From the NCBI GenBank assembly GCA_031389865.1, contig JANMSY010000409.1, positions 1-50,466 on the forward strand: a stretch of DNA of 50,466 nt, written 5' to 3'. The notes beneath the pieces are model-generated. The model was not told where the DNA came from and did not search any database. It worked only from the letters and a program-made list of their open reading frames with translations. Positions 1-50,466 of this stretch are shown in pieces. Each line of letters opens with the position of its first letter. The stretch's first letter is position 1. The position numbers and the translations under genes were made by a program. The DNA comes from Anaerolineales bacterium (GTDB lineage Bacteria > Chloroflexota > Anaerolineae > Anaerolineales > Villigracilaceae).

Positions 1-89
1 TCTTTGCGAAGCAATCTCATATTTTCGAGCAATTTTCCGTCTGAGGAGTAAGATTGCTTCGTCGGGAAAGGCACCCTCCTCGCAATGAC
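1..89. repeat. Palindromic intergenic repeat of the GTCATTGCGAG...CTCGCAATGAC type (REP/RPE-like), truncated at window start
   Basis: Inverted pair cgaagcaatct (7-17) / agattgcttcg (51-61) and terminal cctcgcaatgac (78-89). The matching left end would lie before base 1. Confidence 0.65.
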
Positions 90-136
90 GGTAAAACCTG
101 TGATTTACTGAATTTATTCTCTCTTTTAGGAAAGAG

Positions 137-1669
137 CTAACTGGCGAAAAAATGGTTTAATGTCTGTTCCAGCTGAATGTATTTTTCGATCAGCGGTTTA
201 TAGATCTCATGATTTACTTTTGACGGAAGCGCAGGTTCTCCAGATAGATATGCAGTTTGTTCAGCGTGTACCGCAAGATCCGGGATCAACCCTGCCGCTT
301 TTCCAGCGATCATGGCAACGCCCCAGGCACCAAATTCGTTTCCTTGTAACCGTTGATACGGGATATTGAGAATGTCTGCCTTGATTTGATTCCAGGTTCC
401 GCTGCGCGCACCGCCACCCACCACACGAGCTTGCACCAGTTCCAGCTTAGGCAATAACTCTTTAAGGGTTTTCAAGTAATAAGCATACTCATATGCCACA
501 CTTTCCAAAATGGACCGCGCAAAGTGGGACTGTGAATGGGACCATGATACGCCCACCCACGCCCCACGCATTTCCGGACTGGAAGGACAAATGCGTCCTC
601 CCAGGTGTGGTGAAAAAAATAAGCCGTCAGATCCCGGTGCAACAGTTTCGGCCAGAGAGATCATTTTGGAATACAGTTCATCAGAACTCGGAAGAGTTTT
701 TCCATGAGAAGTGATGAAGAACTGATCACGGAACCATCGAAGGGCGAGTCCCCCACCACCAATGTAGGCAAGCGGATTCCATAATCCAGGGATGACAGAA
801 CGCATGGTAATCAATGCCCGATTCTTCGTGTCAGCTACAAATTTATCGGTGCAACCGGCGAGAACGGCGGCTGTCCCAGCGACATCAAAGAGCATTCCAG
901 CGCGTACGATTCCTGCGCCCAGAGCGTTTGCAGCCGTATCCCCCGCGCCTGCTGCAATGACGGTGCCGGGCGCCAGCCCAAATTCTTTTGTGGAGCTCTC
1001 CAAAACTTCCCCAATTACGGTGGTTGGTTCAACGATCCTGGGAAGCTTAGCCATATCCAACCCAAACTGCTCACAAAGTTCATTGGACCAGGTTGCTGTT
1101 TCGGCGTCCGAGAATCCAGAAAAATGGATATACGTCTGGTCTATGAAGGCCTGATCCGCCTTTAATCCCGCAAGCCTGCCTGCCACATAGGTGCCAGGCA
1201 TCACGAATTTTGCAGTGCGCTGGAAGACATCATTTTGTTCATTCTTCCACCAGAGCATTTTCGGCCCATGATCACAGGTGGGAGGACACCCGGTGAGTTG
1301 GGTAATTCGATCACCGGCTTCCTTATCCATCCATCCGATATAGGGCTGACAGCGCATATCCAACCAGGAGTCAAATCTGGCAACCGGATTAAAATCTTCG
1401 TCGATCAGTCCAACACCGGCCATTTGTGAATCAAAGGCGATCGCGGCAATTTCTGCTGATTCGACCCCGCTGGATTCAATGCACTTCTTAACCGTTTGCG
1501 CGGCTGATGTGTAGAAATCCTCATTTTCCTGTTCCACAACACCTGGTTTCGGATAATACAGTGGAACTTCAACCGAAGCCTCTGAAATAAGTTTTCCATC
1601 GATCTGATAAAGCGCAGCCTTCGTAGCACTCGTTCCGAGGTCCACGCCGATCAGGTATTTCTTATGCAT
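137..1669 (-). CDS. FGGY-family carbohydrate kinase (xylulokinase-like)
   Basis: N-terminal IGVDLGTSATKA, GAGD, GTA and VVGGGARS..WNQIKADIL motifs. ATG at 1669 has a GGAG RBS (ORF track starts at 1702). Confidence 0.9.
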   Translation of the reverse strand: MHKKYLIGVDLGTSATKAALYQIDGKLISEASVEVPLYYPKPGVVEQENEDFYTSAAQTVKKCIESSGVESAEIAAIAFDSQMAGVGLIDEDFNPVARFDSWLDMRCQPYIGWMDKEAGDRITQLTGCPPTCDHGPKMLWWKNEQNDVFQRTAKFVMPGTYVAGRLAGLKADQAFIDQTYIHFSGFSDAETATWSNELCEQFGLDMAKLPRIVEPTTVIGEVLESSTKEFGLAPGTVIAAGAGDTAANALGAGIVRAGMLFDVAGTAAVLAGCTDKFVADTKNRALITMRSVIPGLWNPLAYIGGGGLALRWFRDQFFITSHGKTLPSSDELYSKMISLAETVAPGSDGLFFSPHLGGRICPSSPEMRGAWVGVSWSHSQSHFARSILESVAYEYAYYLKTLKELLPKLELVQARVVGGGARSGTWNQIKADILNIPYQRLQGNEFGAWGVAMIAGKAAGLIPDLAVHAEQTAYLSGEPALPSKVNHEIYKPLIEKYIQLEQTLNHFFAS

Positions 1670-1708
1670 TGTTGTCTCCGATACGAGCCATTTGAGGAAC
1701 AAGAATCT

Positions 1709-2548
1709 TTAGGATTTGACAGCCTGGTCGGTCATATTGTCCCGTGAAATGCTCTTGGGCGCACCCGTAAAGTTTGATCCGAGCTCCACAGTTCCTGAGT
1801 CAGCTTCTCTCAATCTGAGCAGCTCAACTTCGAAGCGTGACCTGTCGCCGCGATGAAGGGCGTGATAATACTCGATAGGCTGTCCAGTTTCAGAAAAGCT
1901 AATGCTGTCGAGCATTAAGAGTGGGGACTTGGGTTCAATGCCAAGCAGTGCCGCTTCCGTGTCGTTCGCCAGGACGGCTTCAATATAACGACGGCCCTTT
2001 GCTATGAAGATACCGGCCTCTTTTTCCAAATATTCATACAGAGAACGGTTGGTCAAATCAACACTGGCAAGGGCAGGACAAAGCGCAAACGGAATGTAGG
2101 TGGTGACAAGTTGAATGGGCTCATCATTGATGAATCGCAGTCGTAGAATATCGATCACGTTCTCGCCTGATTTGATATTGAGAAATCGGGCGACCTTTTC
2201 GTTCGCAGGACTACTATTCTGGTGAAGTACTTTTGTTGTGGGTCTCAGACCGCGCTCCACCATATCCTGGTAAAAACCGGTCAGTTTTTGTACCAGACCC
2301 TCACTGATCTTTGGCGGAGAAATAAAGGTTCCCTTCCCCTTGCGGCGGCTGATTACGCCTTCAATCTCCAGTTCGCGTAAAGCCTGTCGGACCACGGTCC
2401 GGCTGATGCCGTAGAGTTCGCAAAGATCCTGTTCACCCGGGATTTGATCGCCCGGAGACCAGGCTCCTGTCTGTACCTTTTCCCTAAGGATATCCATTAA
2501 TTGAAGATAGTACGGGATGTGACTTTCAAAGTTTATCTTTTCATTCAT
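1709..2548 (-). CDS. GntR-family (HutC/UTRA) transcriptional regulator
   Basis: wHTH IPGEQDLCELYGISRTVVRQAL..L..EGVISRRKGKGTF and C-terminal UTRA (SLYEYLE, PIEY, RGDR). ATG at 2548, alternative TTG at 2557. Confidence 0.93.
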   Translation of the reverse strand: MNEKINFESHIPYYLQLMDILREKVQTGAWSPGDQIPGEQDLCELYGISRTVVRQALRELEIEGVISRRKGKGTFISPPKISEGLVQKLTGFYQDMVERGLRPTTKVLHQNSSPANEKVARFLNIKSGENVIDILRLRFINDEPIQLVTTYIPFALCPALASVDLTNRSLYEYLEKEAGIFIAKGRRYIEAVLANDTEAALLGIEPKSPLLMLDSISFSETGQPIEYYHALHRGDRSRFEVELLRLREADSGTVELGSNFTGAPKSISRDNMTDQAVKS

Positions 2549-2580
2549 GATATTCAACCCAACTGTTTCAGATGATTTGT

Positions 2581-2631
2581 TGTAATCCTGTTATTACAGC
2601 TTATTATAAAAAAAACGGGGCACCCTGTCAA
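2581..2631 (-). promoter_or_regulatory. sigma70 promoter of gntR (TTGACA-17-TATAAT) with operator TGTAAT-N6-ATTACA at 2581-2598
   Basis: Minus strand: ttgaca 2631-2626, tataat 2608-2603. Palindrome tgtaat cctgtt attaca lies just downstream. Confidence 0.85.
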
Positions 2632-2717
2632 TGGGACAATCTTAAAATTCATCAGGATCGCTTTCCTTGTCCGGGCCCGTTAACTTGACCGACGGCTGTT
2701 TATTAATCTGCAAAATC

Positions 2718-2767
2718 TTGCCATGTGTTAACAACGTGGTTATAATAAATGTCATCCTGTAATGACA
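2718..2767 (+). promoter_or_regulatory. sigma70 promoter (TTGCCA-17-TATAAT) with operator TGTCAT-N6-ATGACA at 2750-2767
   Basis: ttgcca 2718-2723, tataat 2741-2746, palindrome tgtcat cctgta atgaca. Confidence 0.85.
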
Positions 2768-2894
2768 AGTGCTTCTCTTTTTGCGCTTTCACTGGAGATC
2801 GTCATCTATATTTGTTGTACTTGCCACCAAAAGTGAGTACAAATAGACACAGACATACAAAAATTTTCACTAATCAAACATCAGGAGGCTCAAA

Positions 2895-3758
2895 ATGAAG
2901 GTCGGAATAGATAGCTATTGTTACCATCGGTTTTTTGGTGATGTATACCCGGATCAAAAACCACCAGCCAAGAGAATGACAATGCAGGACTTTCTAAAAC
3001 GTGCCAAAGAACTAAAGGTAGATGGGGTTTCACTGGAATCTTGTTTCTTTCCCCCCAATGTTGGCCAGCCATGGTTCAAAGAGCTGAAAGCTCAATTGGA
3101 TGAGTATAAGTTCGACCGGGTCTATGCCTGGGGACATCCCGATGGTCTCGAACGGGGTCAGAACTGGACCGCCTATGAAGAGATGATCGCAGGAATTCCT
3201 AACGCAAAGGCGATCGGGGCGGATGTGATGCGCGTAGTGGGAAGCAGTTTGATGTTCCGGCATGAACCGCATGGTCCCCAGATCAAAGCCCTCGTCAAAA
3301 TGTTCAAAAAAGCAGTAAAGGTTGCCAAGGATTACGACGTAAAACTCGCCGTGGAAAATCACATCGATTTCACTTCGGATGAGATCCTGCAGCTGTTGAA
3401 TGAAGTTAACTCTGAGTACTTCGGCTTAAACTTTGATACAGGCAACTTCCTGCGCCTTCTGGACGACCCCATAAAAGGCATGGAAAAACTCGCTCCCTAT
3501 GTTCTAGCGACCCATGTCAAAGACCTGATGCCAGACCGGAATGCCCGACCCACCGATTGGTATTTCTTTGCAGGTGTTCCCGTTGGCAAGGGCTTGATCG
3601 ATAACCAGGCATTAGCCCAATTGCTTCACAAAGCCAACTTCAAAGGTTTCCTCGCTGTTGAGATCGATCATCCGCATACCGATTGGACCGAACGCGAGGA
3701 TGAAGCAGTGGCCTTGAGCGTAAAAGCATTAAAGAAGATTGCCGGAGCACTGAATTAA
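2895..3758 (+). CDS. Sugar phosphate isomerase/epimerase, xylose-isomerase-like TIM barrel (AP_endonuc_2)
   Basis: Metal-ligand motifs LAVENH, NFDTGN, THVKD, LAVEID. RBS aggagg. Confidence 0.85.
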   Translation: MKVGIDSYCYHRFFGDVYPDQKPPAKRMTMQDFLKRAKELKVDGVSLESCFFPPNVGQPWFKELKAQLDEYKFDRVYAWGHPDGLERGQNWTAYEEMIAGIPNAKAIGADVMRVVGSSLMFRHEPHGPQIKALVKMFKKAVKVAKDYDVKLAVENHIDFTSDEILQLLNEVNSEYFGLNFDTGNFLRLLDDPIKGMEKLAPYVLATHVKDLMPDRNARPTDWYFFAGVPVGKGLIDNQALAQLLHKANFKGFLAVEIDHPHTDWTEREDEAVALSVKALKKIAGALN

Positions 3759-3821
3759 TTGCATTTGCACTCTGAACACCGCAGATAAGGTGTTCGAGAG
3801 TCAGCATAAGGAGAGGATCCA

Positions 3822-4985
3822 TTGAAAAAAGTTAACGTCGCAATTATTGGAACCAAGTTCATGGGCAAGGCACATAGCAACGCCTGGACGTCGGCTCCAA
3901 AATTCTTCAGTGTTGGTTTGGCTCCAGTGTTGAAAGTCGCATGTGGTCAGGATGAAAAAGGAACACGTGACTTTGCGAAAAACTGGGGTTGGGAAGAATC
4001 GGTGAGTGATTGGAAAAAAGTGGTGGAGCGTCCGGACATCGATATCATTGATATTTGCACTCCAACGTACCTGCACAAAGAAATCGTACTTGCCGCTGCG
4101 AAGAATGGCAAGCAGATTTTTTGCGAAAAACCGGTCGCTCTCAACTATGCCGAAGCCAGGGAAATGTATGAAGCCGCTGAAAAGGCTGGTGTTCTGCATT
4201 ACCTGAATCACAACTATCGCCGCACTCCAGCCATTACGTTCGCCAAACAATTGATCGATGAGGGAAAGATCGGTCAGATCTTCCACTGGCGCGGAACCTA
4301 CCTGCAGGATTGGATTACGGATCCGAACTTCCCCCTGACCTGGCACCTGCAACAGAAGTTTGCGGGAGCCGGTCCCCATTATGATCTGAATTCTCATAGT
4401 GTGGATCTGGCGCGTTATCTGATCGGCGAAGTGCAATCTGTTTCTGCGATGCTAAAGACATTCGTAACAGAGCGACCACTGCCCGGAAAGGATGCCGGAA
4501 CCTTCAAATCTGGTACCGGAGCTTCGGAAATGGGAAAGGTGACCGTTGACGATGCAGCATTCATGCTGGCTGAATTTGAAAACGGTGCCCTTGGCTCATT
4601 TGAGTCAAGTCGATTTGCGAGTGGGCGAAAGAATTACAACTACTTCGAAATATACGGAAGTAAAGGCAGCCTGACGTTTAATCTTGAGCGCATGAATGAG
4701 CTTCAATACTTAAACCTGGCTGACCCGGCGGATGAACAGGGATTTAGAACGATTTTGGTTACAAATTCAACCCATCCGTATATTGGAGGCTGGTGGCCGC
4801 CCGGCCACGTCATTGGTTATGAACACGAATTCACCCATGCGGTGGTGGATTTCTTGACCGCCATGGAAAAAGGCACCAAGATTACGCCCAATCTATATGA
4901 TGGCATGAAGGATATGCAGGTTCTCGAAGCGGCAATACTCTCGTCCAGTACAGGCCGAAAAGTCACCGTTTCCGACGTCAAGTAA
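3822..4985 (+). CDS. Gfo/Idh/MocA-family NAD(P) oxidoreductase (resembles the levoglucosan-dehydrogenase-like subgroup)
   Basis: IIGTKFMGKAHS, CEKP, NYRRTPA, GTYLQDW, HSVDLARYL. TTG start with RBS. Confidence 0.9.
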   Translation: MKKVNVAIIGTKFMGKAHSNAWTSAPKFFSVGLAPVLKVACGQDEKGTRDFAKNWGWEESVSDWKKVVERPDIDIIDICTPTYLHKEIVLAAAKNGKQIFCEKPVALNYAEAREMYEAAEKAGVLHYLNHNYRRTPAITFAKQLIDEGKIGQIFHWRGTYLQDWITDPNFPLTWHLQQKFAGAGPHYDLNSHSVDLARYLIGEVQSVSAMLKTFVTERPLPGKDAGTFKSGTGASEMGKVTVDDAAFMLAEFENGALGSFESSRFASGRKNYNYFEIYGSKGSLTFNLERMNELQYLNLADPADEQGFRTILVTNSTHPYIGGWWPPGHVIGYEHEFTHAVVDFLTAMEKGTKITPNLYDGMKDMQVLEAAILSSSTGRKVTVSDVK

Positions 4986-5027
4986 AGTTTGAACCTGGCG
5001 CTGTTCGTAGATTGATAGTTGAAACTG

Positions 5028-5062
5028 AAGGGACGGGAACTGTTGCATCCCGTTCCTTTTTT
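5028..5062 (+). terminator. Intrinsic terminator
   Basis: Stem aagggacggga / tcccgttcctt followed by a T run. Confidence 0.7.
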
Positions 5063-5103
5063 AAATCAATCATTGTAATCATTGATAACGACTGGAGAAA
5101 ATC

Positions 5104-6435
5104 ATGAAAGCGAAACTTGTCCCGGTTTACTTTAAAACCGCAGAGGATCCGGATTTTGCTGCTCAACTGCGAAAATTACATGAGCTGCTTGCAGACGAAG
5201 CCGAAATCTTGGAGCCCGTACTCTTGGGAACAAATCTGCCTGAAACCGATGGTGTCATCTTCCCACAAATGCTGGGAGAAGCCTATCGGGAAGTGGATAA
5301 GATCCAAAAACTAGCACAGCCGCTTATGATCGTTACCTCTGAATTCGGCACCGTCTCCATGTGGGACTGGGAAATAAACAGCTATCTGACCGCCAAGGGC
5401 ATTAAAGTGATCGGTCCAACAAGCCTCGAACATACGAAAAAGGTTTGCCGTGCCTTCGCATTGAAGCGACAATTGAAGCGATCCAAGCTTTTGGTATTTC
5501 AGGATAATCCTGCCAGTGGCGGGGGAAATCAGGATGAAATTTTTAAACGATTCTATTGGTGGGAACCGGAATGCATTAGAGCGATTGAGGAAAAATATGG
5601 CGTTCGTGTTATCAAGAGAAGTTTCAAAAAATTGGCAGAAGACGCGAGAGCTATTTCAGACGAATCTGCTGAGAAGGTCTGGGAGCAAAGGAAATTGAAT
5701 GTACCTGTTGGCAATATCACCAATCGGGCGATTTTAAGTGCTGTGAAAACGTATATGGCAGTCAAAAAAGAACTGGATCTGGATCCAGATATCATTGCCG
5801 TTGGCATAAATTGTTTGAATGAGTCAATGTTCTCTGAAACAACTCCCTGCCTGGCCTGGAATCTACTCTATGAAGATCAGCGTATGGTCTGGGGCTGCGA
5901 GGCTGACCTGGTTTCCATGCTGACCAAGGTTCTCATTAGCAAAACTCTCGAAGTGCCCTTCATGATGACCAACCTATATCCGTTCCAGATGGGGAATGCA
6001 GCATTAAAGCATGAGCATATTCCAAGTTTCCCCGAAGTGGAGGGTGCCCCGGAAAATTACATACTTGCGGCACATTGCGGTTATTTAGGTGTGGTTCCGC
6101 AGTCTTTTTCAACGGAATGGAAATTGAAGGAGAAAGTACTCGCAATTGTCGATGATAACGCGACAGCCATCGATGCCCGGCTACCGGAGGGGGATATCAC
6201 CCTCGTTAAACTTATGCCGCCCTTTGATCGCTGGTCGATCGTGGAAGGTGAACTGACAAAATATGCGCAGTTCGCGAATTCACATTGCTTAAATGGGGCG
6301 GTGATCCATGTCCCGAACGGAAATAAACTAATCAATGACCTCGTTTCACATCATTACATTATCACTACGGGCCACAATTTGAACGAGCTGGAGATGGTCT
6401 CAAAAGTATTCGATCTGGATTGCATCGCGAATTAG
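5104..6435 (+). CDS. L-fucose/L-arabinose isomerase-like protein
   Basis: INCL..PCLAW, WGCEAD, AHCG and C-terminal HHYII..GH motifs typical of the FucI/AraA superfamily. RBS ggag. Confidence 0.6.
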   Translation: MKAKLVPVYFKTAEDPDFAAQLRKLHELLADEAEILEPVLLGTNLPETDGVIFPQMLGEAYREVDKIQKLAQPLMIVTSEFGTVSMWDWEINSYLTAKGIKVIGPTSLEHTKKVCRAFALKRQLKRSKLLVFQDNPASGGGNQDEIFKRFYWWEPECIRAIEEKYGVRVIKRSFKKLAEDARAISDESAEKVWEQRKLNVPVGNITNRAILSAVKTYMAVKKELDLDPDIIAVGINCLNESMFSETTPCLAWNLLYEDQRMVWGCEADLVSMLTKVLISKTLEVPFMMTNLYPFQMGNAALKHEHIPSFPEVEGAPENYILAAHCGYLGVVPQSFSTEWKLKEKVLAIVDDNATAIDARLPEGDITLVKLMPPFDRWSIVEGELTKYAQFANSHCLNGAVIHVPNGNKLINDLVSHHYIITTGHNLNELEMVSKVFDLDCIAN

Positions 6436-6481
6436 GCAAAATAGCGGTTGGAAGGCGTTTATTTACTACGATTTAAGTGAA

Positions 6482-6506
6482 ACATATAACCAAATAAGTT
6501 ATATGT
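6482..6506. promoter_or_regulatory. 25-bp palindrome ACATATAAC-N7-GTTATATGT, candidate regulator site upstream of the ROK gene promoter
   Basis: Perfect 9-bp inverted repeat. It overlaps a second one, tgtaaa-N7-tttaca (6504-6522). Confidence 0.55.
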
Positions 6507-6529
6507 AAATATAATTTTTACAAAACATA

Positions 6530-6577
6530 TTGACAGGTTTAATTAAATGCTTATAATGATGTAATCATGTAATTACT
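6530..6577 (+). promoter_or_regulatory. sigma70 promoter (TTGACA-16-TATAAT) with operator TGTAAT-N6-ATTACT at 6560-6577
   Basis: ttgaca 6530-6535, tataat 6552-6557, then tgtaat catgta attact. Confidence 0.85.
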
Positions 6578-6729
6578 TGTTGGTTAGAAAGTGGTTTATT
6601 GGTGTAAAAGCGTGCTTTGAAGGGTGATGATATGTCACCAGTCATGGATCCACATTATTGGTTGCCTGGTATTCTTTTTCATAACATCGTTGCTGATTTT
6701 CGACTCAAGAAAAGAGAGCCATAACTGTA

Positions 6730-8046
6730 ATGGGAACCATACGAGAAGTAATGCCTAGGAAGCTAAAAACAATTACCTCACTGGATATGCCAGTGTGGCT
6801 CTACCAGGCTACCTTCTTACCACACCGGGATTTTATTACTTCATCAGAGAAGGAACTGATCGATCTGGTTCGCAAGTATGGGGGATTTACAAAAGCGGAT
6901 CTGGTTACTTATACAGATTTTTCCCGAACTAAGATCACAAGCTGTATCGACTCCCTCCTCAAAAAAGAGATCCTGGTTACAAATAAAGACACCGAATATT
7001 CGGGCGGTCGACGCTCAAAGATGTTTGGTTTAAATGGGAAACTTGGACTGGTTGCAGGCGTTGATATTGGTGCCACCAGTATTGATCTCTGCATAGCGGA
7101 TTTTTCCGGCAAGCTTCTTGTACGCAGTGTTGAAGCAGCTTCGGTCAAGGATGGACCCATAAAGATATTGGGACGGGCGTGTTCCCTGCTTGAGAAGATG
7201 CTCAAGGAAAACAACTTGAGTCCCGAGAAAATAAAAGGTATTGGGATTGGCGTTCCTGGTCCGGTGGACTTTTCGGTGGGAACATTGGTATCGCCGCCAA
7301 TCATGCCAGGGTGGGATTGTTATCCGATCATCCAGACCGTGCAACAGTGGTTCCCATCTGCCAATGTTGTTGTTGATAACGATGTCAATGTGATGGCTTT
7401 AGGTGAGATGAATCAGGGTGCCGGCAGAGGAGTCGACAACCTGATTTTTATTAAGATAGGGACTGGCATCGGTGCCGGGATCATTTGTGAGGGAAAGATC
7501 TATCGAGGATCCAGCGGCTGTGCGGGGGACATTGGACACATTGGAGTAAATAAATCCGGTCCATCGTGTCATTGCGGTAATAAGGGCTGCCTTGAAACGG
7601 TTGCCGCAGGACCAGCAATTGCCGAACGAGCGTTAATGGCAGCGCAGGCTGGCCAGAGTCCGATCTTACTGAAATATTATGAAACAAATGGATGGGTCCT
7701 GCGCGCTGAAGACGTTGGAAATGCTGCAAAAGAGGGAGATGCGATCGCAATAGAAGTAATTCGTGAGAGCGGGCAATTTGTCGGAGATGTACTTGCTGGT
7801 CTGGTGAATTTTTACAATCCCCAGATGATCGTGATCGGCGGCGGGGTCAGTAACCTTGGCAACCTGCTGCTTTCCTCCATTCGACAAACTGTCCTAAAGC
7901 GTTCTACATCATTGGCCACTCGCGATCTCCACATTGTTTTTTCAGAGATCGGATCTGACGCAGGCGTGATCGGAGCAGTAAATCTTGCCATGGATTATAT
8001 GTTTAGTCTGTCGGCGGTTGGTACTGATCCAAACGAAGAAGGATGA
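6730..8046 (+). CDS. ROK-family transcriptional regulator (NagC/XylR type)
   Basis: N-terminal HTH, GGRR linker, GVDIG, GIGVPGPVD, DNDVN, GTGIGAG, GDIGH and CHCGNKGCLE Zn motif. Exact start uncertain. Confidence 0.92.
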   Translation: MGTIREVMPRKLKTITSLDMPVWLYQATFLPHRDFITSSEKELIDLVRKYGGFTKADLVTYTDFSRTKITSCIDSLLKKEILVTNKDTEYSGGRRSKMFGLNGKLGLVAGVDIGATSIDLCIADFSGKLLVRSVEAASVKDGPIKILGRACSLLEKMLKENNLSPEKIKGIGIGVPGPVDFSVGTLVSPPIMPGWDCYPIIQTVQQWFPSANVVVDNDVNVMALGEMNQGAGRGVDNLIFIKIGTGIGAGIICEGKIYRGSSGCAGDIGHIGVNKSGPSCHCGNKGCLETVAAGPAIAERALMAAQAGQSPILLKYYETNGWVLRAEDVGNAAKEGDAIAIEVIRESGQFVGDVLAGLVNFYNPQMIVIGGGVSNLGNLLLSSIRQTVLKRSTSLATRDLHIVFSEIGSDAGVIGAVNLAMDYMFSLSAVGTDPNEEG

Positions 8047-8056
8047 GGAGTACTGA

Positions 8057-8905
8057 ATGAAATTTGGAGTCAATACATTTGTTTGGGTTTCACCCTGTAC
8101 AACGCAAGCCGTGAAAGATCTTGCACCAAAAGTGAAGTCAATGGGTTTTGATATCCTTGAGGTCTCTATTGAAAACCCCGATCTTATCGACGGGAAAGCG
8201 GTAAAGGAAATCCTGAAGGAAAATCAACTGGAAGGAATCGTGTGCGGGGCGTTTGGTCCGAATCGAAACATCTGCAGTTCTGATCCAAAAATCCGTGAGA
8301 ACGCTCAGGCGTATATTCTTTGGTTGATCGATGCTGCCGCTCAACTTGATTCCAGGACGATTTGTGGCCCCATGTACTCTTCTGTTGGCAAGGATCATCT
8401 TGAAGATCCAAACGAACGCCAGGAGGAATGGCAACGGGCTGTATCCGGTATCAAAGAGATGGCGGTGTACGGAGCGAAGAAAGGCGTCAAGCTCGCCATG
8501 GAACCACTCAACCGGTTTGAAACGGACATGATCAACGTCGTTTCTCAAGGATTGAAGTTTATTGAAGAAACCGGCATGGAAAATGTTGGCCTTCATCTCG
8601 ACACATTTCATATGCACCTGGAGGAAAAAGACAGCGCAGAAGCCATTCGAAAAGCAGACAAAAAAATCTACCATTTCCACGCCTGTGAAAATGACCGGGG
8701 CGTACCCGGAACAGGCCAGGTTCGGTGGAATGAAATTGCAACGGCGTTGAAGGATATCAACTATCAAGGTCCGGTCGTCATTGAATCTTTCACAAACCAG
8801 GTGAAGGAAATCGCCCGAGCCGTATGCATCTGGCGCGAGATCGCACCCAGCCAGGATGCGATTGCCGTGCAAGGATTGAAGTTCCTGAAACCCCTATTGG
8901 TATGA
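8057..8905 (+). CDS. D-tagatose/D-psicose 3-epimerase family ketose epimerase
   Basis: EPLNRFE, HLDTFHMHLEE, HACENDRGVPGTG, VIESF and IWR motifs. Confidence 0.85.
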   Translation: MKFGVNTFVWVSPCTTQAVKDLAPKVKSMGFDILEVSIENPDLIDGKAVKEILKENQLEGIVCGAFGPNRNICSSDPKIRENAQAYILWLIDAAAQLDSRTICGPMYSSVGKDHLEDPNERQEEWQRAVSGIKEMAVYGAKKGVKLAMEPLNRFETDMINVVSQGLKFIEETGMENVGLHLDTFHMHLEEKDSAEAIRKADKKIYHFHACENDRGVPGTGQVRWNEIATALKDINYQGPVVIESFTNQVKEIARAVCIWREIAPSQDAIAVQGLKFLKPLLV

Positions 8906-8932
8906 CGGGCACCTTGAAGACATGAGGTAATT

Positions 8933-10519
8933 ATGAATGAAGATCAAAACAAGTTGACACCAGAAAAAAACGCTGACTTGAAACCATTGCTGGAAGTCCG
9001 AAATATTACCAAGCAATTTCCAGGCGTTCTTGCTCTGGATGATGTTTCGCTCAAGTTCATGCCAGGTGAAGTACATGCAGTCGTCGGTGAGAATGGCGCT
9101 GGCAAGTCCACTTTGATGAAGATCATGGCTGGGGCATATATTGCCGATTCGGGAGAGATGTATTTGAGTGGCGAGAAAGTCTCCTTCTCACACCCGCAGG
9201 AAGCGCAGGCCAGGGGTATCACCATCATTTATCAGGAGTTTAATTTGCTTCCTGAACGCACTGTGGCTCACAACATCTTCCTGGGGCGGGAACCTTCGAG
9301 ATTTGGGGTCATCGATCTCCGCAGGATGAACAGGGACGCGGAAGAAGTACTGAAAGAGATCGGTGTGGAAAAAATGATCTCTCCGACCTCCCTGGCAAGC
9401 AACCTGTCGGTGGCAGAACAACAGTTGGTTGAAATCGCAAAAGCAATTTCCTTCAAGGCAAAAGTCCTGATCATGGATGAGCCGACAGCAGCGCTTACCT
9501 ATACCGAGGTGAAACTCCTCGCTGATCTGATCGGAAAATTGAGAGACAAGGGAATGGCCATCATCTTTATTTCCCACCGTCTCGTTGAAGTGTTTGACAT
9601 TGCCGAAAAGATCACTGTTCTTAAAGACGGACAATTGGTAAATACAGTTAATGCAGCGGATGTATCTCCGGCAGACCTGGTGTTCATGATGGTTGGGCGG
9701 ACGCTGGATCATTATTTCCCGCCGCTGGGAAATCCTGAGGACTTCGGGGATGTTGTATTGAAGGTAAGGAATGCATCGAACCACTTCCTAAAAGATATCA
9801 ATTTCGAGTTGCGCAGAGGTGAAGTGTTGGGAATTGCAGGATTACAGGGATCCGGACGCACAGAAATGGCTCAGGCAATATTCGGTGTGGTTCCATTCAA
9901 AATCGGATCGGTGGAACTGCATGGCAAAACGATCATCATAAAAAGTCCTTCTCATGCGATCAAAAATCGATTGGGGTTTGTCACCGAGGACAGGAAGGCG
10001 GAGGGAATTGTCCCCATGCAACCCATCCGGGATAACATGCTCCTGACTGTGCGATCCACCCAACCTGTTTTTGGTGCAATTTATCAGGATGGGATCAAGA
10101 AATCACGTAACCTTGTTCCGACCTTGGGCAAACAGGTGGATGTACGAACAGATTCGTACGATCGCGAAGCCCAATTCCTCAGCGGTGGCAACCAACAGAA
10201 AGTTGTTCTGTCAAAATGGCTGGCATCAGATGCTGATGTTTTCATTTTTGATGAGCCAACACGCGGGATCGACGTCGAGGCGAAAGCCAGTATTCACGAC
10301 ATGATCCGGGCTTTGACAAAACACGGAATCGCTGTACTTATGATCTCGTCAGAATTACCGGAGATTATCGGGATGAGTGACCGAGTTTTGGTGATGTGGG
10401 ATGGACACATAGTCGGTGAACTTCCTGCAAAATCGAGCGAACAGGAGATCATGTTGATGGCGACTGGTCGTAAAAAAGATGACGCAGCTCAGGCTCTTCC
10501 TGTGGCAGGAATGAAATAA
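8933..10519 (+). CDS. Sugar ABC transporter ATP-binding protein (CUT2, two NBDs)
   Basis: GENGAGKST, MDEPT, LSGGNQQK, FDEPTRGID. Confidence 0.95.
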   Translation: MNEDQNKLTPEKNADLKPLLEVRNITKQFPGVLALDDVSLKFMPGEVHAVVGENGAGKSTLMKIMAGAYIADSGEMYLSGEKVSFSHPQEAQARGITIIYQEFNLLPERTVAHNIFLGREPSRFGVIDLRRMNRDAEEVLKEIGVEKMISPTSLASNLSVAEQQLVEIAKAISFKAKVLIMDEPTAALTYTEVKLLADLIGKLRDKGMAIIFISHRLVEVFDIAEKITVLKDGQLVNTVNAADVSPADLVFMMVGRTLDHYFPPLGNPEDFGDVVLKVRNASNHFLKDINFELRRGEVLGIAGLQGSGRTEMAQAIFGVVPFKIGSVELHGKTIIIKSPSHAIKNRLGFVTEDRKAEGIVPMQPIRDNMLLTVRSTQPVFGAIYQDGIKKSRNLVPTLGKQVDVRTDSYDREAQFLSGGNQQKVVLSKWLASDADVFIFDEPTRGIDVEAKASIHDMIRALTKHGIAVLMISSELPEIIGMSDRVLVMWDGHIVGELPAKSSEQEIMLMATGRKKDDAAQALPVAGMK

Positions 10520-10520
10520 C

Positions 10521-11516
10521 ATGATGAACACCACCGTTTCCGGAAACCAGTTCAAAAATTTTTGGCGTTCGGTCCGCATCCCGCCTGTCTATATTTTTCT
10601 GATCGCCATCTTCATTTTTGGTGGGATCCTCGATCGGGTCTTCTCTGATGGTCAGGTCTTTACCAATCGCGCGATCCAGTTGAATATCCTTGTCCGCTCT
10701 GTAGCCCTGGGAATCGTAGCAGTTGGACAGACACTTGTAATCATTGGCGCATCCATTGATCTGTCAGTAGCGTATGTGATCAGCATCACTGCGGTAATGT
10801 CTTCCTACATCATGCAGGGGGAGGCAGCCAACGTACCCAAGGCCATCGTTGTGGTATTCGCGATTGGTGCATTGATCGGTCTGGTGAACGGGCTGGTCAT
10901 CACAAAGCTGCATGTCAATTCCTTCATTGCGACTCTCGGAACCAGCCTGGTCGTAAAAGGTATCATCAATGCCACCTTCTCCAACTATACCGGAAGTGTC
11001 CCCAAGAGTTTTCAGTATTTTGGATATGGAACCGTCGGTCCCATACCGGTCGCGATCATAGTTCTCCTGGTCATCGTGATCGCTGGTTGGTTATTGCTAA
11101 CAAGGACAAAATTCGGCTCGCACCTTTACGGTGTGGGCGGCAACGTCGAAGTGGCGCGGCTTTCAGGGCTAAGAACAGACCGGGTGTTGATCGGGGCGCA
11201 TATTCTTTGCAGTATGTCTGCTGTATTGACAGGTCTCTTTTTGGTCAGCAGGCTCCAATCTGGAGCTCCCTGGGTAGGGCCAGATGGTTTATACGATCTG
11301 GAATCCGTCGCCACAACCGTTGTGGGCGGAACAGCTCTAGCCGGTGGTAAAGGCGGGGTATGGGGTACTCTCGCCGGTGTTTTGATCTTCGGGGTTCTGG
11401 ATACCGTTTTCAACCAGTTAGGCGTGAACCCATACCTAAAAACTGTCCTGCGCGGTGCGATAATCGTTTTAGCCGTGGCGAGTTATACATACCGCTCGAA
11501 AAAAGAAGCGGCTTAA
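10521..11516 (+). CDS. Sugar ABC transporter permease (RbsC-like)
   Basis: IDLSV, NSFIATLG, GGN...ARLSG, VVGGTALAGGKG. Hydrophobic. Confidence 0.93.
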   Translation: MMNTTVSGNQFKNFWRSVRIPPVYIFLIAIFIFGGILDRVFSDGQVFTNRAIQLNILVRSVALGIVAVGQTLVIIGASIDLSVAYVISITAVMSSYIMQGEAANVPKAIVVVFAIGALIGLVNGLVITKLHVNSFIATLGTSLVVKGIINATFSNYTGSVPKSFQYFGYGTVGPIPVAIIVLLVIVIAGWLLLTRTKFGSHLYGVGGNVEVARLSGLRTDRVLIGAHILCSMSAVLTGLFLVSRLQSGAPWVGPDGLYDLESVATTVVGGTALAGGKGGVWGTLAGVLIFGVLDTVFNQLGVNPYLKTVLRGAIIVLAVASYTYRSKKEAA

Positions 11517-11528
11517 GGAGTGGACCGA

Positions 11529-12533
11529 ATGACAGCATCTACCGCAAACTCACCGGCCGGGTCTGCCAAATTCCTCCGCTTCGTATCGGAGGGAATCAAG
11601 AGGATCCCGCCTGTATATCCGGTGTTCTTCATCATATTTATCAGTCTCGGGTTTCTGAGTGAAAGCTATCAGACTACACCCGGGATCATGACATTCCTCC
11701 GACGGACTTCACCACTGGCGATTCTCGCCATCGGGGAAATGATGGTTTTGGCATCCGGAGGGTTTGACCTCTCGATCGGTTCCATTGTCACAATGGTCGT
11801 CCTCGGGAGTTCGCTCATACTTAATAACGATCCAGCCATGGCTCCTCAGGCAATCCTGGTCATGCTTGGATTAGGATTGGTCATCGGTCTGGTAAATGGA
11901 CTGGTGGTGAGCTATTTAAAGATCCCCTCTTTCATCGCCACTCTTGGGATGATGCTCCTCGTAAAGGGCGGGGCACTCTATTGGGTTGGAGGTGCGCCAA
12001 GAGGATACTTAACAGACAATTGGCGTGCGTTTGGCAGAGGCTATTTTGAAAACGTTCCGTTGGTGGGCAGGTTCCCCTATGCGCTGTTGATCCTGCTCGT
12101 GATCGCAGTACTTTCCTACTTCATCTTTCATCGGGCAAATTTTGGAAAACAGGTGCTTGCGATCGGTGATAACGTGCGCGCAAGCCAGCTTTCAGGTGTC
12201 AAGGTCCGCTTGGTTCGTGTGATGACTTTTGTCATTTCATCACTCTTTGCAGTCATCGCTGGGATTATGATCGGTGGATTTGGCGGCGTGAACGTGACGA
12301 TCGGTGAGGGACTGGAGATGCAGACGATCGCTGCCTGTGTCGTTGGTGGGGCCCTCATGCTGGGAGGCAAGGGTTCAGTGCCAAATGTGATCTTTGGCGC
12401 ATTTACCATGGAAGCGGTGTTCAGCCTGCTTAACCTGTTGGGTTTGCCCAAACCGTACAAGGACGCCGTTCAAGGATTAATCATCATTGGTGCCGTGGCT
12501 TACGTTGCTTTCAGTACAAGGAAGAAAAGATAA
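11529..12533 (+). CDS. Sugar ABC transporter permease (RbsC-like)
   Basis: GGFDLSIGS, PSFIATLG, GDN..ASQLSG, VVGGA..GGKG. ATG at 11529 after aaggag. Confidence 0.93.
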   Translation: MTASTANSPAGSAKFLRFVSEGIKRIPPVYPVFFIIFISLGFLSESYQTTPGIMTFLRRTSPLAILAIGEMMVLASGGFDLSIGSIVTMVVLGSSLILNNDPAMAPQAILVMLGLGLVIGLVNGLVVSYLKIPSFIATLGMMLLVKGGALYWVGGAPRGYLTDNWRAFGRGYFENVPLVGRFPYALLILLVIAVLSYFIFHRANFGKQVLAIGDNVRASQLSGVKVRLVRVMTFVISSLFAVIAGIMIGGFGGVNVTIGEGLEMQTIAACVVGGALMLGGKGSVPNVIFGAFTMEAVFSLLNLLGLPKPYKDAVQGLIIIGAVAYVAFSTRKKR

Positions 12534-12690
12534 TCCATCTCAGACAAACTCGCTGGTTCTTTGATTCGATATATCCACCAGGCGAGAATTTGGATATAGG
12601 AGGTGATGCACACATAATAAGTGAACGGATAAGGTTTACGTATCAGCACATTAATCAACATCTAGCTACAATCTGATAGGAGAAGAACAG

Positions 12691-14010
12691 ATGAAAAAAA
12701 GTATTATGCTCTTTGCCGTACTTGTCATGCTGCTCGCAGCTTGCCAACCCGCGGCCGTTGCCACGAAAGCCCCGGTGGTCGATGAACCTGCAATGACGGA
12801 TGCCCCTGCGGCGACTCAAGCGCCTGTAGAAGAAGCCCCTGTCGCTGAGAATCCTGGTTTGCAGATGGATTCAGCCACGGTAGCAGCGCAATTCTTCAAT
12901 GATGAGGATTATGCCACCTCCCTGGATCTAATGACCAAGGAAGCATTGAATCCGGATGCCCCGCTCTATCTGCAGTACCTTGTTGAGGATCCCACGGATA
13001 TCACCAAGTATCCGCAATATGCTGCATTCGCTGAGAAGGAAGCCCCCTACGATATCTGTTTCTCAAATGCAGGTGTAAATAATCCCTGGCGTGTGGTCGG
13101 TTATGTTTCCATGCGTGAACAGGTTGAGCAGCTCCGCACAGAAGGTCTCGTCCAGAACTTCTATCACCTGGATGCCCAGGGCAATGACGCAAAACAGATC
13201 GCTGATATCCAGGACCTGATCAACACCCCAGACAAATGCGATATCCTGATTGTTGCTGCGAACACCAGCGATGCCCTTACCCCCATCGTGGAAAAGGCTT
13301 GTGAAGTGATGCCGGTGGTTCAGTTCGATCGCTATGCTCAAACCGACTGCCCCGTCGTCTCTGAACGTCCGATCGGCGGATATGCCTTTGGTATTTCCGG
13401 TGCCCAGTTCGTAGTCGACAACATGCCCGAAGGTGGAAATGTTCTCGCCTTCCGCATCCTCCCTGGTGTGGACGTGCTTGAACAACGCTGGGGTGCTGCC
13501 CGCAAGATCTTCGAACAGAATCCCAAGTTCAACGTCATCGGTGTGGAATTTGTTGCCTACGACAGCTTCAAAGCCAGCACGGTTGTGACCGATTACATTG
13601 CCAAGTACGGCACCATCGACGCGGTCTGGATGGACGCGGGTGGAACCGCTGTCGCCATTCTCGAAGCCTTCGAAGATGCCGGACTCCCCGCACCGAAGGT
13701 GATGGTTGGTGAAGATCAGCAGGATTACCTCGAATACTGGAAAACGAACAATCTGACAGCGATTGCTCCCACCTTCCCCACCTACCAGTGGCGCACCGCA
13801 GTACTTGCCTCTGTTATGTTCCTCGAAGGTGAGACCGTCCAGCACAATTGGGTTCTTCCTCAGCCGGAAATCACCGCTGAAAATCTGGATCAATACATCA
13901 CCGCTGGCATGCCCCCGCTCCACTATGTTCTCTCTGGCGGCGAAGACATGACCAATTGGCCGGATGCTTGGAAGAATGTTGATGTAAACAAGTACGTCGA
14001 CGTTCCATAG
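12691..14010 (+). CDS. Sugar ABC transporter substrate-binding lipoprotein
   Basis: Lipobox LAAC, Ala/Pro/Thr/Glu linker, NPWR, KQIADIQDL and PVVQFDR (Peripla_BP_4-like). Confidence 0.9.
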   Translation: MKKSIMLFAVLVMLLAACQPAAVATKAPVVDEPAMTDAPAATQAPVEEAPVAENPGLQMDSATVAAQFFNDEDYATSLDLMTKEALNPDAPLYLQYLVEDPTDITKYPQYAAFAEKEAPYDICFSNAGVNNPWRVVGYVSMREQVEQLRTEGLVQNFYHLDAQGNDAKQIADIQDLINTPDKCDILIVAANTSDALTPIVEKACEVMPVVQFDRYAQTDCPVVSERPIGGYAFGISGAQFVVDNMPEGGNVLAFRILPGVDVLEQRWGAARKIFEQNPKFNVIGVEFVAYDSFKASTVVTDYIAKYGTIDAVWMDAGGTAVAILEAFEDAGLPAPKVMVGEDQQDYLEYWKTNNLTAIAPTFPTYQWRTAVLASVMFLEGETVQHNWVLPQPEITAENLDQYITAGMPPLHYVLSGGEDMTNWPDAWKNVDVNKYVDVP

Positions 14011-14035
14011 ACATTCAGTAAATAACACGGCACGT

Positions 14036-14069
14036 ATGAGCCCGCTCGAGTTTCGGGCGGGCTCATTTT
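14036..14069 (+). terminator. Strong hairpin after the SBP gene (terminator or 3' stabiliser)
   Basis: atgagcccgctcga / tcgggcgggctcat followed by a short T run. Confidence 0.75.
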
Positions 14070-14107
14070 CAAGCAAGGGTTAAATTCATCAAAGGAGCTC
14101 GATAACC

Positions 14108-15001
14108 ATGATCGAAATTGGTTTTCATACGGACGCGTTCAATAGCAGCTATTGGAGTTTCGAGCAGAGTCTCCAATGGGCTCAGAAAAATGATGTACAT
14201 TGGATCGAATGTGGCATGATCGATGGGGTAAGCTGGATCCACGGACTTGGGTATCAGCCTCATGTCGCCATGTGGGAAGACCCCATGATGTGGCGCGAAA
14301 AAGCCGCAAGCTATGGAGTTAAGTTCTCACAAATTGATGCAGCCTACCCAATGTCTTTGCCGAACGGAACCAGTCTGGGAGTCGAATATGTACTTAGGAC
14401 GATTCGCTGGGCGTACCTTGCCGGATGCGACCACATCGATACAACAGATGATCGTTTTGCACCGAAAGGTGTTACGGACGATGTTGCACTGGAAACGATG
14501 AAGCGCGCATATCAGCAGATCATTGAAATCGCTGAACGCTATAAAATGATCATAGATATCGAGCCTCACGGGTATTACACAACCAAGCCCGAGTTCATGG
14601 AGAAAATGCTCGCGTTTGTCGACAGCCCATATCTTCGCATGAACATGGACACCGGAAACACCTTCATCGCCGGGCAGGACCCCGTCCAGTTTCTAAAAAA
14701 GTTCCAAAACAAGGTCAGTCATGTTCACGTAAAGGATGTCAGCGATACGCTGGCTGCTTCGTTGCGCGGTGAACTAACCGGCATTGCCGTGAGCCAGTGC
14801 GCGATCGGAGATGGCGTAAACACCGAGAACATCCGCAAGTGTTTCGATATTCTCGTCGATATTGGTTACAAGGGTGTTGTGAGCCTGGAATGCGAAGGGC
14901 AAGGTGGACCGCTGATCGAAAAGAGTCTGGCATTTGTGCGTGAGCTGGTAAAAGATGCCAATGATCGCACGGTCGAAAAAGAAAGTTTGTTGGCATCCTA
15001 G
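14108..15001 (+). CDS. Sugar phosphate isomerase/epimerase TIM barrel (IolE/MocC-like)
   Basis: IEPH, NMDTGN, HVHVKD, SLEC. RBS aaggag. Confidence 0.85.
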   Translation: MIEIGFHTDAFNSSYWSFEQSLQWAQKNDVHWIECGMIDGVSWIHGLGYQPHVAMWEDPMMWREKAASYGVKFSQIDAAYPMSLPNGTSLGVEYVLRTIRWAYLAGCDHIDTTDDRFAPKGVTDDVALETMKRAYQQIIEIAERYKMIIDIEPHGYYTTKPEFMEKMLAFVDSPYLRMNMDTGNTFIAGQDPVQFLKKFQNKVSHVHVKDVSDTLAASLRGELTGIAVSQCAIGDGVNTENIRKCFDILVDIGYKGVVSLECEGQGGPLIEKSLAFVRELVKDANDRTVEKESLLAS

Positions 15002-15017
15002 AACATTCGGAGAAAAC

Positions 15018-15845
15018 ATGGGAAAAATCTTTCTGGGTATAAATATGGAGTTTGTCAGAACTCACGACAAACCCTTTGAGTGGGGCGTAGCCAAGGCAGC
15101 CGAAATCGGCTATCAATACGTTGAACCGATGGTTCATTGGGGACGTGAACTATTGAGCGAAGCCAGGTATTTTCATAGTGTTTCGATGTACGATGATCCG
15201 CGTTGGGCACGTGACGTCTGCGAAAAGCATAATATCAAGATGTCCGGGCTCTCTTCTCATACTCCCTTATGCAAACCTGAGATCAGCGTGGAATATTTGA
15301 AACAGGCAATTCGCTGGGCCTCGGATGCCGGCGCACCTGTGGTCAATACGGATGAGGGTCCAAAACCGGAGTGGACAACCAAAGAGATGGATTACCAATT
15401 GATGACCTATACACTGAAGGAAGCATCAATGGTCGCGGAACGTTATGGCATCAAGATCGGCATTGAACCACACCAGCAGTACAGCAAGTCGCAGGAAGGA
15501 CTGGATAGCATCTTTGACCTGGTGAAATCCCCGGCAATCGGCATCAACTATGATACTGGCAATAGTTATCTGGCCGGCACCACCGACACGTATGAATGGT
15601 TGAGCCATGTGAACGATCGCCTGGTTCATCTGCACGCAAAAGATATCAGTTTTTCCCAAAGCGCTGCCGAAAAGGGAAAAACCACCGGAACTCCCGTCGG
15701 TTGCGCATGCGGCGATGGAGTTGTCGATTGGAAAAAAGTGATCGACATTGTCAAAACATGCCGAACGGATATTGTTTTCAGTGTTGAATGCGGCACTGTT
15801 CCGGATGCTATTCGGAGTTTCGAGCACCTTAGCAAGTTGATTTGA
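15018..15845 (+). CDS. Sugar phosphate isomerase/epimerase TIM barrel (paralog of the upstream gene)
   Basis: IEPH, NYDTGN, HLHAKD, SVEC. ATG at 15018 with ggag RBS (ORF track starts at 14955). Confidence 0.85.
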   Translation: MGKIFLGINMEFVRTHDKPFEWGVAKAAEIGYQYVEPMVHWGRELLSEARYFHSVSMYDDPRWARDVCEKHNIKMSGLSSHTPLCKPEISVEYLKQAIRWASDAGAPVVNTDEGPKPEWTTKEMDYQLMTYTLKEASMVAERYGIKIGIEPHQQYSKSQEGLDSIFDLVKSPAIGINYDTGNSYLAGTTDTYEWLSHVNDRLVHLHAKDISFSQSAAEKGKTTGTPVGCACGDGVVDWKKVIDIVKTCRTDIVFSVECGTVPDAIRSFEHLSKLI

Positions 15846-15853
15846 TGTCAATG

Positions 15854-15884
15854 ATGGGAATGGCGGCGGACGTGCCATTCCCAT
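15854..15884 (+). terminator. Hairpin ending the sugar operon
   Basis: atgggaatggc / gccattcccat 11-bp stem with a weak U-tract. Confidence 0.6.
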
Positions 15885-16114
15885 GTTGCGTACCGATCTC
15901 ACTAACGAGAGTATCAGCAGATGGGTGTCGAGGAATTTCTCTACCCTCTTGTTGTAGTGTAGTGGATTTATTGACATACTCGGAAAATAATTTTCGACCC
16001 AACAAAGGATTATTCAGAGCTCATTGTAGTCCTCACGGCTCCCCGATACGTATGGCCTCAGGGCTGCGAAAAATCGCCAAGCCGTGAGATTTACAGTGCC
16101 AAATTTCTGAAAGT

Positions 16115-16158
16115 GGTTCGGGTCCGTGAGGTCGAGAGTTCGAGTCTCTCCACCCCGA
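16115..16158 (+). pseudogene. 3' half of tRNA-Pro(CGG), putative att-site remnant
   Basis: Anticodon loop ttCGGgt (16117-16123), ccgtg, variable loop aggtc, T arm gagag-ttcgagt-ctctc, acceptor strand caccccg-a. No 5' acceptor strand or D arm upstream. Confidence 0.85.
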
Positions 16159-16182
16159 CAGATCGCACGACAGATAGCAAGT

Positions 16183-16210
16183 AGACTCCCAAACCCAGGG
16201 AGTCTTTTTT
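16183..16210 (+). terminator. Intrinsic terminator following the tRNA fragment
   Basis: agactccc-aaaccca-gggagtct-ttttt. Confidence 0.85.
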
Positions 16211-16282
16211 ATTATATTAATCCCGCTAAAAGAATGAGGACGAAGTCATTATATCGGCCATTGAATCTGGGTTTACGGTTCT

Positions 16283-16310
16283 GTAACCTTTCTATTGTGG
16301 GGGCGTCTTA
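16283..16310 (+). promoter_or_regulatory. ECF-sigma-type promoter P1 (GTAACC-N15-CGTCTT)
   Basis: The same motif with identical spacing recurs at 16382 and 42877. Confidence 0.7.
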
Positions 16311-16381
16311 GAAATAGTATATACAAGGCATTTAAAGTGGTTACCGAGCAAATGGGCCCCAGGCTCACAGCCTGCATTTTA

Positions 16382-16409
16382 GTAACCTTTTTGCCATGAA
16401 AGCGTCTTA
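16382..16409 (+). promoter_or_regulatory. ECF-sigma-type promoter P2 (GTAACC-N15-CGTCTT)
   Basis: gtaacc tttttgccatgaaag cgtctta, 99 bp after P1. Confidence 0.7.
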
Positions 16410-16486
16410 TAAACGATAGGGACATTTGATTGTTCCCTTATCCAAATTTACTGGTACGCAATTATCTAGGTGAGATGGAGGGCCGT

Positions 16487-16996
16487 ATGCTGAGCTGGTA
16501 TGTAATGCGTAGCAAGCCGCAAAAGGAGGAATGGTTATATAACCAGCTTCGTGCGCTCCAATTTGGAGCTTATTACCCATGTTTGAGTACGAGCCATGGA
16601 AAACCTAACTCTCATAAATCCAAACCATACTTTCCTGGATATTTATTTGTAAATGTGGATCTTGAGCTGGCTGGAATATCAATATTGCAGTGGATTCCTG
16701 GATCCCTGGGGTTGGTCGCTTTTGGTGGGGAGCCAGCCGATGTTCCAGATGGGCTGCTGCAGAGGATCCGCTATCGCGTTGCTGAGATGAACGGTGCGCA
16801 GGATAACATGCTGGAAAGTTTAAAATCCGGTGACAGAGTCATGATCCACTCCGGACCTTTTGCGGGTCGTGAAGCCATCTTCTGTGATCGACTGCGCGAT
16901 CGAGAGCGTGTACAGCTACTTTTAGAAGTGCTTCAAGATCAGACCATCAGAGTTAATGTATCGTCACGCGAAATCAGAATTACAAGACAAAGTTAG
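16487..16996 (+). CDS. Specialised NusG paralog (RfaH/UpxY/LoaP-like antiterminator)
   Basis: WYVMRSKPQKE, PYFPGYLFV (NGN domain) and KOW GDRVMIHSGPFAG. ATG at 16487 after ggagg. Heads the polysaccharide locus. Confidence 0.9.
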   Translation: MLSWYVMRSKPQKEEWLYNQLRALQFGAYYPCLSTSHGKPNSHKSKPYFPGYLFVNVDLELAGISILQWIPGSLGLVAFGGEPADVPDGLLQRIRYRVAEMNGAQDNMLESLKSGDRVMIHSGPFAGREAIFCDRLRDRERVQLLLEVLQDQTIRVNVSSREIRITRQS

Positions 16997-17560
16997 TTGC
17001 CCTGTAATCTACAAAGTGACCATGAATTAATAACACGCAAGGAGTGGAATGCAACAGTTTTCCATGACGCGCCCTCCTAGATTTCCTTGACCTACATCGT
17101 GGCGCTGCTTCAGCAGTGTTTCCTAACGTCGCTCGGTCCAACTACATCGATCGTGATAATCTGCTGGAAAGGGTCATGGCAAAGTTGCTTGTGTCAAAGC
17201 AGCTTGATTGACTCTTTTCGGTTAATCATTTTCTGAAGTGTCAGACTGCAAAATCAAAATAGAAATTAATTCCAAAGCAGCAGACTTCTATTTTGTGTCA
17301 AATAATATATTGCCAACATTTTCTTAAGTGTTGGGTGGCGGAGCATTGATTTTTGTAGCAATGCCTGCTGTTTGGGAAAGAAGGATGAATCGTTGATGAA
17401 TGAAGCCAGATTTTTTAACACTTCGGGCTGATCGTTTCACTGCCCATTAATTACTTTTTTCCTTCGTGGGCAGTTATGTTGCCGTGTAAACGCAGCCTTC
17501 ATCTTTATCCGGACTTTGAGACAGTGAAACATGCTAGGTTGTTATTGATTGGAGGAAAAG

Positions 17561-18457
17561 ATGCGTAGATTGCAATATTCAATTTTATATCTGCTGGTGT
17601 ATCTGACGATTCTCTTCAACATTGAACGCATCGATGTCAAGGGAGAAACTGTGATCGATCTTGCGACAGCGATCTATGTGTTGACCGTAATAGCGATCAT
17701 AATGATTTTATCCATCAAGTGGTTGAAAACATTACATCAGCCGACTTTGCTACTTCTTTGGACCACAGCATATCTTGCCACGAAGATGATGCTGATATCC
17801 CAGCGTCCGCTGGCGGGTGGCATTTATACCTATCTTTCATTCACGGAATTGGCGTTATTTCTGGGCGCCGTACTTCTAGCCCAAAATGTAGCATGGAATA
17901 TGGAAGAGTTTGAACAAGCCGTTAAAAACTTCGCCTTCGCGAGAATCCCCAGGATCAAGCGAGTTCAAGAAATGCAGGGCAAAATCCAGGCTGAAATATA
18001 CCGCAGCCGACGTTTCCAACGCCCTCTGTCGATCATTGTGTTGGAAACGGATTGGAATAGTCTTCAGACAAACATTGACAAGGTAGTCCAGGATGGACCG
18101 CGAATTCTTATGGAACAGTCCATCTCTGCAATGATGATCAGCGAGTTGTCGGCGCAGCTGCGACAGACAGATCTACTGGTTGAGCACGACAAGAATGGCA
18201 GATTGATCATTATCAGCCCAGACACTGACCAGACTGGAGCAGAAACGTTGATAAACCGACTTAAGCCATTAGCTCAAAGTGCAGCTTTCTCAATAAAATT
18301 CGGTGCTGCTACTTTTCCAGGTCATGCATTAACTTTTGAACAGTTGCTGGAACACGCAGAAATTAATTTGCGACAGCAAATAGACAGCCGAATTCACATG
18401 GACTTAGCCGAAAAGCTCGAACCGGCTGAGAAAGATCAGGCCCTTTATGCAGAATAA
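17561..18457 (+). CDS. Membrane protein (about 4 TM) with degenerate GGDEF domain retaining the RxxD I-site (PelD-like)
   Basis: EIYRSRRFQRPLSIIVLE, LRQTD-LLVEH-DKNGR-LIIISPDT, FGAATFP..EQLLEHA. ATG after ggagg. Confidence 0.75.
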   Translation: MRRLQYSILYLLVYLTILFNIERIDVKGETVIDLATAIYVLTVIAIIMILSIKWLKTLHQPTLLLLWTTAYLATKMMLISQRPLAGGIYTYLSFTELALFLGAVLLAQNVAWNMEEFEQAVKNFAFARIPRIKRVQEMQGKIQAEIYRSRRFQRPLSIIVLETDWNSLQTNIDKVVQDGPRILMEQSISAMMISELSAQLRQTDLLVEHDKNGRLIIISPDTDQTGAETLINRLKPLAQSAAFSIKFGAATFPGHALTFEQLLEHAEINLRQQIDSRIHMDLAEKLEPAEKDQALYAE

Positions 18458-18562
18458 CGAAAAAATTTGGTGGAGCACTAAAGATCTACAAAGCGCGTAG
18501 AGCCTACATTTGGCGATTATTTATCTTATTGTTTTTGAGAGTTAGAGTATTGGAGGTTAACC

Positions 18563-19273
18563 ATGGCAAGAGTTCTTAATTTACCTGATCAATCTGTGAA
18601 TTCCTGGTCTGTTCGTCCACAGTATTCGTGGATCGATAAAATAGATCCGGACAAGGCGTTATTTAAGGGACCTGCATATCTCACCGCCAAACGTATCATG
18701 GATATAACATTGATTTTGCTGGCGCTGCCTTTCCTGGCACCCATAGTTTTATTGATTGCTTTCCTTATCAAGCTTGAATCACCAAATGGGCCTCTGATCT
18801 TTCTGCAAAATCGTACCGGCAAGGATGGCAAACGCTTCAAAATGTACAAGTTTCGCTCCATGGTGCCCAATGCAGAAGAGTTGAAAAAGGAGCTGGCTCA
18901 CCTTAACGAGCTGAAATGGCCAGATTTTAAAGTTACAGACGATCCTCGAGTGACTCGTGTGGGACACATTTTACGAATAACCAGCCTGGACGAACTTCCG
19001 CAGTTGCTAAACGTTCTCAAGGGAGACATGAGCCTCGTAGGGCCGCGTCCAACATCGTTTGCACCCGATACTTATGATTTATGGCAAACCGAGCGGCTGG
19101 AGGTTGTGCCAGGCATTACAGGTCTATGGCAGATCCTGGGGCGTGGAGAAACCGAGTTCTACGAGCGTTTACGGTTGGATATAGCATACATCAGGCGTCG
19201 TAGTGTCTGGCTGGATGTTCAGATCTTACTTCACACGATCCTGGTCGTAATTTCCCGAAAGGGCGCATACTAG
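18563..19273 (+). CDS. Priming sugar (phosphoglycosyl) transferase, Bac_transf family
   Basis: [55 protein letters not shown]. Confidence 0.95.
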
Positions 19274-19350
19274 GTAACAAATCGATTAAAATCAAAATAA
19301 TCGATATGTGACACAATCAACGATTTTTTATTCAAATGGAGGTAGTAACA

Positions 19351-20985
19351 ATGGACCAATCTATGTTTCTAAATGTTGTTCGGCGTTATTTATGGCTTTT
19401 TGTGGCAGCTACTGTGGTTGCCAGCCTTACAACGCTTTTTCTGCTTAACGGACAACCTCGCGTATACGAAGCGAAAACCAGGCTGCTAGTGGGCCCAACG
19501 GTGGATAATCCCAGTCCGGATTTGAATGCTTTGCGGATAGGAAGTCAATTAATGCAGACCTATGCAGATTTGGTGACTACCCGTCCGTTCCTGGAGGCTA
19601 TTAACAATAAGCTGGAACAGAAAGTCAATCTGGAGGCACTCGGCGCCATGATCGAGACTAAACAAAACGCCGACACCCGCATATTAACGATCATTATACG
19701 CAATCGAGATCCAAAGGAAGCTGTTGTCATTGCAAATGCTGCCGCGCAGTCTCTCGTCGAAATGAGCCCTTCCAAAGATAATACAACTGAATTGCTTCGC
19801 ACACAGATGAGAGACCAGTCTCACCAGTTGGAACAGATTATCACCAACGCTGAGACGTCCATACAGGATCTTGAAGCCAAGCTGGTTACATTGGGAGACG
19901 CTCCGCAGCAAAGCACGGAAGGAGCACCGAGTACTCTGGACCAGCAGACCCTTATCATTAAGCAGCTCACAGACGAGCGCGGTCGCTTATCTGATGCGCT
20001 CAGAACGCTGGCAACCATCTACCAGGTGTTGTTGGACACAAATACCAACCAGCTTCAGATCATTGAACCCGCCGGGGCAGTATTCCCTGTCAATCAAAAT
20101 CTGTCACTGCGGGTAACCGCGGCCGCGCTCGCTGCATTGCTGCTTGTGATGAGTATTGTTTTTGCCTATGAATATTTTGACGATACGATCCGCGTCCCGG
20201 GGGATTTCACCAGGGCTGTCCGGGTTCCACTGCTGAGTACCATTGGGAAGCATGATCGCCTGGATAGTTCCGGACGCGGACGGGTTGTTACTTCCGCCCA
20301 GCCCACATCCCAGGCTGCCAATAGTTACCGTACGGTCGCTGCCAAACTGCTTTTCTCCATCGGCAAATCCATGCCTTACACCTACCTGTTAAGCAGTGTT
20401 GGATCACAGTCTGAAGATGATACAGCCATGGCCACAGCGAATCTGGGTGTGGCCTTTGCCCAGGCGGGGAACCGGGTAGTGCTGGTCGATGCCCAATTCC
20501 ATAATCCCGTATTGACAAAGCTATTCGAAGCCAACGGTAAAGCGGGATTGTCCGATCTCCTGGAAAACAAATCCTCACAACTGAAACTCATGCCTGTAAA
20601 AGATATGTCTAACGTTCAACTCCTGCCTGCCGGTATGGCCCCTGAAAAATGGCCGGGTGCGATGTTAAATTCTGCGAACGTTGCCAGGCTGGTCGAAGAA
20701 CTTCAACAGGTGGCAGACATTGTATTGGTTGCCGGTCCTCCCATTTCAGGGTTTGCCGAAAGCCTGGCGCTGGCTTCTCATGTAAATGGCGTCATCCTGA
20801 CAGCACGGTATGGAGAAACACACAGCAAGATGATCAACGATGTGGTCGAGAGCCTAAGCGGCTTAAACGTCCAATTGGCTGGTGTTATTTTTGAACAAAA
20901 TCCATCCCCTTCACCTAAATCTAAAGCACCCAAGGCAAGCGGGCCGATTGAAAAAAGCAACATACCTGAGCAAATATCGAAGTGA
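19351..20985 (+). CDS. Polysaccharide co-polymerase (Wzz/Wzc-like) with degenerate tyrosine-kinase domain
   Basis: N-terminal TM, P.VYEA, coiled coil, second TM, YEYFDDTIR. The CpsD-like domain lacks GKS/T and the Tyr cluster. ATG at 19351 after ggagg. Confidence 0.85.
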   Translation: MDQSMFLNVVRRYLWLFVAATVVASLTTLFLLNGQPRVYEAKTRLLVGPTVDNPSPDLNALRIGSQLMQTYADLVTTRPFLEAINNKLEQKVNLEALGAMIETKQNADTRILTIIIRNRDPKEAVVIANAAAQSLVEMSPSKDNTTELLRTQMRDQSHQLEQIITNAETSIQDLEAKLVTLGDAPQQSTEGAPSTLDQQTLIIKQLTDERGRLSDALRTLATIYQVLLDTNTNQLQIIEPAGAVFPVNQNLSLRVTAAALAALLLVMSIVFAYEYFDDTIRVPGDFTRAVRVPLLSTIGKHDRLDSSGRGRVVTSAQPTSQAANSYRTVAAKLLFSIGKSMPYTYLLSSVGSQSEDDTAMATANLGVAFAQAGNRVVLVDAQFHNPVLTKLFEANGKAGLSDLLENKSSQLKLMPVKDMSNVQLLPAGMAPEKWPGAMLNSANVARLVEELQQVADIVLVAGPPISGFAESLALASHVNGVILTARYGETHSKMINDVVESLSGLNVQLAGVIFEQNPSPSPKSKAPKASGPIEKSNIPEQISK

Positions 20986-20992
20986 TAGGCAG

Positions 20993-21017
20993 CAGCGCGG
21001 CGCTACAGGCCGCGCTG
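20993..21017 (+). other. Intergenic GC-rich hairpin inside the EPS operon
   Basis: cagcgcggc-N7-gccgcgctg with no clear U-tract. Confidence 0.5.
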
Positions 21018-21051
21018 ACCCGCTTTGTGATGCAATTGATCCCCTTCACGT

Positions 21052-22638
21052 ATGAATCTTAAAACTCCTTCGGCCATTGCGGCTCCTGCCGCGCCTATTA
21101 ATCAAGCCACGAAAAAGCATCTGCGAGGTTCTGCGCTGCTATTGGTGGGTCGTGTCATCGCAATGGCCACGAACTTTGCGATCCAGATTTTGATCGTGCG
21201 TTATTTATCGAAAAGTGAGTACGGTGCCTTTGCCTATGTTATGTCACTAGTTTCGCTGGGGTCGAGTCTTGCGGTTTTCGGAATGGATAAAACCGTCACC
21301 CGATTCTTGCCCATTTATCAGGAAAGAGGCGAACATCCCAAATTGTTTGGCACCATGATCCTGATGGTGACGACAATTCTCTCGCTTAGCTTCTTTTTGG
21401 TTTTGTTGATCTTTGGTTTCCAGGGCTGGCTTTCAGAATCGTTGATCAACGATCAACAGGCAGTCAGGCTTTTACTTCTGCTTGTTTTTTTGGTCCCAAT
21501 ACAAGCATTGGATAGCCTCATGGTTGGGATGTTGGCCATTTTCTCCAGGCCAAGCACGATATTTTTTCGAAGACACATTCTGGGCCCCGGCTTGAAACTT
21601 TTGGTGGTCCTGCTGCTGATGTTGCTGGGGCTGAATGTGTATTTCCTGTCAACAGGTTATGTGGTTGCAGGTGCTTTGGGAGTCACGATCTATTCTGGAA
21701 TTCTGATCCGTGATCTCCGCCAAAACCAGGAGTTATGGAAACATTTTGATTTTCAGAAGATAAAGTTTCCCATTAAGGAGATTTTTGGCTTTAGCACCCC
21801 TTTACTTACCACCAATCTTGTTTATGTGATCAGAAGCCAGCTGGTTGTTGTACTTCTACAATACTTTCGCAGCACGCTCGATGTAGCTACTTTTCGTGCC
21901 GTACAGCCCGTTGCCGATTTGAATACCGTGGTGATTCAGAGCTTTAGCCTTCTCTTTATGCCAGCCATGGCACGCATGTTTGCTAAAAAAGATCGGCAAG
22001 GCATTAATGATCTGTATTGGCAGAGCGCAATCTGGATTACAGTTATCTCCTTCCCGATTTTTCTTGTTACATTCTCGCTTGCCGAGCCCCTGACACTCCT
22101 GCTTTTTGGAGAGCGTTACGCTCAATCTGGATTGATTATGGCGTTGCTTGCATTCGGCTATTACTTCAACGCTGCATTGGGCTTTAACGCAGATACGCTG
22201 CGTGTGTATGGCAAACTTCGTTACACGGTGGCCATCGATTTTCTGGCAATGTTGATCAGCGTGGGACTTAGCCTGATACTGATTCCTCGATACGGAGCAG
22301 TAGGGGCAGCCTTGGGAACATGTGGAACTCTGGTTCTGTACAATATCCTAAACCATATAGGGTTAAAGTTTGCCACCGAGATTAATCTGTTCAAGTGGCG
22401 CTACTTCAAAGTGTATGCAAGCATCGCGCTGGGAACTCTGAGTCTGATGATTTTACAGAGATTGGTATCTCTTCCCATCTATATTGACCTGGTACTTGCA
22501 GGACTCATCTCACTGATTGTGTTATTGATTAACCGTAATGTTCTCAACATCGAAGAAACATTTCCTGAATTGTTGCGTTTCCAAATCGTCCGGTTTCTCT
22601 TCCAAACTCATCGCAGAAAAGCCCAATTACCCCTATGA
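21052..22638 (+). CDS. wzx: Flippase (Wzx, polysaccharide biosynthesis protein)
   Basis: RYLSKSEYG, many TM segments, LIPRYGAVGAA. Confidence 0.88.
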   Translation: MNLKTPSAIAAPAAPINQATKKHLRGSALLLVGRVIAMATNFAIQILIVRYLSKSEYGAFAYVMSLVSLGSSLAVFGMDKTVTRFLPIYQERGEHPKLFGTMILMVTTILSLSFFLVLLIFGFQGWLSESLINDQQAVRLLLLLVFLVPIQALDSLMVGMLAIFSRPSTIFFRRHILGPGLKLLVVLLLMLLGLNVYFLSTGYVVAGALGVTIYSGILIRDLRQNQELWKHFDFQKIKFPIKEIFGFSTPLLTTNLVYVIRSQLVVVLLQYFRSTLDVATFRAVQPVADLNTVVIQSFSLLFMPAMARMFAKKDRQGINDLYWQSAIWITVISFPIFLVTFSLAEPLTLLLFGERYAQSGLIMALLAFGYYFNAALGFNADTLRVYGKLRYTVAIDFLAMLISVGLSLILIPRYGAVGAALGTCGTLVLYNILNHIGLKFATEINLFKWRYFKVYASIALGTLSLMILQRLVSLPIYIDLVLAGLISLIVLLINRNVLNIEETFPELLRFQIVRFLFQTHRRKAQLPL

Positions 22639-23795
22639 ACATGCATCAGACCACGGTTTTTACCGATCATATCCGCGAGCACGCGCCTGCATATTTTCCG
22701 TGTTTCGTATCACAGCAGATTCATGTTCAATTGCTGGATAAACAGAAACGTCCTTCGGCCGTGCTCTACCGTTTTCGTGTAAAGGACGATGCACAAAGTC
22801 GTTCCGTCTTTGTGAAGGTACCTCTTCGTAACTCAACTTGCGGCCAACCTAATGGGAGTGTTCACGAAAAACCTTTGCTCTTCCAAAGAACTGAATCCGG
22901 CGATATGCACTGGCTTCAATATACGGCCCTTACGAACATCCACAAGTATTTTGCCAGTCTAGATAAAAAACAACTTGGAGCGATTCGTGTGCTTGATTAT
23001 TTACCCCAATACAATGCCATCTTTACTGAGGAATCGAGTGACCCGAAACTTCAGAAACTTTTTTTGAGAGAGAGCCGTTTGCGTTCCCCGTTTACTTATG
23101 GTGAACTCACTGCGGCATTCCAGAATGCAGGGACATGGCTGCAGATGTATCACAGGATGCCGAAAAAAGAGGACGTTGAAGTCCGTCACCAGCACCGCGA
23201 AGATTACATTGAAGCGGTCACCAAGCTTACAGATTTCCTGGCAAAGTCATGGGGGCACGAATCGTTTTTCAAGCAAACTGCTTCGATAATCGTCAACAAA
23301 GGACGGGAAATACTTCCCGAATCGCTGCTTCTTGGCCTGGGTCATGGGGATTATGCCATGCGGAACATTCTCATTGGCCCAAACGCTCGTGTGACTGTTC
23401 TTGACACATTTGCCAAGTGGCGGACCCCGATTTACGAGGATATTGGATACTTTCTGAACGGACTCAAGATGACGTATCCCCAGGTCATCTCTCAGGGACT
23501 TTTATTCAGGTCGAGCCAGCTGGATGCATATGAACAAGCGTTTCTTAAAGGGTATTTCGGGTCAAGGAGCATCCCTTATCCCATCATCCAACTTTACGAG
23601 ATCTTGGCATTGCTGGACAAGTGGGCAAGCCTTCTCATGCATTATCACCGACGAAGTGCCAAGCTAAAGACTTTCGGTTGGGCAAAGGCCACGGTGGCGA
23701 GCCGCTACTTCAAAAGAAGTGCACAATCCCTTCTCAGGCAAATTAACGGAGTTGAAAAAGGCAGCAGATCTACGGCTGTGGAGCGAAGCTATTAG
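22635..23795 (+). CDS. Aminoglycoside-phosphotransferase/protein-kinase-like fold protein
   Basis: VFVK, HGDYAMRNILI, VLD and YEDIGYF motifs. Confidence 0.7.
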   Translation: MNMHQTTVFTDHIREHAPAYFPCFVSQQIHVQLLDKQKRPSAVLYRFRVKDDAQSRSVFVKVPLRNSTCGQPNGSVHEKPLLFQRTESGDMHWLQYTALTNIHKYFASLDKKQLGAIRVLDYLPQYNAIFTEESSDPKLQKLFLRESRLRSPFTYGELTAAFQNAGTWLQMYHRMPKKEDVEVRHQHREDYIEAVTKLTDFLAKSWGHESFFKQTASIIVNKGREILPESLLLGLGHGDYAMRNILIGPNARVTVLDTFAKWRTPIYEDIGYFLNGLKMTYPQVISQGLLFRSSQLDAYEQAFLKGYFGSRSIPYPIIQLYEILALLDKWASLLMHYHRRSAKLKTFGWAKATVASRYFKRSAQSLLRQINGVEKGSRSTAVERSY

Positions 23796-23821
23796 CTGCG
23801 CTGTCAGTTGAGGAAGCACAT

Positions 23822-25111
23822 ATGATGCGAGAATTACTACAACAAGACCAGAATACATCGCTGGCGCAAGTAGGTAATCAGCAACAGTTAAAGGTTGCTT
23901 ATATTATGTCGCGGTTTCCCAAGTTGACGGAAACTTTTATCCTTTACGAAATGATAGCGGTGGAAAAAGAAGGTGTTCAAATCGAGGTGTATCCACTCTT
24001 GAAGGAGAAAACCAAAGCCATGCACCCGGAGGCGGTGTCGTTTGTTGAGTCAGCCCACTTCCAGCCATTTATCTCCTCGTCCATCATACGTGCAAATTTG
24101 CATTTCCTCCGACGGAAACCAGGTGCGTACCTTGGCACACTTTGGACATTGTTGCGAACCAATTGGGGCAGCTTTCGATTTCTTACCGGTGCCCTTGGGA
24201 TATTTCCTAAATCAGTTTATTTTGCCTACCAGATGGAAGTGGAGAACATAAACCATGTTCATGCTCACTTCGCCAGTCATCCTGCTGCGGCGGGGTTCAT
24301 TATCCATCGTTTGGTTGGAATATCCTATAGCTTCACCGCACACGGTTCAGATCTCCATCGTGACAGACACATGCTGCATGAAAAAGTTGCTGAGGCAGCA
24401 TTTGTTGTGGCCATATCGAATTACAACAAAGAGCTGATCGTCTCGGAGTGTCAGGGAAATTACCGTGATAAGGTGACAGTTATCCATTGTGGGGTGGACA
24501 CGGAGGTTTTCCGATATCGTTCCAATGAAACGCCCCATGAAAAAGGGGACCGTCCTTTTATGATCCTCTGTGTAGGTACTCTGCATGAGGTGAAAGGACA
24601 GGAGTATCTTATCAAGGCTTGCCGCGAGTTGCAGGAACGAGGCATCGACTTCCGGTGCCACTTTGTGGGTGATGGCCCGGACAGGGAATCTCTTGCCAGG
24701 CTTGCTGACGATGCTGGTATCTCGGAGAAAGTGCATTTTCATGGGCAACAAAAACAGGCCGCAGTTGCTCAACTGTTACAAGATGCAGATGTTCTTGTGG
24801 CACCAAGTGTCCCGACAAGTGACGGCCGTCGTGAGGGTATCCCAGTTGTTCTCATTGAAGCCATGAGCAGTGGTGTTCCTGTGATCGCCAGTAATATTTC
24901 TGGTATTCCTGAACTGGTAATGGATAAATACACAGGTCTACTGGTCCCCCCCAGGGATGTTGCTGCCCTGGCAGAGGCCTTGGAACATTATTATCGCGAT
25001 CCAGCTTTGCGGGAGCGCCTGGGGTATTCAGCTAGGAAGAAGGTTGTAGATGAGTTTGATCTTTATAAAAATGCGGCGAGACTCGTACATCATATTAGTC
25101 TGGAGGATTGA
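23822..25111 (+). CDS. Glycosyltransferase family 4 (WcaL-like)
   Basis: SRFPKLTETFI, HVHAHFA, FTAHGSD, EGIPVVLIEAM, GIPELV. Confidence 0.93.
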   Translation: MMRELLQQDQNTSLAQVGNQQQLKVAYIMSRFPKLTETFILYEMIAVEKEGVQIEVYPLLKEKTKAMHPEAVSFVESAHFQPFISSSIIRANLHFLRRKPGAYLGTLWTLLRTNWGSFRFLTGALGIFPKSVYFAYQMEVENINHVHAHFASHPAAAGFIIHRLVGISYSFTAHGSDLHRDRHMLHEKVAEAAFVVAISNYNKELIVSECQGNYRDKVTVIHCGVDTEVFRYRSNETPHEKGDRPFMILCVGTLHEVKGQEYLIKACRELQERGIDFRCHFVGDGPDRESLARLADDAGISEKVHFHGQQKQAAVAQLLQDADVLVAPSVPTSDGRREGIPVVLIEAMSSGVPVIASNISGIPELVMDKYTGLLVPPRDVAALAEALEHYYRDPALRERLGYSARKKVVDEFDLYKNAARLVHHISLED

Positions 25112-25114
25112 ACC

Positions 25115-26287
25115 ATGATCCTGGTTTTATTTTGGGGCTCGATATTTCTGATAGTGTATACATACGTGATCTTTCCTGTTCTGATCCTTCTTCGAGGACT
25201 GATTTGGCCGCGACCCTATAAAAGTGAGGAGATCATCCCTCTACCTTTGATTAGTGTGATTATTGCTGCCTATAATGAAGAAAAAGCAATTGGGGAAAAG
25301 CTGGAAAATATTTTGTCACTGGATTATCCGCGAGATCGATTGGAGGTATTGATTGCTTCAGATGGGTCGACGGATGGCACGGACGCAATCATACAAGGTT
25401 ACGAAGGACGTGGAATAAAGCTGTTGTCTCTGCCCCGGCAGGGCAAAGCTGCAGCCCTTAACACCGCGGTCGCTGCTTCCAAAGGCGAGATTCTGGTGTT
25501 TTCTGACGCGAACAGCATATACAAAGCCGATGCTCTGCGTGCTCTCGTCAGGCCTTTTGCTGACCCAGGGATAGGTGGCGTCGCTGGCAACCAATGTTAC
25601 GTGAAAAAAAATGGCGCAAGTTTTGTTGGTGCAGGCGAGCGTAGTTACTGGGATTTTGATAGAATCATGAAACAGTTTGAAAGCAGGGCAGGCAACACCA
25701 TTTCTGCAACAGGAGCAATTTACGCAATCCGCCGTTCGTTGTTTCAGGATGTTTTGGAAGGTGTGACCGATGATTTTTTTACTTCCACCAGCGTCATTGC
25801 ACAGGGCTACCGACTGGTTTTTGCAGCAGATGCAGTCGCCTACGAACATCCTGCGGTGAAAAGCAGTATGGAATTCGGGCGGAAAGTGCGAGTCATTACC
25901 CGTGGCTTAAGAGCAGTCTTTGTTGCCCGGCGCCAGTTGCTCAATCCCTTCCGCTACGGATTTTATGCGATCCAGCTTTTTTCTCACAAAGTCTTGAGAC
26001 GCATTATTGTTTACCCTCTTTTGCTTTTGTTACTTGTGACTCCGCTACTATGGGAAAACGCTCTATTTTATAAATTGCTGTTGGTTGGACAGGTGGCATT
26101 TTATAGTCTCGGTCTGGTGGGGCTGCTATTGGAAGGAAATCACTTCGGGCGGCTGAAAATATTCACCATTCCCTTCTACTTTTGCATGGTCAACGCGGCA
26201 GTGTTGGTAGCCACGATAAAAATAATGCGGGGCCAGCAGATCAAACGCTGGGAGCCCCAGCGCGAAGCAGAAACCCTGAAGTCATGA
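25115..26287 (+). CDS. Glycosyltransferase family 2, membrane-bound
   Basis: IIAAYNEE, SDGSTD, GKAAALN, FSDAN, TDDF and C-terminal TM segments. Confidence 0.93.
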   Translation: MILVLFWGSIFLIVYTYVIFPVLILLRGLIWPRPYKSEEIIPLPLISVIIAAYNEEKAIGEKLENILSLDYPRDRLEVLIASDGSTDGTDAIIQGYEGRGIKLLSLPRQGKAAALNTAVAASKGEILVFSDANSIYKADALRALVRPFADPGIGGVAGNQCYVKKNGASFVGAGERSYWDFDRIMKQFESRAGNTISATGAIYAIRRSLFQDVLEGVTDDFFTSTSVIAQGYRLVFAADAVAYEHPAVKSSMEFGRKVRVITRGLRAVFVARRQLLNPFRYGFYAIQLFSHKVLRRIIVYPLLLLLLVTPLLWENALFYKLLLVGQVAFYSLGLVGLLLEGNHFGRLKIFTIPFYFCMVNAAVLVATIKIMRGQQIKRWEPQREAETLKS

Positions 26288-26329
26288 GTTGCACACTCTG
26301 AAGCACAATCAGAGTGCCCATATAGAGAC

Positions 26330-27898
26330 ATGATCTCAGGCAGTACAAAAAACCATTCCATATCGAAATATCTAAAATTAGCCAAGATAATGATTATTAT
26401 AAATTCCAATATCAATAGTACCAGGCACACAGGATATTCCCTGTTTGTAAAGTTTTTTATCTGTTTCACCTTTATTGTCGGGCTTTCAAGTTGCACAACA
26501 CCGACTGTGGAAAGTGCCCCTACTGCCAGCCCGACACAAACCCGTGTGGAAGCAGAACCCACTCAAACGCCTGAACAATTGTCGCATACGACAGGAACTT
26601 CGAGAGGCTATCTGACCACCCCACAGGAATTGACGGCCATCGCAAAAAAGGCTGAACAGGGTATAGAGCCGTACCAGAGTGCCGTAAATGATGCAATCCA
26701 ATGGGCAGATAAGGAATGGAAATATGAATTCAAAGCCCATGAAAACTGTTCCAGCGCGGATAGGCCTGCCTGGAACGACAATGGTGGAGGAACTCCAATA
26801 TTGTATGCCAAGGCACTGGCGTATCATCTCACCGGAGATGTCCGATACGCGGAAGAGGTAAAAGGCATCCTCGAACGTATTATGACGGAGGTTGAGAGGA
26901 TTGACGATGATAACCAGCAATGCCGGCTGGTTTTTGGATGGGGTACACCGGAGCTGGTCGCTTCAGCAGACTTGATCGAAGATCATTGGTGGAACCAAAC
27001 CTGTACGGGTCCGACCGGTACCCAATATGCAGACACACAAATAGGAACCGGAAATTGTAAGCAGCTTTTCCAGAATTGGCTTGCCAAAAATCCATATTAT
27101 GTTGTATCGTATTCTGCCGAAAACGGTAAAAGCAATTGGGGAGCGGCTGCCACTAATACAATCGCCTATATCGCTGATTACCTGTGGGATCGCCCAGAGA
27201 TCATACTGGTTCACCGAACCCCCCCGCAAAGAAACGATGGCAAAGATCTAATGATGACGCCTGCGGAAGCCTATGCTTATGCAAATCAGCTGGCACTTGA
27301 CCGAATGAACGGATATGGCGTCGAGTCTGGCAGCAGTACTTCGTGTGATTACCTCAGTGGGAGCCAGCAAAGCAGCCAATGGCCGCCGGTCAAATCACAG
27401 ATCAGTGAACTGGGCATAATACCGGAAGATGCCCGACGTGAGCAGGACTGTAATATCCCCGTTTACAATGGCGAATACCAAAATTATCCTCAGATCCATT
27501 TGGGAAACAACATCCAGCAGTGTGAACTGATGCTGCGCCGTGGCGACGCCTCTTGTTACGACAATATAGACAACTCGGATATCCCTGATTACACATTCAT
27601 TGGACCTGATGGGATATCCAGGACGACTCACCTGTATCCCGGTAGAGGCTCCATCGAACGGGCAATTAAAGCCATCATTGTGGATTCAAATACAGAATGG
27701 CGCCACGACTCAGCGCTGGAAGTCGCCCTTCGATATTATTACAGTCATCGCACACTGCCAGGATTCGAACAATGGGCTGCGGAATTAAACAGTCGGCCTC
27801 ATGACTGCAGCCAGGACATTTGTTTTGGTACCCTGACCCACGGATTTTCGATCGAGGACGAATCCCCGGCATTGCCTCCAACCGTCCCACCCCCCTAA
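26330..27898 (+). CDS. Putative lipoprotein, alginate-lyase-like alpha/alpha-toroid polysaccharide lyase
   Basis: Lipobox LSSC, Thr/Pro linker, ALAYHLTGD.RYA, SNWG. True start may be 26390 or later. Confidence 0.6.
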   Translation: MISGSTKNHSISKYLKLAKIMIIINSNINSTRHTGYSLFVKFFICFTFIVGLSSCTTPTVESAPTASPTQTRVEAEPTQTPEQLSHTTGTSRGYLTTPQELTAIAKKAEQGIEPYQSAVNDAIQWADKEWKYEFKAHENCSSADRPAWNDNGGGTPILYAKALAYHLTGDVRYAEEVKGILERIMTEVERIDDDNQQCRLVFGWGTPELVASADLIEDHWWNQTCTGPTGTQYADTQIGTGNCKQLFQNWLAKNPYYVVSYSAENGKSNWGAAATNTIAYIADYLWDRPEIILVHRTPPQRNDGKDLMMTPAEAYAYANQLALDRMNGYGVESGSSTSCDYLSGSQQSSQWPPVKSQISELGIIPEDARREQDCNIPVYNGEYQNYPQIHLGNNIQQCELMLRRGDASCYDNIDNSDIPDYTFIGPDGISRTTHLYPGRGSIERAIKAIIVDSNTEWRHDSALEVALRYYYSHRTLPGFEQWAAELNSRPHDCSQDICFGTLTHGFSIEDESPALPPTVPPP

Positions 27899-27976
27899 CC
27901 TTTCGGATACAGAATTCCTCTCAGGCAAAGATGTATTCTCTTTTAGACTTTTCCAATACAAGTACGAGGTAAAACG

Positions 27977-29500
27977 ATGTCACAAACTGAAATTGTTCTC
28001 CCGGGCCCCTTTAAAAATCGATTCTCTGCCATCACAGTTCTGACCATCATATCCATGGCGTTAGCTATTGCAGTAGGGTTGGCCAGCACTTCAAACCCGT
28101 TTCTGGTTTTGGCGGCGGTCGCCTTTTTTGCCACCGCAGTCCTCTTCAGCCTTCTCAAGTTGCCCAACTTCATCGTCATTCTGGTTACATTCATTATTTA
28201 TACGAACACTTCCGTGGTGATGATCAAATTTCATGGCGTAACACCGATGTTGGGATATGCCTTACCCTTGCTGTTGGTATTTCCATTTCTATGGGAATTG
28301 ATCGTGAACAGACGACCGGTAAAAGTCAACATCGTTTTCTTATTGATGCTGATGTATTTTTCAGTACTGCTCCTGGGGGGCACCTTTTCGAGAAATATCA
28401 CTTTGGCTATGCCAGGCTTGATTAATTACGCCACGGAGGGCCTGGGGTTGTATTTTCTGCTGATCAACACTATTCGAACCCCCAAGATGTTGAAAAATGT
28501 CGTTTGGTCGTTGTTGATTGCTGGAGCACTCATTGGTGGGCTATCCTTATATCAACAGGTTACGGGAACATTTGATAATAACTATTGGGGGTTTGCCCAG
28601 GTAACGGGTCGAGGATTTACCGCGGAAGAGACGCTCCAGGGTGCTGTCATCCAACCCCGGGTATCCGGGCCAATCGGTGAAAAGAATCGATTTGCACAGG
28701 TCATGTTGATGTTGGTTCCAATCGGTTTATTCCTGGCCTGGGGTGAGCAATCCAAGAGATTGCGTTCGCTGGCCTTTCTGCTGACAGGATTGGCATTTGT
28801 TGGCGGTTCTCTGGCTTTTTCCCGAGGAGCGCAAGTGGGGCTGTTGCTTTTGATCGTTATAATGACCTTCATGCGCTATATTAAGATTCGCGAGCTTTTA
28901 ATCATAGTGTTGGGCATCGTCTTGCTTTTAGTTGCCTTTCCACAAAATGCGCTTCGGTTTGGATCTTTGGGAGCTGTTTTTGCAACCGAAGATGAGGGAG
29001 GTTTGAGAAGTGCCGATGGGGCCATTCAGGGTCGTGCTACCGAAATGCTTGCGGCTATGCTTGTCTTCATGGATAACCCCTTTGTTGGTGTAGGCCCTGG
29101 CATGTTTAGTTACGAAATGGCAGAGTATTCAAGGAGGATTGGTCTCAGGAATATTATATCGACTCGAGAGGCCCACAGCCTGTACCCGGGCGTTGCCGCG
29201 GAATCCGGCCTGTTAGGTTTCATCACGCTCATGGGCATATTTTTTTACACACTTAATGGTCTCGCCCAAGCCAGAAAATACTGGCTGGCAAGGAATAACA
29301 CCCAACTGGCAAACTTATCCACAGGATTCTTCCTGGCGATCATCAGCTACATGACCACAGGCATATTCCTGCATTTTGCATATATCCGTTACTTCTGGTT
29401 GATCATTGCGTTGTCAGTCGTGGTGAGCGGGTTTAGAGAATCAGATCTGGCAGACGAGCTGGAAGCAGTTGATGAACAATCAGGTAGTTCAAGAGGTTAA
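27977..29500 (+). CDS. O-antigen ligase / Wzy-type polymerase family protein
   Basis: RVSGPIGEKN, FSRGA, PFVGVGPGMF, AHSLY..AESGLLG and many TM segments. Confidence 0.85.
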   Translation: MSQTEIVLPGPFKNRFSAITVLTIISMALAIAVGLASTSNPFLVLAAVAFFATAVLFSLLKLPNFIVILVTFIIYTNTSVVMIKFHGVTPMLGYALPLLLVFPFLWELIVNRRPVKVNIVFLLMLMYFSVLLLGGTFSRNITLAMPGLINYATEGLGLYFLLINTIRTPKMLKNVVWSLLIAGALIGGLSLYQQVTGTFDNNYWGFAQVTGRGFTAEETLQGAVIQPRVSGPIGEKNRFAQVMLMLVPIGLFLAWGEQSKRLRSLAFLLTGLAFVGGSLAFSRGAQVGLLLLIVIMTFMRYIKIRELLIIVLGIVLLLVAFPQNALRFGSLGAVFATEDEGGLRSADGAIQGRATEMLAAMLVFMDNPFVGVGPGMFSYEMAEYSRRIGLRNIISTREAHSLYPGVAAESGLLGFITLMGIFFYTLNGLAQARKYWLARNNTQLANLSTGFFLAIISYMTTGIFLHFAYIRYFWLIIALSVVVSGFRESDLADELEAVDEQSGSSRG

Positions 29501-30326
29501 CGATTTGAACCTTCCGCCAGTCATCTCGAAGATATGTTATGCAATTATGCTTTTGCCATTGCAGGCAAAGCAAACAACTCTTGCTCGATCTGAATCTACC
29601 CTGTACCAGTACAAATCCAGATACAAGCGGACTATTTCAGTGGTCCGTTTGGTCGATCGTGTGATTCCAAGAGCGTCAGACAGATTATCCCGTTTGATGT
29701 ATAAGAATAATCATTTCCCCTGGTCAGCGGTTGACATCGACCTGGCAGCTTTTGGGTCAGGTTCCGCAGTTTTTAAGGTGAATGGGCAGGGTGATGATAA
29801 AGCTCTTCGTATTTACCGCAGGTCTCTGGGTAAATCACTACCCGGGGTATTGGAAATAGCCAGATATTATAAAAGGAACTATGAGACAGTACATTCCTGG
29901 TACGGCGGTTCCGCGGGTTTTGTGCTTCCGATGGATTTTCTGGTTCTGTATGGACTGCCGTTTTCCAACCCCGTTGCGGCCTCCTTGCAGCCTTATATCC
30001 ACGGACTTCAACAGGATCCGTTCGAGGATTTTTCCGAGGATGAGCTGATACGGCTGCTGCAAAGGAATGAACGAGTATCTGAACAATTCATCTACTTTGC
30101 CCGGCAGACCATTAGCCAATGGGAGGGACAGAAAAGATGCTTCGATTTACTAGGCAACCAAAACTTAATGCTGGTGAATCAAGGAGGAAATTACAGGTTG
30201 TGTATCGCAGATGTTGGGATTTTCGATCTCGATGTCATAGCGAAAAAACATCCTCAAAAAATGGAGAAAATTAAGCAACGCATGGATCGGTTGGTTTGTC
30301 TTTCCGAATTGGCAAAGCAAATCTAG
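29472..30326 (+). CDS. Hypothetical protein, possible atypical kinase fold
   Basis: FGSGSAVFK Gly-rich loop, DLLGNQNLM and IADVG resemble the catalytic and metal-binding loops. Confidence 0.45.
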   Translation: MNNQVVQEVNDLNLPPVISKICYAIMLLPLQAKQTTLARSESTLYQYKSRYKRTISVVRLVDRVIPRASDRLSRLMYKNNHFPWSAVDIDLAAFGSGSAVFKVNGQGDDKALRIYRRSLGKSLPGVLEIARYYKRNYETVHSWYGGSAGFVLPMDFLVLYGLPFSNPVAASLQPYIHGLQQDPFEDFSEDELIRLLQRNERVSEQFIYFARQTISQWEGQKRCFDLLGNQNLMLVNQGGNYRLCIADVGIFDLDVIAKKHPQKMEKIKQRMDRLVCLSELAKQI

Positions 30327-30422
30327 CCAGGCAAAACACGGAAGAAAACGTATTCTGTGCTACTGGCATAAAAAAATAATTCTCTTATACAAAATCGAAA
30401 ATGATGCAAGGATGCTATCAAC

Positions 30423-31184
30423 ATGGCACTAGAAAAGATCTATCAGGTAGAACGGGCCAAGTGGGATGCATTGGCGGCAGAAGGTCTGAATTCGTTGAAG
30501 GTACTACGACAGGATGAAGACTTCTACACCTATGCAAAGCGAGCGAGTACGATGGTCGGAGTCAACGATTTCTTCGGCGATCTCCGTGGTAAACATGTAC
30601 TGGAATATGGCTGCGGGTTGGGTGAGGTTGCCATGCTTCTAGCGAAAAGTGGCGCACTGGTAACAACTTTTGATTTATCACCAAAGAGCATCCAGACAAG
30701 TCGTCAGAGAGCGAAATTGAATAATGCAGATTGCAATATCCGCTTTGCCGTTGCTGCTGGCGAGAATATCCCCTATGCAAACAACAGCTTTGACTTTGTT
30801 TTCGGGAGGGCGATCCTGCACCATCTAGACGCAGACCTGGGCTGGTCAGAAATTAGCCGAGTCCTCAAACCAGGAGGGAAGGCCGTGTTTGTCGAGCCAA
30901 TGGGCATGAATCCTGTTCTAAACTTTGTTCGTGATCATGTCCACTATCCTCACAAACATCCGCGCGGGGCAGATGTTCCTTTATCCTATAATGATATTCA
31001 TAAGTGGGGCAAGGGGTTTCACGAATTCTGGTATCGAGAGATTCAACTCTTCAGCATGCTCGAGCGTGGGTTCGGCTTTGGTAAGAAATTTATCCTTTTT
31101 CGGCAAATTGACGGTTTTCTATTAAAGCATGTGCCGTTTCTGAGGCGTTTCTGTCGTTACGTCGTCATGTACTGTATCAAATAA
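30423..31184 (+). CDS. Class I SAM-dependent methyltransferase
   Basis: VLEYGCGLG, SFDFV, ILHH, RVLKPGG. Confidence 0.92.
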   Translation: MALEKIYQVERAKWDALAAEGLNSLKVLRQDEDFYTYAKRASTMVGVNDFFGDLRGKHVLEYGCGLGEVAMLLAKSGALVTTFDLSPKSIQTSRQRAKLNNADCNIRFAVAAGENIPYANNSFDFVFGRAILHHLDADLGWSEISRVLKPGGKAVFVEPMGMNPVLNFVRDHVHYPHKHPRGADVPLSYNDIHKWGKGFHEFWYREIQLFSMLERGFGFGKKFILFRQIDGFLLKHVPFLRRFCRYVVMYCIK

Positions 31185-31241
31185 TCTTCTGTGAAATGAT
31201 ATTATCTTTTAGTAGTATTAAAGAATAAGTGGAGTATAGAA

Positions 31242-32366
31242 TTGCGCACTGAAACAACGGATTTTGATCTTCACGGAATAGTGGGTATACGCCTGCTCAA
31301 CGCCACGCAAGGCGATATCGCGGCCGTGACAAGGCAGCTTGGGCCTATCCAGGCTCCTCTTTCCAGGACTCCCGATATCGTGATAAATTTTGTGGACCAA
31401 ATCGCTTTCTCATCTCCCGTTCGCTACCTCGGCGTGGATGATGTGGGGTTTACAGACGATGCGTTCTTGGTGTTTCGCGGGAAACAAAAGGCGCGCGTGA
31501 AGGCGCAAATCCCTTTCGACCAGATTGGAAGCCATCAATGCCAGATCATTTGTGAAAGTGGTCTGCCAGCCGTACCGCTGTTGATGCCCATTCTTAATCT
31601 GACAGTACTGAGCCGGGGTGCCCTCCCGTTGCATGCATCGGCATTTAATTACAAGGGAAAAGGAATATTGATCACTGGATGGGCAAAAGGGGGCAAAACT
31701 GAGATGTTACTGGCTTTTGCAGCCCACGGCGCTGAATATGTTGGAGATGAGTGGGTCTATATCAGTGAGGATGGGCAGTGCATGTTTGGGATCCCGGAGC
31801 CGATCCGGGTCTGGTACTGGCATTTGCAGGATATGCCTCGTTATCAAGCGATGGTCGATCGCAGTGACCTTGTTCGACTGCAAGCCCTTAACCTGTTCGT
31901 AAATTTTCTGGAGTGGATGGAGTCCCTTGGATCAGGGCGCGGCTCTGCACCATTTCGGTTCATTAGGCGAATTATAGCGATCGTAAAACAACAGTTATAT
32001 GTACAGCTGCCACCCCGGAAATTGTTTGGACAGACGGCGAAAGGACTGACCGGAAGTCCGGAGAAAGTATTTTTTGTCGGCAGTCATGCTGATCCGAATG
32101 TGACAGTGCAACCCATGGACCCGCAAGAGATTGCAGGGCGAATGGTTTTTTCATTGCAGGAAGAACGCAAGGATTTTATGTCTTATTACTTGAAATACCG
32201 ATTTGCTTTTCCCAAACAGTCAAATTCACTTATCAGTCAGGCGGAGGAGGTACAGCGCAGCATACTTCTGAAAGTATTGGCAGGCAAGGATACCTATGCT
32301 GCGTACCACCCATACCCGGTCTCGATCCCCGCCTTGTTTGACGTGGTCCATCCATATTGTGCCTAG
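31242..32366 (+). CDS. HPr-kinase-like P-loop protein
   Basis: PLHASA, GWAKGGKT, YVGDEWV. TTG start with ggag RBS. Confidence 0.65.
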   Translation: MRTETTDFDLHGIVGIRLLNATQGDIAAVTRQLGPIQAPLSRTPDIVINFVDQIAFSSPVRYLGVDDVGFTDDAFLVFRGKQKARVKAQIPFDQIGSHQCQIICESGLPAVPLLMPILNLTVLSRGALPLHASAFNYKGKGILITGWAKGGKTEMLLAFAAHGAEYVGDEWVYISEDGQCMFGIPEPIRVWYWHLQDMPRYQAMVDRSDLVRLQALNLFVNFLEWMESLGSGRGSAPFRFIRRIIAIVKQQLYVQLPPRKLFGQTAKGLTGSPEKVFFVGSHADPNVTVQPMDPQEIAGRMVFSLQEERKDFMSYYLKYRFAFPKQSNSLISQAEEVQRSILLKVLAGKDTYAAYHPYPVSIPALFDVVHPYCA

Positions 32367-32376
32367 GGGCTTACAA

Positions 32377-33084
32377 ATGTCAAAAATGTATACTGTAGCG
32401 TTAATTGGTCCAGATGGAGCTGGAAAGTCCACCATTGGCCACAAACTTGAGACGATTTCACCGTTACCCATGAAGTACATATACATGGGCGTGAACCTTG
32501 ATTCCAGCAATATGGTGCTGCCTACCACTCGTTTGCTCCTTGAATACAAGCGCTATCATGGCCAGCGTCCAGATATAGCCACCAGGCCACGCGAATACTA
32601 CCAATCGCGCGTCCGTCCCAAGAGTATGTCCAAACGCTTTGTGGCAGGCCTGCGAGCCACTTTGCGATTTGTGAATCTCACCGCTGAAGAATGGTTCCGT
32701 CAAATCATTGTTTGGTATTACACCCTGCGGGGATATTCCGTAATCCTCGACCGACATTTTTACTTCGATTATTACGCTCACGACGTGGTAAACGATGATC
32801 CCAAGCGCTCCCTACACAGCCGGATGCATGGATTCATGCTGAAAAACCTGTACCCGAAACCGGATTATGTAATCTTCCTGGATGCACCGACTGAGGTACT
32901 CTTTGCCCGTAAACCCGAAGGCACCATAGAGGCACGTGAGATCAGGCGACAGGAATATCTTAGGCTCAGGGACGCGGTAAAGTGTTGGGATGTTGTAGAT
33001 GTTTCACAACCGATGGATGAAGTCGTAAATGAGGTTGCGGAACTGATCGTAAAGTTTCACTGTACTAAAAACGGTGGGAAGTAG
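32377..33084 (+). CDS. Thymidylate-kinase-like P-loop kinase
   Basis: GPDGAGKST, ILDRHF, PKPD.VIFLDAP..RK. ATG at 32377 (ORF track starts at 32296). Confidence 0.75.
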   Translation: MSKMYTVALIGPDGAGKSTIGHKLETISPLPMKYIYMGVNLDSSNMVLPTTRLLLEYKRYHGQRPDIATRPREYYQSRVRPKSMSKRFVAGLRATLRFVNLTAEEWFRQIIVWYYTLRGYSVILDRHFYFDYYAHDVVNDDPKRSLHSRMHGFMLKNLYPKPDYVIFLDAPTEVLFARKPEGTIEAREIRRQEYLRLRDAVKCWDVVDVSQPMDEVVNEVAELIVKFHCTKNGGK

Positions 33085-34125
33085 GTGGAACCGGTGCTTA
33101 GAATGATAAAACAGCTGGTGCCAATCGTTGCAAATAGTACAGCCTTTGAGAGATTTGTTGCGCTGTTGGAACACTCCGCTGGAGAGCGCGCAAACCTGCT
33201 GAGAGTGCTGACTTATCATCGCGTGGATGAGCCGCATGCACATCCATGGCTTGATCCAGGGCTGATCAGTGCATCTCCACAAGCTTTTGAAATGCAAATG
33301 AAGTATCTGGCAGCCAGGCATCAGCCTGTATCGGCGTCTGATGTGCAAAAGGCGTTTGAAGGTCAATATGCCCTGCCGCCGCGTGCAGTACTGGTAACCT
33401 TCGATGATGCATATTGTGATTTTGAAAAACACGCCTGGTCCATCTTAAAGCAATACCAGATCCCTGCCATCCTCTTTGTTGCTACCGCGTTCCCTGACCA
33501 CCCGGAGCGAACGTTTTGGTGGGACAGGTTATTCAATGCGATTCATACCACTGTGGCTGATGAGTTGAATACATCGATGGGGCGTCTCCCTATCTCCACG
33601 GCGCTGCAGCGTAATCAGGCATACAAGTCTATTAAGAATTATCTGAAGACGCTGCCTCACGACAAAGCCATGGCAGACGTGGATCGAATATGCAGTGAAC
33701 TTGGCGTTCCCACGCATGATAATAGTGTGCTGGGTTGGGATTCGTTGCGCAGATTGGTAAGCAACGGTCTTACGCTGGGTGCGCACACTCGAAACCATCC
33801 AATCATGAATTGCATCACGCCTGACGAACTGCAGAAAGAAGTAAGTGATTCGCTGCACGATTTGCGTCGCGAGATCGGTTTGGTTCCACAGACTTTTGCG
33901 TACCCGAGCGGGATCCATAATAATGAAGCCGTCAAAACCGTGGAACGTGCTGGCTTCAAACTGGCCTTTACCACGGAGCGAGGCATCAACGAAGTGGGTC
34001 ATGCCGATCGGTTGCGATTGCAACGGATTAATGTTAGTCCACGTACCACATTACCAATCTTGCGGGCACAATTGCTGTCGTGGTCTGCACCTCTCCATTC
34101 CCTGGGTAACAAACTTTTTAGCTAA
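33085..34125 (+). CDS. Polysaccharide deacetylase (CE4/NodB)
   Basis: LTYHRV, VTFDDAY, GAHTRNHP, FAYPSG. Confidence 0.92.
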   Translation: MEPVLRMIKQLVPIVANSTAFERFVALLEHSAGERANLLRVLTYHRVDEPHAHPWLDPGLISASPQAFEMQMKYLAARHQPVSASDVQKAFEGQYALPPRAVLVTFDDAYCDFEKHAWSILKQYQIPAILFVATAFPDHPERTFWWDRLFNAIHTTVADELNTSMGRLPISTALQRNQAYKSIKNYLKTLPHDKAMADVDRICSELGVPTHDNSVLGWDSLRRLVSNGLTLGAHTRNHPIMNCITPDELQKEVSDSLHDLRREIGLVPQTFAYPSGIHNNEAVKTVERAGFKLAFTTERGINEVGHADRLRLQRINVSPRTTLPILRAQLLSWSAPLHSLGNKLFS

Positions 34126-34483
34126 CCAGGTGGAATTTACCTAAATGCATCGCGTCTCGAAAAAATGAAAATATCTTCTCTCGTTTTTAACGGCTTGCAA
34201 GCCACTGGACCCAATACGGGTATTCTCCATGCCTTATTCAATTACTTGATAACCGGTCCGCCGCGTTCTCAATAGGTCTGGAGCATTCAATTTGTCCGAT
34301 GCTTTTCTCAGTCTTCTTACCAGTGCTTGCCCTCCGAATTAGTGCTTCTGGATCGTTTCAATGCTTTCTCTTGGTTATGGTTCCTTCTCGTGGTCTGTTG
34401 TACCGCATGTAGTTCATTGTGGTGTCACATACGCAGGAGGAAGGTCAGTTAGTTGAAAAATCAAATTTTGAAGAGGATAAAAT

Positions 34484-35431
34484 ATGAAAATTCTTATTGC
34501 TAGCAAAATCTATGCAGACTCAATCGAGAAACTCAAAGAGGATCACGAGGTGGTTTGCGCTTTCGGTGCAGACAAAGAAACCTTGAAATCACTGATCTGG
34601 GATTGTGATGTTCTGGTCTTCCGAAGCGGCGTGGAAATCTCTGCGGATGTAATGGCGGCAGCTCCGTCTTTGAAACTGCTTCTCCGGGCAGGCTCTGGAG
34701 TTGATAACCTTGATCTGGATTATATAAGTCAGCGGGGCCTGCGGCTGATCCGGATCCCCGGACCGGGTGCAAAGGCTGTGGCTGAGCTATCCTTTGCGAT
34801 GATGCTGGCGCTGGCACGCAACCTGCTGGAAGCCGACCGGCTGACCCGTGGTGGGCGCTGGGCAAAAAATGAACTCACCGGTTATCTGCTTACCGGCAAA
34901 GTGCTTGGCGTTCTCGGGGCCGGAAACATTGGTTCGCGCGTAGGAAGCATGGGCGTAGCCTGGGGCATGGATGTGCTGGCATGTGTCGCACATCCCTCTC
35001 CAGATAGAGCAAAACAATTCGCGCAGATGGGAATTCAGATGACCACTGATGAAGATGTGATTGCCAGGGCGGATTTTCTGAGCGTGCATGTCCCGCTGAC
35101 CACTTCGAATCGCAATTTAATCAACAAAGAAGCGTTAGCGACCATGAGGCCGGGCGCATACCTGGTCAATCTGGCGCGTGGAGGTGTCGTTGATGAGGCA
35201 GCGCTCTTCGATGCTTTAACCGAAGGTCGGTTGGGTGGTGCAGCCCTGGACGTTCACCAGGCAGAGGGCGAAGGCAAGATATCTCCCCTGGCTGAATTAA
35301 AGAACGTTATTCTGACTCCACACATCGGAGCCAGCACGTTCGACTCACAGCGGGAGATTGGCGAAATTATCATTGAAACTGTAAAGAGTTTCAAGACAGA
35401 GCGATCATCTACCCTACTAGAGACATCGTAG
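34484..35431 (+). CDS. D-2-hydroxyacid (phosphoglycerate-dehydrogenase-like) dehydrogenase, candidate phosphonopyruvate reductase
   Basis: RAGSGVDN, AVAE, GAGNIG, HVPLT, NLARGG, ALDV, TPHIGAST. No ACT domain. Adjacent to pepM. Confidence 0.85.
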   Translation: MKILIASKIYADSIEKLKEDHEVVCAFGADKETLKSLIWDCDVLVFRSGVEISADVMAAAPSLKLLLRAGSGVDNLDLDYISQRGLRLIRIPGPGAKAVAELSFAMMLALARNLLEADRLTRGGRWAKNELTGYLLTGKVLGVLGAGNIGSRVGSMGVAWGMDVLACVAHPSPDRAKQFAQMGIQMTTDEDVIARADFLSVHVPLTTSNRNLINKEALATMRPGAYLVNLARGGVVDEAALFDALTEGRLGGAALDVHQAEGEGKISPLAELKNVILTPHIGASTFDSQREIGEIIIETVKSFKTERSSTLLETS

Positions 35432-35480
35432 GCGTGTCAATTAATTTCAACCGTGAATTAGCCAGATAATGGAGAGAAAA

Positions 35481-36380
35481 ATGTTAAAGAAAACCACACA
35501 ATTGAAGCAAATGCTGCAATCCGACCAGCTGGAAGTCATTATGGAAGCCCACGATGGGCTTAGCGCGAAAATTGTTGAGCAGGCCGGATTCAAGGGAATA
35601 TGGGGAAGCGGGCTGACGATCTCCGCTTCGATGGGGGTTCGCGATAACAATGAAGCAAGCTGGACCCAGGTGCTTGAAGTGATGGAGTTCATGAGCGACG
35701 CGACCACCATCCCTATTTTGTTGGATGCGGATACGGGTTATGGCAATTTCAATAACGTCCGCAGATTGGTGCGCAAACTTGAACAGCGTAACGTAGCCGG
35801 CATGTGTATTGAGGACAAGCTGTTTCCCAAAACCAATTCTTTCATTAACAGTGAGCAACAACCACTGGCAGACATCGAAGAATTTGCCGGAAAAATCAAG
35901 GCTGCAAAAGACACACAACAGGATCCTGATTTTTGTGTGGTCGCCAGGGTCGAGTCCCTGATCGCAGGGTGGGAGTTGGATGAAGCCCTCAAGAGAGCCG
36001 AGGCTTACTCTCTTGCCGGTGCCGATGCAATTCTTATGCACAGTAAGCTTAAAACCGCCGATCAAATCCTGGAATTTATGCGGGAATGGCAGAATAGATG
36101 TCCAGTTGTGATTGTCCCAACCACCTATTACAATACGCCAACTTCTGTTTATGAGCAGGCAGGCATCAGCCTGGTTATTTGGGCCAATCATCTGCTTCGA
36201 TCCAGTATTAAGGCCATGCAGCAAACGGCTGCACAGATTTATGAGGAGCGATCCATCAGCTCCATAGAAGGTCAGGTTGTTCCGGTGAAAGAGATCTTTC
36301 GTCTGCAGGACGCCGCAGAGTTGGAAGAGGCTGAAAAACAATATTTTCCTAAAGTTGGTGTTGAGGGATCGCAGGTCTAG
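35481..36380 (+). CDS. pepM: Phosphoenolpyruvate phosphomutase
   Basis: Diagnostic EDKxxxxxNS motif ([10 protein letters not shown]), plus [24 protein letters not shown] at 35481 after ggag. Confidence 0.95.
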
Positions 36381-36466
36381 GCATAGCACGTTCCAGCGCT
36401 GAGTTCCGAGTCCCCAGTCTACCAGCATGATCCAGGGCTCTGCTGCATTCATCTAACTTTCAAGGT

Positions 36467-37672
36467 TTGGAGAGGTCAAGATTGCACGTAAATACACACA
36501 GCGAACTACCCTATGCTTTTGTAATCGGCTTGGATTGCATAACAGGACTACAGACCGCACGCATCCTGGCTGGGCATGATATTCCAATTATTGCGTTAGC
36601 CAAGGATCCCAACCATTTCTGTTGTCAGACACGGGTATGTGAGAAAATCATTCGGGCAAATACAGCTGGTGAAGAGTTTATCGAGGTGTTGGAGGCCCTG
36701 GGGCCGCAGCTGAGCCAAAAAGCAGTCCTCTACCCATGCACTGATATGAGCGTATTGACCATTTCCCGTCATCGTCACCGCCTTGCTGCCTGGTATCACG
36801 TGGTACTCCCCGAGCCCGAAGTGGTTGAGATGCTGATGGATAAGGTAAGCTTCTATGCCTATGCCCAGGAAAAGGGATTGCCCATACCAAAGACATTTCT
36901 CTTAAAAAATAGAAATGATGCTGAAGCAGCAGCAAATGAGCTTACCTTTCCCTGCATTATGAAACCCCCAATGAAAACACCAACCTGGGAAAAACATACC
37001 CGGGCCAAGGTGTACAAGGTAACCAATCCAGAGGAATTTCTTGCGCTATACGATCAATGCTCAGGCTGGGCTGATCTGCTGATGGTTCAGGAATGGATTG
37101 AGGGAAATGACGCCACCCTTTATTCCTGCAATTGCTATTTCAATGCCGGCTCTGAGCCGATGGTTACTTTCGTGGCCCGTAAGCTCCGGCAGTGGCCTCC
37201 TCAGACGGGAACGAGCTGCCTGGGAGAAGAGTGTCGCAATGACTTCGTTTTGGAGGAGTCGATTCGCTTATTCCGAAGTGTCAACTACCGTGGGTTGGGT
37301 TATGTGGAAATGAAACGCGACGAACGCACGGGGAAGCACTTCATCATCGAACCCAACATCGGCAGGCCAACAGGCAGGTCAGCCATCGCAGAGGCAGGAG
37401 GCGTTGAACTGCTTTACACCAAGTACTGCGATGTCCTGGGTTTGCCGCTGCCTGCGAATCGTGAGCAGAAATATAAAGGCGTGAAATGGATCTATCTGCA
37501 GCATGACATCCCGTCCGCGTTGCATTACTGGAAGCGGGGAGAACTCACGCTTCGAGAATGGTGGCGTTCGGTTCGCGGTGCCAGACGGGATGCTGTTTTT
37601 TCGTGGACTGACCCAGCCCCGTTTTGGTATTCCTTATGGAAGGTTGCCAAACAGCTGGTAAATCACAAATAA
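36467..37672 (+). CDS. ATP-grasp carboxylate-amine ligase (D-aspartate-ligase-like)
   Basis: DK, PIPKT, FPCIMKP, VQEWIEG, RKLRQWP, VEMKRD..IEPNIGR. Start uncertain (TTG 36467 or 36482). Confidence 0.85.
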   Translation: MERSRLHVNTHSELPYAFVIGLDCITGLQTARILAGHDIPIIALAKDPNHFCCQTRVCEKIIRANTAGEEFIEVLEALGPQLSQKAVLYPCTDMSVLTISRHRHRLAAWYHVVLPEPEVVEMLMDKVSFYAYAQEKGLPIPKTFLLKNRNDAEAAANELTFPCIMKPPMKTPTWEKHTRAKVYKVTNPEEFLALYDQCSGWADLLMVQEWIEGNDATLYSCNCYFNAGSEPMVTFVARKLRQWPPQTGTSCLGEECRNDFVLEESIRLFRSVNYRGLGYVEMKRDERTGKHFIIEPNIGRPTGRSAIAEAGGVELLYTKYCDVLGLPLPANREQKYKGVKWIYLQHDIPSALHYWKRGELTLREWWRSVRGARRDAVFSWTDPAPFWYSLWKVAKQLVNHK

Positions 37673-37720
37673 GTAACCGGTACCAGGTTAGTCTTAAAGG
37701 TAGACTTTTGAGGATATACC

Positions 37721-38575
37721 ATGAAAGAAATCAGTAATTACGAACAGCTTAAAACATTTTTTCTGGAGTGTCGAGGCGATCGAAGCAAATTGCCGGACGC
37801 CTCAATTGCCATTCCGGTCAATGCCGAGGGCGATTTCGAAACTGTTTTGGGAGTGCTTGGTGATATTGCAAAGTACACAGGTGCCCATACTTTCGAGGTC
37901 ATCCTTGCGATTAATAACTATCCCGAGGAGAACGTGCCGGCAGAAATTGAACTCTTTCGATCCATGGGAGTTCTTGTCGAAGCAACACCGAGCGTGCGTC
38001 GTCCTGAGGAAGCTGTGTGTTTTTCTGCCCGCATGACAGGCGTTCGTGGTGCCAACACTGACTACTTAATACTTTTCGATGCTGATTGTCGAATCCCTAA
38101 TTCGACGGCGTTGATCGACTGGTACATTGATCGTCAGCACGACGGTGTGGGACTGGCATACACACACGTAACATACTATGATTTAAAAAAGCTTCTATCG
38201 ATTCGGGTGCGGATGATTGCGCACCATGGAGCACGATGGGTAAAAAGAGAATTACTCAGTATTCCCACGACGCGCGGCGGTAACTACGCTGCGAATCGGA
38301 CAAGGATGCTGGAATATTACGACCAGAAGCTCCTAAGCGATGATCTCAATGTAGGACCAACATTCAAAGCCAAGGGACTTCGCATAGCTTACTCGGGGAA
38401 ACGACAGCTTATTGTTCTGACCTCCGGGCGCGTGTTTAGCGGTGGATGGCTTAAGCTCATCCGCTACCTGCTATATCGACTGCGCTATAACCTGAAGATG
38501 TTGCCAGTTGGCCCGGATGTCACAAGCCGGTTACAGCGGGGGGATGATAATATCCGTAAGGTGAAAACTCGATGA
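37721..38575 (+). CDS. Glycosyltransferase, GT-A fold (GT2-like)
   Basis: SIAIPVN, DAD DxD motif, GGNYA, SDD, TSGR. Confidence 0.75.
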   Translation: MKEISNYEQLKTFFLECRGDRSKLPDASIAIPVNAEGDFETVLGVLGDIAKYTGAHTFEVILAINNYPEENVPAEIELFRSMGVLVEATPSVRRPEEAVCFSARMTGVRGANTDYLILFDADCRIPNSTALIDWYIDRQHDGVGLAYTHVTYYDLKKLLSIRVRMIAHHGARWVKRELLSIPTTRGGNYAANRTRMLEYYDQKLLSDDLNVGPTFKAKGLRIAYSGKRQLIVLTSGRVFSGGWLKLIRYLLYRLRYNLKMLPVGPDVTSRLQRGDDNIRKVKTR

Positions 38576-38711
38576 AAAACAGTTCATGTTTTAAGGTTAT
38601 TTCCACTATGTCCAAAAAAATAATTTTCATGCAAATCGAGCCGATGCATATGCATCCGCTCCATGGTTGATCGTGATGTTAAAAGATAATTTCGCATTAC
38701 AAGAGACGATA

Positions 38712-39446
38712 ATGTCGGGCTTATGGTTGTTCCCGTACGATACCCGACAGCTACTATTCAAAACTCTATCGCCACGGGCGTACAAGCATTTCCAGGAAAT
38801 GAGAAATATAGACACCCAAAAGGGCCGTTCCATTAAGCCGTTTGACGAGCAGAGATCCATATTTGTCCATATCACGAAATGTGCAGGGATTTCGGTCGCC
38901 ACGAGTCTTTTTGGTAATCTGGGTGGTGGACACTTAAGAGTACCGCACTATCAACTAATATTTAGTAAACGTGAATTCGAGGAGTACTTTAAGTTCACAT
39001 TTGTTCGTAATCCATGGGACCGTCTGGTATCAGCATTTCTCTTCTTGAAAAAAGGAGGCGCGAATAAGGCAGACAGGCAGTGGGCACACGAAAATCTTTC
39101 CCGTTTTGCAGATTTCAATGGCTTTGTAACCGGCTGGGTGGGTCGGAAAAATGTCAATAAGTGGAAACACTTTGTGCCTCAGTATAAATTTTTGTGTCAG
39201 CCAGGAAGTCGGACTCCCAGCGTCGATTTCATTGGCTACTTTGAACACCTGAGCGAAGATTTTGCTTATGTCCAAAAAAGGTTGGGGTGTCATTCAAGCC
39301 TGCAGCACTTGAATAAGACTGAAGGAGGCAAGAAGGATTATAGAGAGTATTATACGGAGGCTGCAAGGAAGATTGTGGCTGATGTTTATCAAGAGGATAT
39401 TCATATGTTTGGCTATAACTTCGACAACACTCTTTTGAAGAGGTAA
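38712..39446 (+). CDS. Sulfotransferase family 2 (carbohydrate sulfotransferase)
   Basis: 5'-PSB FVHITKCAGIS, 3'-PB FTFVRNPWDRLVSAF, HFVPQ, DFIGYFE, Y..D..FGY. Confidence 0.9.
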   Translation: MSGLWLFPYDTRQLLFKTLSPRAYKHFQEMRNIDTQKGRSIKPFDEQRSIFVHITKCAGISVATSLFGNLGGGHLRVPHYQLIFSKREFEEYFKFTFVRNPWDRLVSAFLFLKKGGANKADRQWAHENLSRFADFNGFVTGWVGRKNVNKWKHFVPQYKFLCQPGSRTPSVDFIGYFEHLSEDFAYVQKRLGCHSSLQHLNKTEGGKKDYREYYTEAARKIVADVYQEDIHMFGYNFDNTLLKR

Positions 39447-39638
39447 GTTAGCTTCGCCCTGACTGATACCAGCTCTCTTTGTTAAATGTCACCAATATCC
39501 GGTCCATCATTGACGAAATCCATGCACGCTCGTCTCTCCTCATTTCCTTATTGCCTGATATCCCAAAAATAATGACTACCTTCTGATAGGTTGGTTTCAT
39601 ATTTATTTGACAGCTGGGAATGTTCCCGGCCAACTATA

Positions 39639-39670
39639 AAAGCCTCCTCGCGTAAAATCGAGGAGGCTTT
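39639..39670. terminator. Bidirectional intrinsic terminator between convergent units
   Basis: aaagcctcctcg-N8-cgaggaggcttt flanked by A/T runs. Confidence 0.8.
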
Positions 39671-39826
39671 ATTGAATCAGGTACCGGGAGGACACGCTCA
39701 GGACTTTGATTCCGATAATCACCCAGGTTCGCGATTGGAGTATCTACCAGGTCAACTGTCCGTCTGGCGCTCAGTGCTACGCGAAAAATTGACCGCTAAC
39801 AGGGCAATGCTGGGGCATTCACGATT

Positions 39827-41053
39827 TTATTGAGATTTGGACGCTCCCTCGCTATTCGTTACAGGCTGGGATGGATGAAATGCATTGAGTTGTTCAGCAG
39901 GTATGGCCGCCTGTAAGACCGGTTCCGCTTTCTCAAGCAAGCCGGCAAGCCGTTCCATGCTGCTGAGCACAAGGGGTGGAGGTATTTCATCCATCTGATC
40001 GATCGCATCCTGCAGGCGTGCCTGTCGTTCTTTGAGATCTGAAACAGGAATTGCTGGTCCTTCTGCCGCACGATCAGTGACGAGAAGTTTCCACAGAACC
40101 TGACATACCACCGAGATCGGCGGCGCTGCAATAATTCCCAGTAGGCCGAAAGCATCTGCCATGGCGAGGAGGATAACAAACGTCAAAACAGGATTATCAA
40201 GCGTACTCCTAAAAAGACGCGGCTTAACCAATATCTCCAGGGCGATCAGGACAATCAGGGTATAAAGAACTGTGGAAAGACTTAGCTCTGCACTGATTAA
40301 CAGCCCCGAAACAAGAGGCAGAATTAGAGCCATTGCACCCCCCACTACGGGTATCATCCAGACTACTGCGCCGGTGACCGCCAGAAATGCGGGATATGGG
40401 GATCCAAGCAGCCAATAACCAATGCCCAACAGGACTACAGCCAGCAGGCTTTGGATTAATTCGCTGCGGGTGTAGCCGCCGATATCCTTATCAATGTTCC
40501 GCCAGATATCCCGCGCATGTTTGCGTTGTTCAGCGGGAAGTAACGATAGCCAGAGGCGCTCAAAGTGATTTTGGTTGATGCTCCAGTAAATGCTCAGGAA
40601 CAGAATAACGAAAAGGCCGCCCACAAGGCCACTAATGCCTTCTGTAAAACCAAGGAGTGCAGACAATACAAGTTCTGGTTCACTCGTGATTGCATTAAAG
40701 AGCTGATTGGGCGCGGGCAACCATCCTTCCAATCCCTGCAACCATGTGGGTAACATCCATGCATTCTGCACCGATAGTTTCTCGGTTAACTGCTGAAAGT
40801 CACCGATCAGAAATCTTCCAACAAGAAAGAGTAAGAAACCAGAGATACCCACACCAGCCACGTACTGAAAAATTAAACGGAAACGTGTTACCAGGTTGCG
40901 TCGGGATTCACTTCTGGAAATTGACCGGAACGTTGCTGCAAGCACTAGTGAGATCAGAACATACAGGACCACAATACGGAACTGCCATAGCGCCACCAAT
41001 GCGAGCAGTGTCGTCATGACCGCTGTACCAATCAGGGCGAGTCGTTTGGTCAT
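39827..41053 (-). CDS. AI-2E (PerM/UPF0118) family transporter
   Basis: TM pattern, MIPVVG, ILVKPRL, FGLLGIIAAPP. Confidence 0.85.
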   Translation of the reverse strand: MTKRLALIGTAVMTTLLALVALWQFRIVVLYVLISLVLAATFRSISRSESRRNLVTRFRLIFQYVAGVGISGFLLFLVGRFLIGDFQQLTEKLSVQNAWMLPTWLQGLEGWLPAPNQLFNAITSEPELVLSALLGFTEGISGLVGGLFVILFLSIYWSINQNHFERLWLSLLPAEQRKHARDIWRNIDKDIGGYTRSELIQSLLAVVLLGIGYWLLGSPYPAFLAVTGAVVWMIPVVGGAMALILPLVSGLLISAELSLSTVLYTLIVLIALEILVKPRLFRSTLDNPVLTFVILLAMADAFGLLGIIAAPPISVVCQVLWKLLVTDRAAEGPAIPVSDLKERQARLQDAIDQMDEIPPPLVLSSMERLAGLLEKAEPVLQAAIPAEQLNAFHPSQPVTNSEGASKSQ

Positions 41054-42324
41054 GCTGTACCCGAATTGCTGGCCTGAGCCAATAGTTCATCGAGATCGGT
41101 TGTGATCGTTTCTATCTCATCCATCACCTGTTCAATCTGCATGATCGCCTGATCCGAGCCTCCCTTTTTGTGCCGTGCCTGTTTGCGCATGTCCTGAATG
41201 AAATCCTGGGCTTCGTAGCGAAGTCGGCTTGCATAATCGCGTCCGGCAGTGGGTTCCATTTCCACCGTCGTTTGCTGAAAGACAAAGTGATTGAGCGCAA
41301 GCTGGATAATGGCTGCGATCGGAATTGCCATGAGTGCTCCGGCAATGCCAAAAAACGTGGTAAAGGCAAAAAGCGCAAGGAGTGTTACGAACGGATTGAC
41401 TCCCACAGTTCTTTTCATGATGCGCGGTACCAGCAGGCTGTTCTCCAATTGCTGAATGATGAGGGTCGCAACAATTACCCAAATGAGCCTGTCCGGCCCG
41501 ATCGACCATGCAACCAGCGCTGCAGGGATGGCTCCAAGAAGTGGGCCGACCATTGGAATAGCTTCCAAAACTCCTGCTGCAAGCGCAAGTACAAAGGCAT
41601 TCGGCAGGCCTATCACTAAATAGGAAATCAATGCCAGAATACTGATTGCCAGGCAAAGGATACCCTGCCCGGCAAGATACAAACCCACCTTGGCCTCCAT
41701 GGCCAAAATAAGTTCAGTAATGCTTTCGCGCCGGTCCTGGGGGATCAGCAACACGAGTGCCTTGACGATTCGTGGTCCATCAAGAGTCCAGTACGAAGTG
41801 ATTATGAGGATCACCATGGCTGTAAAGATGACTTGAGCGCCCACTATCACGTAATCCAATACCTGCGCTGCGGAACTCACCACTTCCGGTCCGGTCTGTT
41901 GTACTGGAAGCAGGCTGGGTAATGTGGCTGGGAGCATGCGGCCCAGGCGTATGAAAAATCGGTTTGGAGAATCCAGGATCCATGTACGCAGGTTTTGATA
42001 GTAGTCTGGCACTTCCTTCGCTATTGTCGCAGCTTGCTCGAAGATCAAGGGAAATAATAACCACAGGAAGCCAACAAGCAGGATAAGGAACACCAGGAAG
42101 ACAAGAATGACTCCTGCAACCCTGGGAAGCCCTCGCTGGTATAACCAGTTTACGATGGGCCGAATTACTGTACCCAGCACGATGGCGATAAACAGGATGA
42201 ATATGACATTGTAAAACCGGTAGAGAAGCCAGAAACAAAAGACCACAGAGACGAGAACCAGAGTCGCCCACACGACCCGCCGAAAAGTCCAATCATATGT
42301 CTGAGAAACCGGACCAACCGTCAT
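41050..42324 (-). CDS. AI-2E (PerM/UPF0118) family transporter
   Basis: IPMVGP, QQLENSLLVPRIM, FGIAGALMAIP. RBS aaggag. Confidence 0.9.
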   Translation of the reverse strand: MTVGPVSQTYDWTFRRVVWATLVLVSVVFCFWLLYRFYNVIFILFIAIVLGTVIRPIVNWLYQRGLPRVAGVILVFLVFLILLVGFLWLLFPLIFEQAATIAKEVPDYYQNLRTWILDSPNRFFIRLGRMLPATLPSLLPVQQTGPEVVSSAAQVLDYVIVGAQVIFTAMVILIITSYWTLDGPRIVKALVLLIPQDRRESITELILAMEAKVGLYLAGQGILCLAISILALISYLVIGLPNAFVLALAAGVLEAIPMVGPLLGAIPAALVAWSIGPDRLIWVIVATLIIQQLENSLLVPRIMKRTVGVNPFVTLLALFAFTTFFGIAGALMAIPIAAIIQLALNHFVFQQTTVEMEPTAGRDYASRLRYEAQDFIQDMRKQARHKKGGSDQAIMQIEQVMDEIETITTDLDELLAQASNSGTA

Positions 42325-42542
42325 CTTTTCCTACTCCTTTGAATCACCAAAATATATTAAGTGCTGTACACCATACGCCGGATCTTGTCAAAAGAGTCGC
42401 ATGTAGCACGGCTTGAGATATATCGATGATGTAGCGATGGAGGCGATTTTGGATCAGAGTGAAGGCCTACGGGACAGTTTATCTATTATAAGCCTAGCCT
42501 GCTGCTCCCACCAAAGAGGTTTCATTAGTAATATCACGAACA

Positions 42543-42683
42543 CCTGAGGGTGGGAGCACTCAGAGTTTGTTGGTCAATAAGCTCAAGCCGCCGCCCTCGG
42601 CGGCGCTTTTCGAGTAAATCCTGCGCCGAGGACGGCGCAGGGAGCAAACTCATCTACAACCTTTTAGTGCACCCCCTGAGGGT
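42543..42683. mobile_element. 123-bp MITE-like element (42552-42674) with 33-bp imperfect TIRs and 9-bp direct repeat CCTGAGGGT
   Basis: Direct repeats at 42543-42551 and 42675-42683. TIRs 42552-42584 and 42642-42674 match at 23/33. Two internal GC hairpins. Confidence 0.75.
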
Positions 42684-42876
42684 AGAGGGTAGGGCTTGTT
42701 TGTTAACAAACGGATTGCAGTATATAATAGTACCCAAATTATCGGTGTTTCTCATATCTTGCCCATTTATATACATGATAATCCAGATATCAAAAATGAT
42801 GGACAAGCCGGTACACTTCTTCAGAGTTCGCGGGAAATGTGGATAATTCCAGGACGAAAACCCGCCTGCCTTTGCA

Positions 42877-42903
42877 GTAACCTACCGTTCCGAATCCCGT
42901 CTT
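42877..42903 (+). promoter_or_regulatory. ECF-sigma-type promoter P3 (GTAACC-N15-CGTCTT) upstream of the second EPS operon
   Basis: gtaacc taccgttccgaatcc cgtctt, same spacing as P1 and P2. Confidence 0.7.
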
Positions 42904-43292
42904 GAAAGCGGTACATTGGAGATGAGCACAAACCATCAACAACAGGTTGCCCCGCATTTTCATCGAGCATTTGCTCGATATTTTTTATTAGTACGGATTA
43001 TGCTCAAAGCTTGTCACGCAGGGCACCAGATGTAGCAGCGCCGCTCGGGGGCAATTGTGGGGATATCTCCGGGTACTTCTTGTCAAAGTTGTGCCAGGCA
43101 AAGCGAGTCAGAGTTTCAAGAACCCCACAGGGTGCCTAGGTCCAACTCGTATTTGTTGACAGGTATTTTTTTCAAATTGATCACCGCAGAGTGTCGAGTG
43201 GGCGGAGCGCGCCTGACCTCCATCATGCACAGCTCGTATAAATTGGAACTACTATTGTTTTCTCCACTGCAGCGTACTTCAGGAGGGTACCC

Positions 43293-44498
43293 GTGAAAAT
43301 ATTGATGATTTCCCCGCAGCCTTTTTTTGAGCCGCGCGGTACTCCCATTAGCGTTTACCAGCGTCTGGAAGGTCTGTCAGCGCTTGGGCATCAGATCGAC
43401 CTCCTTACCTATCATGTTGGCAAGGACGTTGTTATTCCCAATGTTAAGATCCATAGGGTACGCAAAATTGGAGTAATCCAACATGTGCGCATAGGACCCT
43501 CCAGGGCAAAGATACTTCTGGATGTCCTGATCTTTTTCAAAGCAATTCGTATGCTGCTCACAAAACGTTATGATGTGATTCACTCTCATGAGGAGGCTTC
43601 ATTTTTCGGTGTGATCCTTGCCAGGATCTTTCGCACGCGACATCTGTATGACATGCATTCCGTGCTTTCAAAACAGCTGGGCAACTTTGATTTTGGGAAT
43701 AAACCCATCTTTGTTAAGATTTTTGAGAAGCTTGAGAGAATGGTCCTTAAAGCATCGGATGCGGTGATCAATGTGGGCTCCGATCTTGACGAATATGTCA
43801 AATCTGTGGATCCACACATTCAAACAATCACCATTGAAAACATTGCCCTGCATGCATACCAGACCCCCATCCAGCCGGAGGCTTTTACGGAATTGGCACA
43901 GAAATTAAACCTGCATGGCAGAATTCCGATCCTATACACTGGAACGTTTGAGAAGTACCAGGGATTGGACATGGTCCTTGGCTGTTTGGATCAGGTCATA
44001 AAACATTATCCCAATGCAATTTTCATTTTTGTTGGTGCAAAAGTGTATCAGGCCCAGGAATGGACCGAAAAAGCAGCAGGCATGAATCTGGCGGATCACA
44101 CCCTATTTGTGGATGTGGTATCACCCGAAGATTCAATGGTATATCTTGCCTACGCATCCATATTGATTTCACCGCGCCTCAATGGGACCACGGTCCCCCT
44201 AAAAATCTACAGCTATCTACATGCCGGGAAGCCCATCGTGGCAACAAATATCAACGCGCACACCCAGGTACTAACTCCGGATACGGCGATGCTGGTGGAA
44301 CCTAATAAGGATGCATTTGCCCAGGGCATTCTCAAGCTTATCGCGGATCCGCAACTCGGTGAATATTTGGGTGAAAATGCCCATCGCCTTGCCCAGGAAA
44401 AGTTCAACTACCAAAACTACATGATCAAGGTGAATAAGATATACAAGACACTTGAAACCGGCATGGCTGTAAAACTTCCTTCCGTTCCACAGGAATGA
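43293..44498 (+). CDS. Glycosyltransferase family 4
   Basis: YTGTFEKYQGLD, PLKIYSYL.AGKPIVAT. GTG start after ggagg. Confidence 0.9.
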   Translation: MKILMISPQPFFEPRGTPISVYQRLEGLSALGHQIDLLTYHVGKDVVIPNVKIHRVRKIGVIQHVRIGPSRAKILLDVLIFFKAIRMLLTKRYDVIHSHEEASFFGVILARIFRTRHLYDMHSVLSKQLGNFDFGNKPIFVKIFEKLERMVLKASDAVINVGSDLDEYVKSVDPHIQTITIENIALHAYQTPIQPEAFTELAQKLNLHGRIPILYTGTFEKYQGLDMVLGCLDQVIKHYPNAIFIFVGAKVYQAQEWTEKAAGMNLADHTLFVDVVSPEDSMVYLAYASILISPRLNGTTVPLKIYSYLHAGKPIVATNINAHTQVLTPDTAMLVEPNKDAFAQGILKLIADPQLGEYLGENAHRLAQEKFNYQNYMIKVNKIYKTLETGMAVKLPSVPQE

Positions 44499-44502
44499 TC
44501 GT

Positions 44503-46374
44503 ATGTGCGGGATATGTGGTGTTGTTTCATTTCAACCGGGACATCCAACTGACAGGTACATGCTTGAACAGATGAATCAAACCCTGCATCATCGGGGGCC
44601 GGATGATGACGGTTACTATCAGGATACCCAGGCATCGTTGGCCATGCGCCGCCTGAGCATTATTGACCTGCATACGGGGCAACAACCCATCTCGAATGAG
44701 ACTGGCGACATCTGGGTGGTGTACAACGGGGAGATTTACAACTTTCAACCGATCCGCGCCGAACTACAACAACGCGGGCACGTATTCAAAACCCAGTCCG
44801 ATACCGAGATCATCGTCCATGCCTATGAAGAATATGGGGATGAATGTGTTAAGCGGTTCAATGGGATGTTTGCACTGGCACTATGGGATTCGCGCAGGTG
44901 CAGGCTTTTGATCGCACGTGACCACCTGGGGATCAAGCCTTTATATTACTGGGCAGGCCAGGACAAGCTGATATTTGGTTCCGAGTTAAAAGCCCTGGTC
45001 GTCCACCCGGATGTGCCTCGGCAGATCAATCTCACAGCCGTGGATCTGTTCCTGTCACTGGAATATATCCCGGCCCCGCTGACAATCTATAGGAATATCT
45101 TTAAGCTCCAAGCGGGTCATATTTTGGTACTGGAGGATGGGCATCTACAACTATCCCAGTTTTGGGACGTGCCGCGTCAACCTGTAGGGGGGGATGAGGA
45201 TGAATGCGCGGAAACACTTGCCGGCTTGATCAAGGAAGCGGTCCAGATGCGCATGATCAGCGATGTGCCGCTGGGCGCATTCCTGAGCGGCGGAATTGAC
45301 TCGAGTGCGGTGGTCGGGTACATGAGCCAGGCCAGTTCAAAGCCAGTCCAAACCTTCTCCATTGGCTTTGCGGATGATACGTATAACGAACTGCCATATG
45401 CGGCGGCAGTTGCGAAGCATTTTCAAACGGACCATCATTTTGAAGTGTTGAACCCTGATATTGCGAGTCTGGCAGAGCAGCTCGTTCAACATCACGATGA
45501 GCCGTTCGCTGACACATCTATTTTTCCCACCTATCTCGTTTCGAAGCTTGCGAGACAACATGTAAAAGTGGCGCTTTCCGGTGATGGCGGCGACGAATTA
45601 TTTGCAGGCTATGATACGTATCTTGCTGAACGAATGAATTTTTATTATGGGAAGCTTCCTGGTGCGCTGCGTAGAAATATACTGCCAGCTTTTGCGAACC
45701 TGCTTCCTCCTCAACCTGCGAAGAAGGGAATGGTCAACAAGGTGAAACGAATGATTGAAGGGGGAGCACTGGACCCCGCTCTCCAGCATACGCGCTGGAT
45801 GATCTTCATGGATGAGCGCGAGAAAAAGAGTTTATACAAATCGGACCTGCAGGACACCCTGCAGGATGGATCAACGGCCGGGTTCTTTGGAGAACACTTT
45901 CAGCAGGTAGATTCATTTGACGTGCTTGCCCAACAGCAATATGTGGACATGAAGACCTATTTGCCGGATGATATCCTGACCAAAGTGGATCGCATGAGCA
46001 TGGCTGTCTCTTTGGAGGCGCGTGTGCCTCTGCTCGATCATCGTATCGCGGAATTTGGGTTGAACCTGCCGCCGCACATGAAATTAAATGGGTCGCGCAC
46101 AAAGATTATTTTGCGAAAGGCGCTGCGTCGCGTCGTCCCGGATCTGGTGCTTGAAAAGCCGAAGCAGGGATTTAGCATCCCGATGAAACACTGGTTGTGC
46201 AGCTCGCTCAAGCCCATGATGCAGGACCTGCTCTCGAATGACACGGTACGCCAGCGCGGCTATTTCAAGCCTGAGGTGGTTTCCACATGGATGCGCGAAC
46301 ACCTCGATGGGAGGGTCAATCACGCTCACCGTTTGTGGTCCCTAATGGCACTTGAATTATGGCATCAGGCCTGA
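44503..46374 (+). CDS. asnB: Asparagine synthase (glutamine-hydrolysing) family amidotransferase, polysaccharide-associated
   Basis: MCGICG, HRGPD, NGEIYN, LSGGIDSS, SGDGGDELFAGY, KVDRMSM..EARVP. Confidence 0.92.
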   Translation: MCGICGVVSFQPGHPTDRYMLEQMNQTLHHRGPDDDGYYQDTQASLAMRRLSIIDLHTGQQPISNETGDIWVVYNGEIYNFQPIRAELQQRGHVFKTQSDTEIIVHAYEEYGDECVKRFNGMFALALWDSRRCRLLIARDHLGIKPLYYWAGQDKLIFGSELKALVVHPDVPRQINLTAVDLFLSLEYIPAPLTIYRNIFKLQAGHILVLEDGHLQLSQFWDVPRQPVGGDEDECAETLAGLIKEAVQMRMISDVPLGAFLSGGIDSSAVVGYMSQASSKPVQTFSIGFADDTYNELPYAAAVAKHFQTDHHFEVLNPDIASLAEQLVQHHDEPFADTSIFPTYLVSKLARQHVKVALSGDGGDELFAGYDTYLAERMNFYYGKLPGALRRNILPAFANLLPPQPAKKGMVNKVKRMIEGGALDPALQHTRWMIFMDEREKKSLYKSDLQDTLQDGSTAGFFGEHFQQVDSFDVLAQQQYVDMKTYLPDDILTKVDRMSMAVSLEARVPLLDHRIAEFGLNLPPHMKLNGSRTKIILRKALRRVVPDLVLEKPKQGFSIPMKHWLCSSLKPMMQDLLSNDTVRQRGYFKPEVVSTWMREHLDGRVNHAHRLWSLMALELWHQA

Positions 46375-46388
46375 TCGGTTCCTCATTT

Positions 46389-47156
46389 ATGAATAAACAA
46401 GATTTGACAGCCAACATCACCTCCTATTGGGACCATCACATCCATGACCTGGCCATTGCCACACACCCGGTGGGCACGCCGGGTTTCTTCCGCCAGCTGG
46501 ATGAGTATCGCTATGACAAGTTGAACTACCTTCCACGCCTGGTGAATTTCGCCGCGTATCAGGGTAAAAAACTGTTGGAAGTGGGATGTGGCGCGGGCAT
46601 AGACCTGGTACGTTTTGCGCGTGCTGAAGCAGATGTCACAGGAATCGACCTGTCACAGACTTCCATCGATCTTGCGCGCAAAAATATTGAGCAAAACGGG
46701 CTAAAGGCGGATCTTTGCCTAATGAACGGCGAGCGCATGGACTTTCCCGATAACACCTTTGATGTTGTATACGCTCATGGAGTTTTGCAATACACCGCAG
46801 ATAGCGGGAAAATGATGGCCGAAATTCATCGTGTGTTGAAACCGGGCGGCGAAGCAATCCTGATGGTATACAATAGAAATTCATGGCTGAACCTGATGAG
46901 ACAGGTGACCAGGGTTCCGTTGGAACATGAAGACGCCCCTGTGCTAAAGAAATTTTCAATGGAGGAATTGAAGCAATTGCTCAAACCCTTCAAGAGCCAT
47001 CGGATTATCCCCGAACGCTTTCCAGTGAAGACCAAGCTGCATTCCGGTTGGAAAGCCCGTCTCTTCAATGACGTGTTTGTCGGAACATTCAACCTGATGC
47101 CCAAAGCATGGGTCCGCTCGTTTGGCTGGCATCTCATGGCATTTGCGGTGAAATAG
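46389..47156 (+). CDS. Class I SAM-dependent methyltransferase
   Basis: LLEVGCGAG, TFDVV, HRVLKPGG. Confidence 0.9.
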   Translation: MNKQDLTANITSYWDHHIHDLAIATHPVGTPGFFRQLDEYRYDKLNYLPRLVNFAAYQGKKLLEVGCGAGIDLVRFARAEADVTGIDLSQTSIDLARKNIEQNGLKADLCLMNGERMDFPDNTFDVVYAHGVLQYTADSGKMMAEIHRVLKPGGEAILMVYNRNSWLNLMRQVTRVPLEHEDAPVLKKFSMEELKQLLKPFKSHRIIPERFPVKTKLHSGWKARLFNDVFVGTFNLMPKAWVRSFGWHLMAFAVK

Positions 47157-47158
47157 AT

Positions 47159-48850
47159 ATGAAGCGCGATCTACGAGAATTGTCTTCCCGTCAATTTGAT
47201 GTAGTAGTCATAGGTGGGGGTATCCACGGCGCATTGACTGCCTGGGATGCAACGCTGCGAGGCCTCTCGGTTGCGTTGATCGAGCGGGGAGATTTCGGTG
47301 GCGGCACCTCGCAGAACAGCCTTAAGATCATCCATGGCGGCCTGCGCTATCTTCAGGATGGTAACCTGGCGCGCATCCGCACCATGGCGCGCGAGCGCAC
47401 TACATGGATGAAAATTGCCCCTCACCTGATTCACCCGCTGCCTTGTCTGACGCCCACGTACCCGAAGCTGACACGCAGCCAACTTGCGATGAAGGTTGCC
47501 CTCACCCTGAATGACTTGATTAGTTTTGACCGCAATCAATTAATCGACCCTGAAAAATTCCTTCCAGCGGGAGCAATCATATCCGCTGAAGAATGTGCGC
47601 GACTCCTGCCCGGTATTGACTCAAATGGAATGACTGGAGCGGCGGTCTGGCATGATGCGCAGGTCTATAACTCTGAGAGATTATTGCTGGAATTCGTTAT
47701 TTCCGCCGCAGGAACGGGCGCAACCATGGCAAATCATGTGGAAGCCACGGGTTTGATCCAACACGAAAACACCGTCATTGGCGTACGCGCCAGAGACAAT
47801 TTATCAGGACAGATATTTGACATTCAATCCAAAATGGTCATCAACTGTGCAGGAGCGTGGATCGATTGTCTGCTTGAAAGCACTGGAAAGATGACCAGAC
47901 CCAGATTTGCGGCATCCGTTGCAATGAACCTCATCACCGATCAAGTGTGGAAAGGTTACGCCGCCGGATTGCCCAGTCAGCCGGCCAGAAGACGCGTCGG
48001 GAATAAAGATAAACGTTCGCAGCTATTATTCATTGTGCCATGGCAGGATAAATCCATGATTGGCACATGGCATATCCCCTGGCCTTCACAATCTCCAGAT
48101 GCGTTTCAAGTGACTGATGAGATGGTCCAGGAATTTATTGACGAAGTGAACAGCGCCGATCCGTCCCTGGAGTTGACACTGGATAACATTCAGCATGTGA
48201 ACTGGGGATTTTTGCCTTTCGAGAGTAGGGCTGGTAAAAATGACCCGCTGAAGCTTGTCCGCGACGGCCAGGTGATCAATCATCTAAAGGAAGATCGAAT
48301 TCAAGGCCTGATCAGTCTGGTGGCGGTGAAGTTCACTACGGCGCGAGTGATGGCGGAAAAAGCAGTCAACCTGGCAGTTAAACAATTGAACCTCATAGGG
48401 ATGCCATGCCGAACTCATATCACTCCAATAAGGGGGGGGCAGATCGAGAATTTCAACAAGTTCCTCAAGGGTGCATTTGATAAAGCGCCGCGAGGATTCA
48501 GCCCGGAAATCATTAAGCATCTGGCGTACACGTATGGCTCGGAATATGAGAGCATCCTGGATTACATGACTCATCAGCCAGAGTTAGGGGAAACTGTGGC
48601 TGAAGACTCACCTGTCATAAAAGCGGAGATCGTTCATGCAGTCCGCTGCGAGATGGCGCAAACGCTCAGGGATGTGATCCAGCGACGCACAGAGCTGGGC
48701 GCGGCCGGGTTGCCGTCCATGACTACGCTGCAAAATTGTGCGAGTCTGATAGGCAGTGAATTGGGCTGGAGTATTGAGCGCCAGCACCAGGAAATCGACT
48801 CTGTCATTCAGGCCTATCCCTTCAAACCCATGGAAAGAGTGACAGCGTAG
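47159..48850 (+). CDS. FAD-dependent glycerol-3-phosphate dehydrogenase/oxidase family protein (GlpD-like)
   Basis: VIGGGIHG, ERGDFGGGTS.NS.KIIHGGLRYL, INCAGAW, KFTTARVMAE, EMA..L.D..RRT. ATG at 47159. Confidence 0.88.
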   Translation: MKRDLRELSSRQFDVVVIGGGIHGALTAWDATLRGLSVALIERGDFGGGTSQNSLKIIHGGLRYLQDGNLARIRTMARERTTWMKIAPHLIHPLPCLTPTYPKLTRSQLAMKVALTLNDLISFDRNQLIDPEKFLPAGAIISAEECARLLPGIDSNGMTGAAVWHDAQVYNSERLLLEFVISAAGTGATMANHVEATGLIQHENTVIGVRARDNLSGQIFDIQSKMVINCAGAWIDCLLESTGKMTRPRFAASVAMNLITDQVWKGYAAGLPSQPARRRVGNKDKRSQLLFIVPWQDKSMIGTWHIPWPSQSPDAFQVTDEMVQEFIDEVNSADPSLELTLDNIQHVNWGFLPFESRAGKNDPLKLVRDGQVINHLKEDRIQGLISLVAVKFTTARVMAEKAVNLAVKQLNLIGMPCRTHITPIRGGQIENFNKFLKGAFDKAPRGFSPEIIKHLAYTYGSEYESILDYMTHQPELGETVAEDSPVIKAEIVHAVRCEMAQTLRDVIQRRTELGAAGLPSMTTLQNCASLIGSELGWSIERQHQEIDSVIQAYPFKPMERVTA

Positions 48851-48853
48851 TTT

Positions 48854-49666
48854 ATGCAATCGAATCATCAACCCTGGCAGATCAAAATGTTTCGTCGTTC
48901 CATCAAGAAGCAACAGAAACTCAAAGCACTGTTGGAACTGCTCGGCGAAACCAAAGGTAAAAGATGCCTGCTTGTCACCAACGGTGACAACAACGGTGCG
49001 CTCAACTGGTACTTCCGTGAACATGGCGGCGAATGGACGTGGGCGGATGTCTCTGGCGAGAACAATGACCAGATTTCCAAACTGCTGAACCAGCCGGTCC
49101 ATGCCTACGGGGAGGATAACTTTCAAATCCCCGATGGCCAGTTCGATTGTGTTGTCTCCATTGATGTGTTGGAACATCTGAAACAGGATCAGCCCTTTCT
49201 AAAGGAAGTAAAGCGGGTCTTAAAGCCCAGCGGCAAGGCTGTCGTCACGGTCCCCAATGGAGATGAGAAGCTCCTTGCAAATCAAATCAAATGGAAGCTC
49301 GGCATGACGCCTCAAGTGTACGGTCATACGCGTGCAGGCTATACGGTGGCGGAATTATCTGACTCCATCCACAAGGCGGGCCTTCAAGTAAAGGACTCAG
49401 GTGGCTACTCGCGCTTCATCACCGAGATGATCGAGCTCGTCATTAATTTTGGTTATGTGCGAGTGCTTGCCAAAAAACGCGGCGGCGCGCAGGCGGGTCA
49501 TATTGCGCCTGTTTCCTCCGCTGAATTGAAGACACATGGCATGGCATATAAAATCTATTCGTTTCTTTTCCCCCTTGCGTGGGCGGTCAGCCTGCTCGAT
49601 CATCTGCTGCCCGCGAGAACCAATAATGCAGTGGTTGTCACCGCGCTAAAACAGGATAACGAATGA
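48854..49666 (+). CDS. Class I SAM-dependent methyltransferase with atypical motif I
   Basis: FDCVVSIDVLEH, RVLKPSG..TVPN. Motif I reads LLVTNGDNNG. Confidence 0.75.
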   Translation: MQSNHQPWQIKMFRRSIKKQQKLKALLELLGETKGKRCLLVTNGDNNGALNWYFREHGGEWTWADVSGENNDQISKLLNQPVHAYGEDNFQIPDGQFDCVVSIDVLEHLKQDQPFLKEVKRVLKPSGKAVVTVPNGDEKLLANQIKWKLGMTPQVYGHTRAGYTVAELSDSIHKAGLQVKDSGGYSRFITEMIELVINFGYVRVLAKKRGGAQAGHIAPVSSAELKTHGMAYKIYSFLFPLAWAVSLLDHLLPARTNNAVVVTALKQDNE

Positions 49667-50466
49667 AAGTATTGATCACCGGCGCGGGTGGATTCATCGG
49701 AAGCCACCTGGTGGATAGCCAGCTCGAACAGGGACATGACGTGCGGGCGGTCGACCTCCACCTTGACCTGCTGAGGCATCAATCGGCACATCCTCATCTG
49801 GAAGCGGTCCCCGGCGATATCACAGACGAGAATCTGCTCAGGAAAGCTGTTGAGGGTATGGATGTTGTCTATCATCTCGCCAGCGCGCACCTGGATGTGA
49901 GCCTGTCAGATGAACAGTACCGGCGCGTGAATGTCGGTGCAACATTGGCTCTGTTACGAGCGGCGAAACAGGCAGGAGTCAAGCGTTTCGTCCATTGCAG
50001 CAGCGTGGGTGTGATCGGGGATGTGGATAATCCTCCCGCTGATGAAACCACAGTCTGTTACCCGACCAATATCTACGAACGGACCAAGCTGGAAGGCGAA
50101 AAGGCCGCGATCGATTTTGCCCGGCGAACGGGCTTCCCCGTAGTTGTGATGCGTCCCGCATGGGTCTACGGACCGCGCTGTCCACGCACGGCAAAGTTAA
50201 TGCGGACGATATCCAGGGGCAGGTTCCTATTCTTTGGCAAGGGTCAAAATATGCGCCATCCCGTCTATATCAGCGACGCGGTCCGGGGTCTGGAATTATG
50301 TGCGAGCACGGAGGGCGTACATGGTGAGGTGTTTATCATTGCTGGCGAAAACGCTGTGCCGGTGTCCGAGCTGGTGAATGTGATGAGCGCGGAACTGGGC
50401 GTCCGCCCACCAAAACTTCATCTGCCGATCACATTGGGCCTGCTGGGTGGTTATTCACTTGAAGTC
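49663..50466 (+). CDS. NAD-dependent epimerase/dehydratase (extended SDR), truncated by window end
   Basis: Read manually (absent from the ORF track): MKVLITGAGGFIGSHL, HLA, CSSVGV, YERTK, RPAWVYGP. Confidence 0.92.
   Translation, partial: MKVLITGAGGFIGSHLVDSQLEQGHDVRAVDLHLDLLRHQSAHPHLEAVPGDITDENLLRKAVEGMDVVYHLASAHLDVSLSDEQYRRVNVGATLALLRAAKQAGVKRFVHCSSVGVIGDVDNPPADETTVCYPTNIYERTKLEGEKAAIDFARRTGFPVVVMRPAWVYGPRCPRTAKLMRTISRGRFLFFGKGQNMRHPVYISDAVRGLELCASTEGVHGEVFIIAGENAVPVSELVNVMSAELGVRPPKLHLPITLGLLGGYSLEV

What the first reader, a model, noticed from the sequence alone, without database searches (positions are those of the whole stretch)
34484..37672. Phosphonate cassette (dehydrogenase-pepM-ATP-grasp) inside an EPS locus: candidate phosphonolactyl-decorated polysaccharide
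Seen: a PEP mutase with the diagnostic [10 protein letters not shown] motif, flanked by a SerA-like 2-hydroxyacid dehydrogenase and an ATP-grasp ligase, among glycosyltransferase, wzx and wzy genes. The window has no phosphonopyruvate decarboxylase, AEP transaminase or PntC-type cytidylyltransferase. Established: PepM needs a coupling enzyme. Most characterised phosphonoglycans use Ppd to make AEP/HEP with CMP activation, whereas the valinophos pathway uses a SerA-like reductase (VlpB) to make phosphonolactate plus an ATP-grasp ligase (VlpF). Inference: PEP is converted to phosphonopyruvate and then phosphonolactate, whose carboxylate is ATP-activated and attached to the glycan as an amide or ester. 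That leaves a free C-P acid on the surface, a phosphonoglycan chemistry I do not know to be characterised.
Basis: partly seen in the sequence, partly recalled or inferred. Interest (0 to 1): 0.92.

Follow-up and report, generated by a model that had tools for sequence, protein, structure and literature searches.

The report
Phosphonolactate add-on in polysaccharide operon
A bacterial sugar-coat operon carries a true carbon-phosphorus bond-forming enzyme next to a dedicated reductase-like gene and a ligase-like gene, a set shared across several phyla that likely makes phosphonolactate and likely fixes it to the surface polysaccharide by a linkage not found described in the papers searched.

Summary
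Observation confirmed: SerA-like dehydrogenase, canonical PEP mutase and an ATP-grasp protein lie in one direction inside a Wzx/Wzy polysaccharide operon; no Ppd, AEP transaminase, PntC or LicD was found in the 91%-complete genome. The dehydrogenase forms its own clade (100/99), 27 of 29 members beside a PepM, and the genome has a separate serA candidate. 27 of 37 loci with a close ATP-grasp relative carry dehydrogenase plus PepM, none Ppd. Relatives show that dehydrogenase-pepM is an add-on pair: without it, a deacetylase sits directly beside an ATP-grasp gene, and the nearby kinases persist, so they are not phosphonate-specific. Best reading: phosphonolactate is made (about 0.85) and amide-linked through its carboxylate to a de-N-acetylated amino sugar (0.45 overall). 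Main rival: activation on phosphorus, as by ATP-grasp FzmF (2026 preprint). No chemistry was tested, and the valinophos paper could not be read. This scan reported the same module before on other DNA (six notes).

The parts
34484..35431 (+). D-2-hydroxyacid dehydrogenase, SerA-like without regulatory domain; predicted phosphonopyruvate reductase
   Evidence: Pfam/NCBIfam; catalytic Arg/Glu/His aligned to SerA structures; own clade 100/99, 27 of 29 beside PepM
35469..36380 (+). PEP mutase (likely start 35484)
   Evidence: TIGR02320 407 bits over cut-off; [10 protein letters not shown]; 447 bits to 1m1b
36467..37672 (+). ATP-grasp protein of the carboxylate-amine / D-aspartate-ligase-like group (likely start 36482); predicted ligase
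   Evidence: source names of homologues; fold; clade of 36 rows, SH-aLRT 98; distant match to an aslA-type gene
33085..34125 (+). Polysaccharide deacetylase (CE4) with intact TFDD and HTxxH motifs, no signal or membrane segment; predicted to free the acceptor amine
   Evidence: PF01522; alignment; hydrophobicity; directly beside ATP-grasp genes in PepM-less relatives
32296..33084 (+). Thymidylate-kinase-like P-loop protein; operon backbone, also present without PepM
31242..32366 (+). HPrK/PEPCK-fold P-loop kinase-like protein; weak match to FomB; operon backbone, also present without PepM
   Evidence: class survey
30423..31184 (+). SAM methyltransferase, variable in relatives
   Evidence: 1 of 33 loci
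29469..30326 (+). Kinase-like ORF without a family hit (kinase reading is my own, from motifs)
   Evidence: 7 of 33 loci
27977..29500 (+). Wzy_C / O-antigen-ligase-family membrane protein
   Evidence: PF04932
26330..27898 (+). Secreted or lipoprotein-like ORF, faint alginate-lyase match
   Evidence: PF05426 E 0.16; hydrophobic stretch
25115..26287 (+). GT2 glycosyltransferase
23822..25111 (+). GT4 glycosyltransferase
22635..23795 (+). APH-like phosphotransferase (faint)
   Evidence: PF01636 E 0.079
21052..22638 (+). Wzx-type flippase
   Evidence: PF13440/PF01943
19336..20985 (+). Wzc-like chain-length/tyrosine kinase protein
18563..19273 (+). Priming polyprenyl glycosylphosphotransferase
   Evidence: PF02397
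16430..16996 (+). RfaH/NusG-type antiterminator heading the locus
37721..38575 (+). GT2-like glycosyltransferase after the cassette
   Evidence: 3 of 33 loci
38667..39446 (+). Sulfotransferase
   Evidence: PF03567

Best explanation
The PEP mutase and its neighbouring dehydrogenase likely make (R)-phosphonolactate, and the ATP-grasp protein likely activates its carboxylate and amide-links it to an amino sugar of the polysaccharide repeat unit that the adjacent deacetylase is predicted to unmask. Shown: gene identities, order, co-occurrence, absence of the Ppd/PntC route in what is assembled. From established chemistry: PepM needs a pulling step and a 2-hydroxyacid dehydrogenase (VlpB) is one; ATP-grasp ligases form acyl-phosphates and amides. 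Inferred: substrate of the dehydrogenase (about 0.85), the glycan as destination (about 0.7), carboxylate rather than phosphorus activation and the deacetylated sugar as acceptor (0.45 for the whole chain). All enzymes lack signal or membrane segments, so the step would occur in the cytoplasm before Wzx flips the unit. The result would be a polysaccharide bearing free phosphonic acid groups, beside sulfate and possibly phosphate groups from the sulfotransferase and kinase genes.
For: PepM over cut-off and close to 1m1b. No Ppd, AepZ, PntC, LicD in the genome; positive control: the Ppd query finds the Ppd of another locus. A separate serA candidate (384 bits against 284) lies beside a class V aminotransferase on another contig. 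Dehydrogenase clade 100/99, 27 of 29 rows beside a PepM; no member (best 41% identity or less) in 5 of 5 genomes that have a close ATP-grasp but no PepM. 27 of 37 loci with an ATP-grasp of 55% identity or more have dehydrogenase plus PepM, 25 of these 27 a backbone polysaccharide gene, 0 of 37 Ppd, PntC or Fe-ADH. PepM-first: 7 of 8 in the genus; 4 of 5 among 400 class genomes have the dehydrogenase directly upstream (one of the four is unpublished G389). A second PepM lineage (38-39% identical, motif EDNxFPKRNS) fills the same slot in L028, L030, L050 and G538, so the slot, not one gene, is conserved. In G477 and G494 the deacetylase is directly followed by a 56-57% ATP-grasp, in G483 by a 28% one; a Priestia plasmid has deacetylase, GT4, ATP-grasp, phosphotransferase in a row.
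Against: No activity or product was measured. The deacetylase is in only 17 of the 27 triplet loci within the DNA held, and missing from long loci such as L028, L049, L050, L051, so the acceptor is not always supplied this way. 10 of 37 close ATP-grasp loci lack the dehydrogenase-PepM pair and G061, G062, G064, G477, G494 have no PepM at all: the ligase clade is not phosphonate-exclusive. The one characterised distant relative, D-aspartate ligase, activates the beta-carboxylate (PMC4155827), which is where phosphonolactate has its phosphonate. ATP-grasp FzmF phosphorylates a phosphonate on phosphorus. L051 and L033 show no backbone polysaccharide gene by my queries. The candidate specificity residue Ser250 has a PepM-linked exception (unpublished G389).
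Confidence: 0.45

Rival explanations
1. Phosphonolactate is made, but the ATP-grasp phosphorylates its phosphonate (FzmF-like), the HPrK/FomB-like or thymidylate-kinase-like protein adds a second phosphate, and the phosphonyl group is transferred to a sugar hydroxyl or amine, giving a P-O or P-N link and a free carboxylate.
For: FzmF (ATP-grasp) and FzmK phosphorylate a 2-hydroxy-phosphonate twice and FzmU ligates it (PMC13622209 sections 6 and 8). 18 of 23 HPrK-like members match the FomB model at E up to 0.01 (best 3e-5; 22.7 bits against a cut-off of 400). D-aspartate ligase activates the position equivalent to the phosphonate and is a distant relative (probability 98%, 20% identity over 287 columns). 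All 5 PepM-bearing genomes of the class sample also have the HPrK-like gene. An unlinked PF14907 nucleotidyltransferase exists on contig C494.
Against: HPrK-like and thymidylate-kinase-like genes persist without PepM: 4 of 9 HPrK-like genomes of the class sample have none, among them single-contig G451. The FomB match is weaker than the generic HprK-related match. No nucleotidyltransferase lies in the window; the N-terminal extension that I read as nucleotidyltransferase-like (no Pfam call) is in 1 triplet locus (L028), in L043, and in three PepM-less loci. L051 has the triplet without either P-loop gene. No FzmF sequence was available to compare.
Confidence: 0.2
2. Phosphonolactate is made but goes to something other than the Wzx/Wzy glycan (lipid, peptide or small exported molecule), the operon being only a frequent landing place.
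For: L051 has ATP-grasp, dehydrogenase, pepM, a membrane protein and a faintly GNAT-like ORF without polysaccharide genes nearby; L049 has a FemAB/GNAT gene after the ATP-grasp. Known ATP-grasp genes in phosphonate clusters make peptides (PMC11867202 passages). A 358-base gap precedes the dehydrogenase.
Against: 25 of 27 triplet loci carry backbone genes; the cassette is co-directional inside the operon, no promoter or terminator excess around it (6 against 7.6 and 4 against 6.1 expected), GC3 like its neighbours; no dedicated exporter or peptide ligase pair in the window.
Confidence: 0.14
3. The ATP-grasp activates a different acid (an amino acid or primary metabolite) and phosphonolactate is the acceptor through its 2-hydroxyl (VlpF-like), or is attached by another enzyme, while the ATP-grasp does the same job as in PepM-less relatives.
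For: VlpF activates valine and esterifies it onto a phosphonate alcohol. Close ATP-grasp relatives exist in genomes without PepM.
Against: The clade is mostly PepM-linked (28 of 36 rows), stays next to pepM even outside the operon (L051), and no other transferase is conserved with the pair.
Confidence: 0.12
4. The dehydrogenase does something else (for instance on a phosphorylated sugar-acid) and PepM is pulled by an enzyme outside the assembled genome, or the product is reduced further to DHPPA.
For: The genome is 90.8% complete; G063 has the dehydrogenase in the operon and pepM on a separate 3.6-kb contig. Orthology to VlpB is untested.
Against: No Ppd in 4 class genomes of 92-99% completeness or in two-contig G538 (0 of 5). 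No ArgC-like, phosphoglycerate-kinase or Fe-ADH gene (the vlpCDE core) in the window; no Fe-ADH in 37 loci.
Confidence: 0.09

Closest known systems
Early valinophos pathway of Streptomyces durhamensis (VlpA PepM, VlpB phosphonopyruvate reductase)
   Same: PepM without Ppd, coupled to a 2-Hacid_dh_C dehydrogenase giving phosphonolactate (PMC8942020 passages and section 16; PMC12871164 passage).
   Different: No vlpCDE reduction to DHPPA here; polysaccharide operon instead of a peptide cluster; VlpF activates valine. The six VlpB-type clusters of that inventory are Streptomyces, Tumebacillus and three Proteobacteria, none described as a glycan locus in the text I read.
AEP/HEP phosphonoglycan pathways (Ppm-Ppd-AEPT or PhpC, PntC cytidylyltransferase; Bacteroides fragilis, Stackebrandtia)
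   Same: PepM inside a surface-polysaccharide locus.
   Different: No Ppd, AEP transaminase, Fe-ADH, PntC or LicD. About two-thirds of ppm clusters have a nucleotidyltransferase within five genes (PMC6697681 passages); this one does not. A conventional cluster of that type is in the same genus (G032, L019).
D-aspartate ligase AslA/Aslfm (ATP-grasp)
   Same: Same fold and catalytic core; homologues are machine-named D-aspartate ligase or carboxylate-amine ligase; profile match to an aslA-type gene that follows a racemase.
   Different: 17% identity in the alignment; the RQWP loop is not shared; no racemase in the locus; acts on peptidoglycan precursors.
Fosfazinomycin ligation module FzmF/FzmK/FzmU
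   Same: ATP-grasp and kinase genes beside pepM, 2-hydroxy-phosphonate substrate.
   Different: Needs a nucleotidyltransferase and a peptide hydrazide acceptor; none linked here; sequence relation untested.

Membership tests
PEP mutase (TIGR02320) | Score over the curated cut-off | tested here: met
   407.1 against 319.55
PEP mutase (TIGR02320) | EDKx5NS motif; closer to PepM than to phosphonopyruvate hydrolase | tested here: met
   (447 against 225 bits)
PEP mutase (TIGR02320) | PEP to phosphonopyruvate activity | not testable with these tools
   needs assay
VlpB-type phosphonopyruvate reductase | PF02826 dehydrogenase beside ppm with no ppd (the inventory's criterion) | tested here: met
VlpB-type phosphonopyruvate reductase | Distinct from the genome's serine-pathway SerA | tested here: met
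VlpB-type phosphonopyruvate reductase | Orthology to VlpB itself | not tested
   no VlpB sequence in PDB hits or plasmid hits (best 41.9% identity, SerA-like)
Valinophos/DHPPA pathway | vlpC, vlpD, vlpE (ArgC-like, phosphoglycerate kinase, Fe-ADH) in the cluster | tested here: not met
   for the definition; for the window; for Fe-ADH
AEP/HEP phosphonoglycan pathway | Ppd plus AEP transaminase or Fe-ADH | tested here: not met
   (genome 90.8% complete; one unlinked 29% Fe-ADH)
AEP/HEP phosphonoglycan pathway | PntC cytidylyltransferase fused or near, LicD-type transferase | tested here: not met
Phosphonoglycan (chemical class) | C-P compound covalently on the polysaccharide | not testable with these tools
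   needs 31P NMR of purified polymer
D-aspartate ligase (AslA) | ATP-grasp fold and nucleotide/metal residues | tested here: met
   K126, K166, E281, E295, N297, R300 conserved; folds
D-aspartate ligase (AslA) | Aspartate racemase partner and orthology-level identity | tested here: not met
   17% identity, no racemase in the window
FzmF/FzmK/FzmU phosphonate activation | Linked nucleotidyltransferase | tested here: not met
   none in the window; one unlinked PF14907 gene
FzmF/FzmK/FzmU phosphonate activation | Sequence relation of the ATP-grasp to FzmF | not tested
   no FzmF sequence obtained
FomB phosphonate monophosphate kinase (NF000361) | Score over the curated cut-off | tested here: not met
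   22.7 against 400; same HPrK/PEPCK fold only

The most novel reading that the evidence does not exclude
A widespread family of Wzx/Wzy operons in Chloroflexota, Calditrichota, Acidobacteriota, Planctomycetota and others carries a plug-in N-acylation slot (deacetylase plus ATP-grasp) whose acyl donor is swapped by gaining or losing supply genes; with dehydrogenase-pepM plugged in, it builds a third kind of phosphonoglycan, N-phosphonolactyl sugars with a free phosphonic acid, made without Ppd or nucleotidyl activation, and it is the main use of PepM in Anaerolineae.
Probability: 0.4. Interest if true: 0.8.

Novelty: new variant of a known kind. Interest (0 to 1): 0.62.

Why it matters
Most bacterial phosphonate capacity is thought to decorate cell surfaces, and the attachment step is poorly known: the fosfazinomycin preprint states that conjugation to carbohydrates has not been reconstituted. 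This locus offers a three- or four-enzyme, soluble candidate for a route that needs neither decarboxylase nor cytidylyltransferase, and so for part of the third of ppm clusters that lack a nucleotidyltransferase. A free phosphonic acid on a sheath or capsule would be phosphatase-proof and metal-binding (inference), relevant to soil and sludge Anaerolineae and to the environmental phosphonate pool. Either outcome of the key assay (C1 amide or P-linked) would be new glycan chemistry. A named strain record, Candidatus Laterigemmans baculatus JC640 (L039), has the whole set.

Tried and rejected
Kinases as part of the phosphonate pathway: considered after the weak FomB match and dropped as a requirement because they persist without PepM. 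Ser250 of the ATP-grasp loop as a phosphonate-specificity marker: Ser in 28 of 28 PepM-linked rows and Gly in 6 of 8 PepM-less rows, but the six may be one clade (constrained tree 4.1 log units better, p-AU 0.55); of three later PepM-linked cases two had Ser and one Gly (the Gly case is unpublished G389), so it is a lead only. Expression: 7 metatranscriptomes on record as RNA, from 2 studies, hold 0.10-0.44 of the cassette's words; contigs of 4 runs cover it and one bridges dehydrogenase to ATP-grasp (34959-36555), but the intergenic control stretch also had some cover in 3 of 4 runs, so transcription is not shown. Dehydrogenase-first scan of metagenome contigs gave 3 loci, one relative on a 1.3-kb contig, uninformative. 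Phylum sample: 1 of 400 other genomes had a close ATP-grasp. Promoter, terminator and ops-like scans showed nothing above chance; the 358-base gap is poorly conserved. Fold searches gave only generic ATP-grasp matches (best Z 26.3, rmsd 2.8, 289 aligned, 16% identity, 2pn1). The Atlas gave generic carboligase clusters. Plasmids hold no close ATP-grasp (best about 30%) and no VlpB could be identified. The ATP-grasp tree is the quick tree with long outgroup branches; inner nodes are weak, so gain against loss of pepM is not established. Rows left out of trees: duplicates L016, L018, L097, the window's own L004/L082, frameshifted L048, matches under 200 residues. No complex prediction was run. 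The motif regex was one position short and was corrected.
Full report
Observation. The three ORFs are intact and co-directional at 34484-35431, 35469-36380 and 36467-37672. The middle one is a canonical PEP mutase: 407 bits on TIGR02320 against a cut-off of 319.55, motif [10 protein letters not shown], 447 bits to the solved PEP mutase 1m1b against 225 to phosphonopyruvate hydrolase. The first is a D-2-hydroxyacid dehydrogenase closest to SerA structures, with the catalytic Arg, Glu and His aligned and no regulatory domain. The third has an ATP-grasp fold (model pLDDT 91) and homologues named carboxylate-amine or D-aspartate ligase by their sources. They lie near the end of a 23-kb run of + strand genes with an RfaH-like factor, priming transferase, Wzc-like protein, Wzx, Wzy_C protein, three glycosyltransferases, a deacetylase, kinase-like genes and a sulfotransferase. 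The nearest named relatives are Chloroflexota (97%) and Anaerolineales (80-85%).

No conventional route. In the genome (90.8% complete) Ppd, AEP transaminase and LicD models find nothing over cut-off, and Ppd and PntC proteins of relatives find only weak partial matches, while the Ppd query does find the Ppd of another locus. Ppd was also not found in 0 of 5 related carriers of 92-99% completeness. PepM needs a pulling step, the equilibrium favouring PEP over 500-fold, and a 2-hydroxyacid dehydrogenase is one known solution (PMC12871164 passage; VlpB called a PnPy reductase in PMC11867202).

The dehydrogenase is dedicated. The genome has a better serA candidate (384 against 284 bits) beside a class V aminotransferase on another contig. 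In a tree of 35 rows the cluster enzyme falls in a clade of 29 with support 100/99; 27 lie beside a PepM, one (L043) has pepM on another short contig, one is on a 1.3-kb contig. These rows were mostly found through the ATP-grasp, so the count is biased to the triplet; the PepM-first counts are not: 8 of 82 genomes of the genus have PepM, 7 with the close ATP-grasp next to or within 1.5 kb of it, the eighth a conventional cytidylyltransferase-PepM, Ppd, Fe-ADH cluster; 5 of 400 other class genomes have a PepM-like gene, 4 with the dehydrogenase directly upstream (one is unpublished G389, one repeats L033). In 5 of 5 genomes with a close ATP-grasp but no PepM the dehydrogenase clade is missing too (best 41%). 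A second PepM lineage, 38-39% identical, below the cut-off and with Asn for Lys in the motif, fills the same slot in L028, L030, L050 and G538. Kin are not independent, but the loci span Chloroflexota, Calditrichota, KSB1, Acidobacteriota, Planctomycetota, Actinomycetota, Gammaproteobacteria and Pelobacter.

The real module. Of 37 loci with an ATP-grasp of 55% identity or more, 27 have dehydrogenase plus PepM, 25 of those a backbone polysaccharide gene, 17 the deacetylase within the DNA held, and none Ppd, PntC or Fe-ADH. The backbone (HPrK-like, thymidylate-kinase-like, deacetylase, phosphotransferases, Wzx, Wzy) also exists without any phosphonate gene: in G451, G453 and G334 with a distant ATP-grasp (23-25%) at the same place, in G483 with a 28% one right after the deacetylase, and in G477 and G494 with a 56-57% one right after it. 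So deacetylase plus ATP-grasp is the constant slot and dehydrogenase-pepM a supply pair inserted into it. A Priestia plasmid shows the same logic with another deacetylase family. The deacetylase keeps its catalytic motifs and, like the other enzymes, has no signal or membrane segment. This is the basis for reading the ATP-grasp as an N-acyl ligase with phosphonolactate as donor. Against: the deacetylase is absent from several long triplet loci, two of which have a FemAB/GNAT-like gene instead (L049 clearly, L051 faintly).

Which end is activated is open. Two facts favour phosphorus activation: ATP-grasp FzmF phosphorylates a hydroxy-phosphonate on phosphorus, followed by FzmK and the nucleotidyltransferase FzmU (PMC13622209); and D-aspartate ligase, a distant relative, activates the beta-carboxylate (PMC4155827), the position of the phosphonate in phosphonolactate. 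The HPrK-like neighbour matches the FomB model weakly and has an HPrK/PEPCK fold (Z 15.7, rmsd 4.7, 287 aligned to 1ii2). But these kinases are not PepM-specific (4 of 9 class genomes with the gene lack PepM), no nucleotidyltransferase is linked (one unlinked on C494), and L051 has the triplet without them. I therefore put the carboxylate amide at 0.45 and phosphorus activation at 0.2. Ser250 looked like a specificity marker but may reflect one event and has an exception.

Literature. No description of phosphonolactate on a polysaccharide was found in the listings. The 2022 inventory says phosphonolactate had been isolated only from the valinophos producer and lists six vlpB clusters with the vlpABCDE core or a variant; FrbC- and VlpB-type together were 5.3% of neighbourhoods. 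Seen: PMC8942020 passages, section 16, part 1 of 2 of the supplement; PMC13622209 passages and sections 6, 8, 29 (FzmK's family is not stated there; its supplements were not seen); passages only of PMC11867202, PMC5215806, PMC12723261, PMC6697681, PMC9961378, PMC4155827, PMC12871164, PMC13302981 and 10.1101/2025.10.03.680091. Not seen: Zhang et al. 2022 on valinophos, whose title announces a broad genome survey; it or its supplement may already list these loci. The (R) configuration is inferred from the D-specific dehydrogenase family (recalled knowledge).

Earlier notes of this scan describe the same module in six other windows; they are unchecked and are not counted as support.

Verdict. A real, conserved and apparently uncharacterised phosphonate pathway in polysaccharide operons: known first two steps, unknown attachment. 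New variant of a known kind; interest 0.62.

Noticed in passing
L028:7695-8648, L030:7710-8600, L050:3045-4004, L105/L106 (G538), L111: Divergent PepM lineage (38-39% to the window's enzyme, motif EDNxFPKRNS, below the TIGR02320 cut-off) in the same slot; motif-filtered surveys would drop it.
   Followed up: partly
window 31242-32366: Unannotated protein whose model matches PEP carboxykinase over both domains (Z 15.7) and HPr kinase in the core; conserved in this polysaccharide operon family with or without PepM; substrate unknown.
   Followed up: partly
L028:16407-17795, L043:16490-17884, L063, L074, L075: Second thymidylate-kinase-like gene fused to a 250-residue N-terminal domain without Pfam match that looks nucleotidyltransferase-like by motif; absent from the window's genome.
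   Followed up: partly
L026, L027, L028, L034, L040, L043, L062, L063, L087: Relatives of this operon carry many phosphate- and sulfate-handling genes: phytase-like propellers, CotH kinase, VTC domain with DUF4956, metallophosphoesterases, sulfatases, sulfotransferases, APS kinase; suggests a family of heavily anion-decorated glycans.
   Followed up: no
L046:9977-11215: Close ATP-grasp relative (61%) standing alone beside a PGA_cap (CapA) gene in a single-contig genome without PepM, far from that genome's polysaccharide operon, which holds a distant ATP-grasp.
   Followed up: partly
L036: One locus has both the distant and the close ATP-grasp, on either side of deacetylase-dehydrogenase-pepM.
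   Followed up: no
window 43293-49666: Second + strand operon: GT4, asparagine-synthase-like amidotransferase, two methyltransferases and a GlpD-like FAD oxidoreductase; not seen beside the cassette in relatives.
   Followed up: no
window 17549-18457: Membrane protein with a degenerate GGDEF-like domain before the priming transferase, conserved in many related operons.
   Followed up: no
window 137-15845: Sugar catabolism region: FGGY kinase, GntR and ROK regulators, four isomerase-like TIM barrels, a Gfo/Idh/MocA dehydrogenase scoring 401 bits on the levoglucosan dehydrogenase model, a sugar ABC transporter, and an unannotated 443-aa ORF at 5104-6435.
   Followed up: no
G000:C494:2016-3311: PF14907 nucleotidyltransferase followed by a flippase-like ORF on a 4.6-kb contig, unlinked to the cassette.
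   Followed up: partly
L019 (G032), L021 (G049): Conventional phosphonate clusters (nucleotidyltransferase-fused PepM, Ppd, Fe-ADH or PntC) in relatives of the same genus and order.
   Followed up: partly
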